A DNA stretch of 64,000 nt from an uncultured Candidatus Saccharibacteria bacterium (GTDB taxonomy: Bacteria > Patescibacteriota > Minisyncoccia > Phycocordibacterales > UBA6899): NCBI GenBank assembly GCA_964386905.1, contig CAYLUP010000002.1, forward strand, positions 522-64,521, given 5' to 3'. Below, piece after piece: positions 1 through 64,000 of the stretch. The notes beneath the pieces are model-generated. The model was not told the DNA's origin. It saw nothing but the letters and a program-made list of their open reading frames with translations, and searched no databases. The position numbers were made by a program, and so were the translations under genes. Each line of letters begins with the position of its first letter. Position 1 is the first letter of the stretch.

Positions 1-141
1 AAATGTTGCATATTTATTGTCACGGCAGACTATGTCTTGGAAGTATTTTCACGTTGTTGAGCAGTGAGCAGTGAGGAGTGAGGCAGTTGAAGGTGGACGT
101 TTGACACATGATTAATAATGGGTATATAATCATTACGAATT

Positions 142-690
142 ATGCCGTCATCAATAGAAAATAAGAAGTGCGCACCTTTATCTTGTATTATTAAAGAGGG
201 GCACCCCACCTTGAGGAAGATTGCAGAGGAAGTTTCTCTCTCGATACTTCATACTCATGATTTTAAAAAGATATTACAGGGATTGAGTGTTGCTATGCGC
301 ACGAGAGATGATAGTGCTGCGATAGCAGCCCCGCAAATTGATGTTTCGATGCGCATTTTTGCTATATCAAGAAACATAAGAAAATTTATCCAGCAATACC
401 ATCCGGAATTAGTGTTTTGTAAAAAAGGAGATATGTATTTTATTAATCCTCAGATACTGTGGATTTCAAAAGAGAAGACATTCGCAACAGAGGCTTGCCT
501 CTCTGTAGATAATGTACAAGGAGAGGTGGGGCGCGCGACCTTTGTAAAAATTGAAGCGCATGATCAATTAGGGAGAAAAATGATTTTAAAAACTCACGGG
601 ATGCTGGCGAGAATATTCCAACACGAGATTGATCATCTAGACGGTATTCTCTTTGTCGACAAAGCTTCAAATATTAGACCAATTCAATAA
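142..690 (+). CDS. def: Peptide deformylase
   Basis: 182 aa; conserved PDF motifs EACLS (motif II-like) and QHEIDHLDG (metal-binding HExxH motif III). Confidence 0.85.
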   Translation: MPSSIENKKCAPLSCIIKEGHPTLRKIAEEVSLSILHTHDFKKILQGLSVAMRTRDDSAAIAAPQIDVSMRIFAISRNIRKFIQQYHPELVFCKKGDMYFINPQILWISKEKTFATEACLSVDNVQGEVGRATFVKIEAHDQLGRKMILKTHGMLARIFQHEIDHLDGILFVDKASNIRPIQ

Positions 691-694
691 ATAT

Positions 695-979
695 ATGCCA
701 CGACCACCACTTTGTTTCTGTGAAAATATTCACTTTAAGCCAGAAGTAACATATTTTAAACCACAAGGCGTTGCAATCTCAGGGCTAGAAATTATCAGTC
801 TGTCACTAGAAGAGGTTGAGGCATACCGTCTACGCCATCTTCAAGGGCTCGAGCAGCGAGAGGCTGCAGAGAGGATGCACGCAAGCACTAGTACATATCA
901 GCGCATCCTTAACTCTGCATACTCAAAAATTGCTGATTTCATTATTAATGGAAAGGCACTCCAAATAACAAAACATTAA
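695..979 (+). CDS. DUF134/UPF0251-family predicted DNA-binding protein (sigma-70 region-4-like)
   Basis: Internal Met followed by MPRPP...F..P N-terminus typical of DUF134; short HTH-like C-terminus; the upstream part of the ORF overlaps the def stop. Confidence 0.5.
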   Translation: MPRPPLCFCENIHFKPEVTYFKPQGVAISGLEIISLSLEEVEAYRLRHLQGLEQREAAERMHASTSTYQRILNSAYSKIADFIINGKALQITKH

Positions 980-981
980 AT

Positions 982-1722
982 ATGCACCCACTTTTAAGTA
1001 TTATACTTCTGTCGTCATCTATTACAGTATGCGTATTTGTTGGAGCGTTATTCCTATTGGCGAGCAAAGAAAAAATAGACAGAATACTCATTCTTCTTGT
1101 TTCCCTTTCTGCGGGGACACTCATTGGTGGAGCTGCATTGCACTTATTGCCAGAGGCTGCTGAAAAACTAGAGTCAGATGTTCTTTTCGAGGTGTTCCTT
1201 CTGTCTTTCACGTTATTTTTTTTCATCGAAAAGGTGTTGCATTGGAGGCATTGCCACAATCCATCTTGTTCTATCCATCCGTTTGGATATATGAACCTTA
1301 TCGGTGACAGCGTACATAATTTTATTGATGGATTACTTATTGCTGCGACGTTCGTCGCTAATCCTGGACTCGGCGTTGCAACGACAGTGGCTGTGGCGGT
1401 GCATGAAATTCCTCAGGAAATTGGTGATTTCGGTGTGTTGCTCTATGCTGGGTTTAAAAAGAAAGTTGCACTGGTGCTTAATTATGCGGTAGCACTCACA
1501 GTGGTCTTGGGAGGTGTCGTTGGGTATGTTACATTTCATTACATTGGGTGGATTATTCCGTATTTACTCCCATTTGCTGCAGGAGGATTCATCTATATTG
1601 CAGCATCAGACCTCATCCCCGAAATGAAGAAAGAAAGTAGTATAAAAAAATCAGCCTATACATTTGTAGTTTTTATTTTTGGAATTGGACTGATGTACGC
1701 GGTAAAATTTATTTCTCATTAA
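982..1722 (+). CDS. ZIP-family divalent metal (zinc) transporter
   Basis: 246 aa polytopic membrane protein; ZIP signature HNFIDGLLIAATF and HEIPQEIGDFGVLL. Confidence 0.75.
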   Translation: MHPLLSIILLSSSITVCVFVGALFLLASKEKIDRILILLVSLSAGTLIGGAALHLLPEAAEKLESDVLFEVFLLSFTLFFFIEKVLHWRHCHNPSCSIHPFGYMNLIGDSVHNFIDGLLIAATFVANPGLGVATTVAVAVHEIPQEIGDFGVLLYAGFKKKVALVLNYAVALTVVLGGVVGYVTFHYIGWIIPYLLPFAAGGFIYIAASDLIPEMKKESSIKKSAYTFVVFIFGIGLMYAVKFISH

Positions 1723-1732
1723 TTTCAAAATC

Positions 1733-2002
1733 ATGAAAGTATTAAAATTTGGCGCAATATGGTGTTCAGGTTGTGTTGTTATGAAGCCACGCTGGAAAGA
1801 AATTGAAGCAGAGTACCCGTGGCTCGAAACGAAATATTTTGAGTTTGATGAGGCCGCAGACATGGTGCAGAAATATGGCATTACTGACACGCTCCCCACC
1901 TTTGTATTCCTAGATAAAGGCGAAAAAGAAATTATGCGCCTGCAAGGAGAAGTGTCAAAGGCCGAAATAGTGACGTTGATTAATAAATATAAGGATCAGT
2001 AA
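1733..2002 (+). CDS. Small thioredoxin-fold protein (CxxC)
   Basis: 89 aa; WCSGC active-site motif near N-terminus; thioredoxin-like length and layout. Confidence 0.7.
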   Translation: MKVLKFGAIWCSGCVVMKPRWKEIEAEYPWLETKYFEFDEAADMVQKYGITDTLPTFVFLDKGEKEIMRLQGEVSKAEIVTLINKYKDQ

Positions 2003-2003
2003 T

Positions 2004-3308
2004 ATGAAGCGGGACATTCTATCTGCCCTGACTGTTATTTTTATTGGTTTGTTATTTAGCATGCCCACGGCACTTCTCGCTGCTCAGAATACAACTATTA
2101 ATCTCTTTTATGGTGATGGTTGTCCGCACTGCGCAAGAGCAAAAGTATTTCTTTCCTCTGAGACGATTACGTCAATCCCAGATGTCGTCGTGAAGGAATA
2201 TGAGGTATATGGAGACATGCAGAATGCAAAAATCCTATCAGAGATAGGGGAGTTGCTTAAGGTTCCTTCTGGGGGAGTACCCTTTTTCGTGGTAGGAAAT
2301 CGAGCTTTTGTTGGATTTTCCGAAACACTGACGCCAAAAGAACTACTTACTCAGATTGAATATTGCAAACAACACGGCTGCGAAGATGTGGTTCAAAAGC
2401 TCATAGAGAGCAAGAATTCGCACGGAAAGGTCGTGGTGCCAGCCGTTGAGGAAGTGAAAATTGAGCAGATGGAGAAAAAACACGTCGACGCGGGTAGCTT
2501 CGATGCAGCACCGTCGGTTGTAGCACCAGTGAGTTTAGGTCAAGCAGAAGAAGTGAGCACTTTACCGAGCGTTCCATTTATCGGGGACTTTGACATACGC
2601 TCCGCCTCACTCCCAATTATGGCTATCATTATCGGATTAATTGATGGATTTAATCCGTGCGCGATGTGGGTCTTGCTCTTTCTCATTTCACTCCTTATAG
2701 GGATGAATGATAAAAAACGTATGTGGATATTAGGTTCAGCATTTATAGGTGCTTCTGCTGCGGTATATTTTTTGTTTATGGTTGCATGGCTCAACGTAAT
2801 GCAGTTTTTATCTTTTGTTCCTTTTATCAAACCAGCAATTGGGACGGTAGCTGTTATTGGTGGTATGTATATGTTCACGACGCATATCCGTGCAAAGCAA
2901 AGTGGCTGTAGTATATCTGAGGGAAAGAAACATAAAGAGGTATTTCTGCGGATAAAAAATCTTGTCATGGAGCACAGATTTCCAATTGCTATCTTTGGGA
3001 TCATTATGCTCGCTTTTGCAGTGAATGTGGTTGAGCTTGTGTGCTCGGCTGGGTTGCCTGCAATGTATACGCAAGTTCTTTCAGCTAATAATATTTCTTC
3101 TTGGGAACGTTATGCTTATATTGCGCTATATGTGTTATTTTTTATGATTGATGATTTGATCATATTTGGGATAGCAATTGCAACCTTGCAAGTTACTGGA
3201 ATCACTACTAGATATACCCATGTGTCAAAGATGGTTGGTTCACTCGTCTTAATTGTGTTGGGCGCAATTCTGCTTGTAAAGCCAGGCTTGCTTATGTTTG
3301 CATCGTAG
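2004..3308 (+). CDS. Thioredoxin-fold domain fused to DsbD/CcdA-like membrane thiol-disulfide transporter domain
   Basis: N-terminal signal/TM then YGDGCPHCARAK (Trx/Grx CxxC); C-terminal polytopic domain with GLIDGFNPCAMWVLLFL resembling the DsbD/CcdA conserved Cys-containing TM motif. Confidence 0.6.
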   Translation: MKRDILSALTVIFIGLLFSMPTALLAAQNTTINLFYGDGCPHCARAKVFLSSETITSIPDVVVKEYEVYGDMQNAKILSEIGELLKVPSGGVPFFVVGNRAFVGFSETLTPKELLTQIEYCKQHGCEDVVQKLIESKNSHGKVVVPAVEEVKIEQMEKKHVDAGSFDAAPSVVAPVSLGQAEEVSTLPSVPFIGDFDIRSASLPIMAIIIGLIDGFNPCAMWVLLFLISLLIGMNDKKRMWILGSAFIGASAAVYFLFMVAWLNVMQFLSFVPFIKPAIGTVAVIGGMYMFTTHIRAKQSGCSISEGKKHKEVFLRIKNLVMEHRFPIAIFGIIMLAFAVNVVELVCSAGLPAMYTQVLSANNISSWERYAYIALYVLFFMIDDLIIFGIAIATLQVTGITTRYTHVSKMVGSLVLIVLGAILLVKPGLLMFAS

Positions 3309-3430
3309 CATGTGTGTAGAGGCTAGCTTGTTTTCGAGTGAAAGGAAGATCTACAGAGAAGAATTACCACAACTTCACGCAGAGATGAATCGTTTTGCAG
3401 CATTCCTTTCTCGGATGAAAAAGTGATTGT

Positions 3431-3459
3431 AAAACACGGAGCTATGCTCCGTGTTTTTT
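3431..3459 (+). terminator. Rho-independent terminator
   Basis: aaaacacggagctatgctccgtgtttttt: perfect GC-containing hairpin followed by a T-run. Confidence 0.6.
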
Positions 3460-3487
3460 CTTATTGCAAAATGCTCAATTACGTTTA

Positions 3488-3563
3488 GAACTGAAGGGGA
3501 ACTGAAGGGGAGAACTGAAGGGGACAGGCACATTCAAGAACTGAAGGGGACAGGCACATTCAA
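3488..3563 (+). repeat. Tandem direct repeats at the left end of the IS: two 26-bp units (gaactgaaggggacaggcacattcaa at 3512-3537 and 3538-3563) preceded by two shorter gaactgaagggg units
   Basis: Seen directly in sequence; the last unit contains the left inverted repeat of the IS. Confidence 0.8.
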
Positions 3564-4354
3564 TAGCAGATAGTTATGGTATAATTATATAGTATGCCTC
3601 GCTCTTCCCGTGTTGATGTTGGTGGCCACATCTATCATGTCATTAATCGTGCTGTTGGTCGCTTGCAAATATTTAATAGTCCAGAGGAATATCTGGACTT
3701 TTTGAATATGATCAGAGAAGTAAAAACATGGGTGGACGTTGATCTTCTTGCATATACCTGCATGCCCAATCATTGGCATATCGTCATGAGAACAAGAGAA
3801 GATGGAGATCTCTCGAAGTTCATGCATCGACTGACAAATATGCACACGCGTCACGTTCACTCAAAAACACATACTATCGGAACGGGCCCACTGTACCAGG
3901 GAAGGTACAAGTCTTTTCTTGTCTCTTCTGATGAGTATTTGTCTATCCTTCTCCGTTATGTAGAGAGAAATCCGGTCCGTGCTCGGATTGTCGACAGGGC
4001 AGAGGACTGGAGGTGGGGGAGCGCATGGGTTCGAACGAATGGAAATATTGAACAAAAGAAAATTCTATTACCACTGGAACTACTTGAGGACGAGATATAC
4101 TTCCCATCCAATATTGCTGCATATTTAGAGTGGGTCAATACGCCAGATGAAGACGAAATATTGAGACCAATACGAAATGCGGTAAAACGTGGAGTACCCT
4201 ATGGTCGCCCAGCATGGGTGAGTCAGATGGTAGCTCAGTATGGTCTGGAAAGCACTGTTCGGCTTCCAGGAGGGCAGATCGGTGTTCCAAAAACCAAGAT
4301 ATTTGATTAGAACACGAATTGCAGGGTGATGGCGGTGCCTGTCCCCCTCAGTTC
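3538..4354 (+). mobile_element. IS200/IS605-like insertion element (Y1 HUH transposase flanked by 20-bp inverted repeats)
   Basis: Left end GAACTGAAGGGGACAGGCAC (3538-3557) and right end GTGCCTGTCCCCCTCAGTTC (4334-4354) are inverse complements with one mismatch; they bracket the tnpA gene and its own -10 box (ggtataat at about 3575). Confidence 0.65.
3594..4310 (+). CDS. tnpA: IS200/IS605-family (Y1, HUH) transposase / REP-associated tyrosine transposase-like
   Basis: 238 aa; YHVINR motif; HUH motif HWHIV; catalytic Tyr context YQGRYKSF; matches Y1_Tnp/COG1943 architecture with a longer C-terminus. Confidence 0.8.
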   Translation: MPRSSRVDVGGHIYHVINRAVGRLQIFNSPEEYLDFLNMIREVKTWVDVDLLAYTCMPNHWHIVMRTREDGDLSKFMHRLTNMHTRHVHSKTHTIGTGPLYQGRYKSFLVSSDEYLSILLRYVERNPVRARIVDRAEDWRWGSAWVRTNGNIEQKKILLPLELLEDEIYFPSNIAAYLEWVNTPDEDEILRPIRNAVKRGVPYGRPAWVSQMVAQYGLESTVRLPGGQIGVPKTKIFD

Positions 4355-4504
4355 CTATTTATTTTTTGCATCCTGCTCGACAGGAGTCCTTTGTCACACT
4401 GTACAGGTATTCGGCATAGTTAAAATTTTTCCTTTGCTTGCATAATTCAATTTTTTCAGTAGTATTGCTCTTGGAATATTCTAAACAGAAGGGAGGTGAT
4501 ACAG

Positions 4505-4585
4505 ATGACGATCAAAGTGACGAAGCGTCGCAAAACGGGGCGGACCGGCAACTCGCTCGGCAAGACCCAGACCAGCAACTGCTAG
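4505..4585 (+). CDS. Small ORF, 26 aa (MTIKVTKRRKTGRTGNSLGKTQTSNC): candidate RiPP precursor / rSAM substrate peptide
   Basis: Strong SD aagggaggtga 7 nt upstream of ATG; Lys/Arg/Thr-rich with a C-terminal Cys; ends 63 nt upstream of the radical SAM/SPASM gene; not on the ORF track because it is below the size cutoff; replaces the overlapping 93-aa TTG-initiated track ORF 4438..4719. Confidence 0.4.
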   Translation: MTIKVTKRRKTGRTGNSLGKTQTSNC

Positions 4586-4648
4586 CTCACCCTGGTATGG
4601 CGGCGGAAGATCACTTCCGTCGCCTTTTCTTAAACATGAGGTGCATGT

Positions 4649-5875
4649 ATGATTTTTTCAAATCTTGTGGTAAAGGCCAAGGCAGACGATTATTTTCAGC
4701 TCATCAATATAACAAATGAGTCTGATGCTATTGTAGGAAGAGATGTGTTCGATTTGCTTGTTGCACTGTCTCAGAAAGCTACTTTGAAAGAGTGCTCTGT
4801 GCCAGAACAAAATTTGTTAGAGCTTCTCGGGGAAGAGCTTGAGATTTATATTCAAGATGGAGTTGAAGATCTCGTTATTCGGTCAGGAGCACTGACCAAC
4901 CTGGAGTTTTATATTACGAATGCCTGTAATTTGCGCTGCAAGCATTGTTATTTCTTCGCAAAAGGGAAGCACGAACGTGCACAATTTCTCGATCTCGAAG
5001 TCATGAAGCGTACGATTCTCCGTGCTGAGGAAATGGGCATGTACCGCATCAAGTTATGCGGGGGTGAACCCCTTTTCTATGACCGGATGGAGGAACTTAT
5101 CCATTTTTTGAACACAAGAAAGATTGGTGTCACTGTTATCTCTAACGGTCTTTTGCTTCATCGCTATGTGGGACTCTTCGATCCACTCAAGGTGTCATTT
5201 GTAATTAGTCTCGATGGATTCGCTCCAGCACATGATTATCTTCGAGGAGCTGGCACATTCGACCGTACGGTACAAAATATCAAAGATGCGCTTGCGCGCG
5301 GCTTCGATGTTTCGGTGAACATGGTCGTGTATGACCGCAATAAGGACGACGTTGAGGTATTTACAGACTTTGTCATTGGCATGGGCGTCCGAGTGCTTAA
5401 TGTTCAGGTTGTTCGTCCGAAAGGGATGGCCTCGGAACACCTTGAGACCGAACTCGTTGCTGATGAAGACTTCCTTCGCGACATACACCAGAATGAACTT
5501 GAAGACCAGGCTGCAAAGATTGCTTGCGGAGAACGGTTCTGCACTTCTTGTACAACCGGGCTTACTATTGACTTTGATGGAAGTGTCATCGGTTGCCCTT
5601 TCCTTGAGCAAGAAAGAATTGGGAATGTGATCCATGAGGATATTGAATCCATTTATCAGCGTAGTATTCGAGAGAATCCACTCCGATTCGTTCCTGAAAA
5701 GGCAGAGTGCCTGAGTTGCCCTTTGTTTGGTGAACTGTGCGCTGGGGGATGTCGGGCGCGTGCGCAGAAAGTGGTTGGGTCGATGTATGCATGCGATTAT
5801 TGGATTCCGTTCTTGTTGAATCATCCAAAATTTAAAGAAAGCCCTAGGCCAGCACAAGACTATCTCCTTATTTGA
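4649..5875 (+). CDS. Radical SAM enzyme with C-terminal SPASM domain and N-terminal RRE-like extension (peptide-modifying maturase candidate)
   Basis: 408 aa; CNLRCKHCYF (Cx3Cx2C) at about aa 95; GGEPL; C-terminal CTSCTTG...GCPF...CLSCPLFGELCAGGCRARA = 7-Cys SPASM pattern; about 90-aa N-terminal domain before the cluster, as in sactisynthases/PqqE-like enzymes. Confidence 0.8.
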   Translation: MIFSNLVVKAKADDYFQLINITNESDAIVGRDVFDLLVALSQKATLKECSVPEQNLLELLGEELEIYIQDGVEDLVIRSGALTNLEFYITNACNLRCKHCYFFAKGKHERAQFLDLEVMKRTILRAEEMGMYRIKLCGGEPLFYDRMEELIHFLNTRKIGVTVISNGLLLHRYVGLFDPLKVSFVISLDGFAPAHDYLRGAGTFDRTVQNIKDALARGFDVSVNMVVYDRNKDDVEVFTDFVIGMGVRVLNVQVVRPKGMASEHLETELVADEDFLRDIHQNELEDQAAKIACGERFCTSCTTGLTIDFDGSVIGCPFLEQERIGNVIHEDIESIYQRSIRENPLRFVPEKAECLSCPLFGELCAGGCRARAQKVVGSMYACDYWIPFLLNHPKFKESPRPAQDYLLI

Positions 5876-5888
5876 GTCACAGTACGAC

Positions 5889-5912
5889 CCGCCACTCCTG
5901 TGGCGGTTTTTT
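5889..5912 (+). terminator. Rho-independent terminator closing the peptide-rSAM unit
   Basis: ccgccactcctgtggcgg hairpin followed by tttttt, 14 nt after the rSAM stop. Confidence 0.65.
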
Positions 5913-5994
5913 AATGCATCTTCTTCTGGGGCGAGACAAGAAAATTAAGCCAATTATGTATGGCGTTATTATTGTATGGAAGTATAATGTTGAA

Positions 5995-6405
5995 ATGAAG
6001 ATTTTTATTATCTGCAGTAAGCGTTTTTATGATCGCATTCCAGGGGTTGCGACAGAGCTTGAAAAGAGTGGGCATATCCTTACAATGCCAAACTGTTATG
6101 ATGCTCCACAAACAGAAGATGAATATCGGAATCAGGGAAAAGAAGTCCATGCAATGTGGAAATCGGAAATGATTCGCCATAGTGTTGATGTTATCGAAAA
6201 AAATGATGCCGTACTTGTCCTCAATTTTGATAAAGGAGAGGAGAAAAACTATATTGGAGGAGCAACATTCCTGGAAATGTACGATGCGTTTCGTTTGGGA
6301 AAGAAAATCTATCTTTTGAATGATATTCCAGAAGGGATGTTGCGAGATGAAATTATTGGATTTAGTCCTATTGTTTTAGGTGGCGATTATTCTCTATTAT
6401 TATAA
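5995..6405 (+). CDS. Nucleoside 2-deoxyribosyltransferase-fold (NDT/Rossmann-like) protein
   Basis: About 136 aa from MKIFIICS; motif YIGGATFLEMYDAFRLGKKIYLLND aligns with the NDT catalytic-Glu region (EDVGLGMELGYALSQGKYVLL); the upstream in-frame extension of the track ORF (5872-5994) overlaps the terminator and is unlikely to be coding. Confidence 0.45.
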   Translation: MKIFIICSKRFYDRIPGVATELEKSGHILTMPNCYDAPQTEDEYRNQGKEVHAMWKSEMIRHSVDVIEKNDAVLVLNFDKGEEKNYIGGATFLEMYDAFRLGKKIYLLNDIPEGMLRDEIIGFSPIVLGGDYSLLL

Positions 6406-6549
6406 TTTCCTGCATTACGCATGTAGCGAAGTCGGAATTCGCAGATTCATCAAGCTATTGAGGTCTCTCTGCTGATATCCCAAGCATGAGTGTTTGGGCC
6501 ATCACAAAATGTAAAAATAGCATATACTAAAGATATCATATCATTCACT

Positions 6550-7098
6550 ATGAATACCCCAGAACAGACAAATATACCAAACGGAAATATCGACCCAATA
6601 GATCAGGCGACACACGAAGCACAGGTGGCTCTCGCGAGCGCGAATCCTGAATATGTAGAGACCATAGACCCTTTTGTAGGCGCAAAGCCAATTTCCCCTG
6701 AAGAGCGGGCGCGTATTGAGGAGAACATTGCCAAAGCAAAAAAAGATGCGGTGATTTTGGCGGAGGAGCTCCAGGGTCTTTATCGAAACCCCGACGGAAC
6801 CATTGCCCTTGCGGATCAGCCTGTCAATGCACAACCAACAGGGAATATTCAACCTTCTCGTAGTTTCAACAAACCGGGGCACGGTGCTCCTCTGCTTTCG
6901 GTTAACCCTCAATCACTTCCCATAAGAGAGGGGGACATGCAGCGAGGAAGGTTGCTGAGAATGGAGAGTGGGGCGCTCCGAGAGGTCCATTGCCAGCACG
7001 GACTGACCCTAAGCCTCAAAGTTGGTTCGGTCGTTGGTTTGGAAAGTAAAGAGCGTAACCTCTTTACTTTTTTTGAGCCGGTGCTAGTTTTTGCGTAG
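6550..7098 (+). CDS. Hypothetical protein (GC-rich island)
   Basis: 182 aa from MNTPEQ; no recognisable domain; compositionally distinct from the flanks. Confidence 0.4.
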   Translation: MNTPEQTNIPNGNIDPIDQATHEAQVALASANPEYVETIDPFVGAKPISPEERARIEENIAKAKKDAVILAEELQGLYRNPDGTIALADQPVNAQPTGNIQPSRSFNKPGHGAPLLSVNPQSLPIREGDMQRGRLLRMESGALREVHCQHGLTLSLKVGSVVGLESKERNLFTFFEPVLVFA

Positions 7099-7113
7099 AC
7101 AAAGGAGGGCAAA

Positions 7114-7683
7114 ATGCGAACGGCAACTTTATTAAGTACTGCCGGTCATATTGATATAACCACAAGCATTCGTGCAGAAATCAACTCTCAGGCTTGTGTG
7201 ATGAGGTTGTTCTCGCGAGGTGCGCAGGAGTTATCAATGCGTTACTACCCCAATCGCCCACCCCAGGTTGGCGATGGCGTTGACGGCGACGGTGGGCCTT
7301 GCCGATATCTCGCACGACTCTCTCTGGTCGAGGGTTCGCCGGGAATCTTTTACGCAGTGGAAGAGGTTTCCTCGCCCGGAGAGCTTCTCCTCTTTGTAAA
7401 CACGATCGACTCGCTTCGTGGCAGTCGTCGTGGCGTGTGCATCTTTCCGAAGGACAATCGTCCACCGTTGCCTCATTCCACAAGTAACGCAGCTGGATTC
7501 ATGGGTTGGTATGGCCTCGTGCTGTTGCGGCCAAATGAGGAGTGTTTGGTGCACACATCCGCTGGGCGGGCCACTGTCATTGCCTGTAGAGAGGGTAGCA
7601 CGCTGGAAAGTTATGATTGTCGCCCACATCAAATCAGGGCACTGCAAGACGAATTGAACGGAGCCGCTCGATTGGCACATTGA
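7114..7683 (+). CDS. Hypothetical protein (GC-rich island)
   Basis: 189 aa; strong SD aaggaggg before ATG; terminator follows; no recognisable domain. Confidence 0.5.
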   Translation: MRTATLLSTAGHIDITTSIRAEINSQACVMRLFSRGAQELSMRYYPNRPPQVGDGVDGDGGPCRYLARLSLVEGSPGIFYAVEEVSSPGELLLFVNTIDSLRGSRRGVCIFPKDNRPPLPHSTSNAAGFMGWYGLVLLRPNEECLVHTSAGRATVIACREGSTLESYDCRPHQIRALQDELNGAARLAH

Positions 7684-7703
7684 TTGTCATTTTTGTTTGC
7701 AAT

Positions 7704-7725
7704 GGCGCCTACTGGGCGCCTTTTG
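7704..7725 (+). terminator. Rho-independent terminator
   Basis: ggcgcctactgggcgcc hairpin followed by ttttg. Confidence 0.65.
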
Positions 7726-7874
7726 ATTCTTCAAAGGCTGAAATACTATTTCATCATTACTGACATCTGCAGCGTCGCGATCGAAGACATTTGTGTATTG
7801 CACAGGCATTGACAAAACAGTATGGCATGGCAATATGAACTCGAACCATTTGGTTCTTTGCCAGAGGAGGCGTT

Positions 7875-8393
7875 GTGAAGTACTGCCCTAATAGAGAGGT
7901 TATCTCACGCATCATGAGTCTTGCCGCAGTGGCTGACTCTGACCCAGACCGTGACTGGACGCGCGTCATGTTTTTGTCGTTCAAGCTCGAAGTCGTGGAG
8001 CCACGACTCCGACTCATCAAGCCCGATGAACGTGAAAAGATCACGCTCGCCCTGCTCAAGCATGGGCTTGATGTGGGGATGAACTTTGACACCGATGATG
8101 TGCGTGAGCACGCACGGAGCGAAAACCTCATCCTTCTCGGGCCTGAGGAGTTGCTCTACTACGTCGACCACCCGTCGGAGATTCCTGCAGAGTGGAATGA
8201 ATTCATCTACTTTGCCGGAGTGCGAATTTCGGCTGTGGACGGAGAAGACTGTCTCGAGCTCGTCCCGTTTTTGCGCTATGACTACCAGGATCGTCGGTGG
8301 GTCATCGGTGTACACAACCTCGCCGAAGAGCACAACGTTGCCGGCGTCACCTCGATCGTCGGACACTTCGCTTGTGCACTGCGCAAGCGTTAA
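7875..8393 (+). CDS. Hypothetical protein (GC-rich island)
   Basis: 172 aa; GTG start 5 nt after SD gaggagg; terminator cccacc...ggtggg+T5 at about 8405-8440 supports + strand over the antisense 153-aa ORF. Confidence 0.5.
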   Translation: MKYCPNREVISRIMSLAAVADSDPDRDWTRVMFLSFKLEVVEPRLRLIKPDEREKITLALLKHGLDVGMNFDTDDVREHARSENLILLGPEELLYYVDHPSEIPAEWNEFIYFAGVRISAVDGEDCLELVPFLRYDYQDRRWVIGVHNLAEEHNVAGVTSIVGHFACALRKR

Positions 8394-8598
8394 TCAATTC
8401 CAGACCCACCACGGAAAGCCTTCCGCTTGGTGGGTTTTTGTTTGCGAGCGGTCCCATACGTGTTTGTGGTAAAATAATGGGTTCAGGCCCCAATATTTCT
8501 TTTTTGCTTGGGGGGAGTTGGATTTTACTTGCGATTATGCCTGTGCTAGTATCTGTTCAGAATTGGCACGTTGCCTATTCATCAGCGAGGAGATGGTT

Positions 8599-9096
8599 AT
8601 GGCACAGGAAATCGAACGGAAGTGGAAGTTGTCTGCTTTGCCGATGCACATTCTTGGTCAGTCGCTCACACCGAATCACATACGACAAGGATATTTGGTG
8701 GTAAGTAACCAAGGTGAGGTCAGGTTTCGTCATGACAAGGATGGCTACACACTCACCTTTAAAGGCGAGGGCTCGATCTCGCGTGAAGAGGAGAATTACA
8801 CGCTCAAAGGTCCCATGGGGTTTGAGCTCTTCTTGACACGCATGGTTGGTGGAGCTATCGAGAAGAATCGATATTCATTGGCGCAAGGTGACATCACCTT
8901 TGAGATCGACGACTATCAAGGGGCGCTCACTGGTCTAGTGATTGTGGAAGTTGAATTTTCTTCCATCGAGCAAGCGAACGATTTCATTCTGCCAGAATGG
9001 CTTCGCGGGGGCACGGAGGTTACTAACGACAAGCGTTTCAAGAACAAATATCTTGCGACACACCTCGACACTGTTCGTGGAGAACTTGGGTTTTAA
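8599..9096 (+). CDS. CYTH-domain (triphosphate tunnel metalloenzyme / CyaB-ThTPase-like) protein
   Basis: MAQEIERKWKL N-terminal ExExK signature of CYTH; about 165 aa, typical size. Confidence 0.65.
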   Translation: MAQEIERKWKLSALPMHILGQSLTPNHIRQGYLVVSNQGEVRFRHDKDGYTLTFKGEGSISREEENYTLKGPMGFELFLTRMVGGAIEKNRYSLAQGDITFEIDDYQGALTGLVIVEVEFSSIEQANDFILPEWLRGGTEVTNDKRFKNKYLATHLDTVRGELGF

Positions 9097-9565
9097 TTTC
9101 AACAATACTCTGACCGCTACTTCGTGAGATGAAAGCCAACGTTCCGTCTTTCAATGGAGTGGCGGCTTTTTCATATATTCAAGTTTCCACTGTACCTCTT
9201 TTCAGAAATCTTAGAATCTATCTTTTATCAATTCAGCACATACTTGACTCCAGTTTACGGTTTTGTGGTCGTCCGCTCATGGAGGAGGGGAATTGGGTCA
9301 GGTTTTTATCATTTCTTGTACTAAAGTCTGGTGCATGGCATCAAGGCCTTGCATTAAATTCATATCGAGCGCTTTTGAGGGTGTCGTCTATGTGTAACAT
9401 TTGTGTTCCTTGCAAATCCTGGTAGATCAAAAAACATGAGAACACGAGTTGTGTGATGTAATGGGATCTGACCCCATTATTTTAGATATGTTGCGACAGT
9501 GGAGGTAGCATGTCGCCAGCCTGTACTGTAGTTGTAGGCCGAGAAATTTCTGCCGCTGGATGTTT

Positions 9566-9898
9566 CTATTTCTCTAACATATCATGCAAGAATTCAACAA
9601 CTCCTTGCCGCGCATACCATATATAGTACGGGAGAAAGTCAGGCAATTCTTCTTCTGTGCCATCATGATATCGTTGCACGCGATCGGAGTATGAAACAAT
9701 CGCATTCGGGAAAAGTTTTTCTGTATATGGCCTGAGTGCTTTCGCATCAAGATTCATGTTTTTCACTGTTTCTAGAGTAGCATATGATGCGGCTATTTCA
9801 TCGAGGTGAGGGGAGAGATACGAAAGGAGTTCTTCTGGCTCGCCGTGAAGAGCTTTTGCGACAAGAAGCAATTCTTTTTGAGTCTTTTCGTTTTGCAT
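9566..9898 (-). CDS. Hypothetical protein (possible C-terminal half of a split gene)
   Basis: 111 aa from MQNEKTQ; the upstream part of the 197-aa track ORF is K/R-rich out-of-frame readthrough over the neighbouring ORF. Confidence 0.35.
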   Translation of the reverse strand: MQNEKTQKELLLVAKALHGEPEELLSYLSPHLDEIAASYATLETVKNMNLDAKALRPYTEKLFPNAIVSYSDRVQRYHDGTEEELPDFLPYYIWYARQGVVEFLHDMLEK

Positions 9899-9947
9899 AA
9901 TTTTGAGTGGGAATAAAAGAGCGCCGTAGGGCGCCAGAAATACACGT

Positions 9948-10208
9948 TTAGCGTTTTTTTGGTGTCGGAAGATCCTTCGCCCAGTCTGGCGGAGTACTGG
10001 GAATCGGATCTTTTCCAGTGACGATTGTTTCGACCTTATGGTCCATTGCAGCAGATTTCTCAGCCGGGTTTTGCGGAATCGCGCTCCCCGTGAGAACTTC
10101 TGCATTCTGGTGGTCACTGTTCTTCTTGTTGGAAGACATTGCTTCCTCCTTTCTTTCAACTGTATTCAGACTATCACTATCGGTAATCAAGTCAAGGATT
10201 GAGTACAC
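9948..10208 (-). CDS. Hypothetical acidic protein (possible N-terminal half of a split gene)
   Basis: 86 aa, diverse composition; ends 50 nt before the 9566-9898 ORF in another frame. Confidence 0.3.
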   Translation of the reverse strand: MYSILDLITDSDSLNTVERKEEAMSSNKKNSDHQNAEVLTGSAIPQNPAEKSAAMDHKVETIVTGKDPIPSTPPDWAKDLPTPKKR

Positions 10209-10211
10209 CGG

Positions 10212-10372
10212 GAGCTGAAGGGGGCAGGCACAGTCAAAGTCCCCTTAAGTCCCTCTCAGCCCTGGAAAGCACTGTTCGGCTTCCAGGAGGGCAGATCGGT
10301 GTTCCAAAAACCAAGAAATTTGATTAGAACACGAATTGCAGGGTGATGGTGGTGCCTGTCCCCTCCAGTTTC
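10212..10372 (+). mobile_element. MITE-like internal-deletion derivative of the IS200-like element
   Basis: 10262-10345 is about 95 % identical to the last about 65 nt of tnpA plus its 3' flank (4245-4330); flanked by diverged copies of the IS inverted repeats (gagctgaagggggcaggcac at 10212; ggtgcctgtcccctccagtttc at 10351); no ORF. Confidence 0.6.
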
Positions 10373-10543
10373 GTATTTACGTTTTCGTATGCCTTTGTGT
10401 GGGGGTGGCCTAAGCCATCATACAAGAAACGCTCTCATTATTTTGCACGCGCAATGCAGCTTGATAAGGAGGGAAGAGGCACACTGGTGTCATGAATAAC
10501 ATGAGGTCTCACCTCATTTTTTTGTTCGTGGTATACTCTCTGT

Positions 10544-11434
10544 GTGAAACGAGAAACTACCGTTGTCTTGAGTGCGTTCGTTGTGATCTGCCTTTCTGTT
10601 GCAGCGTTTGCGCTCCTTAAAAGTATTCCGGCTCCTCTTCCTGAAGTACAGGTCACTCCTTCTCCCTATGATGGCGTCTATGTGATTGAAGGGGTTTCAA
10701 TTCCACTCCAGAACAAAGTCTATCATCACAGTGCAGGTACCCCAGTGGTTATTACACGATACTTTGGAAACGAGAAGGAATATGATGTCAATAAAGATGG
10801 CATATTGGATAAGATCTTTCTATTGGTTCAGGAGCGTAATGATAATAAGAGTGAATATTTTGTGACAGGGATTGTGTCTTCTGCGACCGGAACACAAACA
10901 GTCCCTGCAATACCTCTTGGTGTAAGTATTGCTCCCCAGACTATCGGTATCGAGGAGCATGGCGTCATTGCGGTAAATTATGCGGTGACAGGGGAAAGCC
11001 TTCGTGAGACTATTGGGGAAACATTGCGTTTGAAATATGATGCCCGGGAAAATATGTTTAGTCTTGTCGCACCGTACGTTGAAGAAGATACATCTACTGA
11101 GAGTATGTCACTTCAAATGAAAACGTGGGGGTGGAAGAGCACCGTTGTCGGAGGTGAGACACATATTCCGCAGAAACCTGGGGTCTTTGCGCTTACCTTT
11201 GTATCAGATCGCACTTTTAGCCTCCGCACAGATTGTAATGGTGGGGGAGGTGAATACACTGTTGAACGCCAGAAGATCACGTTTTCTCACATGATCTCAA
11301 CCCTCATGTATTGCGAAGGATCACAGGAGCAGGCTTTTCGAGATATGCTTGCGCGAGTCTCTTCGTTCTCCTTTTCTTTAAAGGGCGAGCTCGTGCTTCA
11401 CACCTCTCAACAAGAGGAGATGATTTTTCAATAA
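10544..11434 (+). CDS. Secreted/membrane-anchored META (HslJ-like, DUF306) domain protein
   Basis: N-terminal TM; C-terminal DCNGGGGEYTVERQKITFSHMISTLMYCEGSQEQAFRDMLARV...LKGELVLH matches the META/HslJ pattern; GTG start lies immediately after a tggtatact -10-like box (possibly leaderless). Confidence 0.55.
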   Translation: MKRETTVVLSAFVVICLSVAAFALLKSIPAPLPEVQVTPSPYDGVYVIEGVSIPLQNKVYHHSAGTPVVITRYFGNEKEYDVNKDGILDKIFLLVQERNDNKSEYFVTGIVSSATGTQTVPAIPLGVSIAPQTIGIEEHGVIAVNYAVTGESLRETIGETLRLKYDARENMFSLVAPYVEEDTSTESMSLQMKTWGWKSTVVGGETHIPQKPGVFALTFVSDRTFSLRTDCNGGGGEYTVERQKITFSHMISTLMYCEGSQEQAFRDMLARVSSFSFSLKGELVLHTSQQEEMIFQ

Positions 11435-11454
11435 ACGCCAGTGGGCGTTTTTTG
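11434..11454 (+). terminator. Rho-independent terminator
   Basis: aaacgccagtgggcgtttttt. Confidence 0.6.
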
Positions 11455-11553
11455 TACAGATCATTCATGTGATGGTATATGGTACTCGTGCAATCGTGAT
11501 TGCATAGACAGGTTGAATTTTTCTGCTATCTTTCTACAAGAATAGGAGAGTAT

Positions 11554-11772
11554 ATGATTTCGGCAGAGCCAACGTTAACGCTGCTCGGTACAATGACTCC
11601 GCGCGCCAGTCGAGGGTTTTTCCTTGCCGTTGTGGAAATCCGAGGTTCGTATTTTCGCATAAACGAAGAATTGTCATCCTTGTCGGATGCATGGAATTTT
11701 GGTGCCTTCGTGCGAACGCAAGGGAGATTTGCTGTGTACGATGAGTATGGCAGGAACCGTGTTCGGGCATGA
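11554..11772 (+). CDS. Small hypothetical protein
   Basis: 72 aa from MISAEPTL; followed by a hairpin terminator. Confidence 0.3.
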   Translation: MISAEPTLTLLGTMTPRASRGFFLAVVEIRGSYFRINEELSSLSDAWNFGAFVRTQGRFAVYDEYGRNRVRA

Positions 11773-11786
11773 CCAGACTACTTCAA

Positions 11787-11840
11787 CCCCACACCTGTGG
11801 GGTTTTACGTATAAAAACCCGCGCATGTGCGCGGGTTGTT
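11787..11840. terminator. Two convergent-gene terminators (ccccacacctgtgggg+T4 for the + gene; acccgcgcatgtgcgcgggt with T-run on the - strand for the decarboxylase)
   Basis: Perfect palindromes with flanking T/A runs between convergent genes. Confidence 0.65.
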
Positions 11841-11841
11841 C

Positions 11842-13092
11842 TTAAATCAGGATAAGCTGGAGTGGAGGGAATCCATTGAATCCCACCGATGAGTAGCTCA
11901 TCGTGTATGCACCCGTTCCAAAGAAGAGAACCGGGTCATCTTCTTTCAAGCCAGGGGGCACACTGTAGAGGTGCTTCTGATACAGGATGTCTGCGGAGTC
12001 GCAGGTATGTCCTGCAATAATGGCTTCCAGGAGATGTTCTGGGTCCACATCGTGTCCAGGGAAGTAGAGGGGATATTTAATCGACTCTCCTTCAGTTTCT
12101 GCGAGACCGTGGAAACGACCAGTGTTCAGGAAGAGCCACCACTCATTACCATCAATACGCTTTTGCGAAAAGAGAACAACTTTCGCTGCGACAATCCCTG
12201 CATCTGCAGTGAGAGATCGTCCTGGTTCGACGATGATGTCGAGATCTTGCATGTCTCCAAAATGTTTTTGGATATATCCCATGACAGCATTTCCGTAGTA
12301 TGCAGTCGATTGCGTTGGGCGCAGATACTGTGCAGGAAAACCGCCTCCAACATTCACACACTTCAGTTCAATGTCTTGTTTTTTGAGTGCGTCGAAGAGT
12401 GCGCGTACGAGGGTGAGCGCGATGTCCCACTGGCCAATAAAGCGCTGTTGGCTTCCGACATGGAATGATACTCCGTACGGAATGAGACCGTGATCTCGTG
12501 CAAGAACGGCAAGATGTTCCACCATGTCGAGGTGCGCACCAAACTTACGGGAAAGAGGCCAGTCGGCACCCTCTCCGTCGAGAATGATGCGAAAGTTTAC
12601 TCGAGATCCTGGTGCATGCATTGCAAGCTTGCGCACGTCGGCAATTGCATCGGTTGTAAAGAGCCGGATGTCATTTGCATATGCAAAGGCGATATCTTCT
12701 GAATGCTTGATCGTGTTTCCATAACTCATTTTTGAGCCGGGGATTCCGAGGCGAAGTGCTTGTTCGATTTCTGGACGCGAAGCAACATCGAGATTTCCGC
12801 CGCGGGAGACGACGAGGCCAAGTACCGCATCAACGGGACAGGCTTTCATTGCAAAAAAGATGCGCGCGTTCGGCATTGAGCGCTCAAGCTCAGTGTATGC
12901 CTCGTCAATTTTCGAAAGGTTCAGGACGAGATGTGCGTCCTTGAGGTCTTTAGTCATCTCCAGAATGCGCACGATATCGTGACCTTTTGCGAGTTCCGCG
13001 GCACGAGTGTAGTTTTCCACAATAACTCCTATAGTGAGAAGGAACGGTTTTTGGCTGCTGCAAACAATAACACGAAAATGTCGATTAGGCAA
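11842..13092 (-). CDS. Fold-type III PLP-dependent decarboxylase (Orn/DAP/Arg decarboxylase family)
   Basis: FFAMKACP (PLP-Lys region), CVNVGGGF, EPGRSL, GHTCDSAD motifs; the start may be the internal Met at 12957 (MTKDLK) rather than 13092. Confidence 0.75.
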   Translation of the reverse strand: MPNRHFRVIVCSSQKPFLLTIGVIVENYTRAAELAKGHDIVRILEMTKDLKDAHLVLNLSKIDEAYTELERSMPNARIFFAMKACPVDAVLGLVVSRGGNLDVASRPEIEQALRLGIPGSKMSYGNTIKHSEDIAFAYANDIRLFTTDAIADVRKLAMHAPGSRVNFRIILDGEGADWPLSRKFGAHLDMVEHLAVLARDHGLIPYGVSFHVGSQQRFIGQWDIALTLVRALFDALKKQDIELKCVNVGGGFPAQYLRPTQSTAYYGNAVMGYIQKHFGDMQDLDIIVEPGRSLTADAGIVAAKVVLFSQKRIDGNEWWLFLNTGRFHGLAETEGESIKYPLYFPGHDVDPEHLLEAIIAGHTCDSADILYQKHLYSVPPGLKEDDPVLFFGTGAYTMSYSSVGFNGFPPLQLILI

Positions 13093-13243
13093 TACTCTTC
13101 TTGCGATATGTAGTGAGAGGTGTATGCTGTTATATATGTTTCAAGACTACATACATTATTTTCGAGACAACCCGAAAGGGTATTGGTTTAAGGCAAAGTT
13201 ATACGGGTGGGGATGAACACCGGTAAAGTGGCAAGGATGTGCT

Positions 13244-13441
13244 GTGATTCTTGCATACCTTGCTATACTGTTCTTCTTATCTCAAGGCATTACTCCTGAC
13301 CAGTCATTTCAAGATCTCTTGGTCCCATTCTTTATCCCGTTTATTGCCGCAACAGGGTTGCTTATTACGGTATGTGCAATTAAAGGCGAGAAACCGCGCT
13401 GGCAATGGGGGCCACCAAGGCAAAAAGACGACAATGTATAG
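13244..13441 (+). CDS. Small hydrophobic hypothetical protein
   Basis: 65 aa, two predicted TM helices; weak. Confidence 0.2.
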   Translation: MILAYLAILFFLSQGITPDQSFQDLLVPFFIPFIAATGLLITVCAIKGEKPRWQWGPPRQKDDNV

Positions 13442-13508
13442 TCGTCTTTTTTGTCACACGATGTTTTGTGTTTTGTTATACTATATATTATTCATTCTTT
13501 ACATACAT

Positions 13509-14288
13509 ATGGTAAAAAAATTTATTCCACTTTTTCTTTTCGGTTGTCTATTTATCGCTCCGCTTTCTCTGTCGGCTGAGTCAGTAAAACAGCCAAATCT
13601 GTATCTGTATACAGAAGCACAGCTTATCGAGTTGATTGCGAAGCTCCAGAAGCAGCTTGCAGAAATTCGCGCAAATACATCGCAGTGTATCCTTGCTGAA
13701 GTTGATTTGTCTGTTGGGGACGGTGAAGACGCAAAGACGCGAGAATATGTAAAAGCAGTACAATCATTTCTAAGGGAGAAGGGATACCTGGGTGTTGAGC
13801 CGACTGGATATTTCGGAAAGCTTACACGACAGGCCGTTGTTGCATTTCAGGCGGCACAAGGACTTCCTCAGACAGGTGAAGTGTCCTCTGCAATGCGCAC
13901 AAAAGTAAAAGAATTTCAATGTATCAAAAAGTACATTAAGCAGGAAGTGAAAGACAAGAAAGAAGAGTGGAAAGAGGAGAAGAGGGAGAATCCCGTAGAA
14001 GAAAAAAGCGGAGTGAGTTCTATCTCGCTCACAGTGAGTGGAAAGAATGTGTTCTGGAGTACTGTTGGATACTCAAAGAGCGGATATAAGATTGTGTGGT
14101 CAAAAAATACTGCACCAACATACCCAACGAGAGAGGGTGATGCATATATTTATTTATCAAACCCAAGCGCAAAAGAGGCAGCAATCCATGCGTTTGCTGG
14201 TCCTGGTGTGTATTCAGTCCGTGTGTGTGAGTACCTCGGAGGAAAGTGCGGAATCTATTCTAATGAAGGTCGCGTCACGATGGATTAG
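13509..14288 (+). CDS. Secreted protein with putative peptidoglycan-binding domain (PG_binding_1-like)
   Basis: Signal peptide MVKKFIPLFLFGCLFIAPLSLSA; motif VKAVQSFLREKGYLGVEPTGYFGKLTRQAVVAFQAAQGLPQTGEV typical of PGB domains. Confidence 0.6.
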   Translation: MVKKFIPLFLFGCLFIAPLSLSAESVKQPNLYLYTEAQLIELIAKLQKQLAEIRANTSQCILAEVDLSVGDGEDAKTREYVKAVQSFLREKGYLGVEPTGYFGKLTRQAVVAFQAAQGLPQTGEVSSAMRTKVKEFQCIKKYIKQEVKDKKEEWKEEKRENPVEEKSGVSSISLTVSGKNVFWSTVGYSKSGYKIVWSKNTAPTYPTREGDAYIYLSNPSAKEAAIHAFAGPGVYSVRVCEYLGGKCGIYSNEGRVTMD

Positions 14289-14290
14289 AA

Positions 14291-14322
14291 AAACACTGCA
14301 GGTGCAGTGTTTTCTTTTACCA
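14291..14322. terminator. Bidirectional hairpin terminator
   Basis: aaacactgcaggtgcagtgtttt with tctttt, between convergent genes. Confidence 0.55.
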
Positions 14323-14709
14323 GAAAAGTTGTCTTCGCATGTTTTGAAAGAGTCGATCTTGCTCTTCCCAGTATGCACGAAGTGTCTCTTGCCGTTTTTT
14401 CCAAGCTTCTTCAGTTGCACGAACTTCCTCTTCAGTAATGGGGGTAGCCTGTGTTTCTGTTTGCCATACTCCATCCTTGAATACACTACGAATTTCGCTC
14501 CGTGTTCCATAGGGCGAAGTGACGATAGGCTGAGATGTTGAGGAGGTTGTAAACGCATGTTCTTTCAGTGTATGAAGTTGAGATTCTAGCCGATGGAGCT
14601 GATATAACGTAAATCCTTGTGCAACAAGTGAGAGTAGAGCGAGGCATGCGATGGTCAAAAGAAGTATGACCCTCTTTCGAAGAAAAAGATATTCAAAAAA
14701 TGATTTCAT
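14317..14709 (-). CDS. Membrane-anchored hypothetical protein
   Basis: 130 aa, N-terminal TM then charged coiled-coil-like region. Confidence 0.4.
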   Translation of the reverse strand: MKSFFEYLFLRKRVILLLTIACLALLSLVAQGFTLYQLHRLESQLHTLKEHAFTTSSTSQPIVTSPYGTRSEIRSVFKDGVWQTETQATPITEEEVRATEEAWKKRQETLRAYWEEQDRLFQNMRRQLFW

Positions 14710-14712
14710 ATG

Positions 14713-15150
14713 TTATTGGATAGGGATTTCTCGCCGAGTCGAGAGTCCCGTTTTTGTTTTTGGAATGCGAATAATGAGCTCGCCATTTTCATATGACGCA
14801 CGAATATTCTCACGATCTATATTATCTGGAAGAGAAAACGATCGTGAAAACGCACTATAGTTATATTCACATCGAGAGTATTTCTTTTTCTCACGGTGTA
14901 GCTCCTCTTGGGTTCGTTCTGCAGAAATTGTGAGGGTGTCATCGTGAATGTGAATTGTACATTGTTCTTTTTGTATTCCAGGTACGGCGAGCGAAACCTC
15001 ATAATACCCCTCTTCTTCTTTGATGTTGGTCGCGGGTAGGTTGTACCCGTGAAATAGATGCTTTTGGAAGTCCCCACCAAAGAATTCGTCTAATAATGAA
15101 GGAAAACGGGGGGATGAATCCTGTGTGTTATTCCATGTTATTAAACTCAT
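14713..15150 (-). CDS. Hsp20/alpha-crystallin family small heat-shock protein
   Basis: 146 aa from MSLITW; alpha-crystallin domain (GYYEVSLAVPG...LTISAER...AFSRSFSLP...ENGELIIRIPK); the N-terminal extension of the track ORF is probably not coding. Confidence 0.75.
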   Translation of the reverse strand: MSLITWNNTQDSSPRFPSLLDEFFGGDFQKHLFHGYNLPATNIKEEEGYYEVSLAVPGIQKEQCTIHIHDDTLTISAERTQEELHREKKKYSRCEYNYSAFSRSFSLPDNIDRENIRASYENGELIIRIPKTKTGLSTRREIPIQ

Positions 15151-15270
15151 ATTGTGTGTACGTAAAAACGTATAATATGCAACATCCTGTTGCGACTTTA
15201 TTGTAAAAAGAGCGGTATTGTTCGTCAAGATCCTTGCGAACAGAGGTTCTTTTGTGTAGAGTCGGTAGAG

Positions 15271-15750
15271 ATGGTTGGAGGCAGTATGCCCTTTACTCTT
15301 GCAACAGCAATTGGCATTGCCGCGATGGCACACAAAGATCGGAAAGATAAAACACAAAAGCCATATATTTTTCATCCCCTCACGGTCATGATGCACCCAT
15401 CGCTCCAATCACAAGAGGAGCATATGGCAGCAGTTCTCCATGACGTGCTGGAGGACACAAAAATTACTGTCGGTTTTTTGCGTTCATCTGGGTGTCCTGA
15501 GGTTGTTCTTCAGTGGCTTGATTTTTTGACAAAGAGAAAGGAGGAGGAGCACGACTACGAGGCATACATCGACCGTATTGCCCGTGCTCCTTCGCCAGTA
15601 ATACGAGTGAAGCTTGCTGATCTGTGTCACAATAAGGATCTTTCTCGTTTTGTTTCCCCGACCGAGAGAGATATCGTTCGGACAGAGAAATATGAGCGTG
15701 CGCACGCTCGACTCCGTCATGTTTTAGAATCGCGAGAGTTTTGCGAATAA
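15271..15750 (+). CDS. HD-domain phosphohydrolase ((p)ppGpp hydrolase-like)
   Basis: HPL...HDVLEDT HD motif; small SpoT/RelA-HD-like single-domain protein. Confidence 0.6.
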   Translation: MVGGSMPFTLATAIGIAAMAHKDRKDKTQKPYIFHPLTVMMHPSLQSQEEHMAAVLHDVLEDTKITVGFLRSSGCPEVVLQWLDFLTKRKEEEHDYEAYIDRIARAPSPVIRVKLADLCHNKDLSRFVSPTERDIVRTEKYERAHARLRHVLESREFCE

Positions 15751-15753
15751 AGT

Positions 15754-15777
15754 CAGCCAGCATTTTGCTGGCTTTTT
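15754..15777 (+). terminator. Rho-independent terminator
   Basis: agccagcattttgctggct followed by ttttg. Confidence 0.55.
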
Positions 15778-15827
15778 GTTGCTTTATTGTATCGTTCGTG
15801 TACTCTTGGAAAAGACATGGAGGTAGT

Positions 15828-16619
15828 ATGACTACACTCAGTTCTCGAACACCATACATCGGTGTTACAGATGTCCCTTCTTTTAGTCGTGCGAGTGACT
15901 TGTATCATCACTTCCTTGGCTCCTTGCGATCTGGTGTGCATAGGTCTTTTCACGTGGGAGTGATGACGAGTAGAAAAATATTGCTTGGAGAACCAACAAG
16001 GTGGGCAGCAGTATACCCACAAAAAGAGATTCTTGCAGGAATTCTTTCTCACCCACTGACGTATAATTGCGTGCATTATGCAGATTACGACGATCTGGGC
16101 GTAGATGAACATCTTGATGCGACATTAAGTTGTGTCGCAGATTATGCTGGGGCGCGGCTCGATGCAATTCAACTAGACATGATTTGGCCTAATCCTCATC
16201 TGCTTGCACGATTCAAGGGTGTGAGAGAGTGTGAGCTGATTTTGCAGATTGGAAGGAAAGCACTCGATATTGTTGGCGACAATGCAACACAACTCTGTGC
16301 GCGGTTGCGTTCATATGAAGGCATCGTAGAGCGCCTGTTGCTCGATATGAGTGGAGGGGAGGGGCGAGAAATGCAATCTGAGCGCCTTCTTCCTTACTTA
16401 CGATTAATACGGGATCAACTCCCAGATTTTTCTCTCGGAGTTGCTGGTGGGCTTGGTCCATATTCGTTGCATCTTTTGGAGCCAATTCTTCCCGAATTTC
16501 CAAATATTAGCATTGACGCACAGGGGCAATTGCGAAATTCAGGAAATGCAATGGACCCCATTGACTGGTGGCGCGCTGAAAAATATCTTACCGAAGCGCT
16601 ACGTATTTTGGATCAATAA
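15828..16619 (+). CDS. Hypothetical protein
   Basis: 263 aa from MTTLSS with SD ggaggtag; hairpin terminator (aacccgcgttgcgggtt+T) at 16623-16650. Confidence 0.45.
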   Translation: MTTLSSRTPYIGVTDVPSFSRASDLYHHFLGSLRSGVHRSFHVGVMTSRKILLGEPTRWAAVYPQKEILAGILSHPLTYNCVHYADYDDLGVDEHLDATLSCVADYAGARLDAIQLDMIWPNPHLLARFKGVRECELILQIGRKALDIVGDNATQLCARLRSYEGIVERLLLDMSGGEGREMQSERLLPYLRLIRDQLPDFSLGVAGGLGPYSLHLLEPILPEFPNISIDAQGQLRNSGNAMDPIDWWRAEKYLTEALRILDQ

Positions 16620-16770
16620 ACGAAACCCGCGTTGCGGGTTTTTGTTTTGTTGACATAATAAAATTTTAGTGTTGAAATATTTCTCTTTCATCACACTTTG
16701 GATTTCAGGCGTAATATATATCATAGAACAGGCATGATTATTGCCTCGTCTACTATAATTATCGCATATT

Positions 16771-17655
16771 ATGAAAAAGACATATTTTATTATTCCTGTG
16801 CTTTGTGCGCTTTTGCTTCAATCGACAGCTGCTTTTGCTGAAAGCCGAAAGGATGTTGGGCGACCAGAAGATAAAGTTCGTCCAGCTGTAACGCGTGAGG
16901 AAGAAAAACGACCAACCCCAATGCCTCTTGGTGATAAGGATTGGAAAAGAAACGATGCTGTAAAAGGGAAGGCATTTGTGGGAATTGTGAATACGGTGGG
17001 CACGACGAGTTTTACCATGAAGCTTACCGCACGTTATGAGGGTGCATCAACAGGAACAGTGTTTACTGTTGATACAACAAATGCGAAGTTCTTACAGTCT
17101 GGAATCGTGGAATCTGGAACTTCGACTGCAACAACAACAGGGAGCTCAACTCCAGCAACAATCTCACAGCTTGTTTCGGGTGCACGCGTGCTTGTGAATG
17201 GAACGATCGAAGGAACAACAATTACTGCAAAGAATGTGCACATTGGTATTCCCGCACGTGCAGAAAAACGCGTTGAAGATCGCAAGGAAAAACGCCCAGA
17301 AGTGCGTCCAATTGATTTAATTCAGCAGGGAGATGGGCAGCCAGTCATTGTCGGAATAGTAGGAACTACCACTGGCTCATCGACAACGTTCGTGCTTACA
17401 AACAAGAATAATGTTGCATACACAATTGATGCCGCAAATGCGAAGGTGTATCTCAAGGCCGCAACAGGTACAGTTGCTGACATAAAAACCGGAGATCGTG
17501 TTGTTGTACAGGGTACAGTGACCGGAACATCGATCGTTGCAACGACAGTGATTGATCATGGGCAAGTTGCTCTCAAGCGTATTGATGATAAGACGGGTCT
17601 TGTAAAACCAACAATCGCAGAGAAGGTGAAGGGTTTCTTCAAGAAATTCTTCTAA
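16771..17655 (+). CDS. Secreted protein with two tandem about 90-aa internal repeat domains
   Basis: Signal peptide; repeats FVGIVNTVGTTSFTMKL...ARVLVNGTIEGTTITAKNV and VIVGIVGTTTGSSTTFVLT...DRVVVQGTVTGTSIVATTV. Confidence 0.5.
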   Translation: MKKTYFIIPVLCALLLQSTAAFAESRKDVGRPEDKVRPAVTREEEKRPTPMPLGDKDWKRNDAVKGKAFVGIVNTVGTTSFTMKLTARYEGASTGTVFTVDTTNAKFLQSGIVESGTSTATTTGSSTPATISQLVSGARVLVNGTIEGTTITAKNVHIGIPARAEKRVEDRKEKRPEVRPIDLIQQGDGQPVIVGIVGTTTGSSTTFVLTNKNNVAYTIDAANAKVYLKAATGTVADIKTGDRVVVQGTVTGTSIVATTVIDHGQVALKRIDDKTGLVKPTIAEKVKGFFKKFF

Positions 17656-17662
17656 TAGAAAA

Positions 17663-17692
17663 ACACACAACAATACTGTTGTGTGTTTTTTG
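17663..17692 (+). terminator. Rho-independent terminator
   Basis: acacacaacaatactgttgtgtgt followed by tttttt. Confidence 0.6.
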
Positions 17693-17739
17693 TGTATTGT
17701 TTTCTGTTCTTTAGAGATAAAACTTGTTACAATGAAGAC

Positions 17740-19557
17740 GTGAAGTCGGTGTTCTTGAAAATACTGCCGATTCTTTTTCTCGTAGGAGCGTCCTCTGTCT
17801 TCTATGCTTTTTTCTATGCGGAAAAGGTTGGTGCACAGGTCTTTCGATTGTTTCCAGAATCGTGTGAGGGTGGATTTGATAATCCTGATCGTGCAGCAGG
17901 AGTGTACCAAGTGTCAACACTTGATCCGGATTTTATCACAACCGGAAATTCAGCGATTCTTTTTGATGGAAAATCAACACAAATGATCTGTCAGTCTTTC
18001 CGCGGAGATGTTCTGCCAAATACCCTTCCGAAGCAGATTGCAATAAAAATAGCCTGGAAGTACGGATATGACAAACAGGTTCTTCGTATGGAGGAAGAGG
18101 GTGTTGCTGTCTCTGCCAGTGGAACAACGGTATTTATCGAAGAAAGTGCACCGCTAGAGATCGCCCATGATATAGACACACCTATCGCTGATTCAACTGA
18201 ATCGGGTGTTGTGAACGCTTCTGAGGCAGTGGTTGGGGACACGGTTCGCATCCCAGAGGACCAGAATTCCACCCTTGATGATCCAGATCCTTCTTCTAGT
18301 GAAGGGGGGATACCTCCTCGTGAATCTCCAGTATTGAGTGAGGACAATGCTTCTCCTCTGCAAATAGAAGAAGCCACGCAGATAGTAGAGCCTGTTCCTG
18401 ACGTGTTGTCACCAACACAAGAACCCGCAGCTTTTGATGGCGCGATTCCACCCGCAGGAGAGTCTTCCCAAGAAGTATCTGCGCCCGCGCCAGAGCCTGC
18501 TCCGACTCCGACCCAGGAGGCCTCAAGCGTTTCTTCTCCTGACAGTGGTACAGTTTCTTTTTTAGAGTGGTTTATCGCGCGTGCATATGCAGAAGAGCTT
18601 GCTGTTGGTTCATCCCCCGAGTCTTCCTCTACTGCTCTTCTTGTGAAGACACCTCTCCCCGAAGATTCACAATCTCCTGTTGCTGATCAAGGGCAAATAG
18701 TAGACGCATCTCTTCTCACTTCTTCAACTTCTCCAGATACAGTCTTGGTGTCTTCATTGGATGAGGGTTCTTCTGCATCAGGAACCTTGTTATTCAATTC
18801 TGAGACAACGTTGATGGCATCATCAGCTTCATCTTCACTCACACAAGAGCCTGCCGTGTTCAACGAACAAGTGGTTCGGACATCTGGGCCAATAGAAGTG
18901 CTCTATTCCTTTGACGGTGACAGTTGGGAATCTGCCGGTTTTGCAGACCCGGAGAATTACCTGGAACATACATTTCCTCTCGTACTCGCGTCATCAACAA
19001 CGTGGGAAGAGCTTGCTTCTGTGCGTGTTGCAATTCGTACACATGCAGAAATAAATGATGTGCCACTTCTTATTCTTGTTGATGGCATGTGGCTTGAGGT
19101 TGCATATGAAGATACCGTTGACGATCCACACCCTATGCCGTCAGAATATCGAGGAGATGTTTTTCTTGGTTCTGTGACAAGCGACACAAAGACTGCACTT
19201 CTCGTTGAGAGACCGCTTCGCATTGGAACTACAACTGCATCTACAACAGAGTTGTGGCTCAGGGAAGGATTTGCGTCGAGTACGTCGTGGAAGTATGTTG
19301 CTGGAAGTGAACGAGTCGCCTCAACTACAAAAATATTTTTCCGAGAAGGACATATTGTCTGGATTGGCATCGATCGCGCACTCTGGGTTTTCAATCCATT
19401 AAGTGATGCTTTTGATTCGCTATCAATAGATCCGGTGGAGCCAACAGAGTATCTCTTGTCTGGACCTACTGGAGAAAAAACTGTTGTGTATGTAACGCAG
19501 CCGGATGATGTTGTTGCTTTTGTTGAATATGTGCCTGTTCCTCTCAATCTAGAATAA
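17740..19557 (+). CDS. Membrane-anchored extracellular protein with long acidic Ser/Pro/Thr-rich low-complexity region
   Basis: Probable GTG start at 17740, since the track ATG at 17683 lies inside the upstream terminator; N-terminal TM; about 250 aa of S/P/T/E/D-rich linker; globular C-terminal region. Confidence 0.45.
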   Translation: MKSVFLKILPILFLVGASSVFYAFFYAEKVGAQVFRLFPESCEGGFDNPDRAAGVYQVSTLDPDFITTGNSAILFDGKSTQMICQSFRGDVLPNTLPKQIAIKIAWKYGYDKQVLRMEEEGVAVSASGTTVFIEESAPLEIAHDIDTPIADSTESGVVNASEAVVGDTVRIPEDQNSTLDDPDPSSSEGGIPPRESPVLSEDNASPLQIEEATQIVEPVPDVLSPTQEPAAFDGAIPPAGESSQEVSAPAPEPAPTPTQEASSVSSPDSGTVSFLEWFIARAYAEELAVGSSPESSSTALLVKTPLPEDSQSPVADQGQIVDASLLTSSTSPDTVLVSSLDEGSSASGTLLFNSETTLMASSASSSLTQEPAVFNEQVVRTSGPIEVLYSFDGDSWESAGFADPENYLEHTFPLVLASSTTWEELASVRVAIRTHAEINDVPLLILVDGMWLEVAYEDTVDDPHPMPSEYRGDVFLGSVTSDTKTALLVERPLRIGTTTASTTELWLREGFASSTSWKYVAGSERVASTTKIFFREGHIVWIGIDRALWVFNPLSDAFDSLSIDPVEPTEYLLSGPTGEKTVVYVTQPDDVVAFVEYVPVPLNLE

Positions 19558-19565
19558 TAGTACTT

Positions 19566-22500
19566 ATGTTTTTCCATTCATATCACTCGAAAAGAATACG
19601 TGCAGTATGGTCAACCATGCTTCTTTTTGGATTGTGTTGTGGAATACTGTACGCTCCTCATCTGCTCACTTTTTTTGCAGGAGGTAGCGAGGTTGCGATG
19701 AAAAAGGCAGAGGCATCATACCAGTTTGCCCCAACAGGGGGAGGCATTGTGATGGGCACAGCGCCCGCTGTACGTGCTGCAACAACCGCAGCGACCGAAG
19801 GGGTGAATGTGGGAGACTGGAAGGGTGCGAAGGCCGACGACAATTTGCACTTTGGTATCACCTCAACGGCATCCGGATATAATGCGTATCTTGATATTGG
19901 AAATGTTGAGTTGCATGGAGCAAACAAGTTCATTATAGAGACAGAGTTTGATCTCGACGCGACAATTCCTCAGACCCGCGTGCAAATTTGCGACTGGGTC
20001 TCGTCAACGGGCGTGGCGAATGCTGCTGATGCACAGTGTACTGGTGGCGGTTGGAGGAATTTGAATCTGAACGACACAGCCATAAATACTGCAACGTATG
20101 GAAGATATAGTTGGCATGTGTATGATGGGTATTGGAATAGTACTGCGACAACGAAAATTGCGACACCATTGTCAAATTTCGTGAACGGCTCCCAATCAAT
20201 TCGTGTTCGGTATTTTTCTACAACAAGTAGCGCTGCCTCTATTGTACACATTGATTATTTGCGTGTGTTTGCAGTGGTAAACCCCGTATATGCTCCTGCT
20301 GGGGTGACACAGATTTCAGGGGGAACGCCTCTTGGTGATTATTCTCTTGCCGCAATGGGCGGTATGGGCCAGACGGGATCGGATAACGCGTACTTTCGGG
20401 TTCCTGGCACCGTAGGTGCTCCGTCAGACTTCTACTATACCTTTGCAAACGTGAAGTATTTTGCTGGTGCAAACACAATTCTCTTTCGTGCGGAGCATTC
20501 CTGTTCTGGAACAAATGCAGGGGTGACATATCTTCCAAAGATTTTTAATTTTAACTCTCAGGTATGGGACGATCTAACGTCTACTCCTATTGCGTGCTCG
20601 ACGACAGACGCAACCAATGCATGGGCACGAAGTAATATTTCAATGGGGGACTATGTCAGTAATGGAGAAGTACGTGTCGGGTGGTATGCAACAACAAACA
20701 GTACATTGGAAATCCGCAATGACATCGCGTACATTATGATAGGAGCGGTCACAAATGGTACCAGCGAGATCACTTTTGGAACAAATGCTGGTGGCTCTGC
20801 GGCGAGCACACAAGACCTCGATATGACAGGTATCAGTAGTACATGGGACATTCAGTCTGTTGATGAATCAAACACGTTCAGTACGCCAATATATGCCTTT
20901 GATAATGATGCTGATGCAACCGTTGAGGAAGCATCGGCTGCAAATATCGATTTCTCTCTTCGTCCTCCTACGAACGCTGCGCTTGCGGGAATTTATTTTG
21001 CGGGAAGGTACCGCTCGGGAACTGCTGGGACCGTGAATCTTGGTGTCGCTGATATGGCTTCTCGAACGAATACACAAGGTGGCTGGACGCAGGTTGGTGC
21101 AAACGGAACAACGGCATTATTGTATTCCGATAACATCAGTGTGAGAGCGGTCACTTCAGGAGGGTCTGCTGGTCTGTATCTCAACCCAGAAGATTTTATT
21201 ATGGCAGAAACAGGGCGCATGAAGATGCGTTTGCGCACATCGACATCTGGTGCGACGACAAATAATTCTATTGCGCAATGGGATTTCGCGATGCTATCGC
21301 TTTCTTGGATTGAAGACATTGAGCATCGTTCTGGTGATTCATCATATACGCCATCGGGTGGTGGAATTGTGACTGGAACAGGCCCTGCTATTCTTGCTGC
21401 CACAGCAGCAAATACCGAAGGAACGAATCTTGGGAGTTGGCGTGCAACAAAAGCGGATGATAATTTTCATTTTGGTATTACGTCGACTGCATCAGGATAT
21501 AACGCATATATCGATTTTGATGATGTCTACCTCAATGGTGCGAATATTATGCACATCCAAACGGAGTTTGACCTTGACGCGACTGCTCCGCAGACCCGCG
21601 TGCAAATTTGCGATTGGGTCTCATCAACGGGTGTGGCGAATGCCGCTGATGCACAGTGTACTGGTGGAGGCTGGAGAAACGTAAGTCCGAATGATGCGCT
21701 GATTACTACAACAACACCAACTGCGTACCATTGGCAAATCTATGATGGATACTGGAACAGCACTGTAGTTGCAAAAATTTCAACTCCGTTAACAAATTTT
21801 GTGGATGGAAATAATACGGTCCGCATTCGATACTATTCCACAACAAGTAGTGCCGGTTCGATCGTCCATATTGACCACGCTCGCATTATGCCTGTTGTGA
21901 ATCCGGTGTATTCCGCATCTGGAGCAACACAGATTACTGGGGGGACTCCTCTCGGCGATTATTCTCTCACGGCTATTGGTGGTGCAGGGCAGACGGGGTC
22001 GGATAATGCATATTTTCGTGTTCCTGGAACCGCGGGTGCTGTTTCTGATTTTTACCTTTCATTTCAAAATGTAAAAACATACCCTGGGGCAAATGCAATC
22101 CTCGTACGTGCAGAGTATTCATGCTCTACGACTGGCATTTCCCATCGGCCTAAGATATATAACTTTAACTCGTCGAGCTGGGAGGATTTGACGACTGCTT
22201 CCATTGCATGTTCGACAACAGATGCTACGAATGCCTGGGCAAAAGGGAATGTGACAATTGCAAACTATATTTCGAATGGAGAAATTCGTATTGGATGGCG
22301 AGGACTGGCAAACGGAACACAGGAAATTCGTATTGATCTTGCATACGTGATGATTGGTACGGTGAACAACGGAACATCTTCAATAACCTTTGGAACGAAC
22401 TCCGCAGGAACTGCTGCAAATACTCAAACGCTTGATATGAATGGGACTGCGAGCACATGGAATATTGCTTCGGTTGATGAGTCGAATACTCTCGGTTTTG

Positions 22501-23426
22501 CAATAAACGCAAACGATAACGACAACGATGCGACTGTTGAAGAGGCTACGGCTGCTAATATGGACTTTACGTTGCGAGTACCAGAAAATGCATTCCCTAC
22601 AGGAGTATTTTTTGCAGGACGATATATGTCGGGGGTAGCGGGGACGGTAAATCTTGGTGTTGCAGACTATCGAGGAAAAACGAGTACCCAGGGGGGCTGG
22701 GTTCAGGTTGGTGCAAATGGAACAACTGCTCTGACCTATTCTGATAATATTACAATGGTGTCGGTTGCTTCGGGTGGCGCTGCTGGCTTGTGGACGAATC
22801 CGCGAGACTTAGTGAATGATACGGCGTCTACTATGAACATGCGCTTAAGAACATCTCTCTCTGGAGCAACAACAAATAATTCTGTTGCGCAGTGGGACTT
22901 CGCAATGCTGTCTTTGCAGTGGATAGAAACGCCTCCGCCACCATCGACGTTATCCTTTAGTATTTCAGATAACACGATTGGATTCGGAACACTCACTGCC
23001 GCACAAATGCGTTTCGCTTCAGGTGGTGGAGGGGGAAGTACATTGCAAATTTCCGCACATACTATTTCTGCCGCTTCAAATGCACCTGGTGGATACGTGG
23101 TAACGATTGATGGAGAGACGTTGACGTATGGGCCATATGAAATTTCTGCAGCAGGTGCAACTCCGATTATACCAACAGCTGGAATTGAGCAATTTGGTAT
23201 CAATGCAATAAAGACGTTCACGACAGGGTCTGGGTCTCCGCTCTACCCGTACTCTGCAGGTTTTGCTTTTGATATTGGGAATTTGCCGTCCCCAATTCTT
23301 GCAAACTATACAAACGACAACATTGAGGACACGTATGATATGTATTATTTGGCGAATATCTCTGCGGATACCGAAGCGGGAGAGTACGCTGCAGTGGTGA
23401 CATACACAGCAACAGCAACATTTTAA
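19566..23426 (+). CDS. Giant surface protein (1286 aa): N-terminal TM/signal, two about 540-aa tandem repeats, C-terminal pilin-like (SCPU/Csu-like) domain
   Basis: The repeat unit recurs with 1620-nt period (19739 vs 21358); the C-terminal about 150 aa (LSFSISDNTIGFG...YLANISADTEAGEYAAVVTYTATATF) is shared with the next two genes. Confidence 0.6.
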   Translation: MFFHSYHSKRIRAVWSTMLLFGLCCGILYAPHLLTFFAGGSEVAMKKAEASYQFAPTGGGIVMGTAPAVRAATTAATEGVNVGDWKGAKADDNLHFGITSTASGYNAYLDIGNVELHGANKFIIETEFDLDATIPQTRVQICDWVSSTGVANAADAQCTGGGWRNLNLNDTAINTATYGRYSWHVYDGYWNSTATTKIATPLSNFVNGSQSIRVRYFSTTSSAASIVHIDYLRVFAVVNPVYAPAGVTQISGGTPLGDYSLAAMGGMGQTGSDNAYFRVPGTVGAPSDFYYTFANVKYFAGANTILFRAEHSCSGTNAGVTYLPKIFNFNSQVWDDLTSTPIACSTTDATNAWARSNISMGDYVSNGEVRVGWYATTNSTLEIRNDIAYIMIGAVTNGTSEITFGTNAGGSAASTQDLDMTGISSTWDIQSVDESNTFSTPIYAFDNDADATVEEASAANIDFSLRPPTNAALAGIYFAGRYRSGTAGTVNLGVADMASRTNTQGGWTQVGANGTTALLYSDNISVRAVTSGGSAGLYLNPEDFIMAETGRMKMRLRTSTSGATTNNSIAQWDFAMLSLSWIEDIEHRSGDSSYTPSGGGIVTGTGPAILAATAANTEGTNLGSWRATKADDNFHFGITSTASGYNAYIDFDDVYLNGANIMHIQTEFDLDATAPQTRVQICDWVSSTGVANAADAQCTGGGWRNVSPNDALITTTTPTAYHWQIYDGYWNSTVVAKISTPLTNFVDGNNTVRIRYYSTTSSAGSIVHIDHARIMPVVNPVYSASGATQITGGTPLGDYSLTAIGGAGQTGSDNAYFRVPGTAGAVSDFYLSFQNVKTYPGANAILVRAEYSCSTTGISHRPKIYNFNSSSWEDLTTASIACSTTDATNAWAKGNVTIANYISNGEIRIGWRGLANGTQEIRIDLAYVMIGTVNNGTSSITFGTNSAGTAANTQTLDMNGTASTWNIASVDESNTLGFAINANDNDNDATVEEATAANMDFTLRVPENAFPTGVFFAGRYMSGVAGTVNLGVADYRGKTSTQGGWVQVGANGTTALTYSDNITMVSVASGGAAGLWTNPRDLVNDTASTMNMRLRTSLSGATTNNSVAQWDFAMLSLQWIETPPPPSTLSFSISDNTIGFGTLTAAQMRFASGGGGGSTLQISAHTISAASNAPGGYVVTIDGETLTYGPYEISAAGATPIIPTAGIEQFGINAIKTFTTGSGSPLYPYSAGFAFDIGNLPSPILANYTNDNIEDTYDMYYLANISADTEAGEYAAVVTYTATATF

Positions 23427-23427
23427 T

Positions 23428-23452
23428 AACACGCCCGTTTGGGCGTGTTATG
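23428..23452 (+). terminator. Hairpin terminator
   Basis: aacacgcccgtttgggcgtgtt hairpin; downstream T-run is weak. Confidence 0.45.
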
Positions 23453-23460
23453 CTATATAT

Positions 23461-24510
23461 ATGATACACAGAATATGTTTTTGTTTCTCATTCTTCTTTT
23501 GTATGAGCATCGCATTTTTTGTTCCCGCTCAAACGCTTCTCGCTGCATCATTATTGCAGCTCTCTGACATGCTGTCTGCCCAACGCCCAAATGCTGAATC
23601 GAGTCATAGAATCCAGTTTCAAACTCCGACGGGTATTAATGCTCCTGGAGATACCATCGTCATCACCTTTCCTGCGGACTTTAATTTTACAGGCAAGGAT
23701 GCGACATTCGTAAATCTTTATCATGGTGCGACTGGCGGCGAAACAGAAGAGTATATTTCGACAACACCAACACTTGGATTTTGGGGCGCTGCTTTTTCTG
23801 GAACGCAGAATCGAGTGCTTACATTGACTCCTCCAGCTGATGGGGTGGGGCAAGCAGAGATTTTTGCGAATGAAATTGTCCGAGTAAGGTTAAATCCGAC
23901 TAACGCCCTTAATCCCTCGACTGCAGGAGACTATATCGTTGCCATCTCTGGCGGTTTTGGAGATACGGGAAGTATATTGGTCCCCATTATTAGTGATGAT
24001 CAGGTCTTCGTTTCTGCAACAGTTCCCCAAGCGCTTTCATTTTCAATTTCAGACAATAGTGTTGGTTTTGGTCCACTGTCTGCTTCTGTATCTCGTTATG
24101 CAACCGGAGATGGGACAGGGAGTGCTACTCCTGTCGTTGCGCATACAATAACCGCAAGCACCAATGCATCCGGTGGGTATAGTATTTCCCATGTGTCAGG
24201 GACGTTAACAAGCGGAGCGCATAGTATTGACGCCATTGGAGGAGTCCCATCAAGCCCAATTCCAGGATCAGAGCAGTTTGGAATTCGTGGAGACGCTGCG
24301 GGTGGAAAAGGAGTGATGTCAACACGGTATGGATCTGCTCAATATGCCCTCGATGCGAGTGGATTTCCAGATACTTTTGCTTATACTATGTTTGCAGGTC
24401 CAACTCCTGAGACAACGTATTCAATATATTATCTGGCAAATATTTCATCTGGTACCGAAGCAGGTGAATATGGTGCTCCTATAACCTATGTCGCAACTGC
24501 AATGTTTTGA
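23461..24510 (+). CDS. Secreted pilin-like protein, paralog 2 (N-terminal domain + SCPU-like C-terminal domain)
   Basis: Signal peptide; shares TPTG..A.DTI.ITFPADF.FT and ...SFSISDN..GFG...YLANIS.GTEAGEYGAPITYVATAMF with its neighbours. Confidence 0.55.
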   Translation: MIHRICFCFSFFFCMSIAFFVPAQTLLAASLLQLSDMLSAQRPNAESSHRIQFQTPTGINAPGDTIVITFPADFNFTGKDATFVNLYHGATGGETEEYISTTPTLGFWGAAFSGTQNRVLTLTPPADGVGQAEIFANEIVRVRLNPTNALNPSTAGDYIVAISGGFGDTGSILVPIISDDQVFVSATVPQALSFSISDNSVGFGPLSASVSRYATGDGTGSATPVVAHTITASTNASGGYSISHVSGTLTSGAHSIDAIGGVPSSPIPGSEQFGIRGDAAGGKGVMSTRYGSAQYALDASGFPDTFAYTMFAGPTPETTYSIYYLANISSGTEAGEYGAPITYVATAMF

Positions 24511-24592
24511 CATTATCCACATAGTGATGTGGATTTTATGTTATACTGAAATCAATAACATGTTCCATCATGTTGCGAGAAATTACTATACA

Positions 24593-25648
24593 ATGTTCTT
24601 CTTTATGATCAAAAAATATTCAGTATCTATCACGGCCCTTACACTTCTGGTGATTCTCTCTGGGTTACCGCAGTTTGTATTTGCTGCAGCACTCACAAAT
24701 CTTTCAGATACAATGTCTTCTGCAAAGATTAATACCGTATCGAGCCACGTCATTCGCTTTACAACGCCGACTGGTGCAAATGAAGCAACCGATACCATTA
24801 TCATTACTTTCCCAGCAGATTTTGATTTTACAGCAAAAGCTATTGGTTCAGTAACGTTTACACATGGCGCATCGACAGGCCTTGAAACAACTGAAACACT
24901 TGCCGCGGCTCCATCCGCTACTGCATGGGGGGCTGTCTTTTCGGGAACTGAAAATCGCATTTTAACACTCACAGCTCCAACAGATGGAACGGGAACTGCT
25001 GTTCTTGCCCCAGGAGATAAAGTTATTTTTACATACTCCAGCGCAAACTCTACAAATCCAAGTACTGCAAACTCCTACTCAGTTAGCATTGCGGGAACTT
25101 TTGGTGACACTGGTTCAATTTTGGTTAATGTTATCAATGATGACCAAGTTCTTGTTTCTGCAACTGTTCCACAATCACTGACCTTTAGTATCTCAGATAA
25201 CACAATTGGTTTTGGTTCATTAACTTCAGCATCGGCACGCTTCGCGACAGGTGATGCAAACGGGAGCGGAACAGAGACGGAAGCACATAATATTATTGTC
25301 GGAACGAATGCAGCAAATGGATACACGGTAAATCTTGCCGGTTCTACATTGACTTATGGTGGAAATACAATTACTGCGATTGGGGCAACAAACAGTGCAT
25401 CAACTCCAGGAAGCGAACAGTTTGGTTTGCGTATGAGTGCGTCTGGTGGGACTGGGGCAGTATCCGCACCATACGCAGCAGACGGATTCGCCTTTGACTC
25501 AGCGGCATTTCCTGATCAGATTGCATCTGCCGCGGGAGCATCTGCAAACACGACATACTCGGCACGCTATCTTGCAAACATCAGCCCATCGACTGAGGCT
25601 GGAGCGTATACTGCAACATTGACATATACTGCAACTGCAAACTTTTAA
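24593..25648 (+). CDS. Secreted pilin-like protein, paralog 3
   Basis: Start at internal Met (MFFFMIKKYS) giving a signal peptide; about 45 % identical to paralog 2 throughout; ends ...TYTATANF. Confidence 0.55.
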   Translation: MFFFMIKKYSVSITALTLLVILSGLPQFVFAAALTNLSDTMSSAKINTVSSHVIRFTTPTGANEATDTIIITFPADFDFTAKAIGSVTFTHGASTGLETTETLAAAPSATAWGAVFSGTENRILTLTAPTDGTGTAVLAPGDKVIFTYSSANSTNPSTANSYSVSIAGTFGDTGSILVNVINDDQVLVSATVPQSLTFSISDNTIGFGSLTSASARFATGDANGSGTETEAHNIIVGTNAANGYTVNLAGSTLTYGGNTITAIGATNSASTPGSEQFGLRMSASGGTGAVSAPYAADGFAFDSAAFPDQIASAAGASANTTYSARYLANISPSTEAGAYTATLTYTATANF

Positions 25649-25670
25649 AACCGGCTATGGCCGGTTTTTG
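25647..25670 (+). terminator. Rho-independent terminator
   Basis: aaaaccggctatggccggttttt. Confidence 0.6.
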
Positions 25671-25712
25671 CTATTGACTATTTATATAAGTAAGAGAAAA
25701 TAGAGATATCAT

Positions 25713-26696
25713 ATGAAGCACATATTTGCTCTTACCCTCATTATTACTCCACTCTTTTTTTGTGTGCCTAGCGCGGATGCGTTAACTGTTTCGCCTGCAA
25801 AACAAGAAGTTCGTGCGAATCCTGGACAGGTATTGAAAGGTGAAATCGAATTGTTTAATGAACAGAATGAGACGAAAACCTTTTATACCTCATTTGAGAA
25901 TTTTGAGTCACGAGGTGATTCAGGTGCACCATACTTTATTGGTGCACAGGGTGGCCTGGCAACATGGATGAAATCTGAGGAATCTGTCACAATCGCTCCT
26001 GGTGACCGCATGAAGGTGCCATACACGATTACGATTCCTCAATCCGCAAAACCGGGTGGGTATTTTGCTGCACAGTTTTTCGGGACTGAAAAACCAAAAA
26101 CAGGTGATGGAAACCTTGCCATTGGAGGAAAGATTGGCGTCCTCTTTTTGCTTCGTGTTAATGGTGACGTTGAGGAGGCGGCGGGCGTAACTGGCTTTAC
26201 TACTGAGCAGAATCAACGTTTCTTTGTCTCTACTCCAATCCGATTTGAATATTTTGTGAATAACACAGGTGGTGATCGCGTTGTTCCAAAAGGAACTGTT
26301 GTCATTCGAAATTCTTTTCGAATGACAACAGAGAAGATATCTGCAAATGACAAAGAGGGGAGTGTCTTACCAAATGGCTCAAGAACATTTCCGGTATGGT
26401 GGGGTGACCCAGCAGCTTCTCTCAATAATGTATGTGATTCCAAAGATGATACATGCGTTCAAGGTGGTGGATTTTTTAGCCGTGTTGCATATGAGTGGAA
26501 GAATTTTCACTTCGGATGGTACTCTGCAACACTTGATGTTGCTTGGGGGGAAAAAGGTTCAACGATGAATGATACAATCCATTTCTTTGTACTTCCATGG
26601 CATCTTCTCCTCGCTCTTGCTGTTATCGCACTCGTGCTTTGGGGCCTTTTGAAAAAATATAATGCGTATATTATCGCACGTGCTGCAAAACGATAA
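25713..26696 (+). CDS. Secreted beta-rich protein with C-terminal TM anchor (chaperone/DUF916-like cell-surface protein, unknown function)
   Basis: Signal peptide; LTVSPAKQEVRANPGQVLKGEIELFNEQNETKTF strand pattern; C-terminal hydrophobic helix followed by KKYNAYIIARAAKR; translationally coupled (TAATG) to the dockerin gene. Confidence 0.4.
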   Translation: MKHIFALTLIITPLFFCVPSADALTVSPAKQEVRANPGQVLKGEIELFNEQNETKTFYTSFENFESRGDSGAPYFIGAQGGLATWMKSEESVTIAPGDRMKVPYTITIPQSAKPGGYFAAQFFGTEKPKTGDGNLAIGGKIGVLFLLRVNGDVEEAAGVTGFTTEQNQRFFVSTPIRFEYFVNNTGGDRVVPKGTVVIRNSFRMTTEKISANDKEGSVLPNGSRTFPVWWGDPAASLNNVCDSKDDTCVQGGGFFSRVAYEWKNFHFGWYSATLDVAWGEKGSTMNDTIHFFVLPWHLLLALAVIALVLWGLLKKYNAYIIARAAKR

Positions 26697-27739
26697 TGTT
26701 CCTTCTTTATCGAAAATTTTCTTTTCGTGTCGCACTCGCCTTTGCGTTTTGTGTACCTCTCGCCGCACTTGCTGCCATTACCGTAGAAATTACGGCTACT
26801 GTCCCTGGGTGCGGCGATAGTGTTATTGGCGTTGGTGAGCAGTGCGACACAACAAATCTTGGGGGTGCGACATGCTCTACGCTTGGGTATGCCTCTGGCG
26901 TTTTGTCATGTTCCAGTGTGTGTACGTATGTTACAAGTGCATGCAGTGTGACGCCGGTAACGCCTCCGAGTGGTGGTGGTGGCGGCGGCGGATATTATGC
27001 TGTTCCAGCAACAAATATCGTCTTTTCCGGGAAAGCATATCCACGAAGTACGGTGACCATATTAAAAGATGCTCAAGTTGTTGCAACGACCATTGCCGAT
27101 GCACAGGCTGAATTCCAAACAACGATATCGGGTATTTCATCGGGAAATTATAATTTTAGTGTCTACTCAGAGGATGATCGCGGTGTGCGCTCCTCGCTTT
27201 TGTCTTTTCCTATAAGTGTGAGTTCTGGGGTGACAACAAAAATTGGAAATATCTTTATTGCGCCAACACTTTCGGCAGATAAAACTGAAGTTCGAAAGGG
27301 TGACGATATTGTATTGTTTGGAAGAACAACCCCAAATGCAGAGGTGTCTATCTCAGTTCATTCTTCAGTTGAGATGTTTTTCAAGCGACTCGCTGATGCA
27401 AGTGGTGCCTACCTTTTTCGTATTAATACACTCCCACTAGAGTATGGGGCACATGCAGCAAAAACAAAATCAGCGCGCGATGAGGAGCTGAGTTCCTTCT
27501 CGCAATCAGTTGGTTTTACTGTTGGAATAAAAAATATTGCATCTCTGTCGCAACCTGGCGTGCATCAGCAATGGTCAAAAGGTGATGTCAATAAGGATGG
27601 CCGTGTGAATCTTGTGGATCTTTCTATTGTGGCGTATTGGTATAAAAATGCGTCTTACCCAAAGCATCTTGATTTAAATGGAGATGGCCATGTGAATCTG
27701 GTCGACTTAAGTATCCTTATGTATTTTTGGACTGGCTAA
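26696..27739 (+). CDS. Secreted Cys-rich protein with Gly7 linker, two Ig-like beta domains and a C-terminal type-I dockerin
   Basis: C-terminus GDVNKDGRVNLVDLSIVAYWY...DLNGDGHVNLVDLSILMYFW = two canonical Ca-binding dockerin repeats; N-terminal about 50-aa domain with 8 Cys. Confidence 0.8.
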   Translation: MFLLYRKFSFRVALAFAFCVPLAALAAITVEITATVPGCGDSVIGVGEQCDTTNLGGATCSTLGYASGVLSCSSVCTYVTSACSVTPVTPPSGGGGGGGYYAVPATNIVFSGKAYPRSTVTILKDAQVVATTIADAQAEFQTTISGISSGNYNFSVYSEDDRGVRSSLLSFPISVSSGVTTKIGNIFIAPTLSADKTEVRKGDDIVLFGRTTPNAEVSISVHSSVEMFFKRLADASGAYLFRINTLPLEYGAHAAKTKSARDEELSSFSQSVGFTVGIKNIASLSQPGVHQQWSKGDVNKDGRVNLVDLSIVAYWYKNASYPKHLDLNGDGHVNLVDLSILMYFWTG

Positions 27740-27740
27740 T

Positions 27741-28589
27741 ATGCGTACATATTTCATTGTTATTTTTATGGCACTCTTTGCTCCCGCAAGCGTGTTCGCC
27801 TACGAGTTTCGTGCAGAGGTGCGCGAAACACAGATTGGGCCAGGGTCTACGGTTATTGTTGATCTGAAACTTGCAGCGCGGACACTAGTAAATGCGTGTG
27901 AAGGATATCTTCAGTATGACAGTTCCGCATTTGATATCGTTCGTATTTCTTCTGGAAATTCTGTTGTTAATTTTTGGATCGAGGAGCCAAAAGTCACTGA
28001 GTACGGGATTCGATTTTCAGGAGCAACTCCTGGTGCATTCTCTGGGCAAGATAATCACGTGTTGAGTGTGGCATTTCGTGCGAAGCGAGAAGGCATTTTT
28101 GATTTTGTTCCCCATTCTTCTGTCGTATATTTGTCTGACGGGCATGGTACATCACTTGTGCCTCGAGCTCACGCAGCAGCTGTCTCCGTTGATGGTTTTG
28201 CTCGTAGTGAGCATGTCGTGGATGGAGACACTGAGCTTCCTGAGGATTTTACCCCATTTATTGTTGAGCATCCTGATATGTTTTCTGGAGAGAAAACTCT
28301 TATCTTTGCGACGCAAGATAAAGGATCGGGAATCTCACATTATACTGTCAAAGAGGGATTGCTCGGGTGGTATCGCACAGCATCTTCTCCCTATCTCTTG
28401 AAACATGATGCATTGCATCGTACAATATATATACGAGCCTATGACCATGCGGGGAATATCCGCACAGTCATCATTCCCGCTACTGTACCGCGTTCAGCAT
28501 TCTCTTGGTGGATGGTTGGTGGACTCACCGTTCTTACCTGTTTCGCACTTTTGACAATAGTATGGAAAAAATATTTCATCAGACGATAA
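27741..28589 (+). CDS. Membrane-anchored cohesin-domain protein 1
   Basis: Signal peptide; cohesin-like LKLAARTLVNACEGYLQYDSSAFDIVRISSGNSVVNF...HVLSVAFRAKREGIFDF; C-terminal TM plus KKYFIRR stop-transfer. Confidence 0.7.
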   Translation: MRTYFIVIFMALFAPASVFAYEFRAEVRETQIGPGSTVIVDLKLAARTLVNACEGYLQYDSSAFDIVRISSGNSVVNFWIEEPKVTEYGIRFSGATPGAFSGQDNHVLSVAFRAKREGIFDFVPHSSVVYLSDGHGTSLVPRAHAAAVSVDGFARSEHVVDGDTELPEDFTPFIVEHPDMFSGEKTLIFATQDKGSGISHYTVKEGLLGWYRTASSPYLLKHDALHRTIYIRAYDHAGNIRTVIIPATVPRSAFSWWMVGGLTVLTCFALLTIVWKKYFIRR

Positions 28590-30280
28590 TTGCTTTTTGC
28601 TTTCTTGCATTCCCATGCATATCTTTTGCTGCAACCCTGTCGCTTGCACCGTCAGTATTTTCGCCACAGGTTGGGAGTACTTTTGTCGTTAATGTGAATG
28701 TGTCGACTCCTGATAAGGTGATGAATGCCGCTTCAGGAGTTCTTTCGTACGACCCTGCGCTTCTTGAAATTATCTCTGTGTCCAAGACAGGGTCTATCGT
28801 GTCCTTGTGGGCAGAGGAGCCACTATTTGACAATACTAGCGGCCGCATGAGTTTTGAGGGTATTTTATATGCGCCAGGGTATTCTGGCCCGTCTGGCAAA
28901 ATTTGCGCAATTACATTTAAGGCAAAAGCCGTTGGCAGTACAGTACTTCGCTTCACAAATGGCTCGGTGTTGGCAAGTGATGGATATGGGGAGAATATTC
29001 TTTCTTCCATGAGCCCGCTCTCTCTTGCTGTTGGACAGCCCACCAAGAAGCAAGTTCCTATCTCGCTTGCTGGCGAGGTAGAGAAAGAGCCTGTTCGAAT
29101 ATTTGGGCGTGCAGTTGCAATTACATCAAGTTCACACCCAGATGCGAACGCGTGGTATGCAAATAATTCTCCCGTGTTTTCTTGGGTTCTCCCCGAGGGT
29201 GCACTCGAAGTTAAGACATTAATTAGTCGTCTCAGCTCACGAAATCCAACTGTCCCGTACATTCCACCAATTGCTGAGAAAAAGGCGGAAAAAGTGATTG
29301 ATGGGACACATTATTTTAGTCTTCAGGTTCGGACGAGGGATGGTTGGTCTCCAACATCACGATATCAGGTGAACATTGATACTGTCCCGCCAAATAAATT
29401 TACTGTCGCTATTGTAAACGAAGACCGAGATAAAAAAACTCCCCCACATATTGCATTCGAAACACAAGATGCACTTTCTGGTGTCAGTCATTATGAAGTG
29501 CGTGTTGATGATGGCGAGGTTATGCGGACATCTTCTCATGACATGAAAGATCCGTTTGCGATTCCCGCACTTCCTCCTGGTGGTCATATTGTTACTGTTT
29601 CCGCCTTTGACCACGCAGGGAATATGACGCAAGCAGCACTAGATTTTACGGTAGATGCCATTCCTTCTCCTAAAATCATTGCGCTTCCACAGGTTGTCTA
29701 TGGGGGAGAGCGGTCAGAGATTCGAGGAATCTCATCCCCGTTTGATACTGTTTTCGTGAGATATTCTGATGGTAATACCTTTATACATGAAGAATCAGTA
29801 ACGACGGGGGAGGCTGGGGCATTCGTGATACCAGTAACCTCAAAAATTCCACGTGGTTCATATATAGTTTCTGCGTATGCTGTTGATCGGTCTTTGTCGC
29901 GAAGTTACGAAACAACACCAGCTATCCTCTCTCTCCGGCCGTTTTATGTAAAGGCGTCATTTCTTGCATTTGCGCTTTTTGGCGTTTTGTTCCTTGTTGC
30001 TATTGGGGCAACTATCGCTATGTGGTTATATGCGCGTCGACACGGAGAACGTGTTGCACGTGTTGCTCTTATGCGCATTCGATATGCTGAACAGGAGACA
30101 GAAAAGGCCTTTGATATTTTAAGAGAGGAAATTATTGAACGTGTTGCGCTGCTTAAGGCAAAGAAGCCAAAAAGGAAATATACTGCAGAAGAAGTACACT
30201 TCCTTGAGACACTTGAGAGCTATCTTGGAGAGGCGAAGGATGTCATCGTTTCAGATGTTCGAAAAGTTATTGAAAAATAA
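28562..30280 (+). CDS. Membrane-anchored cohesin-domain protein 2 (cohesin + Ig-like domains + TM + cytoplasmic coiled tail)
   Basis: N-terminal cohesin: VVNVNVSTPDKVMNAASGVLSYDPALLEIISVSKTGSIVSLW...KICAITFKAKAVGSTVLRF (compare CipA cohesins); TM at about aa 480; 28-nt overlap with the upstream gene. Confidence 0.75.
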   Translation: MEKIFHQTIIAFCFLAFPCISFAATLSLAPSVFSPQVGSTFVVNVNVSTPDKVMNAASGVLSYDPALLEIISVSKTGSIVSLWAEEPLFDNTSGRMSFEGILYAPGYSGPSGKICAITFKAKAVGSTVLRFTNGSVLASDGYGENILSSMSPLSLAVGQPTKKQVPISLAGEVEKEPVRIFGRAVAITSSSHPDANAWYANNSPVFSWVLPEGALEVKTLISRLSSRNPTVPYIPPIAEKKAEKVIDGTHYFSLQVRTRDGWSPTSRYQVNIDTVPPNKFTVAIVNEDRDKKTPPHIAFETQDALSGVSHYEVRVDDGEVMRTSSHDMKDPFAIPALPPGGHIVTVSAFDHAGNMTQAALDFTVDAIPSPKIIALPQVVYGGERSEIRGISSPFDTVFVRYSDGNTFIHEESVTTGEAGAFVIPVTSKIPRGSYIVSAYAVDRSLSRSYETTPAILSLRPFYVKASFLAFALFGVLFLVAIGATIAMWLYARRHGERVARVALMRIRYAEQETEKAFDILREEIIERVALLKAKKPKRKYTAEEVHFLETLESYLGEAKDVIVSDVRKVIEK

Positions 30281-30310
30281 AACACGACAACGTCGTGTGT
30301 TATTTTTGGA
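30281..30310. terminator. Bidirectional terminator
   Basis: acacgacaacgtcgtgt followed by tattttt; convergent genes. Confidence 0.55.
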
Positions 30311-31175
30311 AAATATCCCACAACTCGTTAGAAGAATAAAAGAGAGCCCCAAGTTCTCCGTACGTGTATACGTGACCACCTGTTTCAATTTGAGCACCGC
30401 CAATGACAGGTGATTCTTTGGGGGATGATTTCTCAAAACCCAGATTAAAGAGTGTTGTGAGAACGCCGGCATTGCCTGAGATGTCATATCCGGCCTTTTT
30501 CCATTGTGCAGTAATCTCTTGGATAAATATTGCAGTGTAGAGATAGGAAAAATAATGATCTTTCGCATCTGTAAGGCGTTGATAGAGTTGTTCTCCCGAG
30601 CGTGTCTGCGTGGGGTAGGCGATAAGTGGCGAAATGTGATTTCCTGGATATAAGGGAGAGGAAGAATCTAATGCATACCTTTCTATTGCTTCAGCAGTTT
30701 CTTGTTTAATCCCAGTTACGCCAAGTGAAAATTGCGAGAGAGAGCCGAGAATTTTTAATGGTTCAAAATATCTTTTAAACACCTCTCTTTCTGCTGTGAA
30801 GAAGCGAATTTGTTCGGGGACAACTATGCTTGCAATAATGCGTGGGGATGCACCAGTCTCCTTCGCAACACGATTGATAATGTGAGCGTCCTTTCGAAGT
30901 CCTTCACGAACAACGGCCCACTCTGCTGTTTCATTCCAAGAGCACACAGACTCCTCTTCGGAGATGCAGGTTCCTGAATGTATTGAGTCATCTGGGGTGT
31001 GTTGTGTTTGTGTCGTAGGCGCTGTGCTCTGGAAAAATTTGTTTCGTTCTGAAATAGATCCGCGAACATTGAAGAGTCCAAAATGCATTGCGACAAATAC
31101 AAAAGTAAAGAGAAGCCCAATTCCAGCGAATATGAGCGTGAGGATAATCACCGTTGTACGAAGATGTCGATGCAT
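30300..31175 (-). CDS. Membrane-anchored hypothetical protein
   Basis: About 291 aa from MHRHLRTT; one N-terminal TM then a soluble domain; unknown family. Confidence 0.4.
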   Translation of the reverse strand: MHRHLRTTVIILTLIFAGIGLLFTFVFVAMHFGLFNVRGSISERNKFFQSTAPTTQTQHTPDDSIHSGTCISEEESVCSWNETAEWAVVREGLRKDAHIINRVAKETGASPRIIASIVVPEQIRFFTAEREVFKRYFEPLKILGSLSQFSLGVTGIKQETAEAIERYALDSSSPLYPGNHISPLIAYPTQTRSGEQLYQRLTDAKDHYFSYLYTAIFIQEITAQWKKAGYDISGNAGVLTTLFNLGFEKSSPKESPVIGGAQIETGGHVYTYGELGALFYSSNELWDIFQK

Positions 31176-31232
31176 TGCTGCACGATTATGACGTATTTTA
31201 ACTCTTTTCGCAATGGCGTATACTATGGATAT

Positions 31233-31760
31233 ATGCGACGAGTCATTGTCCACGATAAGATGCAGGATGGGTATGTATATGTGTGTACAGAGCCTGTAGG
31301 GAAAAACTTTCATCCTGATTTCCGCCCAGATCTCAATCCGCAAGAACTTCTTTCTCTCGGTGTTTTTGGTGGACGCTATCTCCGTGATTGTCGACAGGAG
31401 TTTCCTTCATCGTGGTTTTCTCATGGACGTTTCCATGAAGAGGGTATCCCAGGGCATTCTCCTGCGTTGAATTGTTTTGGTGTTGATGCAAGCCAACCTC
31501 TTTCCGTATGGAGAGACAAGGGGTGGATCAACCATGCGCACGACCCTCGAGGGTGGTTTCAGTGGTATTGCCGTTATTATATGGGGCGGAGACTGGAAGA
31601 TGAGGATAATCGACAAATACAGCGCTGGAAAGCGATGAGAAGACACCTGGCACAGCTGACGAAACATTGCTCTGGAAAAGGGGATGGATGTAGGAAAAAA
31701 CAGCGCCAAGCACTCCTCCATTGGGCGTATGATACGAGAGATGCACATACTCGGCACTAG
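31233..31760 (+). CDS. Basic Trp-rich hypothetical protein
   Basis: About 175 aa (MRRVIVHDK...); GWFQWYCRYYMGRR; no recognised family; the start is uncertain (31188 possible). Confidence 0.35.
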   Translation: MRRVIVHDKMQDGYVYVCTEPVGKNFHPDFRPDLNPQELLSLGVFGGRYLRDCRQEFPSSWFSHGRFHEEGIPGHSPALNCFGVDASQPLSVWRDKGWINHAHDPRGWFQWYCRYYMGRRLEDEDNRQIQRWKAMRRHLAQLTKHCSGKGDGCRKKQRQALLHWAYDTRDAHTRH

Positions 31761-31806
31761 GTGTTGTCTCTCCTGGTGCACGTGCGATGTGTGTTATAAT
31801 GTATAT

Positions 31807-32202
31807 ATGAAAGGATATGTAGCAAATATTGAAGAGCTTTCGCTCGAGAATACCAATTTTAGAAAGGTTTTGTATACGACAAAAAATTCCCAGCTCGTAC
31901 TTATGTCTTTGCTCCCGGGTGAGGATATTGGTATGGAAATACATACGGAAAATGATCAATTTTTTCGTATTGATCAAGGAGAAGGAAAGGTTATTATTGA
32001 TGGCAACGAATATGCCGTTTCAGATGGATTTGCAATTGTTATTCCGAAAGGTGCTGAGCACAACGTGTTGAACACTGGGGGCGAAGAAATGAAGATCTAT
32101 ACGCTCTATATGCCGCCACACCACAAGGATGGTACCCTCCACGAGACAAAACAGATTGCCGAAGAGAATGAAGTGGAGTTTGATGGAGAAACGACAGAAT
32201 AA
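31807..32202 (+). CDS. Cupin-domain protein
   Basis: 131 aa; cupin_2-like beta-barrel motifs (G..I..ENDQFFRIDQGEGKVIIDGNEY...IPKGAEHNVLNTG). Confidence 0.55.
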   Translation: MKGYVANIEELSLENTNFRKVLYTTKNSQLVLMSLLPGEDIGMEIHTENDQFFRIDQGEGKVIIDGNEYAVSDGFAIVIPKGAEHNVLNTGGEEMKIYTLYMPPHHKDGTLHETKQIAEENEVEFDGETTE

Positions 32203-32211
32203 AAAACACAC

Positions 32212-34245
32212 CTATGGTGTGTTTTTTTGAAAGACAATCCGAACATGAAGGCCACCATGCGTACTCTTGTGATATGTAATGTTTCCTTGGTGTGTTCGGA
32301 TAACGTGGTGTGCAATCGCGAGCCCAACTCCCTTAGTGTTGTGTTGTTTATGAACATCAAGTAGTGGCGTTCCGAGGAGTGGAAAATATACTTCTGGTAC
32401 ACCGATACCATTATCCTCGATATCAAGAATTATCCGTTCTTTCTGCTCTGTTACACAAAACCATGTTGTGAGTGTCGCCCCTTCTTTTGGATGCTCAGCA
32501 GCGTTTTTGAAAATTTCGAGCAACGCACGTTTTAGGAGGAGCGGATTTCCTTCGATAGGCATATCGCCCATGTCGTGTTTGGTGTTTATCTGTTGTGTAC
32601 ACGAGGCGACAACGTCCTTGAGAAGTGTGCGGAGAGAATGTACTTCTCCTGCTGAAATGATTGTGCTTTGTACGCGAACGAGATCAATAAGGCCCTGGAT
32701 GGTAATTTGTGATTGCTCAAGTACGGCATGCTGTGCGTCGTGTGCATTTTTTCTCCTCGTAAGTGAGATGAGATATTCTCGAAATCGTGCAATATATAGT
32801 GATGTCTGTGTTTTTCTCTCATCTTTTTCTTCTCGCTGCATTTGCTGAATGCGAGAAAGGGTGGAAGAAAGCTTCGATTTTTCTTGTTGTAGTTGCTCAA
32901 TACATCCAACACGTAAGAGTAGTGGAGAAATAGTGTGTGCCAGATCTGTTAGAAACCGGATGTCATTTTGAGTACACGTTCGAGACTTATTTTTGAGCTT
33001 TCCAGTGAGTACACCGATCATATGATTCTTGCATATGATAGGGATAAGAATGTCTGTATCGATTGTATTCATTGCTTGTTGCGCACATGTTTTATGCTCA
33101 TATTCTGTTTCAGGGATACCATAGAGGACTGTCTCTTGTGTGTATGCTGGTGGATTCGTTGAAGATTTCATCCGAGCGACAGAAAGTTCTGCGATTGCGT
33201 TGCCAACGTTTGTCGGGCAACGCGCAGCAGTGAAGAGACGAACATGCGCTAAGCCAATGTAATCATGAGCAATACGAATAATCATGTGTTCAATGTCAAT
33301 ATACGATGAAGCAAGCATGAGCTGTTGAAGAATTTCATTCGGGAGTGGTTGATCGGTATGCGGGGAAGTTGTGCGCGTTCTTATTGTGTGAATGACGCGA
33401 ATAGCTTTGTTCCCAAGATAAACCGACAATACATAAATGCACCCTGCAATTATTATTGCGCTGAGCATATCATCCGTACGTTTATAGAAGAACGCGAGCC
33501 CAACAATGCAGAGAGGAATGCTTGTTATCCATGGAATAGCATGAAGTAGGAGGGAGAGGAGGATGTGTCGAATACTAATGTAATATTCTTGGAGAACAAG
33601 AAAAACAATACTTCCGGCAAGAGATGTCGAAAAAAGTGGTCCCGCGCTATTTAGCTTTGGAAAATCAAAAAAATTTGGGAGAATAACATTCGTGATAATA
33701 CTTGCAACGATTGTACACGTCATGACCGAGAGAAACCAAAAGAATTTTTGTCGAAGAAGCGGATTGAAAGAGCGCTTGAAGCGGTGAAGAAGAATGAGCG
33801 TAGGGAGAATCCCGCCCAATGAAATCAATATACTAAAAATGACATGCTGAACATCGCGTTCAATAGAGAGATGTCCTGTGGCGTGGATGTGAAGATTACG
33901 AACAAGAAGGTGTGGTGTGCTTGCAAGAAGTATTGCAAGGAGTGTTGGAATGAAAAAGATTACGTGTTTATGTGTAAGCGTATTGCTTGGGAACATTAAT
34001 GCAAACGCTGTAAGCCCCATCAGGCCAATTGGCGCACTCATAAAGGCACCTTGGGCAAAGGTCCAGTGACCAGTAAGGAGGGTGAGGAGAAGCATGCAAG
34101 ACCATCCGAAGACACCGGTGAGGAAAATAAGCAACGCATACTCGTATGGTCGAGAGAGGCCTCGGCGGATGAGTATAATCCCTGCCCAAATCATGGAAAG
34201 TGCAGAGAGTGTAAGTAAGGTATATTCAATCAGTAACACCGACAT
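32212..34245 (-). CDS. Sensor histidine kinase with polytopic N-terminal membrane domain
   Basis: 677 aa; about 8 TM helices N-terminal; C-terminal HATPase_c (N-box NAAEHP, DNGIGVP, GVGLAIAHHV); no adjacent response regulator. Confidence 0.7.
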   Translation of the reverse strand: MSVLLIEYTLLTLSALSMIWAGIILIRRGLSRPYEYALLIFLTGVFGWSCMLLLTLLTGHWTFAQGAFMSAPIGLMGLTAFALMFPSNTLTHKHVIFFIPTLLAILLASTPHLLVRNLHIHATGHLSIERDVQHVIFSILISLGGILPTLILLHRFKRSFNPLLRQKFFWFLSVMTCTIVASIITNVILPNFFDFPKLNSAGPLFSTSLAGSIVFLVLQEYYISIRHILLSLLLHAIPWITSIPLCIVGLAFFYKRTDDMLSAIIIAGCIYVLSVYLGNKAIRVIHTIRTRTTSPHTDQPLPNEILQQLMLASSYIDIEHMIIRIAHDYIGLAHVRLFTAARCPTNVGNAIAELSVARMKSSTNPPAYTQETVLYGIPETEYEHKTCAQQAMNTIDTDILIPIICKNHMIGVLTGKLKNKSRTCTQNDIRFLTDLAHTISPLLLRVGCIEQLQQEKSKLSSTLSRIQQMQREEKDERKTQTSLYIARFREYLISLTRRKNAHDAQHAVLEQSQITIQGLIDLVRVQSTIISAGEVHSLRTLLKDVVASCTQQINTKHDMGDMPIEGNPLLLKRALLEIFKNAAEHPKEGATLTTWFCVTEQKERIILDIEDNGIGVPEVYFPLLGTPLLDVHKQHNTKGVGLAIAHHVIRTHQGNITYHKSTHGGLHVRIVFQKNTP

Positions 34246-34294
34246 AGGTATACTTCACTATACCACATTCAAAAGAAAAAGCCCCCAAGGGGCC

Positions 34295-34939
34295 TTAGGA
34301 AACATGTTGCATGTGAAGAACGCTCTCAGTAAGTGAGATGTGAAGCGTAGGAAGAGTTGTTGTATCAAACTGAGAGAATGCATGTGGAATCGCTTCGGTT
34401 TCTGTTGTATATGTTGCCCTTCCTGCGCGGAGATATCTCTCGAGTTTTTCTTGGAATACAGGATCTATGTTTTTTGGAATTGCCGTTCCAAGATTTGAGA
34501 ACTCAATACCGAAGATCTTTGAAAATCGCGAAAGGAGCTTGTCTCCAACAAAGACGATATGGGATATGCCTTGTTGGTATGCTGCGAGCCCGGCTGAAAG
34601 GATTGTTGTTGCGGCAAGAAGTTGAATTTGTTTTTTCTCAACGCGTTCAACGTCAACAGCAAGTGCACCTATTTCCGCAAAAGCCGAGCGAGGGGCACGT
34701 GCGTTGATGTGGTACAAAATGGGTCTGTCAAAAAAACGTTCAAAAAAAAGAGGGGAGTGTGTTTCGGCCATGAAAACACCCGTAGTTGCAATCGGAACAT
34801 TGTCTTCACAAATACATGAAAATATATCCGCATGCGCTGGGTTTTCAACACCGAGTCTGTGTGTATATTGTGTGTCGACGAATGCTCGTGCGAGTTGGTA
34901 ATAGTGCTCGCCAGGTTTTGTGATATGCAGGTAGCGCAT
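34295..34939 (-). CDS. Hypothetical protein, possibly GNAT-fold acyltransferase (FeeM / thermostable-hemolysin-like)
   Basis: 214 aa; weak resemblance only. Confidence 0.25.
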   Translation of the reverse strand: MRYLHITKPGEHYYQLARAFVDTQYTHRLGVENPAHADIFSCICEDNVPIATTGVFMAETHSPLFFERFFDRPILYHINARAPRSAFAEIGALAVDVERVEKKQIQLLAATTILSAGLAAYQQGISHIVFVGDKLLSRFSKIFGIEFSNLGTAIPKNIDPVFQEKLERYLRAGRATYTTETEAIPHAFSQFDTTTLPTLHISLTESVLHMQHVS

Positions 34940-35379
34940 AGGCCCTCCTTGGGCTGAAAGAACACTGTATGTAGTGTAACTTACTTTTTGTATAGTTGTG
35001 TCATCGCACCTGTGGATGCTACTATTTTATTATTACATCGCAAGTGTTTGTATGCACAGAATGTATTGATGCAACATCTCTCGTTTATCTTGTGGGGTTG
35101 TAGAGAAGAATCATTACGAAACGATTTTTACACAAACATGACGAGTCTTGATGTACTGCCGTTATGTGGGGCGTGTGTTGTTGTATTCATCTTGTATTTG
35201 TTTTGTGGAGATGAAATACATTGAAACACAAGTGTTGCATCGTTTTGGCTAAGAGATTCGCCGTCCTGTGTAATTATTTCACATGAGAGGAGTTGGGGCG
35301 CGTTCTCCTGAAGAGAATGTTTATAGTTTGTTAAACTGCTTTCTTGAAAGAGTGTTGTGGGTACTCTATTAATAATTTT

Positions 35380-36108
35380 ATGAAAACAACATACCTCATT
35401 GTTCGTGATGCGGTGCATGCATTAGGCTCTCCTGGTGATGCAAAAAAATTACAGCGTTTTTTTAAAACAGCACCTGGGGAATATGGAGAAGGAGATATTT
35501 TTATTGGAGTTCGTATGCCCGTATTGCGACGACTGCTTCAAAGTTTTCGCCCACTGCCTCGCACGGTTATTCAAAAACTCCTTCGATCTCCTGTGCATGA
35601 AGAGCGTATGTTGGGTTGTCTTGCATGTGTTGATGCGTATCGTCATGCGTGTAATGAGAAAGAAAAAAATGGCTGTATTGCTACATATATCGCATCCTTC
35701 CCTCATATCAATAATTGGGATCTTGTGGATGTGTCTGCGCCGTATATCCTTGGTGTTGCTGCGATAGATTCTCCTGTTCTTCGTGCGAGATTGAAGGCAT
35801 ACGCGCATTCAGCAACATTATGGGAGAAACGCATTGCGATAGTTTCGTCGTTGGGTTGTATCCGTGCGGGTGATGACTCGTTGACGTATGAGATCGCGGA
35901 AATACTTCTTTTCGATCCACATGATCTTATTCAGAAAGCTGTCGGGTGGATGTTGCGAGAAGCAGGGAAGCGTGTGAGTGTTCATCGCGAAAAAACATTT
36001 CTTCAACAACACGCATCCGTAATGCCAAGAACAATGTTGCGATATGCTATTGAACATTTTTCTGAGACAGAAAGAAAAAAATATTTATATATGAAAAAGA
36101 AAAAATAA
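35380..36108 (+). CDS. DNA alkylation repair protein (AlkD/AlkC-like HEAT-repeat glycosylase)
   Basis: About 242 aa; matches the DNA_alkylation family pattern (FFKT.PGEYGEGD.F.GVRMP.LR, WDLVD, KAVGWMLRE). Confidence 0.65.
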   Translation: MKTTYLIVRDAVHALGSPGDAKKLQRFFKTAPGEYGEGDIFIGVRMPVLRRLLQSFRPLPRTVIQKLLRSPVHEERMLGCLACVDAYRHACNEKEKNGCIATYIASFPHINNWDLVDVSAPYILGVAAIDSPVLRARLKAYAHSATLWEKRIAIVSSLGCIRAGDDSLTYEIAEILLFDPHDLIQKAVGWMLREAGKRVSVHREKTFLQQHASVMPRTMLRYAIEHFSETERKKYLYMKKKK

Positions 36109-36257
36109 TTTTTTGACTTATCCACATTTATTTTTCATGTGATATTGTATGCATCATCGAAGTGCGAGATAATAAAGATAGGAGTGGTGCATACATCACT
36201 CTGCTCGTCCGCTTTTGGTCGAAGCAGACTCTTTATCCATCAGCACATAAAAATATT

Positions 36258-36395
36258 ATGGCAGCAAAGAAGGTTGCAGCTAAGAAAGTTGCAAAGAAGC
36301 CAGTTGCAAAGAAGACTGTAAAGAAGGTTGTAAAGAAGGCAGTCAAGAAGGTTGCAAAGAAGGCAGTAAAGAAGGTGGCAGCAAAGAAGAAGTAA
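36258..36395 (+). CDS. Histone H1-like lysine/alanine-rich DNA-binding protein
   Basis: 45 aa MAAKKVAAKKVAKKPVAKKTVKKVVKKAVKKVAKKAVKKVAAKKK; strong terminator aaaagcccctcaggggctttttt follows at 36414-36439. Confidence 0.55.
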   Translation: MAAKKVAAKKVAKKPVAKKTVKKVVKKAVKKVAKKAVKKVAAKKK

Positions 36396-36595
36396 TTCTC
36401 TTGTCCCACACACAAAAAAGCCCCTCAGGGGCTTTTTTGTATCTGCTTAAAAGCTAGTTTTAGTTTTATTCCACTGTCTTTTTCTTATGCCCCTTATCCT
36501 ATACCCTTTAACCCTCTTCCTCCTATCCACCACCCATGAACCACCGCATTCGCCCCATTCGCCTTTTTCGCGTTTTTTGTTATAGTTAACGTACT

Positions 36596-39106
36596 ATGGA
36601 TTTTATTAAGAATCTTTTTGCAGATACTGCTACCAAAGACCGTCGAAAACTTGAGCCGATCGTTGCAAAGATTAATGGCTTGGAAGATGACATAAAAAAA
36701 CTCACCCCAGGAGAGCTGAGGGAAAAAACTGTTGAGTTCAAAAAGCGTTTAGAAGAAGGGGAGACTGTTGATGGCTTGCTCCCCGAGGCTTTTGCGTGTG
36801 TCCGAGAGGCGTCGATTCGCACGCTCGGTTTGCGTCAATTTGATGTTCAGTTGCTCGGAGGGATTATCCTTCACCAAGGAGGCATACCCGAAATGCGCAC
36901 AGGAGAAGGAAAGACATTGGTCGCTGTCGCTCCAGTCTACTTGAATGCTCTTTCTGGAAAGGGCGTACATGTTGTTACTGTAAATGATTATCTTGCACGC
37001 CGCGATGCAGTGTGGATGGGTCAGGTGTATGATGCACTAGGTCTTTCTGTCGCAGTCATCAATCATGATACCTCGTATGTTTATGATCCAAGCCACAAGG
37101 AGGAGGATCAGGAGCGAGACGAAGTGGGTTCATTTCGCGTTGTGTATGAATTTCTTCGTCCTTGTACGCGAAAGGATGCATATGCGGCAGATATAACGTA
37201 TGGGACAAATAGTGAATTTGGTTTTGATTATCTTCGAGACAATATTAGCTATGATGTCAGAGAGCTGCGCCAGCGCGGGCACCATTTTGCTATTGTCGAT
37301 GAGGTTGACTCTATCTTGATTGACGAGGCAAGAACACCACTGATTATTTCTGCTCAAGCAGAAGAATCAGACGCGTTTTATGCACAATTTGCAGAGATTG
37401 CATCTCATTTACGTGAAGAAGATCATTACACTGTTGACGAAAAGCACAAGGCTATTCAGCTCACCGAAGCAGGTATGTCGAAGGCTGAAGAATTGCTTGG
37501 CGTGGAAAATATTTATACGGAAAAGGGAGTGAAGTATGTTCATCATCTTGAAACTGCTGTCCGTGCGAAAGCGTTATTTTTACATGACAGAGAATATGTT
37601 GTTCAGCATGGAGAAGTGGTTATAGTTGATGAATTTACGGGTCGCTTGCAGCCAGGACGACGTTGGTCTGAGGGGCTTCACCAGGCGATTGAGGCAAAAG
37701 AGCGCGTGCCAGTACAGCGAGAGAGTCGCACAATGGCATCGATCACGTACCAAAACTACTTTAAGCTGTACGACAAATTGTCGGGCATGACGGGTACTGC
37801 GGCAACAAGCAGTGAGGAGTTTTTGAAGATCTATGGGCTCAATGTTATTCCAGTTCCGCCGAATAAGCCATCGGGCCGCATCGACTTGGACGACCTTATT
37901 TTCCAAACAGAGAAGGGGAAGTTTATGGCAATCGCAAAGCGGGTCAAGGAACTTCATGAAAAAGGACAGCCTGTGCTGATCGGTACTGTTTCCGTTGAAA
38001 ACAATGAGCGCCTTTCTCAGTTTCTTGAAAAAGAAGGTATTCCGCACACCGTGCTGAATGCAAAGAATCATGAACGAGAAGGTGAAATCGTTGCACAAGC
38101 AGGGAAAAAGGGTGCTGTCACAATTGCTACCAACATGGCAGGTCGCGGTGTCGACATTAAGCTTGGTGGAAATCCGTACACAAAGGAGGAATATGAAGAA
38201 GTCCTTGCACTTGGCGGACTGGCAGTAATTGGTACTGAGCGTCATGACGCGCGACGCATTGACAATCAGCTTCGTGGGCGTTCCGGACGTCAAGGTGATG
38301 CTGGTTTGACTCAGTTTTATGTCTCAATGGAAGATTCGCTGATGCGTATTTTTGCGACAGACACTGTGAAGTCGATGCTCGGTCGGTTTGGTGTTCCTGA
38401 AGATGAACCGATCGCAATGGGAATGATCACTAGAGCATTAGAGAATGCACAGAACAAGATTGAAGGATTTAACTTTGATGCTCGCAAGCATGTGTTTCAA
38501 TATGACAACGTCGTGAATGTGCAGCGACAGGCAATGTATGCACGTAGACATAAGTTGCTCACCGGAGAACTTCTTGATGTTGAACAGTACTTCATTCAAT
38601 TGTGTGAGGAGGGCGGAGAACAAGGAAAACTTGCACTTGAAGCCGCGAAGCGACACATCGATGCTGTGGGTGGCGAGAAATTCTATACAATGATTCGTCG
38701 TTTGTGCTTGCAAGTGAATGACATGCACTGGGTAGATCATCTTGAAATGATGGATTACTCTCGTTCCTCGGTAAATCTTCGTGCATATGGACAGCGAGAT
38801 CCGCTGGTGGAGTATAAGCGTGAGGCGCTTCGCATGTATCGAGATATGGAGGCTTCGATCGCAACACAGATCCTCGATGTTGTTCCGCGTTTTGTTATTG
38901 AAGAAGATGATGAGGCAAAAAAACGACGACTTGCTGAAGAAGAGAAGGCGCGAGAATCTATCGTTCGCCAAATGTCTCAGGCGAGTGCTCCAGTTTCTGG
39001 AGAGGCTGGTCCTTCTCATGTTGTCAAAGTTGAGAAAATTGGACGCAATGATCCTTGCCATTGTGGGAGTGGAAAGAAATATAAGCACTGTCACGGAAAG
39101 GAATAG
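36596..39106 (+). CDS. secA: Preprotein translocase ATPase SecA
   Basis: 836 aa; DEAD-like motor and PPXD; C-terminal zinc-binding CHCGSGKKYKHCHG. Confidence 0.95.
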   Translation: MDFIKNLFADTATKDRRKLEPIVAKINGLEDDIKKLTPGELREKTVEFKKRLEEGETVDGLLPEAFACVREASIRTLGLRQFDVQLLGGIILHQGGIPEMRTGEGKTLVAVAPVYLNALSGKGVHVVTVNDYLARRDAVWMGQVYDALGLSVAVINHDTSYVYDPSHKEEDQERDEVGSFRVVYEFLRPCTRKDAYAADITYGTNSEFGFDYLRDNISYDVRELRQRGHHFAIVDEVDSILIDEARTPLIISAQAEESDAFYAQFAEIASHLREEDHYTVDEKHKAIQLTEAGMSKAEELLGVENIYTEKGVKYVHHLETAVRAKALFLHDREYVVQHGEVVIVDEFTGRLQPGRRWSEGLHQAIEAKERVPVQRESRTMASITYQNYFKLYDKLSGMTGTAATSSEEFLKIYGLNVIPVPPNKPSGRIDLDDLIFQTEKGKFMAIAKRVKELHEKGQPVLIGTVSVENNERLSQFLEKEGIPHTVLNAKNHEREGEIVAQAGKKGAVTIATNMAGRGVDIKLGGNPYTKEEYEEVLALGGLAVIGTERHDARRIDNQLRGRSGRQGDAGLTQFYVSMEDSLMRIFATDTVKSMLGRFGVPEDEPIAMGMITRALENAQNKIEGFNFDARKHVFQYDNVVNVQRQAMYARRHKLLTGELLDVEQYFIQLCEEGGEQGKLALEAAKRHIDAVGGEKFYTMIRRLCLQVNDMHWVDHLEMMDYSRSSVNLRAYGQRDPLVEYKREALRMYRDMEASIATQILDVVPRFVIEEDDEAKKRRLAEEEKARESIVRQMSQASAPVSGEAGPSHVVKVEKIGRNDPCHCGSGKKYKHCHGKE

Positions 39107-39255
39107 AGAGGGTGGGTGTTAGTGGTGAGAAGAAGTAAAACGGCCACTCGGCCGTTTTTGCGTACCTGTTCTAGATGCAAAGTGTATCGAATAATCAGCA
39201 CTGAAAGTCTCGCCGCAAACATTCCTTTAACTGGTAATCTCTCGTATGTTACAAT

Positions 39256-40302
39256 ATGTCTATGGCTACTAAACCAAATACAACAGAACTTATATTCTTT
39301 TGGGTTTTATTCGGTATCGCCGGTGTCTTGGCGTATTTCATTTTTGCTCCGTATTTGACGACGCTATTTCTTGGCCTTGTTCTTGCAATTGTTCTCTATA
39401 CCCCGTATCAATGGATGCTTCGAAAAATGAAGGGAAGAGAGACTCTTGCTGCATCACTTATGACCACGTTAACACTCTTTTTGATACTGATTCCACTTTT
39501 TTTCATCGGCACGCTCCTGGCTGGGGAGGTGGTGGATGCGTATAACCTATTTTCTCAGAGCGGAAATGGCGTTTTGGAGCGCGCAACATCTGCAGCGAAT
39601 TCAGCAATACAGTCGTTGGTTCCTGGCAGTACTTTTCAAATTAATCTTAGTGCATTCGCAGGGCATGTTTTGCAATATATCAGCTCAAATCTGAACGCAC
39701 TCTTTATGGGTGTTGCAGGTGCAATTTTTGATGTTGTGCTTATGCTTGCTGCACTGTTTTTCTTTTTACGTGATGGACAGAAACTGAAGAAGTTTGCGGA
39801 AGATTGGTCTCCGCTTCCTCTTGCATATGATGAAAATATTTTGTCTCGTCTCTCGCAATCTGTTTCTGCAGTAGTAAAGGGAACACTCGTCGTTGCTGTT
39901 GTGCAGGGAGTTGCAACAGGGATTGGTTTAGCTATATTCGGTGTCCCTGGAGCATTGTTGTGGGGCCTTGTTGCTGTTGTCGTCGCTATGATTCCGGCCG
40001 TGGGAACTGCGCTGGTGTTTGTTCCTGCTGCTTTATATCTTATCTTTTCTGGTGCATTTTTCCCAGCAATAGGGCTCGTGCTTTGGGGTGCGCTACTTGT
40101 GGGGAACCTTGATGGGATTCTGCGTCCTATTTTAATGAGGAAGGGCTTGAACCTGCACCCACTCATCACATTCCTCTCCGTGCTCGGCGGACTTGCCTTT
40201 TTTGGCCCAATCGGTTTTGTTGCTGGTCCTATCGCAATTTCTCTGTTCTTTGTCTTGCTTGATGTTTATCCAAAACTCATTCGCGGAGAACCTGCTCATT
40301 AA
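39256..40302 (+). CDS. AI-2E family transporter (UPF0118 / PerM-like)
   Basis: 348 aa; 8 TM; conserved C-terminal G..LVGNLDGILRPILM...G..AFFGPIGFVAGP. Confidence 0.75.
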   Translation: MSMATKPNTTELIFFWVLFGIAGVLAYFIFAPYLTTLFLGLVLAIVLYTPYQWMLRKMKGRETLAASLMTTLTLFLILIPLFFIGTLLAGEVVDAYNLFSQSGNGVLERATSAANSAIQSLVPGSTFQINLSAFAGHVLQYISSNLNALFMGVAGAIFDVVLMLAALFFFLRDGQKLKKFAEDWSPLPLAYDENILSRLSQSVSAVVKGTLVVAVVQGVATGIGLAIFGVPGALLWGLVAVVVAMIPAVGTALVFVPAALYLIFSGAFFPAIGLVLWGALLVGNLDGILRPILMRKGLNLHPLITFLSVLGGLAFFGPIGFVAGPIAISLFFVLLDVYPKLIRGEPAH

Positions 40303-40555
40303 TTTGTGTATAACCTGTGCATAACCTCAAATATTTCGACTTGCACACTACGCCTGTGAGGATATAATAGTTTCAGTAGGATAAAACCTACCCGGAACTC
40401 GTACATGGGAGAGAAAAAACTCAACCATTTCTCGGATGAACGAGCATATCGAGAACAAAAACCCACGGTGGCCACTGTGGGTTTTTAGTATCTCAAGTCT
40501 TGATTTTTGTGAACTTTCTGATATACTTACCCCATTACTCATTAAGCTTAAGATT

Positions 40556-41173
40556 ATGATAACGATCGAAGCAGTCCAGCGCGACGCGAAAGTAAATCCA
40601 AAGCAACTCCGAAGTGAAGGACGTATTCCCGCGGTGTTCTATGGAAAGGGCGTGGAGGCAACCTCTATCTCAATTAGCAATGCGCAATTTATTAAGGCAT
40701 ACCGTGAGGCAGGAGAGTCAACTATTGTTACTCTCTCAGTCGGAGGCAAGAAACACTCTGTATTGATTCATGATGTTTCTCGTCATGCAGTGACAGGAAA
40801 CATTCTCCATGTTGATTTTCTCGTTGTCCCTATGGATAAGGAAATCGAGGTTTCCGTTCCGCTTTCCTTTGAAGGGGAGGCTGGAGCAGCAAAGCTTGGT
40901 GCAAACATCATTAAGGTTATGCATGAAGTCACTGTTTCTGCATTGCCAACAAATCTCCCACATTCAATTTCTGTCGACCTTTCGAAGCTTGGGGATATTG
41001 ATGCGCACATCACAATTGGTGATTTGGTCCTTCCAAAGAACGTCAAAATTGTTGAAGGTGCAGAAGAGGTTGTTGCCATTGCAGCGCCTGCTCAAGAAGA
41101 AACAGAAGCTCCTGCTGTTGATATGGCAGCTATTGAAGTTGAACAAAAAGGGAAGAAGGAGGATGCAGCATAA
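40556..41173 (+). CDS. rplY: 50S ribosomal protein L25 (Ctc/general stress form)
   Basis: MITIEAVQRDAKVNPKQLRSEGRIPAVFYGKG N-terminus; long Ctc-type C-terminal domain; terminator aaaacgggaattcccgtttttt follows. Confidence 0.85.
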   Translation: MITIEAVQRDAKVNPKQLRSEGRIPAVFYGKGVEATSISISNAQFIKAYREAGESTIVTLSVGGKKHSVLIHDVSRHAVTGNILHVDFLVVPMDKEIEVSVPLSFEGEAGAAKLGANIIKVMHEVTVSALPTNLPHSISVDLSKLGDIDAHITIGDLVLPKNVKIVEGAEEVVAIAAPAQEETEAPAVDMAAIEVEQKGKKEDAA

Positions 41174-41251
41174 AAACGGGAATTCCCGTTTTTTGTTTGC
41201 CTCAGTTTGCGTTGTGTTGCGTGCTTGAACGAACGGTCACGTTTTCGTGGT

Positions 41252-42640
41252 AAAATGGTTATATCTATGATGGACAGAACGCATCCGTTTCGTATTTTTT
41301 TTACTGTTTTTCTTCCGGTATTGATAATTACCAGCGCTTTGTTGATTATCCCGCAGTACTCTTTTGCGGTGTCTTGTACTGCCGATGTAGGAAACGATCG
41401 CACGCTTTTGGAACAGCAAATGAAAGCATGTGATGAAGAAGTTGTGGAACTGAATAAGACAATTGATGGTCTTCTGAAGCGTGGAAAAACTTATAATAAT
41501 GAAATTGAGCTTCTCCGTGCACGTATTCAAAAAGCGCAATCGAACATAAGGGCGAAAAATGTACAAATTTCTCGATTGTCAGAAGATATTTCAAAGAAGA
41601 CAAGCGAGGTCAATCGATTGTCAAATAAGCTTGATCGTGAACGGCAGTCGCTCGCACAACTCGTTCGAAGGACGGCAGAATATGATCAAGTCTCTCTTGT
41701 TGAAGCCTTGCTTTCTGGAGACAACATCTCCGGATTTTTCCAGGACGTTGATGAGTTTGTGTCTCTCCAAGAAGCGTTAAGTCATTCAGCACAAACATTA
41801 AAGCAACTCCGAAAAGAGACAGAAGATGTCCGAACAAGTCTTGAGGAGAAAAAAGATAAAGAGCTTGATGTGAAGATTGAGCTCGAGAGGGCGCGTACGG
41901 AGCATGAGCAAAATCAAAAAGAACAACAAAAACTATTGGCCCTGACGAAAAATAAAGAAAAGGAATTTCAGAATGTGCTTGCAGATAGAAAGAAACGCAT
42001 TGCAGCGATTCGTGAAGCCTTGTTTAAACTTCAGGACGACACGCAGATTTCTTTTGGACAGGCATACGATTATGCGTTAGAAGCAGAAAAAGATCTTGGA
42101 ATTCGGCCCGCATTTCTTCTCGCAATTTTTTCACAAGAATCAAATTTTGGAAAATTCGTAGGAGGCTGCGTTGTTACAGATGAGCTTGGAAATGGTAAAC
42201 GTATTAAATCTGGAGAAAAGCTGACTCGCGTGATGGCTGCTCCACGAGATACAGTGCCATTTAAGAAAATCGCGGATGCATTAGGAAAAGATATGTACAG
42301 CACACCAGTCTCATGCCCTCTTTCATATGGATATGGAGGCGCTATGGGTGCTGCACAATTCATTCCATCAACCTGGATTAACTTTGTTCCTCGGGTACAA
42401 AAACTTGTTGGATCATACCCAAATCCATGGAACCCACGTCACGCTTTCATTACTTCAGCCATGTATCTTACTGATCTTGGCGCCGGAAAGCGTACTCCAA
42501 GTGCAGAGCGTACTGCTGCTTGTAAGTATTATTCTGGTGCAGCGTGTGGCGTGCGAACTGGTTCCGCGGCGTACGGTGATTCTGTGCTAAGGAAAGCGGA
42601 GACGATTCAGAAGACGATGATCGATCCGATGAATCAATAA
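41252..42640 (+). CDS. Membrane-anchored coiled-coil protein with C-terminal lytic transglycosylase (SLT-like) domain
   Basis: TM, about 250-aa coiled coil, then AIFSQESNFG (catalytic Glu-Ser) and AMGAAQFIPSTW motifs. Confidence 0.65.
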   Translation, partial: KMVISMMDRTHPFRIFFTVFLPVLIITSALLIIPQYSFAVSCTADVGNDRTLLEQQMKACDEEVVELNKTIDGLLKRGKTYNNEIELLRARIQKAQSNIRAKNVQISRLSEDISKKTSEVNRLSNKLDRERQSLAQLVRRTAEYDQVSLVEALLSGDNISGFFQDVDEFVSLQEALSHSAQTLKQLRKETEDVRTSLEEKKDKELDVKIELERARTEHEQNQKEQQKLLALTKNKEKEFQNVLADRKKRIAAIREALFKLQDDTQISFGQAYDYALEAEKDLGIRPAFLLAIFSQESNFGKFVGGCVVTDELGNGKRIKSGEKLTRVMAAPRDTVPFKKIADALGKDMYSTPVSCPLSYGYGGAMGAAQFIPSTWINFVPRVQKLVGSYPNPWNPRHAFITSAMYLTDLGAGKRTPSAERTAACKYYSGAACGVRTGSAAYGDSVLRKAETIQKTMIDPMNQ

Positions 42641-42699
42641 AAGCAGCGAAAGCTGTTTTTGTTTTGGTGTATAGGGGAAGGTCTAAAGGGTATGAGGAA

Positions 42700-42960
42700 A
42701 AGGAGAAGTGAGCAGTGATAAGTGATGAGTGAATAGGAAGTCATGAGTCATGAGAAGAAAGTGCCCAGTATACAGAATAAAGTATTGTCATTGCGACAAC
42801 CTCGAGTCTTCGAGAGTTGGTGGCAATCCAGGACCGCATTTTCTATCCACTTACCACTATCCACGACATTCGTCCTGGATCGCCACACATTTGCGCAAAG
42901 CCGAAATCGTTTGCAATGACAATACGAAATACAATCCTGGATCACTCCTGAATCATAGTC
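42700..42960. repeat. Intergenic repeat cluster: (GTCATGA)n heptads at 42741-42757, a 59-bp element GTATTGTCATTGCGAC...GGTGGCAATCCAGGACC at 42782-42840, and an inverted partial copy at 42868-42925 forming a long imperfect palindrome
   Basis: Direct inspection: arms GTATTGTCATTGC / GCAATGACAATAC are perfect 13-mers; the element recurs at 58157-58215. Confidence 0.7.
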
Positions 42961-43198
42961 AAAAATAATAATTTTCTCCTTATTCAGGACAGGCTACTAG
43001 TCATCATAAAGCCATGACTTCCGGAATGACATACATATACAACGAGTATAAAGCCGATATTATTTGCAATAATAGTGCACGTTATGCTTCTTGTGGGTGG
43101 AACTCGCAACTTTATAAATCTTTAATCTGAAAGCACAAATCTTTCATTTTTCACGTTTCTCTATTCTCTATTCTCTATTTTTCAGGTATCATTACCAT

Positions 43199-44284
43199 AT
43201 GAACATTGGTGAAGGGAAGAAGGTATTTGTAGGCATGTCTGGAGGCGTAGACTCCTCTGTTGCTGCCCTCTTACTCAAACGTGCCGGGTATGATGTGACC
43301 GGTGTGTTTATTAAGGTATGGGATGCCCCTTGGCTTCCTTGTGACTGGAGAGAGGAGAGGAGAAGTGCCATGCGTGCTGCTGCAAAGATAGGAATTCCTT
43401 TCCGTACACTCGATCTTGAAAAAGAGTACAAGGAAGGCGTGGTTGATTATATGATTTCTGAATATGTTGCAGGGCGTATTCCAAACCCAGATGTCTTTTG
43501 TAATAAGAGAGTAAAGTTTGGAGGTTTTTTCGAGTATGCCATGAAGAGTGGAGCAGATTTTGTTGCCACTGGACATTATGCTCGTGTGGTTGAAAAAGAC
43601 GGAGAACGCCGGCTTGCGACTGCGAAAGACATACAAAAAGAACAAAGTTATTTTCTTTTTAATATTTCGAAAGAGGCACTCCAGAAGACAATGTTTCCAA
43701 TTGGAGATATGAAGAAATCTGAAGTACGTACAACTGCTGAAGATGCGGAACTGGTGAATGCAGACAAAAAGGATAGCCAGGGCATTTGTTTCCTGGGGCC
43801 AGTTTCAATTCAAGAGTTTCTTTCACATTATGTACAGACGGAGCCAGGTCACGTGCTCAATGAAAATGGAGAACATATTGGTGAGCATGATGGGGCACTT
43901 TTTTACACTATTGGACAGCGTCATGGCTTTCGTATCTTTGGAGAAAGTGATCGGGCTCTACCGCAATACGTTGTCTCGAAGAACATGCAAGATAATACTA
44001 TTACCGTAGGGCCACGAAGAGATGGGCTCACAAGTGCTGTTGCGCAAGGGTGTGTATTAAAAGATTGTAATTTTCTCGCGCCGGGAGATGCGTGGCACGA
44101 TGGAGAGTTGGTTATTCGTTACCATGGAGAACGAATACCTTTGGCGTCGACAACAATACTTGATAGTAAGAGTGTGCGTTGTGTTTTTCTTCACCCAGTG
44201 ACGGATATTGCTCTTGGCCAGGCGGGAGTGTATTATGTTGGTGAAGAGTGTTGTGGGGGTGGAATAATTTCAGAAGTCTTGTGA
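43199..44284 (+). CDS. mnmA: tRNA-specific 2-thiouridylase MnmA
   Basis: PP-loop VGMSGGVDSSV; conserved Cys; 361 aa. Confidence 0.9.
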   Translation: MNIGEGKKVFVGMSGGVDSSVAALLLKRAGYDVTGVFIKVWDAPWLPCDWREERRSAMRAAAKIGIPFRTLDLEKEYKEGVVDYMISEYVAGRIPNPDVFCNKRVKFGGFFEYAMKSGADFVATGHYARVVEKDGERRLATAKDIQKEQSYFLFNISKEALQKTMFPIGDMKKSEVRTTAEDAELVNADKKDSQGICFLGPVSIQEFLSHYVQTEPGHVLNENGEHIGEHDGALFYTIGQRHGFRIFGESDRALPQYVVSKNMQDNTITVGPRRDGLTSAVAQGCVLKDCNFLAPGDAWHDGELVIRYHGERIPLASTTILDSKSVRCVFLHPVTDIALGQAGVYYVGEECCGGGIISEVL

Positions 44285-44285
44285 T

Positions 44286-44846
44286 ATGCAAAAAGAGGAC
44301 ATAAAAAATATTTTCTTTGGGGTAATTGCTTCGCTTTGTATTGGTGGTGGGGCATATGTGATGATTGCGGGTTCAGCATTGGGAAAAGAAGGAGATGTGC
44401 GTGCACAGATGGAGGCGGTTGAGGCAATTGCGACAGATGATATTTCATTAGAGGCTCGTCCAATGCCCGCCCAAAAACAAAAATTACTACAACACACACA
44501 AACAATGAATACATTTAATCAAGATGGTGTCACTATCGAAATCGTTCAAGAAGGACAAGGAGAATCTGTAAAGAATGGCCAGGTTGCAGTTGTCCATTAT
44601 ACTGGTATGTTCCTCGACGGGAAGGTGTTTGATTCAAGCATTCCCCGTGGGCAAACCTTTCCGGTGCAGCTCGGAGCTGGCATGGTTATAGAGGGATGGG
44701 AAAAAGGACTCCTTGGTATGAAGGTTGGCGAAAAACGTCGCTTAACAATACCCCCTGAGCTCGGTTATGGTGCGCGTGGAGCAGGTGGTGTTATCCCGCC
44801 AAATGCAACGCTTTTGTTTGACGTTGAGTTGATTGAAATCCAGTAA
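44286..44846 (+). CDS. Membrane-anchored FKBP-type peptidyl-prolyl cis-trans isomerase
   Basis: N-terminal TM; C-terminal FKBP domain VHYTGMFLDGKVFDSS...GMVIEGWEKGLLGMKVGEKRRLTIPPELGYG...LLFDVELIEI. Confidence 0.85.
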   Translation: MQKEDIKNIFFGVIASLCIGGGAYVMIAGSALGKEGDVRAQMEAVEAIATDDISLEARPMPAQKQKLLQHTQTMNTFNQDGVTIEIVQEGQGESVKNGQVAVVHYTGMFLDGKVFDSSIPRGQTFPVQLGAGMVIEGWEKGLLGMKVGEKRRLTIPPELGYGARGAGGVIPPNATLLFDVELIEIQ

Positions 44847-44971
44847 ATAGAAAATGAGCAGTACGCTCATTTTTTTGTTATACTATGAAAGTTGTCATGG
44901 TAGGTTTGCTGCGAGGTCTTTGGGTGCGCAAGCAAACGATATTTACATTTTACTACTTTACACACTATTTC

Positions 44972-45826
44972 ATGCGACCGATATATATCATCAAACAAGG
45001 AGGTTATAAGGAATTGTGGGATCCACAAAAAGTTGAACGATCATTGCGTGCAGCACGTGCTGATGAGGCAGTGATTGGAGAAGTTATGAAGCGTCTTGAT
45101 GCTGAAGTGAAGGATGACATGTCTACAAAAGATATTTATCGCCTCGCATTTGGGATTCTCCGAAAAATACATCGTCCGACTGCGGCACAATATAGTTTAA
45201 AGAATGCAATCATGGAGCTTGGCCCGTCAGGGTTTCCATTTGAGAAATTCTTTGCTGAAATTTTGAAGGGAGAAGGTTTTCACACGCAAGTCGGAGTGAT
45301 CGTAAAGGGTGCATGTGTTGATCATGAGGTGGATGTTATTGCAGAGCGTGATGGGGAGCGATACCTTGTTGAGGCAAAATATCACAACTCCTCAAGTGTC
45401 AAAACAGATGTGAAGGTCGCACTGTATGTTCATGCGCGTTTTCTCGATATTGAAAAGCAACTTGAGAAATCAGCTGCTGGGGTTGGGTATTATAATCAAC
45501 CGTGGATTATCACTAATACAAGTTTTACGACTCAGGCTATTCAGTATGGTTCATGTGCCGGTTTGCGTATGACGGGCTGGAATTATCCAAAGGGGAATAC
45601 ACTCCAAGATATGATCCAACACACACAGACTCATCCGATTACGAGTTTGACAACTCTCACGCGTGGGCAAAAGAATGCGATTATCACAAAGGGCTACGTG
45701 CTTTGTCGAGACATTCTTGAACAGCCAAAAATCCTTGAAGATATTGGTGTTGTGAAAGGCAGGTTGAATGCAACAATAGAGGAGGCGACGCATTTATGCC
45801 ATCCTGATGTTCAAGCTCAAAAATAG
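44972..45826 (+). CDS. ATP-cone domain fused to Mrr-like restriction-endonuclease (PD-(D/E)xK) domain protein
   Basis: N-terminal IIKQGGYKELWDPQKVERSL...RLDAEV (ATP-cone pattern); central Mrr_cat-like EGFHTQVGVIVKGACVDHEVDVIAERDGERYLVEAKYH. Confidence 0.55.
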   Translation: MRPIYIIKQGGYKELWDPQKVERSLRAARADEAVIGEVMKRLDAEVKDDMSTKDIYRLAFGILRKIHRPTAAQYSLKNAIMELGPSGFPFEKFFAEILKGEGFHTQVGVIVKGACVDHEVDVIAERDGERYLVEAKYHNSSSVKTDVKVALYVHARFLDIEKQLEKSAAGVGYYNQPWIITNTSFTTQAIQYGSCAGLRMTGWNYPKGNTLQDMIQHTQTHPITSLTTLTRGQKNAIITKGYVLCRDILEQPKILEDIGVVKGRLNATIEEATHLCHPDVQAQK

Positions 45827-45887
45827 GCGATGTCTGTTTTTGTTATCCCCAGAAATACATTCTTGTATTCAGGTATAATACAGGTAT

Positions 45888-46370
45888 ATGGAATACATAA
45901 CGGAATGGGAGTTCATCATCCGCCTTTCTGCGGCGGTATTGTTTGGTCTTGTTGTTGGAGCAGAACGATCTCGCGTTGGGAAACGCGCGGGAATGCGTAC
46001 ATACGCACTCGTTGCTCTTGGGGCGGCGCTGTTTGTTATTATCGCACAAGCAATAGTACAGAACACGGTAGGGCTTTTTGACTTTGACCCATTACGTATC
46101 GCCTCGCAGGTGGTTGTTGGTATCGGTTTTCTTGGAGCGGGGGTTATCTTTGTAGAGAAAAAAGTCCTCACTGGACTTACAACTGCCGCAGGAATGTGGG
46201 TGGTGGCGGGGATTGGGGCAGCATCGGGGTATGGACTGTATCTTATTGCAGCATACGTCACACTTTTGTCATTATTTGTCTTTGAAGCATTGTGGTATAT
46301 TGAAAGCAGATTTGTTCGTAAGGCCGAAGATCTCGGTCACCCCGAACACCATGAGGAGGGTTCACTATGA
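45888..46370 (+). CDS. MgtC/SapB family membrane protein
   Basis: IIRLSAAVLFGLVVGAERSRVGKRAGMRTYALVALGAALF signature. Confidence 0.8.
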   Translation: MEYITEWEFIIRLSAAVLFGLVVGAERSRVGKRAGMRTYALVALGAALFVIIAQAIVQNTVGLFDFDPLRIASQVVVGIGFLGAGVIFVEKKVLTGLTTAAGMWVVAGIGAASGYGLYLIAAYVTLLSLFVFEALWYIESRFVRKAEDLGHPEHHEEGSL

Positions 46371-47218
46371 GTAGTGTTATCACGAAGGCGGTCATTGCTG
46401 CTGCGGGAAGTGGTACGCGTTTTTTGCCGACCACGACTGTTGTCCCCAAGGAACTTATTCCCATGCTCGATAGGCCAGCAATCCAGTGGGTTGTTGACGA
46501 ACTCGTTGCGTCTGGGGTTACTGACATTCTTTTTGTGATCGCACCAGGGAAGGAAAGTATTCAGCAATATTTTTCTCCACATGATGATATCGAACGCCAT
46601 CTTCTTGCTGTGAGGAAGGAGGAGCTTTACCGTGAAGTTGCACATGTTTCTCGCGCAGCGCATATTGAGTTCGTGTACCAAACTGGACCGTATGGCAATG
46701 GCACACCGCTTCTCTGCGCGAAAGCATTCGTTGGGGAAGACCCATTTATTTATGTTTGGCCCGATGACCTCGTCTTGTCGGACACGCCATTTACCCAGAC
46801 ACTGATAGAGCGGTATGCGCGTACACATGGAATGGTTATTGGAGTTGACGAGGTTCCGTGGGAAGACGTGTGTAAGTACGGCGTTGTGGACAAGGAGAAA
46901 GGGACAGGGGTTATCCGTGGGGTCATTGAAAAACCCCGCATGGAAGATGCTCCGTCAAATCTTGTCCAATTTGGGCGCATGGTGTTGACTCGCGACATTT
47001 TTCCCGCGCTCGAAGATACGCCACTTGGCAGAGGAAATGAATTGTGGTTTGCAGATGGGCTCATGCGCTACATTACTTCAGGTGGTGTTGCATATGCTGA
47101 GCCTATCCCAGACGGGAAATGGTACACGACGGGGGACCCTGTAAACATGTTTCAGACAACCTTGGCATATGCAGCACAGGACCCGAAGTACAAACATCTT
47201 CTGACATCACCATTATGA
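46367..47218 (+). CDS. galU: UTP--glucose-1-phosphate uridylyltransferase
   Basis: KAVIAAAGSGTRFLPTTTVVPKELIPMLDRPAIQWVVDE N-terminal nucleotidyltransferase motif. Confidence 0.85.
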   Translation: MSSVITKAVIAAAGSGTRFLPTTTVVPKELIPMLDRPAIQWVVDELVASGVTDILFVIAPGKESIQQYFSPHDDIERHLLAVRKEELYREVAHVSRAAHIEFVYQTGPYGNGTPLLCAKAFVGEDPFIYVWPDDLVLSDTPFTQTLIERYARTHGMVIGVDEVPWEDVCKYGVVDKEKGTGVIRGVIEKPRMEDAPSNLVQFGRMVLTRDIFPALEDTPLGRGNELWFADGLMRYITSGGVAYAEPIPDGKWYTTGDPVNMFQTTLAYAAQDPKYKHLLTSPL

Positions 47219-47284
47219 TACAAAGCCGCGAAAGCGGCTTTTTTATGGGGATAAAAATAGATACTTACTGGCATTGATGATATA

Positions 47285-48001
47285 ATGCAACTGAAGAATA
47301 TGACAACCATTCTCTTGAAACTCTCAGGTGAGGCACTCTCTGGTGATACACAGCAGGGATTGTATTCGGAGTTTGTCTTGCAATCAATTACAGCGACGCT
47401 CTCGCGTATTGTTGCTGCATCGCATCGAGTCATGATTGTTATCGGAGGAGGAAATATTGTTCGCGGCAATACTCTCGCGCGTAATCTTTCAGTTTCGAGG
47501 CCGACGGCTGATTATATTGGAATGCTTGCGACAATTCAGAATGCCTTAGTGCTAAAGGAATATTTTCAGGCGCACGGGCTTGATGCACGTGTTGCATCGG
47601 CAATTGCAATGCCGCAAGTGTGTGAACCCTATGTTCCAATGCAAGTGAAGCAGCATATTGAAAATGGCCGCGTGGTGATTTTTGCCGCGGGGCTTGGTGT
47701 TCCATATTTTACTACAGACACCACAGCGGTTCAGCGCGCACTCGAACTTTCTGCTGATGAGGTTATTTTTGTAAAGAATGGTGTTGATGCACTCTATGAT
47801 GCGGATCCAAAAGTGGTTCCGACAGCATCTCGCATTCGAAGTATCACCGCATCACGTGTTATTGAAAAAGAGCTTCGTGCGCTTGATCTTTCTGCTGTTG
47901 CTCTTGCGCGTGAGCACAAGCTTCCTCTCCGCATCATTGGTATGGGAAACATGGGACAGATGCTGAATCCTGAACTCGGAACAACAATTTCTCCAGAATA
48001 G
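47285..48001 (+). CDS. pyrH: UMP kinase
   Basis: LKLSGEAL, IVIGGGNIVRG, FAAGLGVPYFTTDTTA motifs. Confidence 0.9.
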   Translation: MQLKNMTTILLKLSGEALSGDTQQGLYSEFVLQSITATLSRIVAASHRVMIVIGGGNIVRGNTLARNLSVSRPTADYIGMLATIQNALVLKEYFQAHGLDARVASAIAMPQVCEPYVPMQVKQHIENGRVVIFAAGLGVPYFTTDTTAVQRALELSADEVIFVKNGVDALYDADPKVVPTASRIRSITASRVIEKELRALDLSAVALAREHKLPLRIIGMGNMGQMLNPELGTTISPE

Positions 48002-48002
48002 T

Positions 48003-48632
48003 ATGCAAGATGACACGCTCCAGAACCAGTGTGCGCCATCCTCTGATGAGTGCTCAGGTGATTTGCATCAAGGCATGTGTTGCCTTGACGCTTTTTCTTT
48101 GTCTGCTCACATACGCAATGGCGCGGTTGGGGTTCTTGCGACAGACACATTGTATGGGCTTGTCGGCACAGCGCTTTTTCCGGATGTTGTGAATCGGATA
48201 TATCAGTTGAAACGCCGTAATGTTCACAAACCACTCATTATTCTCGTTTCAGACGTCGAACAAATGAAGTACTTTGGCGTAGAGTTGTCAAAGGATATCC
48301 TTCGCGCTGTACGGACGTATTGGCCTGGTAGGTATTCCATTGTGTTCAAGACATCACAACCAGATCGTTTTGATTATCTCACCCGAGGGACGGGAACATT
48401 GTGTTTTCGTATGCCTGATCGAGCGGATCTTTTTGAGCTCATTGATCTCGCTGGCCCTATTGTGGCCCCCTCGGCAAACCCAGAAGGTCAGCCGCCAGCA
48501 AAAACGATTGCGGAAGCAAGGATTTACTTTGGTGAGCAAGTCGATTTTTATTGTGATGCAGGCCTTATTGATCGTGAACCAAGTATTGTTGTTGAATACA
48601 ATAATGGGGAAATGAAAGTACTCAGAGATTAG
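48003..48632 (+). CDS. tsaC: L-threonylcarbamoyladenylate synthase (Sua5/YrdC/TsaC family)
   Basis: YrdC-fold motifs (VGVLATDTLYGLVGTA; PSANPEGQPP); single-domain about 209 aa. Confidence 0.8.
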   Translation: MQDDTLQNQCAPSSDECSGDLHQGMCCLDAFSLSAHIRNGAVGVLATDTLYGLVGTALFPDVVNRIYQLKRRNVHKPLIILVSDVEQMKYFGVELSKDILRAVRTYWPGRYSIVFKTSQPDRFDYLTRGTGTLCFRMPDRADLFELIDLAGPIVAPSANPEGQPPAKTIAEARIYFGEQVDFYCDAGLIDREPSIVVEYNNGEMKVLRD

Positions 48633-48750
48633 CGATGAGACAGAAATAGCAAAAACGAGGTTGCTGTGTTTTGAGAAAGTGATAATTTCCACGTAATATG
48701 CAATATACATCTTCCTTTGCATTTTCCTATTCCGCCATTATAATCAAGAA

Positions 48751-50550
48751 ATGATAGATTCAATGACGATGCGGTCACGTTTTTTGGAGTTTTTTAAACA
48801 ACGTGGACACGCAATTTTGCCTTCTGCATCACTGATCCCAGAGAATGACCCATCTGTGCTATTTAACACTGCAGGCATGCAGCCGTTGGTACCATATCTG
48901 TTGGGACAACCGCATCCACAAGGAACACGTCTCGCAAATAGTCAGAAGTGTGTTCGCACTGTCGATATCGACGAGATCGGAGACAATACTCATGCAACTT
49001 TTTTTGAGATGCTTGGGAACTGGTCGCTCGGAGACTACTTTAAACAAGAAGCTATTTCTTGGAGTTTTGATTTCCTCACCAACATAGAATATGGACTTGC
49101 GCTTGATCCAAAAAAGCTCTATGTGACTGTTTTTGGCGGGAATGATGACGCGCCACAGGATGATGAGGCATATGCAATTTGGGCAAAACATTTTTCCTCT
49201 GTAGGCATCAATCCGGAAGGGCACATTTTCTATATGAAGACACTTCCAAATGGAAAAGAGCCGAACTGGTGGAGTCCTGGAGATAACGGCCCGTGCGGTC
49301 CAGATTCAGAAATGTTTTACAATGTTTCTGGTAAGGACTTGGGGAATCTCACCCATGCAGAATTTGTTGCTGCAGATGATCGGCAAGATATCGTTGAAAT
49401 TTGGAATGATGTGTTCATGGAGTATGAAAAGAAGGACGGAAAAGTTGTCGGGAAGCTCGCAAAACAAAATGTTGATACGGGTTCAGGGTTAGAGCGTGTT
49501 TTGATGGTGATGCAGGGGAAGAACAATATCTTCGATACAGACATTTTTGCACCTATCATGACATATACACGGACGATTACGACTGGTGAACGAAGTGCAC
49601 GGATTATTGCCGACCATATGCGTACTGCAATTTTCTTGATTAGTGATGGTGTTCGTCCAAGTAATTCTGATCAAGGCTATATTCTCCGCCGCTTGATTCG
49701 TCGTGCGGTATTACGTACAACGTCGAAAACACTTTCCCGTGACGCCGTTGTAGATATTGTGCGTATTATTTCCGAAAAGTACATTGGAGTGTATGACAGT
49801 ATTTGTGAGCAGCAAAGGGAAATTGTGGATGTTATTGACGGCGAGTCAAAGAAGTTTGAGCGTTCTATCGAACAAGGCTTGAAGCAATTTGAACGTATCG
49901 CAAAACACGGATTAACGATCTCCGGTGATCAGGCATTCGATCTCTATCAATCCTATGGTTTTCCATTTGAGGTGACCAGGGAGGTCGCTCATGACAGAGG
50001 CATGACTATAGATGAGGAAGGATACCGCATTAAACTTGCAGAACATCAGGCAAAATCACGTGCTGGTGCAGAGCAGAAGTTTAAGGGTGGTCTTGCGGAT
50101 CATAGCGATAAGGTGGTGAAGTATCACACGGCAACGCACTTGTTGCACCGTGCGCTCCATATCGTACTCAACGAGGATGCAACGCAGAAGGGGTCAAATA
50201 TTACCGAAGAGCGTTTGCGTTTTGACTTTGCCTATCCTACAAAGATGACTCCAGAAGAAATCAAGAGAGTAGAAGATATCATCAACGAGGTTATCGCAAA
50301 GGATCTTCCTGTGTTCTATGAAGATGTGCCAAAGGAAGAAGCAGAGCGCCGTGGCGCACGTGGACTCTTTGGAGATAAATATGGAGACATCGTCCGTATT
50401 TATGAAATTGGAAAAGGTGATGAGCGTTTCTCGATTGAATTCTGTGGTGGACCGCACGTCGAGCGCACTGGTGTGCTGGGTCATTTTCGTATTACGAAAG
50501 AGGAAGCATCATCTCAGGGGGTACGAAGGATCAAGGCAGTGCTAGAGTAG
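48751..50550 (+). CDS. alaS: Alanine--tRNA ligase, short form (599 aa; lacks C-Ala domain)
   Basis: Class-II AlaRS N-terminus (FLEFFKQRGH, FNTAGMQP, WGGP-like), editing-domain HTATHLLHRAL (HxxxH) and C-terminal CGGPHV...VRRIKAV. Confidence 0.85.
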   Translation: MIDSMTMRSRFLEFFKQRGHAILPSASLIPENDPSVLFNTAGMQPLVPYLLGQPHPQGTRLANSQKCVRTVDIDEIGDNTHATFFEMLGNWSLGDYFKQEAISWSFDFLTNIEYGLALDPKKLYVTVFGGNDDAPQDDEAYAIWAKHFSSVGINPEGHIFYMKTLPNGKEPNWWSPGDNGPCGPDSEMFYNVSGKDLGNLTHAEFVAADDRQDIVEIWNDVFMEYEKKDGKVVGKLAKQNVDTGSGLERVLMVMQGKNNIFDTDIFAPIMTYTRTITTGERSARIIADHMRTAIFLISDGVRPSNSDQGYILRRLIRRAVLRTTSKTLSRDAVVDIVRIISEKYIGVYDSICEQQREIVDVIDGESKKFERSIEQGLKQFERIAKHGLTISGDQAFDLYQSYGFPFEVTREVAHDRGMTIDEEGYRIKLAEHQAKSRAGAEQKFKGGLADHSDKVVKYHTATHLLHRALHIVLNEDATQKGSNITEERLRFDFAYPTKMTPEEIKRVEDIINEVIAKDLPVFYEDVPKEEAERRGARGLFGDKYGDIVRIYEIGKGDERFSIEFCGGPHVERTGVLGHFRITKEEASSQGVRRIKAVLE

Positions 50551-50552
50551 TC

Positions 50553-50610
50553 ATGAGTCATGAGTTATGAGTCATGAGAAAAAACACCATCATGTGATGG
50601 TGTTTTTTAT
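50553..50610 (+). repeat. (GTCATGA)n heptad repeats followed by terminator hairpin acaccatcatgtgatggtgt+T6
   Basis: gtcatgagtcatgagttatgagtcatgag, then a perfect 20-nt palindrome and T-run. Confidence 0.7.
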
Positions 50611-50646
50611 TGCCAGTGTTGGTCTGGTATGTACAATATAAGTGAT

Positions 50647-50997
50647 ATGGTTACAAAGAAATCTCTGGAAAAGTATGGTTTTACTCCATTTTCGCTCCAT
50701 GTTGTGTATTGCGCTCTCTCTATACCCAAAGGACGAGTAACGACGTATGGAAGGATTGCAAAGGCAGCGGGAGGTGGTTCGATGAGTGCACAAAGCGTTT
50801 CAGGGATTTTGTGGCGAGCATCCCAGAAGGGAGTAAAAGATATTCCTTGGCATAGAATTGTTTATGCTGATGGCAGAATCTGGCTTGATGAAGTGTCAAA
50901 AAAGGAGCGTTTAGCATTGCATCGTAAAGAGGGGATAATTATTGACACAAAAGGGAAGGTTGTTGATTTTGAAAAGAAGCTATTTGAGTATACTTAA
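50647..50997 (+). CDS. Alkyltransferase-like (Atl) protein, MGMT DNA-binding domain with PWHR in place of the PCHR active site
   Basis: TYGRIAKAAG...PWHRIV: helix-turn-helix MGMT fold, but the catalytic Cys is replaced by Trp, as in Atl proteins. Confidence 0.65.
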   Translation: MVTKKSLEKYGFTPFSLHVVYCALSIPKGRVTTYGRIAKAAGGGSMSAQSVSGILWRASQKGVKDIPWHRIVYADGRIWLDEVSKKERLALHRKEGIIIDTKGKVVDFEKKLFEYT

Positions 50998-51063
50998 TCG
51001 CATTCATAGTGTTTCACTTTCCTCCTTGCCTAATTTGATGGATTGTGTTACATTGTCCACACT

Positions 51064-51297
51064 ATGAAGACGGATATCCACCCTAAATTTAATGAGCAGG
51101 TAAAGGCAGCTTGTGCATGTGGTGCAGAGGTTGTTGTTGGTTCAACTCTCAAAGAAATCAACGTTGAAATCTGTTCACACTGCCACCCCCTCTTTACTGG
51201 TACTGAGAAGGTTATGGACACAGCAGGCCGCATGGAGAAGTTCAAGGCTCGTGTAGCTGCGGGAACAGCGAAGAAGGCTACAGTCAAGAAGAAGTAA
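51064..51297 (+). CDS. rpmE: 50S ribosomal protein L31
   Basis: MKTDIHPKFNEQVKAACACGAEV...CSHCHP...; Zn-ribbon Cys pattern. Confidence 0.9.
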   Translation: MKTDIHPKFNEQVKAACACGAEVVVGSTLKEINVEICSHCHPLFTGTEKVMDTAGRMEKFKARVAAGTAKKATVKKK

Positions 51298-51300
51298 GAA

Positions 51301-51410
51301 AACAGTCATGAGTCATGAGTCATGAGTCAGTAGTGTCGCAAAGCGGCTCTGATGATTCATGCTTGGCTTATGGCTTTTTCATTTCTCATGTCTACATACT
51401 CATGACTGAT
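51301..51410. repeat. (GTCATGA)n repeats in inverted arrangement (gtcatgagtcatgagtcatgagtcag ... ctcatgactgatgac) between rpmE and prfA
   Basis: Direct inspection; inverted heptad blocks about 50 nt apart can form a long hairpin. Confidence 0.65.
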
Positions 51411-52404
51411 GACTACTATTATGGAATACGATACAGCACAATTTAAAGAGGATTATCGCACCAAGTATTTAGCAGAAGACTTGGAGCGCATGCAACGCGA
51501 ACGCGCAGAGCTCGACGTGCTTCTTTCTGATCAAGAAATGGCAGATCTTGCAAGAGAGGACGCTACGACACTTGATGCCGCAATGAAGGAATTGTACGAG
51601 CGGCTATTGGCAATTCAAAAGGCCGCAGAAGAGGAAGAGGAGATCCCTCGAGAGCTCGTCCTTGAGGTTCGCGCAGGTGTTGGTGGTGAAGAGGCTGCAA
51701 TTTTTGCGGAAGACCTTGCACGCATGTATCAAATGTATGCAAAAGAAAAAGGTTGGAGATTTGATGTTATTGATGAAAGCCGTGCTGAAATGGGCGGGTA
51801 TAAAGAAGCATCGTTCGAAATCACAGGGAATGAATGTTATGAATTACTCCGGTATGAGACTGGTGTGCATCGTGTTCAGCGCGTTCCTGCAACTGAAAAG
51901 TCCGGACGCATCCATACCTCTACCGCCGCTGTTCTCGTGCTTCCGATTCGAAAGAAGTCCAAAGTGCAGATTAATCAATCAGACGTTGAGATGCAGTTTA
52001 CCCGTGCTGGTGGGGCTGGAGGTCAGAATGTGAATAAGGTGGAGACAGCTGTGCACTTATTTCATAAACCATCCGGAATTCATGTCCACTGCGCTGTTGA
52101 GCGTTCTCAGTTGAAGAATCGTGAAAAAGCATTTACTATTCTTGCTGCAAAGCTCGAGCAGCTTGAGGATGAAAAGAATGCTGCAAAAAATGCAGAACTT
52201 CGTTCCGCTGTAGGCTCTGGAGATAGGTCTGAGAAGATTCGTACGTATAATGTCCTTCAAGATCGTGTGACTGATCACCGAATAAAGGAATCGTGGCATG
52301 GCATAGAGTCCATCCTTGCAGGTGGTGTTGGCAAGATTGTTGAGACTGTGCGTGAGCGTGCACTTGCGGGGACGATGGGTGACGGTTCTGATGATGACGA
52401 ATAA
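51409..52404 (+). CDS. prfA: Peptide chain release factor 1
   Basis: GGQ motif ([11 protein letters not shown]), PAT tripeptide anticodon motif (RF1-type), 331 aa; terminator agccgctcgagggagcggctttt follows. Confidence 0.9.
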
Positions 52405-52961
52405 GAAAAAGCCGCTCGAGGGAGCGGCTTTTGGATATCAACGAAGCGTCTGTGCGAGCTTCGGGAGATGGACGAGATGGAAAAGGACCTCCTCAGCGAT
52501 GGTCGGATCAATGATCTCGATGTGCCACTTCTCTACATGCCTAAGCATGCCGATGCGGGCAGTATACGAGTCGTTGCGTGTCTGGATGCAGATCTCGCTG
52601 TGTACGAGATGCGCTTCGCGGGCCTCCTCAAATCCGTCTTTGGGTTTTGGGCAGGCGGTGCCTCCGATGATGAGCCATCCTCCACTTGCAACCATGGTTC
52701 GAAAGGTATCGACATGGAGCCTCCGTGGGAAGTGTGACGAGCGTTGTGGGGTGGGCATGATGCTCCTGTGCTGTGGGTTGTTGGAAAGAACGTCAGTTAT
52801 TTATACAATACGATAATTTATCAGTCAAGTATTTTTTGTGTTGCGGTTGCAGGCAGGAGCTTCTTTGGCGCATTATTGGTTTCATAATTGAATACTCTTG
52901 CTTTTTTGTCCTTCTATGGTAATATTCGCCTATTATTCACAATTAACATAGAGGAAAGAAT

Positions 52962-53660
52962 ATGACAGAAAATACCGTAATCGATGCTTTGTTTAATGCC
53001 GGTGCGCACATTGGATTTGGGCGCGCTCGCCGCCATGCCTCTGTGCGCTCACAATTGTTTGGCGCAAAGAATGGCGTAGATATCATCGATCTTACTAAGA
53101 CCGTAAAGCAGCTTGATGCAGCATGTACTGCAGCTCGCGAGCTTGGAAAGCAGGGAAAGACCGTGCTTTTCGTTGGCGCAAAGAAGGAAATCGCAGATCT
53201 CGTTCTTGAGGCAGCAACTGCAGTCAACATGCCATATGTGGCAAGCCGTTGGCTCGGAGGAACACTCACCAACTTTGTTGAAATCAAGAAGCGTATCGCA
53301 CGCTTGAAGTCACTCACTGAGCAATTTGCGAAAGGTGATCTCGTGACAAAGTATACGAAGAAGGAGCGCTTGATGCTCGAGCGCGAATTGAATCGCTTGA
53401 AGGCTGATTTTGGTGGTATTGCTTCATTGGAGCAAATCCCCGCAGCATTGATTGTTGTCGATTCACGTGCAGAAAACATCGCAGTCACAGAAGCTGCAAA
53501 GGTGCGCATTCCAGTTATCGCATTGTGCAATACAGATAATGACCTCACAAAGGTTACCCATCCTATCCTTGCAAATGACGGTGCTCGCGATAGCGTAAAA
53601 TACTTCCTTGATACTGTTTCTTCAGCATTCAAGGCAGGAACCGCTCAGGCAGTAAAGTAA
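52962..53660 (+). CDS. rpsB: 30S ribosomal protein S2
   Basis: FNAGAHIGFGRARRHASVRSQLFGAKNGVDIIDL; 232 aa. Confidence 0.9.
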   Translation: MTENTVIDALFNAGAHIGFGRARRHASVRSQLFGAKNGVDIIDLTKTVKQLDAACTAARELGKQGKTVLFVGAKKEIADLVLEAATAVNMPYVASRWLGGTLTNFVEIKKRIARLKSLTEQFAKGDLVTKYTKKERLMLERELNRLKADFGGIASLEQIPAALIVVDSRAENIAVTEAAKVRIPVIALCNTDNDLTKVTHPILANDGARDSVKYFLDTVSSAFKAGTAQAVK

Positions 53661-53806
53661 TACAGAATTAAGTATACGGAATGACGAATTAAGCAAGAAT
53701 ACTTAATTCAGTATTCTGTATACTTAGTTCTTTTGCTATAATGCGTATTGTCCTATTATGACGACGAGCTCCCGAATACTCTGGTGCTCATAACTAATCA
53801 AACACT

Positions 53807-54406
53807 ATGGAAATCAACATGGATATGGTCAAGCAGCTTCGCGATGAAACGAATGTTGCAATTATGCAGTGTAAGAAGGCACTTGAGGATGCAGGTGGAG
53901 ATATGGAGAAGGCTCGCATGGCGCTTCGCAAGAAGTCAGCTGAAATCGCAACAAAGAAGGGAGATCGATCTCTCGGCTCAGGCGTTGTTGCTGCATATAT
54001 TCATGGTAATGCAACAGTAGGGGCACTTGTTGAACTCAACTGTGAGACAGACTTTGTTGCAAAAAACGAGGACTTTAAGAAGCTGGCATATGATATCGCA
54101 ATGCATGTTGCTGCAGCTGCTCCAAAATATCGCATTGAAGACGATATCACGGAAGAGGATCGTGCGAAGGCAGCAGCGTTCTTCGTCGAAGAGGTTGAGA
54201 AGCAGCTTGCTGGAAAGCCTGAAGAAATCAAGCAGAAGGCTCTCGAAGGGAAGTTGAATACGTTCTTTGCGGAACAGGTTCTTTTACGTCAACCATATGT
54301 AAAGAATCCAGATATGACTATTGCGCAATTGATTGATGGCGCGGTTCAGAAGTTCGGGGAGCGCACGGAACTTACTCGTTTTTCTCGATTTATTGTTGGG
54401 AAGTAA
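53807..54406 (+). CDS. tsf: Elongation factor Ts (short form)
   Basis: MVKQLRDETNVAIMQCKKALEDAGGDMEKA UBA-like N-terminus; LNCETDFVAKNEDF; 199 aa. Confidence 0.85.
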   Translation: MEINMDMVKQLRDETNVAIMQCKKALEDAGGDMEKARMALRKKSAEIATKKGDRSLGSGVVAAYIHGNATVGALVELNCETDFVAKNEDFKKLAYDIAMHVAAAAPKYRIEDDITEEDRAKAAAFFVEEVEKQLAGKPEEIKQKALEGKLNTFFAEQVLLRQPYVKNPDMTIAQLIDGAVQKFGERTELTRFSRFIVGK

Positions 54407-54470
54407 AGAAATGCCTGCGGGCATTTTTTGCTGCAAAAATTGTGGAATATGGTATAATATATAGACCGTT

Positions 54471-54923
54471 ATGACTTTTCTTGTCACTCTTTGGATTGCA
54501 TCAGTTATCGGCTTACTCGTGATGTTTGTGGGCGCTTTGGCGGGAGTCACCTCTCGACACGCAGGAAAACATCTCTCTCGAGGTGTCCCCGTTGGTTGGT
54601 GGGATCTTCTCGTGTTGACATATCAAGACACCATTTCCGCTGCTGTTGACTTGTGGCATGCATTTTTGCCATATATCCACAATGGAATTACAGCGATTCT
54701 TGCACGCCTTCTTGCATCAAGAGATCGTGTCTATGCAAAGCTTTTTGGTTATCCTGCTGTTCCACAGGGAGGAGTAGTCTCATTCTTTTTGAAGCGGATT
54801 GTTGCACATAAGGAAGAGTTCCGTCAGAAAATGGAAGAGAGGCAAGCACTCTATGATGAAATTCCAGAAGAACAGGAAAAAGAAAAGTATCAATTTTCAG
54901 ACTTAAAACCAGAAAAGGAATAG
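54471..54923 (+). CDS. Small membrane hypothetical protein
   Basis: 150 aa, N-terminal TM, charged C-terminus. Confidence 0.4.
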   Translation: MTFLVTLWIASVIGLLVMFVGALAGVTSRHAGKHLSRGVPVGWWDLLVLTYQDTISAAVDLWHAFLPYIHNGITAILARLLASRDRVYAKLFGYPAVPQGGVVSFFLKRIVAHKEEFRQKMEERQALYDEIPEEQEKEKYQFSDLKPEKE

Positions 54924-55059
54924 GATATGGTAGAGGGGGGGGATGGGGTAAGGGATTTTGTCACAAAAAATATCTCCACACCCTGTTCCCCATAGTCCTA
55001 ATCTCGTCTTTCATTCATCCTCTAGCCAAAAATTTATTTTTGTGTATAATACCCACATT

Positions 55060-55132
55060 GCCACCTTAGCTCAGTTGGTAGAGCAACGCTTTTGTAAAGC
55101 GAAGGTCGTCAGTTCAAGTCTGACAGGTGGCT
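55060..55132 (+). tRNA. tRNA-Thr (anticodon UGU); no encoded CCA
   Basis: Cloverleaf: acceptor GCCACCT/AGGTGGC, D-arm GCTC-AGTTGGTA-GAGC, anticodon stem ACGCT/AGCGA with loop TTTGTAA, T-arm GTCAG-TTCAAGT-CTGAC, discriminator T; upstream -10 tataat; downstream hairpin acgccttggcgt+T5. Confidence 0.85.
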
Positions 55133-55224
55133 CTACGAAAAATACGCCTTGGCGTGTTTTTGTTTACAACTCGCATGCGACAAAGAGTGTTCACGGGACT
55201 CCCTTCTTTCGCTTTCTTTCATCT

Positions 55225-56016
55225 ATGATATTATCGTCATATATGTATTCACGAGAGCAAATTGGGCTCGATGCAACACTTCCAGGAAAAGGGAACGAGC
55301 GCGGTTCTATGCATCCAGTATCCATTATGATGCGCGATATCACTGAGATTTTTGGGACAATGGGATTTAGTATCGCTGATGGTCCAGAAATAGAAACAGA
55401 GTATTACAATTTTGATACCTTAAATATTCCAAAAGATCACCCCGCACGAGATATGTGGGATACGTTTTGGTTGAAGGATAAACAGGGGGTAGAGAAACTC
55501 TTGCTGCGTACACACACATCCCCAGTGCAGATTCGGCACATGGAGAAAAAAGGTGCGCCGATTCGTATTATTGCACCAGGAAAAGTCTTTCGTTACGAAG
55601 CAACAGATGCGACTCACGAAGCGCAATTCCATCAATTCGAGGGATTGATGATTGGCAAGAAAGTCTCTCTCGCAGACTTGAAGGGTGTCCTTGAACTCTT
55701 TTTTGCACGCCTCTTCGGACGTCCTATGCAAGTGCGTTTTCGCCCATCATATTTTCCATTTACCGAGCCATCCGTTGAGATTGATATTGGGTACACGAAT
55801 GCGAAAGGAAAAGTTGAGAAATGGATCGAGGTTATGGGTGCAGGTATGGTGCATCCGAATGTCCTTCGTGCTGGAGGTATTGACCCAGAGCAATATCAGG
55901 GCTTTGCTTTTGGTGGAGGAGTCGATCGCTTTGTGATGTTGAAGTGGGGCATCCCTGATGTGCGCATGTTGTACTCTGGGGACCTGAGGCTTATTGATCA
56001 GTTTGATACTATCTAG
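55225..56016 (+). CDS. pheS: Phenylalanine--tRNA ligase alpha subunit (short form)
   Basis: Class II motifs: HPARDMWDTFW, FRPSYFPFTEPS, GAGMVHPNVL...GFAFGGGVDRFVM; the track ORF upstream part reads through the tRNA gene, so the start is placed after it. Confidence 0.85.
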   Translation: MILSSYMYSREQIGLDATLPGKGNERGSMHPVSIMMRDITEIFGTMGFSIADGPEIETEYYNFDTLNIPKDHPARDMWDTFWLKDKQGVEKLLLRTHTSPVQIRHMEKKGAPIRIIAPGKVFRYEATDATHEAQFHQFEGLMIGKKVSLADLKGVLELFFARLFGRPMQVRFRPSYFPFTEPSVEIDIGYTNAKGKVEKWIEVMGAGMVHPNVLRAGGIDPEQYQGFAFGGGVDRFVMLKWGIPDVRMLYSGDLRLIDQFDTI

Positions 56017-56018
56017 TT

Positions 56019-57980
56019 ATGCTTATCTCTAAAAATTTACTTCAAACCTATTTCGACAAACCACTCCCATCTGCGGATGTGATTGCAGCAAAGCTGACTG
56101 CGCACAGTTTCGAAATTGAAGGTATTGAAAAAAAGAAAAAAGACACCTTGATTGATGTGAAGGTGTTGCCAAATAGAGCACACGACTGTCTTTCTCATCG
56201 AGGGATTGCGCGTGAGCTCGCAGCTGTGTTAAGTATTTCTCTCAAAAAGGAGAAACAACAAAAACTTCCAAAGGGAAGTAAGAAATCACCTTTGATTGAT
56301 GTCGATATCAAAGATAAGCGTTGCGTTCGTTACGCATCTTTGGTGTTATCTCAAGTTTCGGTGAATGAGTCTCCAAAGTGGCTTAAGGAGGCAATGGAGA
56401 CACTTGGTGCTCGATCGATCAATAATATTGTCGACGCAACAAACTATGTCCTCTATATGCTCGGCCAGCCACTACATGCATTCGATTACGACAAGCTCGT
56501 TGGAGCAAAAATTGTTGTTCGTGGGGCAAAAGAAGGTGAATCTATGACGACGTTGGATGGCAAGGTGATCGCGCTTGAAAAAGAGACTTTGGTTATTGCT
56601 GATAAAGAAGGCGTATTGGCGATTGCTGGCGTGAAGGGCGGGACAAAGGCAGAACTCACAAAAGAAACAAAAACGATTGCCATTGAAGCGGCCAGTTTTG
56701 ATGGTGCAACGGTGCGAAAGGCTGCTCAGAAGTACAATTTGCGCACGGATGCTGCAAAGCGTTTCGAGCAAGGTCTCACACCTCATCTTGTTGATGAGGC
56801 GCTTGCTGTTGTTGCTCAGCTTATTATCGATATTGCTGGCGGAAAGCAAGTTGTTGTCGGATTTCCTCAAATCAAGGGGAGAGACCTTCCTCCGCAGCGT
56901 TTTGTGTCGATCACACTGAAACAAGTGAATCGTATTATTGGTGCACCATATACCGCAAAGGAGATTGCGCAGATTTGGAAACGCTTAGGTTTTGCGGTGG
57001 CAACAACGACAAAAGCTGATGATGTACTTTGGAACGTTGCAGTTCCTCATGACCGTTTGGATATTACCCTGAAGGAGGATTTGGCTGAAGAAGTATCTCG
57101 TCTTGTTGGTCTTGAAGGATTACAGGGGACACTCCCAGAAGAACCACTTGCTGTTGCCGAGAGAAACATATTTTGGGAATTGCGCGACAGGGCACGTGAA
57201 GTATTGTTGGGTGCTGGGTTTTCGGAAGTGTATACGTATGCATTTAATGCCTATGGTGAAATTGAACTTCAGAATCCGCTTGCTTCAGATAGAAAGACTC
57301 TCCGAAACAATCTTTCACACGGTCTTCGTGCGGCAGTAACGGAGAATTTGAAGCATCGAGAAGAAGTTCGCATCTTTGAATTTGGTTCCATTTTTGGAAA
57401 AACAAAAGGGAAGGTGGTCGAAACACGCTCTCTTGGTGTGGAGATGGGTTTCCAGAAAAGAAAGCAGGCCCAAGTGAAAGAGGATTATGTGTGGCTGAAG
57501 GGCGTCCTGAACGCACTTGGAAAGGCCTGTGGCCTCCCTCCGTTTAACTATGTTGAAGGGGGCGGAGAAATAGCTGCTCAAGTTTACGTAAAAGACGTAC
57601 TTGTTGGTATGTTGAAGGTGCAAGGTTTTGAAATTGATTTTGATCTTCTTGTCTTAGCTGCGACACGAGAGAAGCAGCGAATGTATGCTGTTCCAAGTAA
57701 GTATCCGAAAGTAGTTCGTGATGTTGCATTGTGGGTACCAATGGAGGTCCGTGTTGGCGGCATCGAGGCACTAATCAAGAAGGTGATGGGTGATCTTGTC
57801 GTTGACCTGAAACTTTTTGATGTCTTTGAAAAGCCAGAAGAGCACAAGAAGAGTTTTGCTTTTCGTATGACACTGCAAAGCAATGATCATACGCTTTCAG
57901 ACGAAGAAGCAAATGAGGTTGCACACAGAGTTGTTACAGCACTGAAAGAGGCTGACGAGCGGTTTGATGTCAGAAGCTAG
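56019..57980 (+). CDS. pheT: Phenylalanine--tRNA ligase beta subunit (short form)
   Basis: 653 aa; B3/4 and B5 domains and C-terminal FDX-like domain; immediately follows pheS. Confidence 0.85.
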   Translation: MLISKNLLQTYFDKPLPSADVIAAKLTAHSFEIEGIEKKKKDTLIDVKVLPNRAHDCLSHRGIARELAAVLSISLKKEKQQKLPKGSKKSPLIDVDIKDKRCVRYASLVLSQVSVNESPKWLKEAMETLGARSINNIVDATNYVLYMLGQPLHAFDYDKLVGAKIVVRGAKEGESMTTLDGKVIALEKETLVIADKEGVLAIAGVKGGTKAELTKETKTIAIEAASFDGATVRKAAQKYNLRTDAAKRFEQGLTPHLVDEALAVVAQLIIDIAGGKQVVVGFPQIKGRDLPPQRFVSITLKQVNRIIGAPYTAKEIAQIWKRLGFAVATTTKADDVLWNVAVPHDRLDITLKEDLAEEVSRLVGLEGLQGTLPEEPLAVAERNIFWELRDRAREVLLGAGFSEVYTYAFNAYGEIELQNPLASDRKTLRNNLSHGLRAAVTENLKHREEVRIFEFGSIFGKTKGKVVETRSLGVEMGFQKRKQAQVKEDYVWLKGVLNALGKACGLPPFNYVEGGGEIAAQVYVKDVLVGMLKVQGFEIDFDLLVLAATREKQRMYAVPSKYPKVVRDVALWVPMEVRVGGIEALIKKVMGDLVVDLKLFDVFEKPEEHKKSFAFRMTLQSNDHTLSDEEANEVAHRVVTALKEADERFDVRS

Positions 57981-58017
57981 GAAACAGAGAGTCATGAGTT
58001 GTTGGAAAGAAATAACT

Positions 58018-58373
58018 CATGATTTATGATTTAGGATTTATGAATTATGAATTGTCATTGCGACGGCCCCGATTTAGGGTATGGGGTAAGGGGTATAGGG
58101 TATGGGAAGAACAAGAAAGAAGATAGGAGAATTACGTATTCAGAATTAAGAATTACGTATTGTCATTGCGACGGCCCCGAGTCTTCGAGGGACGGTGGCA
58201 ATCCAGGACTGCATTATTCTTTTAATCTTACATCAACAATTGAACATGTTTTCTCAAACAACCAACACAAAATGTGTTGGTTGTTTTCATATATACCTCA
58301 GTATGATTACACCCACTCTTCCGGTGTTGGTTTCGGGATTATATTCATAAATCATAAATCCTTAATCCTAGAT
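58018..58373. mobile_element. MITE-like element with imperfect about 25-bp terminal inverted repeats enclosing copies of the TGTCATTGCGAC...GGCAATCCAGGAC element and a G-rich (GGGTAT/GGGTAA) tract
   Basis: Left tcatgatttatgatttaggatttatgaa versus right ttcataaatcataaatccttaatcctag (inverse complements); internal copies at 58050-58085 (partial) and 58157-58215 match 42782-42840; the track ORF 58047-58376 repeats CHCDGP because of these copies. Confidence 0.5.
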
Positions 58374-58535
58374 TAATTTTGGAAATTCATGGCTATACAC
58401 GGCCATAATTTCGACATTTTTATCCCCACGTCAAGTTTGTAGATGGGTCGTAAAAATGGTAAAATAAGATATATTTATAGGCATTTTTGGCTGTCTTTTC
58501 ATGGGCAATTCTCATGACGAACAACTGACGATTAA

Positions 58536-60611
<2,076 letters not shown>

Positions 60612-60926
60612 AACAGGGAAGTCCCTGTTTTTTTGTTTTATGCAGTAGATTCATATATTTGTCAATTTTTTTAAAAATGGAAATGAATGAGAAAAAGTCC
60701 ATATTTGAAGCCATTGTATGTGTGTTTTTTGATTGCAAGTATTTTCATTGAGTATACTGTGGATAACTCCGTGTATTTCTGTGCTTCATATGTGGATAAA
60801 AATCAAAATATGGCTCTGTTTAAAGGTAAAATATAGTAAAGCGTTGGAGGAATGGTTTTCCACAGAATTGTGGAAAACTTTCAATGCAAAGTCATTTTTT
60901 GTGGCTGCAAATGATGACTGAGTGAA

Positions 60927-62903
60927 ATGGAAAAACACCCACACAATGCAATTGTCACGTTATCCAAAAGTGGCGTTCGTCCGCCTCCTGTAAGGATAAT
61001 TTCACAAAGTACCACCCTACGACGAAGTAGGGATTTTTCCGTATCCCCAACCAAATTAACCACTTCTCATGCTGTCCGACACGATGTGCGAGGGGATGAC
61101 AGAGATGTGCATTTGACGCATTCGAGTTTTTCTGTTACGCGCGCGCATGCGTACGCGCGCGCACGAAAAGATGAAGGGGGATTGAAGCGCGTCCTTGATG
61201 CTGTCCTCTCTGGTGGTGATGCGAAGGTTGCGTCGATTGCTCCAGCTCCGTTTTTGGTGCGTTTCATTGCTGTTTTGCTTCTTCCACTCATGCTTGTTAT
61301 GCCTCTTGCGCCCGCATATGCAAACGATGCTCCACTTGCAGATCGTATTGCTGCAGATGTTTCGGCACTTGTTGAATCAGCTGCACTTGCTTCAAACGAA
61401 TCCATTTCTCCTGACGAGAGTGCTCTTCCAGAAGATGTTGCTTCATCTTCCGATACACCGAGCGTGGCAGAAAATCTTTCACCAGAATCTGATACTGAAG
61501 TTTCTGCTGATGGGGAGGTGGACATGAGCGTTGCTCAGCCTGAAGTTGCTGGTGTTACCACTGAGCCATCGAGCGACCTTGCGCAAGAAATATCTCCTTC
61601 TCAAGACCTTGCATCAAATGAAGAAGTGCAGAACATTACCCCATCTGACACGAGCAGTTCTTCCGATACTCCTGTTGTACAGGACGATATACCTAGTCAA
61701 GATACATCTCCTGCGGTCGCGGATGGCGGTACTCAGGAGCCGCCCACTCAGGAAGTTGAAAATTCTGACACTACTACACCGAGCACTGACCTTCCTGTGC
61801 TTGCCGATGCTGAGAGTGTGGCAAATCCTGATGAGGTAATATCTGCAGATCCACAACCTATCACCGAAGAAGCACAGCTTGATGAGGTTGTGGAAGAGGT
61901 TCCTGTACTTGATGTTCCATCTCCTGAAACTGCTGTAAATCTTGATGAGCTTCGGGCACAAATCCGTGAAGAGCTTCGAGGAGAGGTGAAGCTTTCACTT
62001 CGACACGAAGTAGAACAGGAAGTATTCCGAGGGTGTAAAAATCTTGATGGTACTGGGTACTACTGTATCCCTGATGCAAAATCTTTTGGAGCACCAATCA
62101 TCGAAAATGAAAGAAATATCACTGTCGTTGTCCAGCAAGATGTGGGAGGGGGTGATAAAGAAATTTTCCTCGTTCGTAATGATTCAACAATGCAACTTAC
62201 ACACAACACTGATGACGATGCATTTCCTGTCCTCGACCCAGCAGGAGATACACTTGTGTGGCAGACACTCGTTGATGGTCGTTGGCAGATTGCCTATGCA
62301 CACCTCGACGATGTTGGTGTTCCAAAAGTTCGTATCCTCACAAACGGAGAAAACAATTTTAATCCAAAGGTGTATCGCGGGCGGATTGTTTGGCAGGCAT
62401 GGTTTGAAGGAAATTGGGAAATCGTTATTGCGACGCCTGCACATGACGTCATTACCGAAGACGCACTCACGAAAGAACATCGTATTTTGGGTATGAATGG
62501 CGAGTACGAAGTGCGTCGCATTACTGCAAATAATGCTCCTGATATGTTCCCATCGCTGTCGGATAACACACTATCGTGGCAGGCGCTTGACGATGGAGTG
62601 TGGCAAGTCTTCGCACACGATCTCGCGTCAGGAGAGACACGGCGTGTTTCGAAGAAGGGGGTAAAGAGTGAGTCGCCTGTACTCGCACTCGTCTGGAACG
62701 AGGAAACGGAACACGGTGCAATGCGCCTTGTTGGTCAAGATGTCCAAGGGTCAACGATGTTTGACTTCACGCAACTCGCAAAGCGCTTGGTGGATCAAGC
62801 AAGGGAGGTGCCAAATGCGCCGGTATCAAACACGGACATCGTAGTCACTGAACCGTCAGTGGTTCGAACGGAAGAAGAAGTAGCATCTTCTGCCGAAATA
62901 TAG
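60927..62903 (+). CDS. Secreted/membrane-anchored protein with acidic low-complexity linker and C-terminal TolB-like beta-propeller repeats
   Basis: Hydrophobic segment FLVRFIAVLLLPLMLVMPLAPAYA; about 230-aa D/E/S/P-rich region; C-terminal repeats (DGRWQIAYAHLDD; EGNWEIVIATPA; DGVWQVFAHDL); the true start is uncertain and may be downstream of 60927. Confidence 0.45.
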   Translation: MEKHPHNAIVTLSKSGVRPPPVRIISQSTTLRRSRDFSVSPTKLTTSHAVRHDVRGDDRDVHLTHSSFSVTRAHAYARARKDEGGLKRVLDAVLSGGDAKVASIAPAPFLVRFIAVLLLPLMLVMPLAPAYANDAPLADRIAADVSALVESAALASNESISPDESALPEDVASSSDTPSVAENLSPESDTEVSADGEVDMSVAQPEVAGVTTEPSSDLAQEISPSQDLASNEEVQNITPSDTSSSSDTPVVQDDIPSQDTSPAVADGGTQEPPTQEVENSDTTTPSTDLPVLADAESVANPDEVISADPQPITEEAQLDEVVEEVPVLDVPSPETAVNLDELRAQIREELRGEVKLSLRHEVEQEVFRGCKNLDGTGYYCIPDAKSFGAPIIENERNITVVVQQDVGGGDKEIFLVRNDSTMQLTHNTDDDAFPVLDPAGDTLVWQTLVDGRWQIAYAHLDDVGVPKVRILTNGENNFNPKVYRGRIVWQAWFEGNWEIVIATPAHDVITEDALTKEHRILGMNGEYEVRRITANNAPDMFPSLSDNTLSWQALDDGVWQVFAHDLASGETRRVSKKGVKSESPVLALVWNEETEHGAMRLVGQDVQGSTMFDFTQLAKRLVDQAREVPNAPVSNTDIVVTEPSVVRTEEEVASSAEI

Positions 62904-62909
62904 TTTTTT

Positions 62910-64000
62910 ATGAAAAATACTGCACACAATACGGCTGGGGCGATGTGTATCACCACAATTTTGCTTGTGGCGGTATTTTTCTTGAGCATCCCAGGGTTTG
63001 TCGTCATGGTGCAAAAGGCTCTCGGATTCGTTCCTGTTGCGCATGCGGCTGCGCAGTATGGGAAGGAGTTAAAGACTGCGGAATTTATTCTTGGAGGAGG
63101 AAGTGATAATACTCTTCGCGGAGACAATGTCCTCGCATATGCAGGTGCTACTTCGTGGTCAACGACAAAACCTTCTCTCGCTTCAGGGGCGACCCTCCTT
63201 ACACTCCTTGGTACAGGAATCAATGTCATTGATGCACAGATGGAAGTTTCATACGGTCTCGTGACGGCAAGCATACATGTGCTGGAGAATGATGTGTATC
63301 TTGATGTGGAAGGCGCTTCTAGTGAAGGGGTAAACACATTAGCATCAGAAATAAATTCTTCAGGAAACACAACCGCAACTGGCGTCGTGTTTGCTGGTTC
63401 GGGCACGACAGGATACGTGCAGACCGTCCATGATGTTACAACATTTTTTGAAACACAGACGGACACAGAATTTAATGCTGGTATTGCTGTTATTGCTGGG
63501 GTGCAAATCGATTTATCTGCTGCGGGGAATCGTTCTCTCACGACGGTAAAAATTAGTCTCACCTATGAAGTTGATGCATATGATGGTATTGATACAAATT
63601 ATGAATTAGTAAAGACAATTCGACTTCCACTTGATTCAACAAATGCTTCTGATACGGGATCTCGTGTGGCAACATGTCCTGCATCAACCACGTGTTCATT
63701 TTCTTTTGATCGATCAAGTCTTCCAGACCTCACTGTAAACGCGAACATTTTGAGTTCGTATGTCGAAGTGTATGCCCGGCAATCAGGTGCCATAAATACA
63801 ACCTTTTCTGCGAGTCTGAATAGTGGAGCTGGATCCCCGAGTTTCGCATCCAACGAGACTATTTCTGATGATACGACAATGCGTGTCTTGTGGGCTTTGC
63901 CTGTAGCAGATTATCAGTTAGGAAATTCACAGCAAACCCTTGCATTCACAAATGCAGCGGGAAGCCAAACAATACAATCTCTTGGTGGGGAAATTGCAAT
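62910..64000 (+). CDS. Partial CDS (runs past window end): membrane-anchored Thr/Ser/Gly-rich surface protein
   Basis: ATG at about 62910, N-terminal TM (AMCITTILLVAVFFLSIPGFVVMV), open to 64000 with no stop, so absent from the track; antisense track ORFs 62795-63562 and 63599-63853 are considered spurious. Confidence 0.45.
   Translation, partial: MKNTAHNTAGAMCITTILLVAVFFLSIPGFVVMVQKALGFVPVAHAAAQYGKELKTAEFILGGGSDNTLRGDNVLAYAGATSWSTTKPSLASGATLLTLLGTGINVIDAQMEVSYGLVTASIHVLENDVYLDVEGASSEGVNTLASEINSSGNTTATGVVFAGSGTTGYVQTVHDVTTFFETQTDTEFNAGIAVIAGVQIDLSAAGNRSLTTVKISLTYEVDAYDGIDTNYELVKTIRLPLDSTNASDTGSRVATCPASTTCSFSFDRSSLPDLTVNANILSSYVEVYARQSGAINTTFSASLNSGAGSPSFASNETISDDTTMRVLWALPVADYQLGNSQQTLAFTNAAGSQTIQSLGGEIA

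Follow-up and report, generated by a model that had tools for sequence, protein, structure and literature searches.

The 64,000-nucleotide stretch of DNA analysed here (the window) very probably carries a minimal two-gene RiPP cassette, located in the chromosome of a member of the CPR/Patescibacteria and consisting of a gene for a 26-aa peptide (4505-4585, forward strand) and a gene for a 408-aa radical SAM enzyme (4649-5875, same strand). An earlier note on this DNA had proposed a candidate RiPP system at this position, and that proposal gains support both from the co-conservation of the peptide with the enzyme and from the RRE/radical SAM/SPASM architecture of the latter. A short putative precursor gene was found co-located and co-conserved with the gene for the presumed modifying enzyme in 11 of 11 loci, and the enzyme very probably modifies the 26-aa peptide. 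The pair looks like a real, previously undescribed RiPP family in CPR bacteria.

The peptide gene and its conservation

The product of the peptide gene, MTIKVTKRRKTGRTGNSLGKTQTSNC, is very basic and has a single Cys in its 26 aa. Its gene ends in a stop codon and is preceded by a Shine-Dalgarno sequence that can be read directly (AGGGAGGTGA, 4490-4499, forward strand), with the ATG five bases further on. That a 26-codon ORF with such a signal lies 63 nt 5' of the radical SAM gene had been claimed before, and the coordinates, the ribosome-binding signal and the distance between the two ORFs are all borne out, as is the claim that the peptide region is richer in GC than its surroundings (0.58 at 4500-4599 versus 0.33-0.37 immediately 5' and 0.35-0.43 immediately 3' of it). 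A DNA pattern combining the Shine-Dalgarno sequence, the ATG and NSxGK-x5-C matched once in the window and never in 100 shuffles. The 26-codon ORF is real and translated; compared with the NCBIfam models, the peptide sequence gave no match.

Conservation was analysed in the DNA upstream of orthologous enzymes, which provided 11 distinct loci with enzyme identities of 42-58%. The same type of peptide was present upstream of the enzyme in every one of them, and in nine GGAGGTGA stood 4-9 nt 5' of the peptide ATG. The 11 peptides share a basic leader (consensus M-x-I-K-V-x-K-[S/R]-[K/R]-K...) followed by [G/A]-N-S-[L/I]-G-[K/Q]-x4-[N/G]-C at or near the stop, with N16, S17, G19 and C26 invariant and the N-x9-C spacing fixed. 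They are 25-30 aa long, most of them end in S-N-C, and the Cys is always C-terminal or adjacent to the C-terminus, two peptides carrying R or Q after it; aromatic residues are absent from most of them and none is conserved in the core. In the peptide of the window the basic leader MTIKVTKRRKTGRTG is followed by the conserved core NSLGKTQTSNC, and a possible leader/core junction lies between the two, after the invariant small residue.

At the codon level, the third position varied in 11 of the 12 core codons and positions 1 and 2 in 6-7 of the 12, the amino acids being kept, and pairwise comparison of the peptide genes yielded 252 synonymous differences. A scan of 241 million metagenome records with the peptide pattern recovered three true peptides, all adjoining the enzyme gene, and five further matches due to chance, none of them family-like or beside a radical SAM gene; in phage, plasmid and IMG/VR collections neither an orthologue nor the peptide was found. 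The small ORF is kept next to orthologous radical SAM genes, a point that the earlier note had wanted checked, the exception being the most divergent member (L042, 39% identity), which has a different peptide, basic, 46 aa long and with two Cys, that contains N-A-T-G-C. These comparisons demonstrate, at the level of sequence, that the peptide is co-inherited with the enzyme.

Architecture and placement of the enzyme

The start codon of the enzyme gene is supported because its orthologues all start with MIF or MKF. The N-terminal domain (aa 1-82, 4649-4894, forward strand, as for the following domains) is predicted to form an RRE (PqqD-like) fold of three beta strands and then helices, the radical SAM core (about aa 83-284, 4895-5500, boundaries approximate) carries C93-x3-C97-x2-C100, and the SPASM domain with a conserved C-terminal tail (5525-5875) contains C298, C301, C316, C354, C357, C364, C368 and C382. 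In the search of this product that had been recommended, the Pfam Radical_SAM model PF04055 matched aa 88-241 well above its cutoff of 29.5 (87.6 bits, E 1.4e-24), and C93, C97 and C100, with about 90 residues N-terminal of the cluster, are invariant in 17/17 family members; the enzyme belongs to the radical SAM superfamily.

It also belongs to the SPASM subfamily, with a marginal Pfam pass (PF13186, aa 298-358, 21.9 bits versus a cutoff of 21.5). A 7-Cys SPASM domain had been described previously, which agrees with our finding that seven of the eight additional cysteines in the C-terminal third are invariant across the 17 members, C301 being the exception. Their spacing is C298/C301...G311-x4-C316, C354-x2-C357-x6-C364-x3-C368 and C382, with x6 where the canonical spacing is x5, and C301, C316, C354, C357, C364 and C368 align with the anSME ligands C261, C276, C317, C320, C326 and C330, respectively. 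Since C301, the equivalent of anSME C261, is absent in 4 of the 17 members, an open auxiliary-cluster site is possible, of the kind described for binding of the substrate Cys in CteB and SkfB (PMC8326336).

The roughly 90 aa in front of Cx3Cx2C had been read as RRE-like, and this fold is indeed predicted by the structure model. In fold comparison the full-length model (pLDDT 84.9) came closest to SkfB, CteB and SuiB, RiPP maturases that bear an RRE, with anSME ranked behind them, and the barrel fold matched that of all four; the N-domain model matched RRE domains, PqqD among them, and the NCBIfam model of the StsB sactisynthase aligned with aa 12-371, N-domain included. Because a Pfam search with 11 N-domains gave no PqqD match at E values up to 10, the RRE assignment rests on predicted structure, according to which the enzyme would be an RRE-dependent RiPP maturase with a fused PqqD-like RRE.

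The enzyme family comprises about 17 proteins that are sharply isolated in sequence space, and its hosts are CPR/Patescibacteria, uncultured ultra-small bacteria. No NCBIfam family cutoff was reached, the best score being 96 bits against cutoffs of 265-650, and the chemistry is therefore not transferable by homology. The ScmF, TIGR04053, NirJ2, ACGX, MftC and WgkB models all scored 87-96 bits (MftC, TIGR03962, 90.5 versus a cutoff of 265), followed by StsB with 79.5 bits (cutoff 625) and the anSME model TIGR03942 with 63.9 bits (cutoff 349). As for a grouping with non-peptide SPASM enzymes, which the earlier note had raised as a concern, the fold ranking and the low anSME score argue for the RiPP maturases, whereas by sequence the family is too isolated for placement.

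No peptide gene adjoins the nearest outgroup enzymes (Thermodesulfovibrio and relatives), whose neighbour is a beta-CASP RNase gene, and among the matches listed in a scan of genome contigs with the enzyme alignment there were distant SPASM enzymes only and no orthologue. A defence assignment obtained through PADLOC was rejected, as it reflected only a generic likeness of the radical SAM core to viperins and the protein carries RRE and SPASM. Core motif strings such as NSLGKT occurred in none of the papers searched, and on CPR bacteria with ranthipeptides or RiPPs the search returned general surveys only.

Candidate chemistry and related systems

In the mechanism that we propose the 26-aa peptide would be the substrate, its basic N-terminal part being bound by the RRE domain of the enzyme. 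The radical SAM core would cleave S-adenosylmethionine to a 5'-deoxyadenosyl radical, which would take hydrogen from the core NS[L/I]G[K/Q]-x4-[N/G]-C, and the invariant Cys, bound to the auxiliary SPASM cluster, would then join the resulting carbon radical. This step would close a single thioether ring (-2 Da), whose other end may be the invariant Asn or Ser that precedes the Cys by 9-10 residues. The invariant Cys that sacti- and ranthipeptides presuppose is present in the core, and we would give a Cys thioether just short of an even chance; against it stands the single Cys, as sacti- and ranthipeptides usually have several. That Asn or Ser is the acceptor we regard as rather improbable.

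The pair may also be a genuine RiPP precursor and maturase with chemistry other than a thioether, a reading that falls short of an even chance; the enzyme might epimerise a residue, form a C-C or C-O crosslink, oxidise the Cys to a formylglycine- or thioaldehyde-type product (in the manner of anSME) or process the C-terminal residue (in the manner of MftC), and the invariant Cys would be there as the ligand of a cluster or for recognition. HMM scores cannot split thioether synthases from other SPASM enzymes, as the narrow range of the six models above illustrates, and the top fold matches include SuiB, which crosslinks Lys and Trp, as well as anSME. The fact that in each of the 11 peptides the Cys is the last residue or the last but one fits as well, the modified residue of mycofactocin precursors being likewise C-terminal, but strictly C-terminal chemistry misfits the two peptides in which R or Q follows. 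Crosslinks of the streptide, darobactin or triceptide type are unlikely because the core has no conserved aromatic residue, the CxPxR sulfatase motif is absent, anSME itself has no RRE, and the Cys is the sole reactive side chain that is invariant along with N and S.

CteB/CteA (thermocellin, a SCIFF-type ranthipeptide of Clostridium thermocellum) likewise consists of two genes, for a short peptide and an RRE/radical SAM/SPASM enzyme, and like the CPR cassette has no linked protease or exporter and no known biological role. CteB was the second-best fold match (5wgg, E 1.4e-16), with an enzyme identity of about 20%, and an open auxiliary-cluster site like the one described for it (PMC8326336) is possible in the CPR enzyme because C301 is dispensable. 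SCIFF peptides have about 45 aa and six Cys, whereas the CPR peptides have 25-30 aa, one Cys and a different motif, and the SCIFF host range is Clostridia instead of CPR bacteria. With one Cys in 26 aa, and with no SCIFF maturase model among the best 25 of 90 NCBIfam matches, all of which were far below cutoff, the cassette does not belong to the SCIFF systems.

The best PDB match by both fold and sequence was SkfB (6efn), and the sactisynthases SkfB, AlbA and StsB, which form thioethers between the Cys sulfur and an alpha-carbon, share the RRE and radical SAM architecture and the Cys donor in the core. SkfB, however, carries a twitch domain where the CPR enzyme has a full SPASM, and sactipeptides as a rule carry several Cys, arranged as a hairpin, and mostly have export or immunity genes linked to them. 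A single Cys is joined to an amide or acid side-chain carbon by NxxcB (Asn-Cys beta-thioether, NxxC motif, streptococci) and QhpD (Cys to Asp/Glu thioethers), and NxxcB-like traits can be seen in the CPR peptides, namely the Asn that is invariant with the Cys (N-x9-C), the S-N-C ends and the N-A-T-G-C of L042; yet the ring would have 11 residues versus 4 in NxxC, the homology is at superfamily level and the Asn link is a guess.

In MftC/MftA and PqqE/PqqA the C-terminal residues of a short peptide are likewise modified by an RRE-dependent radical SAM/SPASM enzyme, giving an intracellular product, but those systems need MftB, D, E and F or PqqB, C and D, and their target residues (Val-Tyr in mycofactocin, Glu and Tyr in PQQ) differ from those of the CPR peptide. 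Given the MftC score, a peptide ending in SNC instead of GVY and the lack of any further conserved gene, this is not a mycofactocin system. The SPASM cysteines align one-to-one with those of anSME, and a Cys-containing substrate is common to both, but the target of anSME is CxPxR in sulfatases whose genes lie elsewhere; with its low anSME score, a predicted RRE and a substrate free of CxPxR, the enzyme is not an anaerobic sulfatase maturase.

Transcription signals, genomic setting and significance

Between the peptide and enzyme genes lies a hairpin that the earlier note does not mention (4599-4631, forward strand; 11 bp with 8 G-C pairs and a loop of 4, then TTTTCTT), followed by the Shine-Dalgarno sequence of the enzyme gene (GAGGTG, 4636-4641, forward strand, read directly). 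A perfect stem of 11-18 bp, unrelated in sequence, occupies the same location in 11/11 loci, whose intergenic spacers fold with z = -3.4 to -6.5 versus shuffles. This hairpin is probably a partial terminator or an mRNA-stabilising stem setting a high peptide:enzyme transcript ratio; by stopping most transcripts after the peptide gene it would leave the peptide in excess over the enzyme. The two-gene unit is closed, as had been claimed, by a terminator-like hairpin of its own with a T-run (5889-5912, forward strand; 7-bp stem with 6 G-C pairs, then TTTTTT). An Rfam search of the window and the leader region revealed no riboswitch or known RNA, the sole match being a meaningless miRNA (E 1.5).

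Short ORF, gap of 5-15 nt, strong hairpin with T-run and structural gene follow one another as in a classical attenuator, and the small ORF could be a regulatory leader peptide: its translation, or a ribosome that stalls at the conserved C-terminus, would govern the terminator hairpin and through it expression of the radical SAM gene. This is very improbable, and the peptide could in principle act both as leader and as substrate. Taken as a whole, the 191-nt leader is no more stably folded than its shuffles (z -1.6), the terminator stem being its single conspicuous perfect helix, and no stable alternative antiterminator is evident in it; the T-run is absent from 4 of the 11 hairpins, and in L042 the peptide ORF stops 7 nt short of the enzyme gene, which leaves no space for a hairpin. 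Unlike codon-run leaders, moreover, the peptide keeps an 11-residue amino-acid motif with free synonymous change, and the enzyme with its predicted RRE fold has no other linked candidate substrate.

The cassette contains the peptide and one enzyme, sometimes two. An all-against-all BLAST of flanking ORFs for a conserved third gene found none, and no linked protease or exporter is conserved with the cassette, which leaves unexplained how any product would be released and exported and what it would act on. Upstream, where an IS200-like element had been placed, the gene at 3594-4310 encodes a Y1/IS200-like transposase domain (PF01797, E 5e-16), for which the best model was the REP-associated tyrosine transposase (REP_Tyr_transpos, 72.7 bits versus a cutoff of 80) and the IS200 model scored 16 versus 55; this gene is flanked by 20-nt inverted repeats, a second pair of which occurs at 10212-10371. 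The 136-aa downstream gene (5995-6405) had been assigned a nucleoside-2-deoxyribosyltransferase fold, an assignment that found no Pfam, NCBIfam or PDB sequence match to back it; no equivalent is conserved at the other loci, and the gene is not part of the two-gene unit. Cassette neighbourhoods are often mobile or accessory in character, with toxin-antitoxin, partition, primase, integrase, resolvase or restriction genes, but that the very basic peptide adjoins the enzyme without any functional link, for example as a small mobile-element protein that is toxic or binds nucleic acids, is scarcely credible, as the peptide occurs only beside this enzyme family, in 11/11 orthologues examined, with all other neighbours changing.

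If the RiPP product carried a plain thioether ring, this would be ordinary sacti-/ranthipeptide-type chemistry on a new scaffold and one more family of a well-known class, whereas any other product would mean new enzyme chemistry. It is conceivable, although unlikely, that the product is a modified peptide of a new kind, in which the C-terminal Cys is joined to the invariant Asn or Ser ten residues upstream or otherwise transformed. This would be a small cationic macrocycle without a dedicated protease or exporter, acting intracellularly or at the episymbiont-host interface, for example in addiction, in defence or as a host-interaction factor, and the cassette itself would be moved between CPR bacteria on mobile elements. 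With 81 nt and 1.2 kb the system is near the minimum size for a RiPP, and since the precursor is chemically simple (one Cys, aromatics absent from most) it should be easy to express heterologously and would offer a clean model of how RRE-SPASM enzymes select the acceptor carbon. The natural-product chemistry of CPR/Patescibacteria is almost unexplored, and because their genomes are tiny, the keeping and exchanging of a peptide-plus-radical-SAM cassette suggests that it has a real function.

A conserved peptide gene precedes the enzyme gene

The small ORF at 4505-4585 (+) encodes MTIKVTKRRKTGRTGNSLGKTQTSNC, followed by a stop codon, and carries AGGGAGGTGA five bases 5' of its ATG. As the earlier note had described, it lies 63 nt 5' of a 408-aa ORF (4649-5875), and both ORFs were read at those positions. 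When gaps without called genes upstream of family enzymes were read on their contigs, with one further locus coming from a DNA-pattern scan, a homologous small ORF was present upstream of the enzyme gene in 11 of 11 distinct loci, bearing out the adjacency proposed from this single pair. Besides the window, the peptides are MIKIVKSRKKGRAGNSLGKTKTSNC (locus L001), MTIKVVKSRKTGRTGNSLGKTQTSNC (L002, 3847-3927), MITVLKSKKEKPFVAGNSLGKTQRSNC (L003), MIKVTVSKKDEKFITANSLGKFRTSNC (L006), MIKLIKSKKARKFVTGNSLGKTASSNC (L007), MKIISRRKSREFVGGNSLGKFRTSNC (L009), MIKVLVSKKTGKFLAGNSLGQTPTSNC (L010), MLKVIKSTRQRKKKFVVANSIGKSKKAGCR (L012), MLKVIKSTKQRKKIFTVANSLGKSKKAGCQ (L013) and MKITVIQSKKTEAFVVGNSLGKTKTSNC (L034).

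All 11 loci keep the same N, S, G and C, with a constant spacing of ten residues from Asn to Cys, and the residue preceding the invariant Asn is always Gly or Ala. Over the 12 core codons the variable columns number 11 at the third position, 7 at the first and 6 at the second, and several synonymous codons each are used for Asn, Ser, Leu and Gly between loci. Since third positions are free while amino acids are kept, this codon pattern indicates that the peptide ORF is under selection as a translated product, not as RNA. The invariant Cys codon (window 4580-4582) is TGC in 11/11 peptides and never TGT, in contrast to the AT-rich DNA of most of these genomes and the freely varying third positions of neighbouring codons. 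The L002 peptide differs from that of the window in 2 of 26 residues, with similar DNA too, whereas the two enzymes share only 57% identity; constraint on the peptide thus far exceeds that on the enzyme in this pair.

A metagenome pattern scan returned eight stretches, three of which were genuine small ORFs, all adjoining an enzyme gene; the remaining five showed no likeness to the peptide family, none adjoined a radical SAM gene, and three of them had an in-frame stop between ATG and motif. The peptide matched no curated NCBIfam family. Upstream of P0121, at 39% identity the family enzyme that diverges most, the basic peptide is a different one: it has 46 aa and two Cys (locus L042, 843-982; MKRESLNKKLKRITILKEPLKKRKFQNATGCGTRKNKEGYSCRALV, C-terminal part ...FQNATGCGTRKNKEGYSCRALV) and ends 7 nt 5' of the enzyme gene with no hairpin between. 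A few residues ahead of each Cys there is again an Asn. Joint divergence of enzyme and peptide is typical for RiPP families.

The enzyme family and its predicted fold

The 408-aa protein matches Pfam Radical_SAM (87.6 bits) and SPASM (21.9 bits, barely above the 21.5 cutoff). No NCBIfam family cutoff is attained: the best 25 of 90 matches, all radical SAM enzymes and mostly of the SPASM/twitch kind, have scores of 63-96 bits where the cutoffs are 225-650. Among these best 25, only the alignment to the StsB sactisynthase model (aa 12-371) starts within the first ~75 residues, covering most of the N-terminal domain. In a search of 5.8 billion proteins the orthologous family comprised 17 proteins (36-100% identity, 245-934 bits), the next match falling to 134 bits, and exhaustive HMMER over 1.84 billion cluster representatives gave three family representatives at 245-408 bits before a drop to 149. 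C93/C97/C100 and seven C-terminal cysteines (C298, C316, C354, C357, C364, C368 and C382) are invariant in all 17 members, while C301 is found in 13 and absent from four; in the anSME alignment C301, C316, C354, C357, C364 and C368 pair with cluster ligands C261, C276, C317, C320, C326 and C330, respectively.

An AlphaFold2 model built from the family alignment (mean pLDDT 84.9) has SkfB (E 4e-19), CteB (1e-16) and SuiB (9e-16) as its top Foldseek PDB matches, all aligned over their full length and all RiPP maturases with an N-terminal RRE, followed by anSME, BlsE, ChlB, MoaA, PqqE and viperins. Modelled separately, residues 1-82 (pLDDT 90.6) form three strands and then helices. At the sequence level no PqqD match was found for this domain, and the RRE assignment is therefore a predicted-fold result.

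The nearest outgroup enzymes, from Thermodesulfovibrio and relatives, are about 30% identical (L040, 1686-5770; L041, 1614-5803), and the alignment of one of them, P0030, spans 94% of the query, N-terminal region included. In a conserved chromosomal arrangement, their genes overlap a beta-CASP/metallo-beta-lactamase RNase gene at its end and are convergent with a Radical_SAM_N2 gene beside ftsZ; no small peptide gene adjoins them in L040 or L041. At two family loci a tandem pair of paralogous radical SAM/SPASM genes follows a single peptide gene (L006, 1000-3263; L010, 388-2874, with L011 the same as L010), and the first enzyme of L006 (P0017, 339 aa) is without the N-terminal RRE domain; this pairing suggests two modifications or a division of labour in some members.

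Probable peptide modification and the intercistronic hairpin

Sequence conservation and the structural model together support the co-inheritance of a translated peptide and a radical SAM/SPASM enzyme with an RRE. Radical SAM RiPP systems are defined by this arrangement, and the enzyme very probably modifies this peptide. Cys, Asn and Ser are its only invariant reactive side chains, and the core lacks a conserved aromatic residue. The top fold matches SkfB and CteB form thioethers. Both have an auxiliary cluster with an open site proposed for substrate binding, and in CteB Cys21 of CteA contacts the free iron of that cluster (PMC8326336); in our family C301, one putative Aux I ligand, is dispensable in 4/17 members. 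For these reasons we tentatively favour a product with one Cys-derived thioether ring, in which Cys would possibly be joined to Asn or Ser to give an 11-residue ring. The main rival, a different kind of radical chemistry on this peptide, is somewhat less likely.

A hairpin with a T-run, unreported in the earlier note, lies between the two genes (4599-4631; 11 bp, 8 G-C pairs) and is the first-listed terminator-like site in the 3.9-kb region scanned. At 11/11 loci a perfect stem of 11-18 bp, unrelated in sequence from locus to locus, starts 5-15 nt past the stop codon of the peptide, and the spacer folds much better than its own shuffles (z -3.4 to -6.5 at each locus); a clear T-run follows about half of the hairpins. 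The whole 191-nt leader is not unusually structured (z -1.6), with no conspicuous alternative pairing. A small ORF acting purely as a regulatory leader peptide is very improbable, given the predicted RRE, the length of the amino-acid motif that is conserved and the L042 locus, where a hairpin would not fit. In lantibiotic and sactipeptide operons a stem past the precursor gene usually serves to give excess precursor, by leaky termination or by stabilising the mRNA, and we infer that the hairpin may likewise raise precursor over enzyme. Two further features read earlier from this DNA were recovered, a terminator for the pair (a terminator-like hairpin at 5889-5906) and a GC-richer peptide region (0.58 vs 0.33-0.43 around it).

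Genomic setting and significance

The window is chromosomal DNA encoding SecA, AlaRS, PheT and GyrB, and its host was identified as a CPR/Patescibacteria bacterium because the C-terminus of a 1286-aa protein (19566-23426) passes the NCBIfam cutoff for 'CPR Pam pilus system pilin subunit'; the surrounding genes (17683-30280) may form a pilus locus. One orthologue is annotated Parcubacteria/Patescibacteria and another lies on a contig of 6.7 kb that was binned with Candidatus Electrothrix. No gene other than peptide and enzyme is conserved between the loci compared; among the neighbours elsewhere are gyrA/uvrD, ParA with two toxin-antitoxin pairs, RepB primase with an integrase, a resolvase, and a type IIG restriction enzyme. 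These changing, partly mobile-type neighbours, together with the Y1 transposase beside the window cassette, fit an accessory, horizontally moving cassette. No orthologues were found in phage, plasmid and IMG/VR collections, and the 136-aa gene downstream (5995-6405) has no Pfam, NCBIfam, PADLOC or PDB relative at the sequence level. These sequence searches thus lend no support to the deoxyribosyltransferase-type fold suggested for it in the earlier note.

The Y1 (IS200-like) transposase gene (3594-4310) lies between 20-nt inverted repeats, GAACTGAAGGGGACAGGCAC, with two direct copies upstream (3487-3562) and one inverted downstream (4335-4354); four tandem AGAACTGAAGGGGA units are present as well. 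The 20-mer recurs as a second inverted pair (10212-10231 and 10352-10371) ~6 kb off, with no transposase between its arms. With these repeats, and with REP-associated tyrosine transposase as the best HMM match, the locus resembles a REP/RAYT-type system in a CPR genome more than a plain IS200.

CteB/SCIFF-type and sactipeptide systems share the architecture and logic of the cassette. By NCBIfam profile scores the enzyme falls outside SCIFF, mycofactocin, PQQ, anSME and every other equivalog. The peptide motif has no occurrence in the literature searched, a comparison separate from the large published catalogues of radical SAM enzymes associated with RREs, in which the enzyme may be listed as an uncharacterised cluster. 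Many radical SAM RiPP families are uncharacterised, so one more is of limited surprise. An undescribed family of radical SAM RiPPs, confined to CPR bacteria, is well supported, and its CPR host, minimal size and single-Cys core make it a good experimental target.

Follow-up and report, generated by a model that had tools for sequence, protein, structure and literature searches.

What surface structure do nine consecutive + strand genes of a Patescibacteria genome encode, and how would it be held on the cell? The locus lies in a stretch of 64,000 nucleotides, here called the window. A first-pass annotation read it as a tip-adhesin-like giant, subunits resembling pilins, a putative assembly factor anchored in the membrane and a cohesin/dockerin module, with neither sortase nor usher, and added that no described system has this combination. 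The architecture holds, and the claim of novelty stands in part: the core is already described as the Pam pilus, in a 2026 preprint and in NCBIfam models, whereas cohesin and dockerin are never mentioned in that preprint (bioRxiv 10.64898/2026.03.03.709456).

Pam pili are thin surface filaments of the ultrasmall CPR bacteria, known from cryo-EM structures as donor-strand filaments (bioRxiv 10.64898/2026.03.03.709456). In Candidatus Mycosynbacter amalyticus (Saccharimonadia) the system comprises PamA/B/E pilins, a PamT tip, PamC/D chaperones and a PamR tether, the last with an N-terminal strand, two Ig/FnIII domains and its own C-terminal TM helix, by which tethering is proposed to occur (bioRxiv 10.64898/2026.03.03.709456). 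Judged by its named homologs, the host of the present locus belongs to the Parcubacteria/Paceibacteria (Minisyncoccia) within the Patescibacteria (CPR).

Extent and conservation of the locus

All of the annotated + strand ORFs (G1-G9) were present at the coordinates given (9/9). Hydrophobic N-terminal segments occur in all of them and matches to enzyme families in none, in agreement with their description as secreted or membrane-anchored proteins with no enzymes among them. Three true starts lie downstream of the ORF starts (G2, 17731; G5, 24605; G9, 28562). The features are, in order:

16622-16642: terminator-like hairpin upstream of G1
16771..17655, + strand: G1, secreted, two weakly similar halves; probably not in the system
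17658..17691, + strand: terminator-like hairpin dividing G1 from the operon, 15-bp stem plus T run
17731..19557, + strand: G2, N-terminal TM/signal anchor, long S/P/T/E-rich spacer, C-terminal globular part; GTG start at 17731
19566..23426, + strand: G3, signal/TM segment, two head modules of ~540 aa (19689-21314 and 21315-22928), Pam C-terminal acceptor domain (CTD; 22947-23423)
23461..24510, + strand: G4, predicted second polymerisable pilin paralog; N-terminal beta domain, donor linker DQVFVSATVP (23998-24027), Pam CTD (24037-24507)
24605..25648, + strand: G5, predicted major shaft pilin; N-terminal beta domain, donor linker DQVLVSATVP (25142-25171), Pam CTD (25181-25645)
25713..26696, + strand: G6, PapD-like two-domain chaperone candidate, C-terminal TM helix (26598-26690)
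26696..27739, + strand: G7, signal peptide, donor-like strand ITVEITATVP (26777-26806), Cys-rich module (26807-26947), two Ig-like domains, type I dockerin (27578-27736)
27741..28589, + strand: G8, short membrane anchor; signal peptide, cohesin (27837-28088), Ig-like domain, C-terminal TM helix (28506-28562) with 8-aa tail
28562..30280, + strand: G9, long membrane anchor; signal peptide, cohesin (28661-28984), Big_13/OmpL47-type Ig domains, TM helix (29960-30016), cytoplasmic tail of ~87 aa (30017-30277)
30282..30298: bidirectional terminator-like hairpin closing the operon

Eight of the nine genes, G2-G9 (17731-30280), form one unit, an operon. The last four are tightly spaced, with a 1-nt overlap between G6 and G7, a 1-nt gap between G7 and G8 and a 28-nt overlap between G8 and G9, as expected from the translational coupling annotated for them. 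G1, which had been counted with the locus, is probably a separate gene outside the pilus system, because it lies between terminator-like hairpins and has no homolog in our comparison set of 45 related loci from distinct species. The tandem repeat ascribed to it is seen as a weak likeness between its two halves (31% over 118 aa, E 9e-6), and it matched no family in Pfam or NCBIfam. Neither an usher nor a sortase was matched by Pfam in the nine genes or in the flanking genes scanned.

The genes are strongly syntenic in the 45 related species, not scattered, and run from the tip protein through the major pilin and the chaperone to the dockerin protein and, last, the cohesin proteins. The G5-type pilin lies directly upstream of the chaperone in 38/38 loci, and the G7 homolog directly downstream of it in 42/43, often with overlapping or abutting codons, followed by one to three cohesin genes. 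Independent gene calls gave the same order in L046. One locus, L044, has pilin, chaperone and tip with G7-G9 absent.

Pilin-family subunits, candidate tip protein and candidate chaperone

The C-terminal domain of about 150 aa that G3 had been said to share with two paralogs belongs to a curated pilin family. G3, G4 and G5 pass the NCBIfam (release 20) model NF058581, "Pam pilus system pilin subunit" (CPR_Pam_pilin_C; curated cut-off 55 bits), with 58.3, 64.9 and 84.7 bits, respectively. The domain common to the three is modelled as an Ig-like beta-sandwich, so that family and model both indicate a pilin-like fold. The SCPU family (PF05229), named at first pass as a family to search, gave no match; indeed G3-G5 have no Pfam match at E<=0.1 and no PDB sequence match. 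Proteins with this domain end in ...TATxF/Y, and thus in an aromatic residue, in 72/72 cases, and none of the 72 has an LPXTG tail. Sortase-dependent Gram-positive pili offer a poor comparison: the CTD proteins have no LPXTG sorting signal, and no sortase was matched in the genes scanned with Pfam.

Upstream of the CTD, the motif DDQVxV[ST]ATV is kept in 39/39 G5-type pilins. AF2 predicts G5, at moderate confidence (pLDDT 75), as a pair of beta domains, residues 48-176 and 192-345, joined by a linker with pLDDT<50, i.e. unpaired in the monomer. Homologs of G5 are 64-82% identical among the best 120 of 1015. The linker of G4 scores 27.4 bits with a position weight matrix (PWM), and G4 is an extra copy, since the related loci have only one or two CTD genes each.

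G3 has the giant size first reported (1286 aa), together with an internal duplication absent from the earlier annotation: residues 42-583 and 584-1121 are 66.8% identical. The donor linker (DDQVxVSATV) is absent from G3, in which the residues before the CTD read WIETPPPPST. In the related loci, too, the variable first gene has no such linker, except in L019, where it is a contig-truncated major pilin. Since the CTD is present and the linker motif missing, G3 is a tip-adhesin candidate and a putative functional analogue of PamT. The PamT equivalog model NF058579 (cut-off 240) reported no match to G3 and gave G4 and G5 31-48 bits. Full-length G3 homologs occur among the related loci only in L029 (59%) and L021 (33%). 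G2 has the N-terminal TM segment and S/P/T-rich composition noted at first pass. A G2-like gene lies directly upstream of large tip proteins (at least 500 aa) in 12/14 loci vs 1/17 loci with small first genes (p = 7.6e-6); by this distribution, G2 is an accessory gene that travels with large tip proteins.

G6, annotated as a beta-rich protein with a C-terminal TM segment, resembles PapD in its AF2 model (pLDDT 84.7), with two beta domains and a TM helix at the C-terminus. As modelled it shows the architecture of PamC/PamD, to which it is likened by fold and layout. Membership in DUF916 (PF06030), also named at first pass as a family to search, is not supported by the sequence, with 13.6 bits against a GA of 27.3, and a G6 profile matched no PDB sequence.

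Faint PF06030 matches do occur in six of 31 members of the G6 family, and they bear on a reading in which G3-G5 are monomeric and their common CTD is held at the cell surface by strand insertion from a WxLIP-like G6, with no polymer formed. WxL clusters of Firmicutes consist of a small WxL protein, a large WxL protein and WxLIP (DUF916-DUF3324-TM) (PMC10599100, PDB 9i1y). Their layout is the same as here, a small protein and a large one with a variable N-terminus sharing a CTD, beside a TM protein of two Ig domains for which insertion of a hairpin into that CTD is predicted (PMC10599100). We nevertheless regard this reading as improbable, for the CTD passes the curated model of Pam pilins, whose filaments are known from cryo-EM, the locus proteins have neither a WxL motif nor a Pfam match to the WxL domain, and the PF06030 score and the PDB search of G6 speak against it. 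Moreover, the linker strand is strictly conserved in shaft-type genes and absent from tip-type genes, a pattern that fits polymerisation and not monomers. WxL proteins are also described as peptidoglycan-bound monomers, not filaments, and their clusters are without a cohesin/dockerin module.

The logic suggested for G3-G7, donor-strand complementation and exchange, is that of classical and archaic chaperone-usher pili (Pap, Fim, Csu, CFA/I), with which the locus would share an acceptor-only tip adhesin, a donor-only terminator analogous to PapH and the aromatic C-terminal residue of every subunit. Unlike those systems, there is here no outer membrane and, among the genes scanned, no usher, the chaperone candidate is membrane-anchored, the proposed donor strand is an inter-domain linker and not an N-terminal extension, and sequence similarity is undetectable.

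The dockerin protein and the cohesin proteins

G7 was rightly called a dockerin protein: Dockerin_1 (PF00404) is matched in two stretches with 44.7 bits, well over the GA of 22.9, and its sequence shows two near-identical Ca-binding repeats, DVNKDGRVNLVDLSI and DLNGDGHVNLVDLSI. Big_6 scores 33 bits. The protein ends in the dockerin and has no C-terminal TM helix. At its mature N-terminus is a 10-residue strand that resembles the donor linker of the pilins, and a 45-aa Cys knot follows. The pilin-linker PWM reaches at least 10 bits in 26/45 G7 homologs vs 15/2472 other ORFs, with the best match at the mature N-terminus in 38/45 homologs, and the homolog in L027 retains the strand though its Cys-rich module is replaced. 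In one protein (P0471) a pilin N-domain and linker are fused to the body of G7, with no CTD, and a G8-type cohesin-TM gene comes next. These results should be read with some care: because P0471 has the linker-like strand and the G7-type strand in tandem, the latter could belong to the fold of G7 itself instead of being donated, and no covariation of pilin linker and G7 N-strand was seen within genomes (p = 0.45).

The annotation of two cohesin proteins stands for G9 at the level of the single sequence (Cohesin 36.4 bits vs GA 24.1; Big_13 32.1 bits), whereas G8 alone stays below the threshold (19.5 bits) and qualifies at family level, where 14/36 members have Cohesin matches with E<=0.01 (best 2e-9) and the G8 profile matches scaffoldin cohesins in the PDB (E 0.003-0.03). 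A C-terminal TM segment is present in 37/38 short cohesin proteins; a TM segment also occurs in 32/34 long ones, and the tail behind it has a median length of 84 aa.

Throughout the window and the 45 loci, dockerin is confined to G7 homologs and one inserted gene in L041, and cohesin to homologs of G8 and G9. The loci whose G7 homolog has a dockerin are exactly those with cohesin genes downstream: both are present in 36 loci, either alone in none, and both are absent from six (36/0/0/6; Fisher p = 1.9e-7, which is optimistic because those six loci go back to no more than about four independent events). From this co-occurrence we infer a contact between dockerin and cohesin. In two dockerin-less loci (L017 and L030) the G7 homolog has a C-terminal TM helix in place of the dockerin, and the representative library holds four more TM-ended relatives; the homologs in L031, L035 and L038 have neither.

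Cohesin-dockerin pairs anchor cellulosomes through scaffoldins such as SdbA and OlpB of C. thermocellum and ScaE of R. flavefaciens, and non-cellulosomal pairs also exist. The likeness lies in a single cohesin on a cell-bound protein that would receive a dockerin-bearing partner, in the two near-identical Ca-binding repeats of the dockerin, and in a large extracellular assembly attached non-covalently. The differences are that the anchor here is a TM helix and not SLH domains or a sortase, that the docked partner is a proposed pilus tether and not an enzyme scaffold, and that glycoside hydrolases and a multi-cohesin scaffoldin are absent.

The TM-ended variants also bear on the possibility that G8 and G9 are an assembly platform replacing the usher, which would recruit G7 as initiator and couple assembly to a cytoplasmic factor through the ~85-aa tail of G9. 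Such a role would account for two distinct, conserved cohesin proteins, for the constant length of the cytoplasmic tail and for the missing usher. We consider it very improbable. Since the TM-ended G7 variants do without cohesin genes altogether, assembly does not require cohesins; according to the Pam preprint, chaperones are enough by themselves, and there is no pore-forming or ATPase domain.

Stalks of two Ig domains and a dockerin are not peculiar to G7. In other proteins of the representative library they bear many unrelated N-terminal heads, one of them (P0409) a head typical of small tip genes, and in L041 a 963-aa beta-helix dockerin protein is inserted beside the cohesin genes. Given these unrelated heads and the extra dockerin protein of L041, the cohesins may be general display anchors.

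It could accordingly be supposed that G2-G6 make a Pam-type pilus and G7-G9 a separate display platform for small Ig-stalked proteins, the two not physically joined and co-transcribed because both serve host contact, with the pilus held by the TM-anchored chaperone or something else. We think this unlikely. The variety of heads, including that of P0409, the inserted protein of L041, the lack of covariation and the existence of L044 are all in its favor. However, the G7 homolog adjoins the chaperone gene almost without exception, its only "cargo" is the short strand matching the pilin donor linker and then the Cys knot, P0471 has a real pilin N-domain and linker in place of the G7 N-terminus, and the published tether PamR has the same size and layout as the TM-ended variants of G7.

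A Pam-type pilus with a proposed cohesin-dockerin tether

Our results favor, with reasonable though not high confidence, the explanation that G2-G9 encode a Pam-type pilus in which G7 is the terminator and tether, docked non-covalently on the TM-anchored cohesins of G8 and/or G9. The core is assigned to the Pam system because the CTD of G3, G4 and G5 passes NF058581 and G6 has the PamC/PamD architecture. Common to both systems are the two-domain pilins joined by a conserved linker strand, a PapD-like chaperone with a C-terminal TM helix, a tip subunit that is, here putatively, acceptor-only, a (here proposed) tether made of an N-terminal strand and then Ig-like domains, the lack of usher and sortase (here among the genes scanned), and restriction to CPR. 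The present system differs in several respects: its proposed tether, likened to PamR by layout, ends in a type I dockerin and not in a TM helix; two cohesin-bearing TM proteins and the G2 accessory gene are added; it has a single chaperone gene, not two; the candidate tip is a protein of 1286 aa with duplicated heads, in contrast to the 25.6-kDa CTD-only PamT; the lineage is Parcubacteria/Paceibacteria and not Saccharimonadia or Microgenomatia; and the window genes scanned included none for ATP synthase.

According to our hypothesis all components would be exported by Sec. G6, held in the membrane by its C-terminal helix, would cap the open Ig-like CTD of each subunit and hand the subunit over by donor-strand exchange. 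G3, having an acceptor CTD and no donor linker, could occupy only the distal tip, where it would expose its two large head modules, the products of a recent duplication, presumably to recognise the host; G2 is the likely partner of tips of this size. The subunits that combine the donor linker (DDQVxVSATVPQS) with an acceptor CTD, G4 and especially G5, would polymerise head-to-tail into the shaft. G7, which lacks an acceptor domain but has a donor-like strand at the mature N-terminus, would take the cell-proximal end of the filament, and its dockerin would bind the cohesin of G8 and/or G9, both fixed in the membrane by C-terminal TM helices. The cohesin-dockerin joint would thus take the place of the tether's own TM helix, as proposed for PamR. 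Such tethering has real comparative support in the co-occurrence of dockerin and cohesin, the substitution by a TM helix and the donor-strand-like N-terminus of G7.

In its fullest form, to which we give about even chances, the proposal is of a donor-strand-exchange pilus fastened to the cell by a non-covalent cohesin-dockerin joint, with G7 as a donor-only, dockerin-bearing terminator and G8 and G9 as TM-anchored cohesin sockets (G9 with its conserved cytoplasmic tail), the joint being evolutionarily interchangeable with a plain TM helix and the sockets perhaps also taking other dockerin-stalked adhesin heads. If true, this would be the first physiological role for the widespread and so far unexplained cohesin and dockerin genes of Patescibacteria, and would suggest that Parcubacteria have a modular system of surface appendages, possibly ones that can be released or exchanged.

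A probable Pam-type pilus operon

The C-terminal domains (CTDs) shared by the 1286-aa tip candidate G3 and the pilins G4 and G5 scored 58.3, 64.9 and 84.7 against NCBIfam model NF058581, "Pam pilus system pilin subunit", and all three passed its curated cut-off of 55 bits. We regard this as the decisive result. We read the locus as an operon for a Pam-type donor-strand pilus, and so as one of a known kind.

Pam pili were first reported in 2026 from one cultured Saccharimonadia parasite, with a survey covering mainly Saccharimonadia and Microgenomatia, and the filaments of Ca. Mycosynbacter amalyticus were solved by cryo-EM (bioRxiv 10.64898/2026.03.03.709456). In that system, which lacks an usher, the two-domain pilins PamA and PamB consist of a beta-sandwich N-terminal domain (NTD), a linker strand and a CTD, and the linker strand fills the open CTD of the neighbouring subunit by donation. 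PamC and PamD are PapD-like chaperones with a C-terminal TM helix, the tip PamT consists of a CTD only, and PamR, a 32.8-kDa "pilus tether" in the supplement, starts with an N-terminal strand, continues with two FnIII-like domains and ends in a TM helix. ATP synthase genes neighbour the published Pam genes (bioRxiv 10.64898/2026.03.03.709456), whereas none were seen among the window genes scanned.

The nine successive plus-strand ORFs that the first-pass annotation had reported at 16771-30280 (G1-G9) are present. All have an N-terminal hydrophobic segment, with a C-terminal one as well in G6, G8 and G9, and no enzyme family was detected in any of them (Pfam, NCBIfam), as had been claimed. Sequence membership in SCPU and DUF916, two families named for checking, was rejected with Pfam. 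The inclusion of G1 in the group did not hold: it has terminator-like hairpins on both sides and no homolog in any related locus, and we therefore limit the operon to G2-G9, with G1 as a neighbouring gene. The true starts of G2, G5 and G9 lie later than the mechanical ORF starts; G6 and G7 overlap by 1 nt, and G7 and G8 are spaced by 1 nt.

Hairpins and corrected gene starts
16622-16642, terminator-like hairpin before G1
17658-17691, terminator-like hairpin after G1
17731, +, GTG start of G2, shortly after a terminator-like hairpin with a 15-bp stem
24605, +, start of G5
28562, +, ATG start of G9, which overlaps G8 by 28 nt
30282-30298, terminator-like hairpin after G9, closing the unit

G1 itself (16771-17655) is a stand-alone secreted protein between hairpins, in which a K/E/R/P-rich segment leading into a T/G-rich beta region occurs twice; it has no family match in Pfam or NCBIfam. 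G+C content is unremarkable over the whole window, and a sigma-70 promoter scan gave no excess (26 found, 26.4 expected in shuffled sequence). Cell-wall-related genes lie near the operon at 13251-14288 (PG_binding_1), 30300-31343 on the minus strand (weakly DUF1402-like) and 41207-42640 (SLT_2 transglycosylase).

Pilins, tips and distribution

In a moderately confident AF2 model of the major pilin G5 (pLDDT 75) the chain forms two beta domains, and the linker DDQVLVSAT is left unpaired. Fold searches with this model returned generic Ig-like matches only, which agree with a pilin fold without singling it out. Searches of PDB sequences with G5, the candidate PapD-like TM chaperone G6 and their profiles gave nothing useful in a PDB set that apparently lacks Pam pilin structures. 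The linker, as DDQVxV[ST]ATV, is kept in 39/39 G5-type pilins, and the last residue of each of the 72 CTD proteins is aromatic. A WxL-like complex that forms no filament is less likely, and fits the data less well than a Pam-type pilus.

Related loci were collected from 45 distinct species (L001-L045) in one scan of species-representative genomes, and their gene order was read by six-frame BLASTP and home-made HMMs. The conserved order is a variable first gene (300-2100 aa, with a Pam CTD at its end), a G5-type pilin, G6, G7, a G8-type cohesin and a G9-type cohesin protein. In 38/38 loci the chaperone is preceded by the pilin, and in 42/43 it is followed directly by a G7 homolog; a Nomurabacteria contig with independent gene calls showed the same order. 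With one or two CTD genes in related loci, G4 counts as an additional paralog in the window.

The first gene is without the linker, the one exception, in L019, being a contig-truncated major pilin; this absence would fit an acceptor-only tip. Genes resembling the S/P/T-rich spacer gene G2 occur in 12 of 14 loci with large tips versus 1 of 17 with small first genes (p = 7.6e-6). G3 has no Pfam match, and its head consists of two ~540-aa modules with 66.8% identity at the protein level (residues 42-583 and 584-1121; nt 19689-22928). In these halves, ~1.6 kb each, the entire head module has been duplicated in tandem, fairly recently, which could allow recombination or head variation.

At E<=0.001, G5, G6 and G7 have about 750-1000 homologs each (G6 741, G7 888, G5 1015), every counted homolog being one 90%-identity cluster, and the best 120 of the 1015 G5 homologs show 64-82% identity. 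Homologs with a CPR taxon name are all Parcubacteria-type (Paceibacterota, Kaiser-, Taylor-, Nomura-, Wolfebacteria, Minisyncoccia), and judged from these the window locus is from a Parcubacteria-type CPR bacterium. Together these lineages form one of the largest and least cultured CPR groups. The titles of many contigs among the 45 loci read "uncultured Candidatus Saccharibacteria", "Gammaproteobacteria" or "Bacillota" despite their Parcubacteria-type locus; they seem to be placeholders or the outcome of mis-binning, and would make taxon counts misleading. The locus L044 (8887-14378, labelled Peregrinibacteria) has pilin and chaperone without G7-G9, and so may be a minimal form of the system; on its opposite strand lie a 748-aa duplicated tip protein with a CTD and a G2-like Pro-rich protein.

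A proposed dockerin-ended tether and its cohesin sockets

Pfam scores of the last three genes
G7, Dockerin_1, 44.7 (GA 22.9)
G7, Big_6, 33 (GA 27.6)
G8, Cohesin, 19.5 (GA 24.1), sub-threshold
G9, Cohesin, 36.4 (GA 24.1)
G9, Big_13, 32.1 (GA 27)

Although G8 falls below threshold, 14 of its 36 orthologs match Cohesin at E<=0.01 (best 2e-9) and its family profile matches scaffoldin cohesins in the PDB; judged by its sequence family, G8 is cohesin-like. The published tether is TM-anchored, whereas the window locus has a putative dockerin-ended tether, G7, and two TM-anchored cohesin proteins as its putative sockets, G8 and G9, which we propose would replace it. With this combination the Pam pilus would take a new form, in which the dockerin would bind the cohesins. 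Neither cohesin nor dockerin is mentioned anywhere in the Pam preprint (bioRxiv 10.64898/2026.03.03.709456), our literature search on cohesin/dockerin and CPR pili found no earlier description, and type IV pili are the only pili mentioned in the Minisyncoccus archaeiphilus paper. The order of the subunits, the donation of a strand by G7 and the binding of dockerin to cohesin are inferred from the architecture, from synteny and co-occurrence, and from fusions or substitutions that occur naturally.

In 36 loci the G7 homolog has a dockerin and cohesin genes follow downstream; in six both are missing, and no locus has one without the other (Fisher p = 1.9e-7), the six representing approximately four independent events. 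Among these dockerin-less homologs, two (L017, L030) show the PamR layout with a TM helix at the end, and one (L028) has a hydrophobic tail; the other three (L031, L035, L038) have neither. Across the window and the 45 loci, cohesin is confined to G8/G9 homologs and dockerin to G7 homologs, bar one inserted protein. The latter (L041, 12030-14918) is a right-handed beta helix of 963 aa with a dockerin at its C-terminus. Its gene separates the G7 homolog from the cohesin genes, and more than one partner may therefore fit the sockets.

Almost all cohesin proteins are TM-anchored. The short, G8-type ones have a tail of ~8 aa after the TM segment, and the long, G9-type ones a tail with a median of 84 aa in those that have such a segment (32 of 34). 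This long tail is cytoplasmic and of conserved length in G9 (30017-30277) and across the related loci, and no family match covers it. The cohesin proteins could possibly form an assembly platform, a reading that fits the data less well than sockets for the tether.

The link of G7 to the filament would lie at its mature N-terminus, which is conserved among homologs (A|ITVEITATVPGCGDG). A pilin-linker PWM reached >=10 bits in 26/45 G7 homologs versus 15/2472 other ORFs, with the best position exactly at the mature N-terminus in 38/45; in the window, G7 scored 10.8 bits and all non-pilin proteins <=4.2. The strand is kept in L027, where the Cys module is replaced, and the L016 homolog is reduced to strand, Cys module, Gly linker and dockerin. 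Among relatives of <=700 aa in a representative library, 94/109 end in a dockerin and 4/109 in a TM helix. Library protein P0471 joins a pilin N-domain and linker to a Cys/Ig/dockerin body without a CTD (N-domain: BLASTP E 2e-5, hhalign 86.5%, NTD HMM E 4e-5), and its gene is followed by a G8-type cohesin-TM gene; with the caveat that P0471 has a linker-like and a G7-type strand in tandem. Pilin linker and G7 N-strand showed no within-genome covariation (p = 0.45). As a further caveat, the Ig x2 + dockerin stalk bears unrelated heads in other proteins. That G7-G9 form an independent display module is possible, but this fits the data less well than a pilus tether.

On such a stalk, library protein P0409 carries an "NAHVG...Y..K.C" head typical of small first (tip-like) genes in many loci; apparently the same head can either sit on a pilus CTD or dock directly. 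In L004 (10976-11932) an extra gene between chaperone and dockerin protein is a G7/G6 chimera, with the N-terminal half of G7 (strand VEITALVP, Cys module, Big_6) followed by the second domain and the TM helix of G6. The Cys-rich module of G7 (residues 38-84, window 26807-26947), CGDG..GEQCDG..C..C..C, shows faint DUF4215 similarity in a relative, and is repeated 7-31 times in many larger library proteins of up to ~3800 aa.

Overall, this locus represents a highly conserved relative of the Pam pilus in Parcubacteria-type lineages, and the proposed anchoring mechanism is concrete, testable and unlike the one published. Away from cellulosomes, cohesin-dockerin pairs are, to our knowledge, common in genomes and mostly without function; a role as pilus socket, if true, would be a new use of the module. 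The variable tip genes, beside conserved shaft, chaperone and tether, are a likely site of host specificity.

What the first reader, a model, noticed from the sequence alone, without database searches (positions are those of the whole stretch)
19566..25648. Three paralogous secreted proteins sharing a C-terminal ...YLANIS.(S/A/P)TEAGEY...TYTATA(T/N/M)F domain reminiscent of SCPU/Csu-type pilins, but no usher
The common about 150-aa C-terminal module has an alternating beta-strand pattern and an aromatic C-terminus like spore-coat-protein-U/Csu pilin domains (SFSISDN.iGFG ... GY.v...g.L.....I.A.G ... EQFG.R ... Y.A....YTATA.F). The two smaller paralogs add a second conserved N-terminal domain (TPTG..A.DTI.ITFPADF.FT). 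No outer-membrane usher (about 800-aa beta-barrel) is present, so if these are pilins the assembly route is non-canonical.
Basis: inference. Interest (0 to 1): 0.6.

Follow-up and report, generated by a model that had tools for sequence, protein, structure and literature searches.

The report
Pam-type pilus operon in a Parcubacterium
The three proteins are subunits of the recently described usher-free "Pam" pilus of ultra-small CPR bacteria. They sit in a conserved eight-gene operon that appears to add a giant tip adhesin and a cohesin-dockerin anchor not described for that system.

Summary
Three adjacent + strand genes (1286, 349 and 386 aa) share a ~165-aa C-terminal domain at 48-51% identity, and the two small ones also share an N-terminal domain.

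All three C-termini score above the curated cut-off of NCBIfam NF058581, "Pam pilus system pilin subunit". This family was defined by a 2026 cryo-EM preprint on Ca. Mycosynbacter amalyticus. Those pilins polymerise by donor-strand exchange with membrane-anchored chaperones and no usher.

New here:
- 53 related genomes, named mostly as Parcubacteria, keep the order tip protein, two-domain pilin, two-Ig-domain membrane protein, dockerin protein, two membrane cohesin proteins.
- Every two-domain pilin carries the linker DDQVxV(S/T)ATVxQ. The giant protein has PPPP there and a duplicated 530-aa module, so it is probably a tip adhesin.
- The dockerin protein begins, right after its signal peptide, with a copy of the linker strand (ITVEITATVP). 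I infer that it caps the pilus base and docks it onto the membrane cohesins.
- In two loci the equivalent protein carries its own transmembrane helix instead.

Polymerisation, chaperoning and anchoring are all inferred, not shown.

The parts
17683..19557 (+). Upstream gene u1 (624-aa ORF; likely start GTG 17741). It has a signal/anchor sequence, a long acidic Ser/Pro-rich region and a ~220-aa C-terminal domain. It is probably the first gene of the operon. Function unknown.
   Evidence: The gap to the giant gene is 8 nt. A 15-bp terminator hairpin (17658-17691) lies just upstream. Homologues sit upstream of the tip gene in 9 related loci. No Pfam or NCBIfam hit.
19566..23426 (+). Giant tip-adhesin candidate (1286 aa): signal peptide, two copies of a ~530-aa module, PPPP, then the Pam pilin C-terminal domain. 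It has the acceptor domain but no donor linker.
   Evidence: NF058581 scores 58.3 bits over residues 1163-1286. The linker-HMM score is -1.1. The junction reads WIETPPPPSTLSFSISDN.
19746..21314 (+). Module 1 of the giant protein (residues 61-583).
   Evidence: 68% identical to residues 601-1121. Most homologues are ~745 aa, that is one module plus the C-terminal domain. No Pfam or PDB sequence match.
21366..22928 (+). Module 2 of the giant protein (residues 601-1121).
22944..23423 (+). C-terminal pilin domain (CTD) of the giant protein (residues 1127-1286).
23461..24510 (+). Pilin paralogue P2 (349 aa): signal peptide, N-terminal beta-sandwich domain, linker DDQVFVSATVPQ (residues 179-190; nt 23995-24030), CTD. 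It is a lineage-specific extra pilin and may act as an adaptor.
   Evidence: NF058581 scores 64.9 bits. The linker HMM scores 20.9 bits. It is 50% identical to P3. Nearly all related loci have only one such pilin.
24515..24534 (+). Terminator-like hairpin just after P2, followed by TGTTATACT, which I read by eye as an extended -10-like sequence (about 24539-24547), ahead of P3.
   Evidence: Consensus matches only.
24605..25648 (+). Major pilin candidate P3 (347 aa from ATG 24605; the longest ORF starts at 24488): signal peptide, N-terminal domain, linker DDQVLVSATVPQ (nt 25139-25174), CTD (nt 25175-25645).
   Evidence: NF058581 scores 84.7 bits. More than 1100 homologues were found and the 120 listed are 61-80% identical. 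In the AF2 model (pLDDT 87.8) both domains are all-beta and the linker is coil at pLDDT ~60.
25713..26696 (+). Membrane-anchored two-Ig-domain protein (327 aa): signal peptide, two beta-sandwich domains, C-terminal TM helix. Candidate chaperone (like PamC/D or WxLIP).
   Evidence: AF2 model pLDDT 86.8, with a helix at 296-326. Foldseek matches RbmA, E. faecium WxLIP (best TM-score 0.40-0.47) and the chaperone CsuC. It follows the pilin in 47 of 53 loci.
26296..26331 (.). Perfect 16-bp inverted repeat with a 4-nt loop inside the chaperone-candidate gene. Unexplained.
   Evidence: It is unique in the window.
26696..27739 (+). Dockerin protein (347 aa): signal peptide, donor-like strand, Cys-rich module, Gly linker, Ig domains, dockerin (residues 295-342; nt 27578-27721). 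Candidate pilus terminator and anchor adaptor.
   Evidence: Dockerin_1 scores 44.7 bits and Big_6 33 bits. Its N-terminus matches the linker HMM.
26774..26806 (+). Donor-like strand AITVEITATVP at the mature N-terminus of the dockerin protein (residues 27-37).
27741..28589 (+). Coh1 (282 aa): signal peptide, cohesin-like domain, Ig-like domain, C-terminal TM helix.
   Evidence: Pfam Cohesin scores E 0.0012 here, and 12 of 30 orthologues match it (best E 2e-9). The hydrophobic C-terminus is visible.
28505..30280 (+). Coh2 (591-aa ORF; likely start ATG 28562): signal peptide, cohesin, Big_13, TM helix, cytoplasmic tail.
   Evidence: Cohesin scores 36.4 bits against a cut-off of 24.1.
30282..30298 (.). 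Bidirectional terminator-like hairpin that closes the operon.
   Evidence: The next gene is on the - strand.

Best explanation
The region 17.7-30.3 kb is one operon for a Pam-type pilus of a CPR (Parcubacteria-group) bacterium. Such a pilus polymerises by donor-strand exchange and needs no usher. All products are exported by Sec.

Proposed roles:
- P3, and the extra paralogue P2, are shaft pilins. The strand between their two domains (DDQVxVSATVPQ) fills the open C-terminal Ig-like domain of the preceding subunit.
- The 1286-aa protein has the acceptor domain but a PPPP spacer instead of the donor strand. It can therefore only occupy the distal tip. Its duplicated 530-aa module would be the receptor-binding part, as in FimH/PapG-type two-domain adhesins.
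- The 327-aa protein, with two Ig domains and a TM helix, holds subunits at the membrane and primes them, as proposed for PamC/PamD.
- The dockerin protein carries only a donor strand, at its mature N-terminus. It would cap the proximal end. Its dockerin would bind the cohesins of the two membrane-anchored proteins Coh1 and Coh2 and so tether the pilus to the cell.

Shown here: family membership, domain layout, which proteins carry the linker motif, conserved gene order, and the fold classes.
Inferred: polymerisation, tip position, the chaperone role, and cohesin-dockerin anchoring.
For: 1. All three proteins exceed the curated cut-off of NF058581. The structure and mechanism of that family are taken from the cryo-EM preprint.
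2. The AF2 model of P3 has two all-beta domains. The 14-residue linker between them is unstructured and has low confidence, as expected for a strand used in trans.
3. The linker motif is present in all 48 complete two-domain pilins extracted from the related loci, plus P2 and P3. It is absent before the CTD of the giant protein and of most tip-class proteins.
4. Tip-class proteins keep the CTD, but their N-terminal parts fall into at least 8 unrelated groups of 249-2095 aa. Among the 150 best of 957 representative clusters, the domain is always at the extreme C-terminus of proteins of 169-3243 aa.
5. The gene order tip, pilin, two-Ig TM protein, dockerin protein, Coh1, Coh2 is conserved in dozens of loci.
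6. After the pilins themselves, the best matches to a linker HMM among 1658 ORFs are dockerin-protein N-termini. Twelve of 44 score >=4 bits, all within the first 60 residues, against 7 of 1557 other ORFs.
7. In L047 and L051 the protein after the chaperone candidate is signal peptide, donor-like strand, Big_1 domain and TM helix. That is a directly anchored equivalent, matching the PamR architecture in the preprint.
8. Dockerin and cohesin domains are confirmed by Pfam.
9. The two-Ig TM protein matches the chaperone CsuC and WxLIP by fold.
Against: - No complex was modelled and no coordinates could be inspected. The open groove, strand insertion, chaperone binding and the cohesin-dockerin pairing are all untested.
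- Foldseek on the whole pilin model returns only generic two-Ig adhesins at low TM-score.
- The two-Ig TM protein matches RbmA at least as well as it matches CsuC. The preprint uses RbmA-likeness to define the anchor PamR, so this protein could be the anchor rather than the chaperone. It has no PapD Pfam hit and no NCBIfam hit.
- The linker-HMM scores of dockerin proteins are low in absolute terms (4-11 bits), and orthologues are not independent observations.
- Some loci have a dockerin protein with no adjacent cohesin gene (L015, L016). Others have a short version with neither dockerin nor TM helix (L009, L013, L014).
- The giant protein passes the NF058581 cut-off only narrowly.
- No evidence bears on what the 530-aa module binds.
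Confidence: 0.7

Rival explanations
1. A WxL-like surface display complex rather than a filament. As in Firmicutes WxL clusters, a large and a small protein with a shared C-terminal domain would each be held on the cell by strand insertion from a membrane-anchored two-Ig-domain protein (WxLIP), without polymerising.
For: - The gene logic is the same: a large protein with a variable N-terminus plus the shared C-terminal domain, small proteins with that domain, and a two-Ig-plus-TM protein (PMC10599100).
- The best TM-scores of the 327-aa model are to E. faecium WxLIP, including the entry bound to a long WxL protein (9i1y, 9i25).
- Ten of 40 orthologues give weak WxLIP_PGBD hits.
Against: - No Pfam WxL match in 45 domains, and the domain contains no tryptophan (read directly from the sequences).
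- The curated family hit is to Pam pilins, for which filaments were solved.
- A strictly conserved inter-domain linker, present in two-domain subunits and missing in tip-class proteins, is what polymerisation predicts. Simple display does not predict it.
Confidence: 0.12
2. The pilus reading is right, but the dockerin and cohesin genes are an unrelated neighbouring surface module. The pilus base would be held by the 327-aa protein itself, acting like PamR (RbmA-like with a TM helix), with or without a chaperone role.
For: - RbmA is the top Foldseek hit of the 327-aa model (E 1e-10), and PamR is described as RbmA-like with a TM helix.
- Minimal loci L052 and L053 have only a PamT-like protein, a pilin and this protein.
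- Some loci lack cohesin genes.
Against: - The mature N-terminus of the dockerin protein reproduces the pilin donor motif across orthologues that otherwise differ, with or without the Cys-rich module.
- The N-terminus of the 327-aa protein does not match that motif and is modelled as part of its first domain.
- L047 and L051 replace the dockerin protein with a donor-strand protein that has its own TM helix, in the same position.
Confidence: 0.15
3. Archaic chaperone-usher (SCPU/Csu-type) pilins whose usher is encoded elsewhere in the genome.
For: - The C-terminal signature (alternating strands, TEAG.Y..TYTATA.F) resembles CU and SCPU subunits.
- Three weak Pfam Fimbrial hits.
- The CsuC chaperone is among the fold matches of the 327-aa protein.
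Against: - No SCPU, Usher or PapD Pfam hit.
- The candidate chaperone is membrane-anchored.
- The donor strand is internal, not an N-terminal extension.
- All homologues carrying an informative organism name are CPR bacteria. From general knowledge, CPR bacteria lack an outer membrane in which an usher could sit.
Confidence: 0.03

Closest known systems
Pam pilus of Ca. Mycosynbacter amalyticus (PamA/PamB/PamT/PamC/PamD/PamE/PamR; bioRxiv 10.64898/2026.03.03.709456; NCBIfam NF058581, NF058579)
   Same: - The C-terminal pilin domain matches above the curated cut-off.
- Pilins have two domains, with the donor strand as the inter-domain linker.
- A tip protein lacks the linker.
- A membrane-anchored two-Ig-domain accessory protein is present.
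- All parts are Sec-exported, there is no usher, and the system is restricted to CPR bacteria.
   Different: - The tip protein is not a single domain. It is fused to large, hypervariable N-terminal regions, here 2 x 530 aa.
- There is one accessory two-Ig protein instead of PamC, PamD and PamR.
- The N-terminal pilin domain has no NCBIfam match.
- The mature P3 sequence has no cysteines.
- The proposed base subunit is a dockerin protein, with separate membrane cohesins.
- No ATP synthase gene was found among the 39 window ORFs that were scanned.
- The clade is the Parcubacteria group, not the Saccharimonadia/Microgenomatia reported as the main carriers. The preprint mentions neither dockerin, cohesin, adhesin nor Parcubacteria.
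Chaperone-usher pili (Fim/Pap; archaic Csu/SCPU)
   Same: - The principle of donor-strand complementation.
- An adhesin with an acceptor pilin domain but no donor strand at the tip (FimH/PapG logic).
- A terminator that donates but does not accept (PapH logic).
- A two-Ig-domain chaperone fold (CsuC among the matches).
   Different: - No usher and no outer membrane.
- The chaperone candidate is membrane-anchored.
- The donor strand is internal, between two domains.
- No Pfam SCPU, Usher or PapD match.
WxL / WxLIP clusters of Firmicutes (PMC10599100; PDB 9i1y, 9i25)
   Same: - The cluster logic: a small protein and a large protein share a C-terminal domain, next to a protein with two Ig domains and a TM helix.
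- WxLIP gives the best TM-scores for the 327-aa model.
- Strand insertion from WxLIP into WxL has been predicted.
   Different: - No WxL motifs or Pfam WxL match.
- No filament is known for WxL systems.
- The sequence-level link to WxLIP is below threshold (E 0.02-0.07).
Cellulosome-type cohesin-dockerin anchoring
   Same: A secreted dockerin protein lies next to cell-anchored cohesin proteins. The dockerin has both calcium-binding repeats (DVNKDGRVN, DLNGDGHVN).
   Different: No enzymes or scaffoldin are present. The anchors use TM helices rather than SLH or sortase signals. The proposed cargo is a pilus.

Membership tests
Pam pilus system (CPR) | C-terminal pilin domain recognised by NCBIfam NF058581 at or above its curated cut-off (55 bits) | tested here: met
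   58.3 bits (giant), 64.9 (P2) and 84.7 (P3).
Pam pilus system (CPR) | [quoted passage not shown] | tested here: met
   The AF2 model of P3 has 10 strands over residues 30-176, a coil linker at 177-190, and an all-beta domain at 191-346. P2 aligns throughout. The giant protein does not have this layout.
Pam pilus system (CPR) | C-terminal domain is an open (truncated) Ig fold completed by the linker of the next subunit | not testable with these tools
Pam pilus system (CPR) | PapD/FimC-like chaperone with a C-terminal TM helix encoded in the operon | tested here: inconclusive
   The 327-aa protein has two beta-sandwich domains and a TM helix. Its fold matches include CsuC (E 1e-7), but also RbmA and WxLIP. 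No PapD Pfam hit and no NCBIfam hit.
Pam pilus system (CPR) | PamR-type terminator: N-terminal donor strand, FnIII-like domains and its own TM helix | tested here: not met
   No such protein is in the window. The only donor-strand-only protein ends in a dockerin. PamR-like layouts occur in L047 and L051.
Pam pilus system (CPR) | Single-domain tip pilin PamT (NF058579 equivalog, cut-off 240 bits) | tested here: not met
   Best scores are 48.1 bits (P3) and 31.4 bits (P2), and the giant protein gives no hit. The tip candidate here is a 1286-aa fusion protein.
SCPU / Csu archaic chaperone-usher pilins | Match to Pfam SCPU (PF05229) | tested here: not met
   None of 45 domains hit at E<=10. No hit for the three full proteins at E<=1.
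SCPU / Csu archaic chaperone-usher pilins | Outer-membrane usher and soluble periplasmic PapD-like chaperone in the cluster | tested here: not met
   No Usher or PapD Pfam hit in 39 window ORFs. The candidate chaperone is membrane-anchored.
WxL cluster (Firmicutes) | C-terminal WxL domain with two Trp-x-Leu motifs (Pfam WxL) | tested here: not met
   No Pfam WxL hit. The three domains contain no Trp (sequences).
WxL cluster (Firmicutes) | WxLIP: DUF916 + DUF3324 + TM helix | tested here: inconclusive
   The layout is the same, and WxLIP gives the best TM-scores (0.40/0.47). Pfam WxLIP_PGBD hits are below threshold in 10 of 40 orthologues (best E 0.022).
Sortase-assembled Gram-positive pili | C-terminal LPXTG sorting signal and a pilin-specific sortase gene | tested here: not met
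   All three proteins end in ...TATA(T/M/N)F with no sorting signal. No sortase hit among the scanned ORFs.
Cohesin-dockerin system | Pfam Dockerin_1 and Cohesin domains above the gathering score on separate neighbouring proteins | tested here: met
   Dockerin_1 scores 44.7 bits (cut-off 22.9). Coh2 Cohesin scores 36.4 bits (cut-off 24.1). Coh1 scores 19.5 bits here, but 12 of 30 orthologues match (best E 2e-9). Binding itself was not tested.

The most novel reading that the evidence does not exclude
A donor-strand pilus whose base is not anchored by an usher, a sortase or the subunit's own TM helix. Instead a 'plug-and-socket' would hold it: the terminal subunit plugs the last pilin with an N-terminal donor strand, and its dockerin binds membrane cohesins non-covalently. 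This anchor could be released or exchanged.

The distal end would carry interchangeable giant adhesins that define host range in Parcubacteria.

A corollary is that Pam systems and the Firmicutes WxL/WxLIP clusters descend from one monoderm strand-complementation machinery.
Probability: 0.4. Interest if true: 0.8.

Novelty: new variant of a known kind. Interest (0 to 1): 0.6.

Why it matters
Parcubacteria are among the most abundant uncultured bacteria, and how they attach to hosts or surfaces is essentially unknown. This operon gives three testable handles:
- a highly conserved, probably abundant shaft pilin (more than 1100 homologues found; the 120 listed are 61-80% identical);
- a tip protein whose N-terminal part is swapped between lineages, making it a candidate determinant of host or substrate specificity;
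- a possible new way of fixing a pilus to a single-membrane cell, through cohesin-dockerin binding.

It also extends the Pam system beyond the classes where it was reported. In addition, it suggests that the long-puzzling WxL clusters of lactic acid bacteria and enterococci may work by the same strand-complementation logic.

Tried and rejected
- Pfam on the three proteins gave nothing.
- Sequence and profile searches of the PDB gave no meaningful hit for P3, the C-terminal domain profile, the 327-aa family profile or the giant-module profile.
- Foldseek of the whole P3 model against the PDB gave only generic two-Ig adhesins (ClfB, SdrG, CNA) at TM-scores of about 0.25. This is uninformative because the two domains are flexibly linked.
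- The exact-sequence look-up of the annotated P3 protein found no contig, and cluster member names were empty. The window's own organism is therefore not named. The Parcubacteria assignment rests on the names of homologues.
- SCPU, WxL, sortase and type V pilus readings were rejected for lack of defining features.
- A weak profile match of the C-terminal domain to the third part of the giant module is not significant (i-E 10).
- Four 'tip-class' proteins (L008, L038, L041, L043) carry a partial linker-like EVTATV. They may be minor pilins with a different N-terminal domain, so the tip class is not uniform.
- Literature searches found no paper linking cohesin-dockerin to CPR pili, or WxL to donor-strand exchange.
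Full report

Yes. The + strand carries three consecutive ORFs at 19566-23426 (1286 aa), 23461-24510 (349 aa) and 24488-25648 (386 aa). Homologue N-termini and the local sequence indicate that the third protein really starts at ATG 24605, giving 347 aa.

Their last ~166 residues align with 48-51% identity and 66 invariant columns. A profile of 45 such domains finds exactly three copies in the 64-kb window (E 1.6e-54 to 2.4e-71) and nothing else. A profile of the N-terminal domain finds only the two small proteins.

Each of the three has an N-terminal signal-peptide-like hydrophobic segment. No usher-like or PapD-like gene was found among the 39 largest ORFs of the window.

**2. What family is it?**

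Pfam is silent. NCBIfam release 20 is not. All three C-termini exceed the curated cut-off (55 bits) of NF058581, 'CPR_Pam_pilin_C, Pam pilus system pilin subunit', with 58.3, 64.9 and 84.7 bits. There are weaker sub-threshold matches to the tip-pilin model PamT.

The family comes from a 2026 preprint, bioRxiv 10.64898/2026.03.03.709456. It reports the following:
- Cryo-EM of filaments from the Saccharimonadia parasite Ca. Mycosynbacter amalyticus identified PamA and PamB.
- The linker of one subunit completes the C-terminal domain of its neighbour.
- From structure prediction, the authors propose membrane-anchored PapD-like chaperones (PamC/D), a single-domain tip pilin without linker (PamT) and an RbmA-like membrane-anchored terminator (PamR).
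- They explicitly propose that no trans-envelope machinery is needed.

The SCPU/Csu family label is not supported. Forty-five domains scanned at E<=10 gave no SCPU or WxL hit, and only three marginal Fimbrial hits.

**3. Structure predictions**

P3 was modelled with 78 homologues (pLDDT 87.8). It has an all-beta N-terminal domain (ten strands, residues 30-176) and an all-beta C-terminal domain (191-346). Between them, the 14 residues NDDQVLVSATVPQS are modelled as coil with the lowest confidence in the protein (about 60). The low pTM (0.49) fits two independently placed domains. This is what a strand used in trans should look like in a monomer model, but it is indirect evidence.

The 327-aa protein encoded just downstream was modelled with 40 homologues (pLDDT 86.8). 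It is a signal peptide, two beta-sandwich domains and a C-terminal TM helix at residues 296-326. Its PDB matches are:
- V. cholerae RbmA (E 1e-10);
- E. faecium WxLIP, alone and bound to a long WxL protein (E 2e-10; best TM-scores 0.40-0.47);
- the archaic chaperone CsuC (E 1e-7).

Ten of 40 orthologues give sub-threshold WxLIP_PGBD hits, and none hits PapD. Its most conserved segment is GGKIGVLxLLRVxG, which follows a Gly-rich, poorly modelled loop. I read this, by analogy only, as a candidate complementing strand.

**4. Comparative genomics**

A scan of one genome per species found 53 loci. Where the record or a homologue carries an informative name, it is from the Parcubacteria group: Nomura-, Harrison-, Kaiser-, Taylor-, Wolfe- and Ryanbacteria, and Paceibacterota. 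A few are Magasanikii-, Falkow- or Doudnabacteria. Some bulk-submitted MAG titles are clearly unreliable.

The loci share one gene order:
- a protein of 249-2095 aa that ends in the C-terminal domain;
- a ~350-aa two-domain pilin;
- the two-Ig TM protein;
- a ~350-aa dockerin protein;
- a ~290-aa cohesin protein with a TM helix;
- a second cohesin protein with a TM helix.

The window has the same order at 19566-30280, plus the extra pilin P2. It is bounded by terminator-like hairpins at 17658-17691 and 30282-30298. A conserved upstream gene (17683-19557) probably belongs to the same transcript.

The P3 family is large and tightly conserved: more than 1100 hits, of which the 120 listed are 61-80% identical. 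A profile of the three window C-terminal domains finds 957 clusters (at 50% identity) among 1.84 billion representatives. In all 150 best hits the domain is at the extreme C-terminus. Host proteins range from 169 to 3243 aa, and 42 of the 150 exceed 1000 aa.

**5. Who donates and who accepts?**

All 48 complete two-domain pilins from the loci, plus P2 and P3, carry DDQVxV(S/T)ATVxQ immediately before the first strand of the C-terminal domain.

The giant protein has WIETPPPPSTLSFSISDN at that position. A tetraproline cannot form the strand, and its linker-HMM score is -1.1. Most other first-position proteins also lack the motif. Their N-terminal parts fall into at least eight unrelated groups. 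The window's group has one or two copies of the 530-aa module. A protein that can accept but not donate can only sit at the distal end. Combined with a hypervariable, often huge N-terminal region, this is the FimH/PapG logic of a tip adhesin.

The 530-aa module has no Pfam or PDB sequence relative. Its fold and ligand remain unknown.

One small group (L008, L038, L041, L043) has a partial linker-like EVTATV. It may consist of minor pilins instead.

**6. The dockerin protein as base subunit**

The mature N-terminus of the window's dockerin protein is AITVEITATVPGCGD. Pilin linkers read QVLVSATVPQ or, in many genomes, QVDITATVPQ.

The strand is kept directly after the signal peptide in orthologues that otherwise differ. 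Some have a Cys-rich module and others only a Gly/Pro spacer, for example STVTITAVVPDPNAP and SVTITATVPGAPSGGGG.

I built an HMM of the 12-residue pilin linker and searched all 1658 ORFs (398,000 residues) of the window and the loci. After the pilins, it ranks dockerin-protein N-termini first. Twelve of 44 score at least 4 bits, all within the first 60 residues, against 7 of 1557 other ORFs. The Fisher p of 1.6e-15 is inflated by shared ancestry.

The protein has no acceptor domain. It ends in a canonical two-repeat dockerin (44.7 bits). The next two genes encode cohesin domains on proteins with C-terminal TM helices.

Natural variants support a functional link:
- In L047 and L051 the gene after the two-Ig protein encodes a signal peptide, a donor-like strand (ANVNVAATVDSK), a Big_1 domain and its own TM helix. 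This is the PamR layout.
- Loci with a dockerin-type protein almost always have a neighbouring protein with a signal peptide and a TM helix in the Coh1 position, even when it is too divergent for BLAST.

Exceptions exist. L015 and L016 have no adjacent cohesin gene. L009, L013 and L014 have short versions with neither dockerin nor TM helix.

My reading is that the dockerin protein caps the proximal end by donating its N-terminal strand, and the cohesin-dockerin pair replaces a covalent membrane anchor. This is inference. The preprint mentions neither dockerin, cohesin, adhesin nor Parcubacteria, and literature searches found nothing on it.

**7. Proposed mechanism, with status**

| Step | Status |
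|---|---|
| Sec export of all parts | Signal peptides read from sequence |
| The 327-aa protein holds subunits at the membrane | Inferred from fold and synteny |
| The giant adhesin starts the fibre | Inferred from the missing donor strand |
| P2, then many P3 subunits, add by linker insertion | Inferred from family membership and motif conservation |
| The dockerin protein terminates the fibre and docks on Coh1/Coh2 | Inferred from the motif, the domains and the natural TM-anchored variant |

A terminator-like hairpin lies after P2 and is followed by TGTTATACT, which I read by eye as an extended -10-like sequence. Together they might give P3 its own high expression. These are consensus matches only.

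**8. Rivals**

- A non-filamentous WxL-like display complex is the most serious alternative. The cluster logic and the WxLIP fold match are striking. However, the family hit and the donor-linker pattern favour a polymer.
- The 327-aa protein may be the anchor (RbmA/PamR-like) rather than, or as well as, the chaperone.
- A classical chaperone-usher system with a remote usher is very unlikely.

**9. Verdict**

The finding is real, and its core is now explained by a very recent discovery. The three proteins are new members of the Pam pilin family.

The Parcubacterial operon around them is a distinct variant. It has fused hypervariable tip adhesins, a single WxLIP-like accessory protein and a dockerin/cohesin module that probably anchors the pilus. 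The operon architecture also hints at a common origin with Firmicutes WxL clusters.

Confidence is about 0.7 for the overall reading, and about 0.5 for the cohesin-dockerin anchor specifically.

Noticed in passing
window 17683-19557 (+): A 624-aa protein with an N-terminal hydrophobic segment, a ~270-aa acidic Ser/Pro-rich low-complexity region and a ~220-aa C-terminal domain. It lies 8 nt upstream of the giant gene. Homologues occupy the same upstream position in 9 related loci. It has no family match and may be an unrecognised pilus component.
   Followed up: partly
window 26296-26331: A perfect 16-bp inverted repeat with a 4-nt loop (CTGTTGTCATTCGAAA ttct TTTCGAATGACAACAG) inside the coding region of the 327-aa protein. 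It is unique in the window, and the encoded peptide is not conserved in homologues. It could be an mRNA processing or stability element, or a protein-binding site.
   Followed up: partly
window 24515-24547: A terminator-like hairpin directly after the P2 stop codon is followed by TGTTATACT, which I read by eye as an extended -10-like sequence, ahead of the major pilin gene. This may uncouple P3 expression from the tip and adaptor genes.
   Followed up: no
window 16771-17655 (+): A 294-aa secreted protein made of two similar ~100-aa halves (GIV.T....SFT...T...A.......G.RV.V.GT..GT.I.A..V), flanked by strong terminator hairpins at 16622-16642 and 17658-17691. No family match.
   Followed up: no
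window 3594-7683 (+): An IS200-like transposase (3594-4310) is followed by a radical SAM/SPASM enzyme (4649-5875) and three small ORFs without family matches (5872-6405, 6490-7098, 7114-7683). This could be a peptide-modification cluster.
   Followed up: no
L008 11968-12927: A 319-aa chimeric ORF with the N-terminus of the dockerin protein (including AITVEITALVPGCGD) fused to the C-terminal half of the two-Ig TM protein. It sits between intact copies of both genes. It could be a local rearrangement, or a natural fusion of the donor strand to the membrane anchor.
   Followed up: no
L047 6976-7752; L051 11921-12709: Proteins of about 260 aa with a signal peptide, a donor-like strand, a Big_1 domain and a C-terminal TM helix, directly after the two-Ig protein. 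These loci also have two tandem two-domain pilin genes and no dockerin or cohesin genes.
   Followed up: partly
L052 2609-5191; L053 7298-10127: Minimal three-gene versions (a PamT-like 232-aa protein, a ~360-aa pilin and the two-Ig TM protein). L052 is from a record titled Saccharimonadales; the L053 record is titled 'uncultured Gammaproteobacteria', one of the unreliable bulk titles. In L053 the cluster is followed by a REP-associated tyrosine transposase and a 1663-aa protein with a XerC/D-like N-terminus.
   Followed up: partly
window 55060-55133: tRNA-Thr (TGT) lies inside the mechanically listed ORF 54958-56016, so that ORF is probably spurious.
   Followed up: no
window 60927-62903 and 2004-3308 (+): Two large ORFs (658 aa and 434 aa) have no Pfam match.
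   Followed up: no
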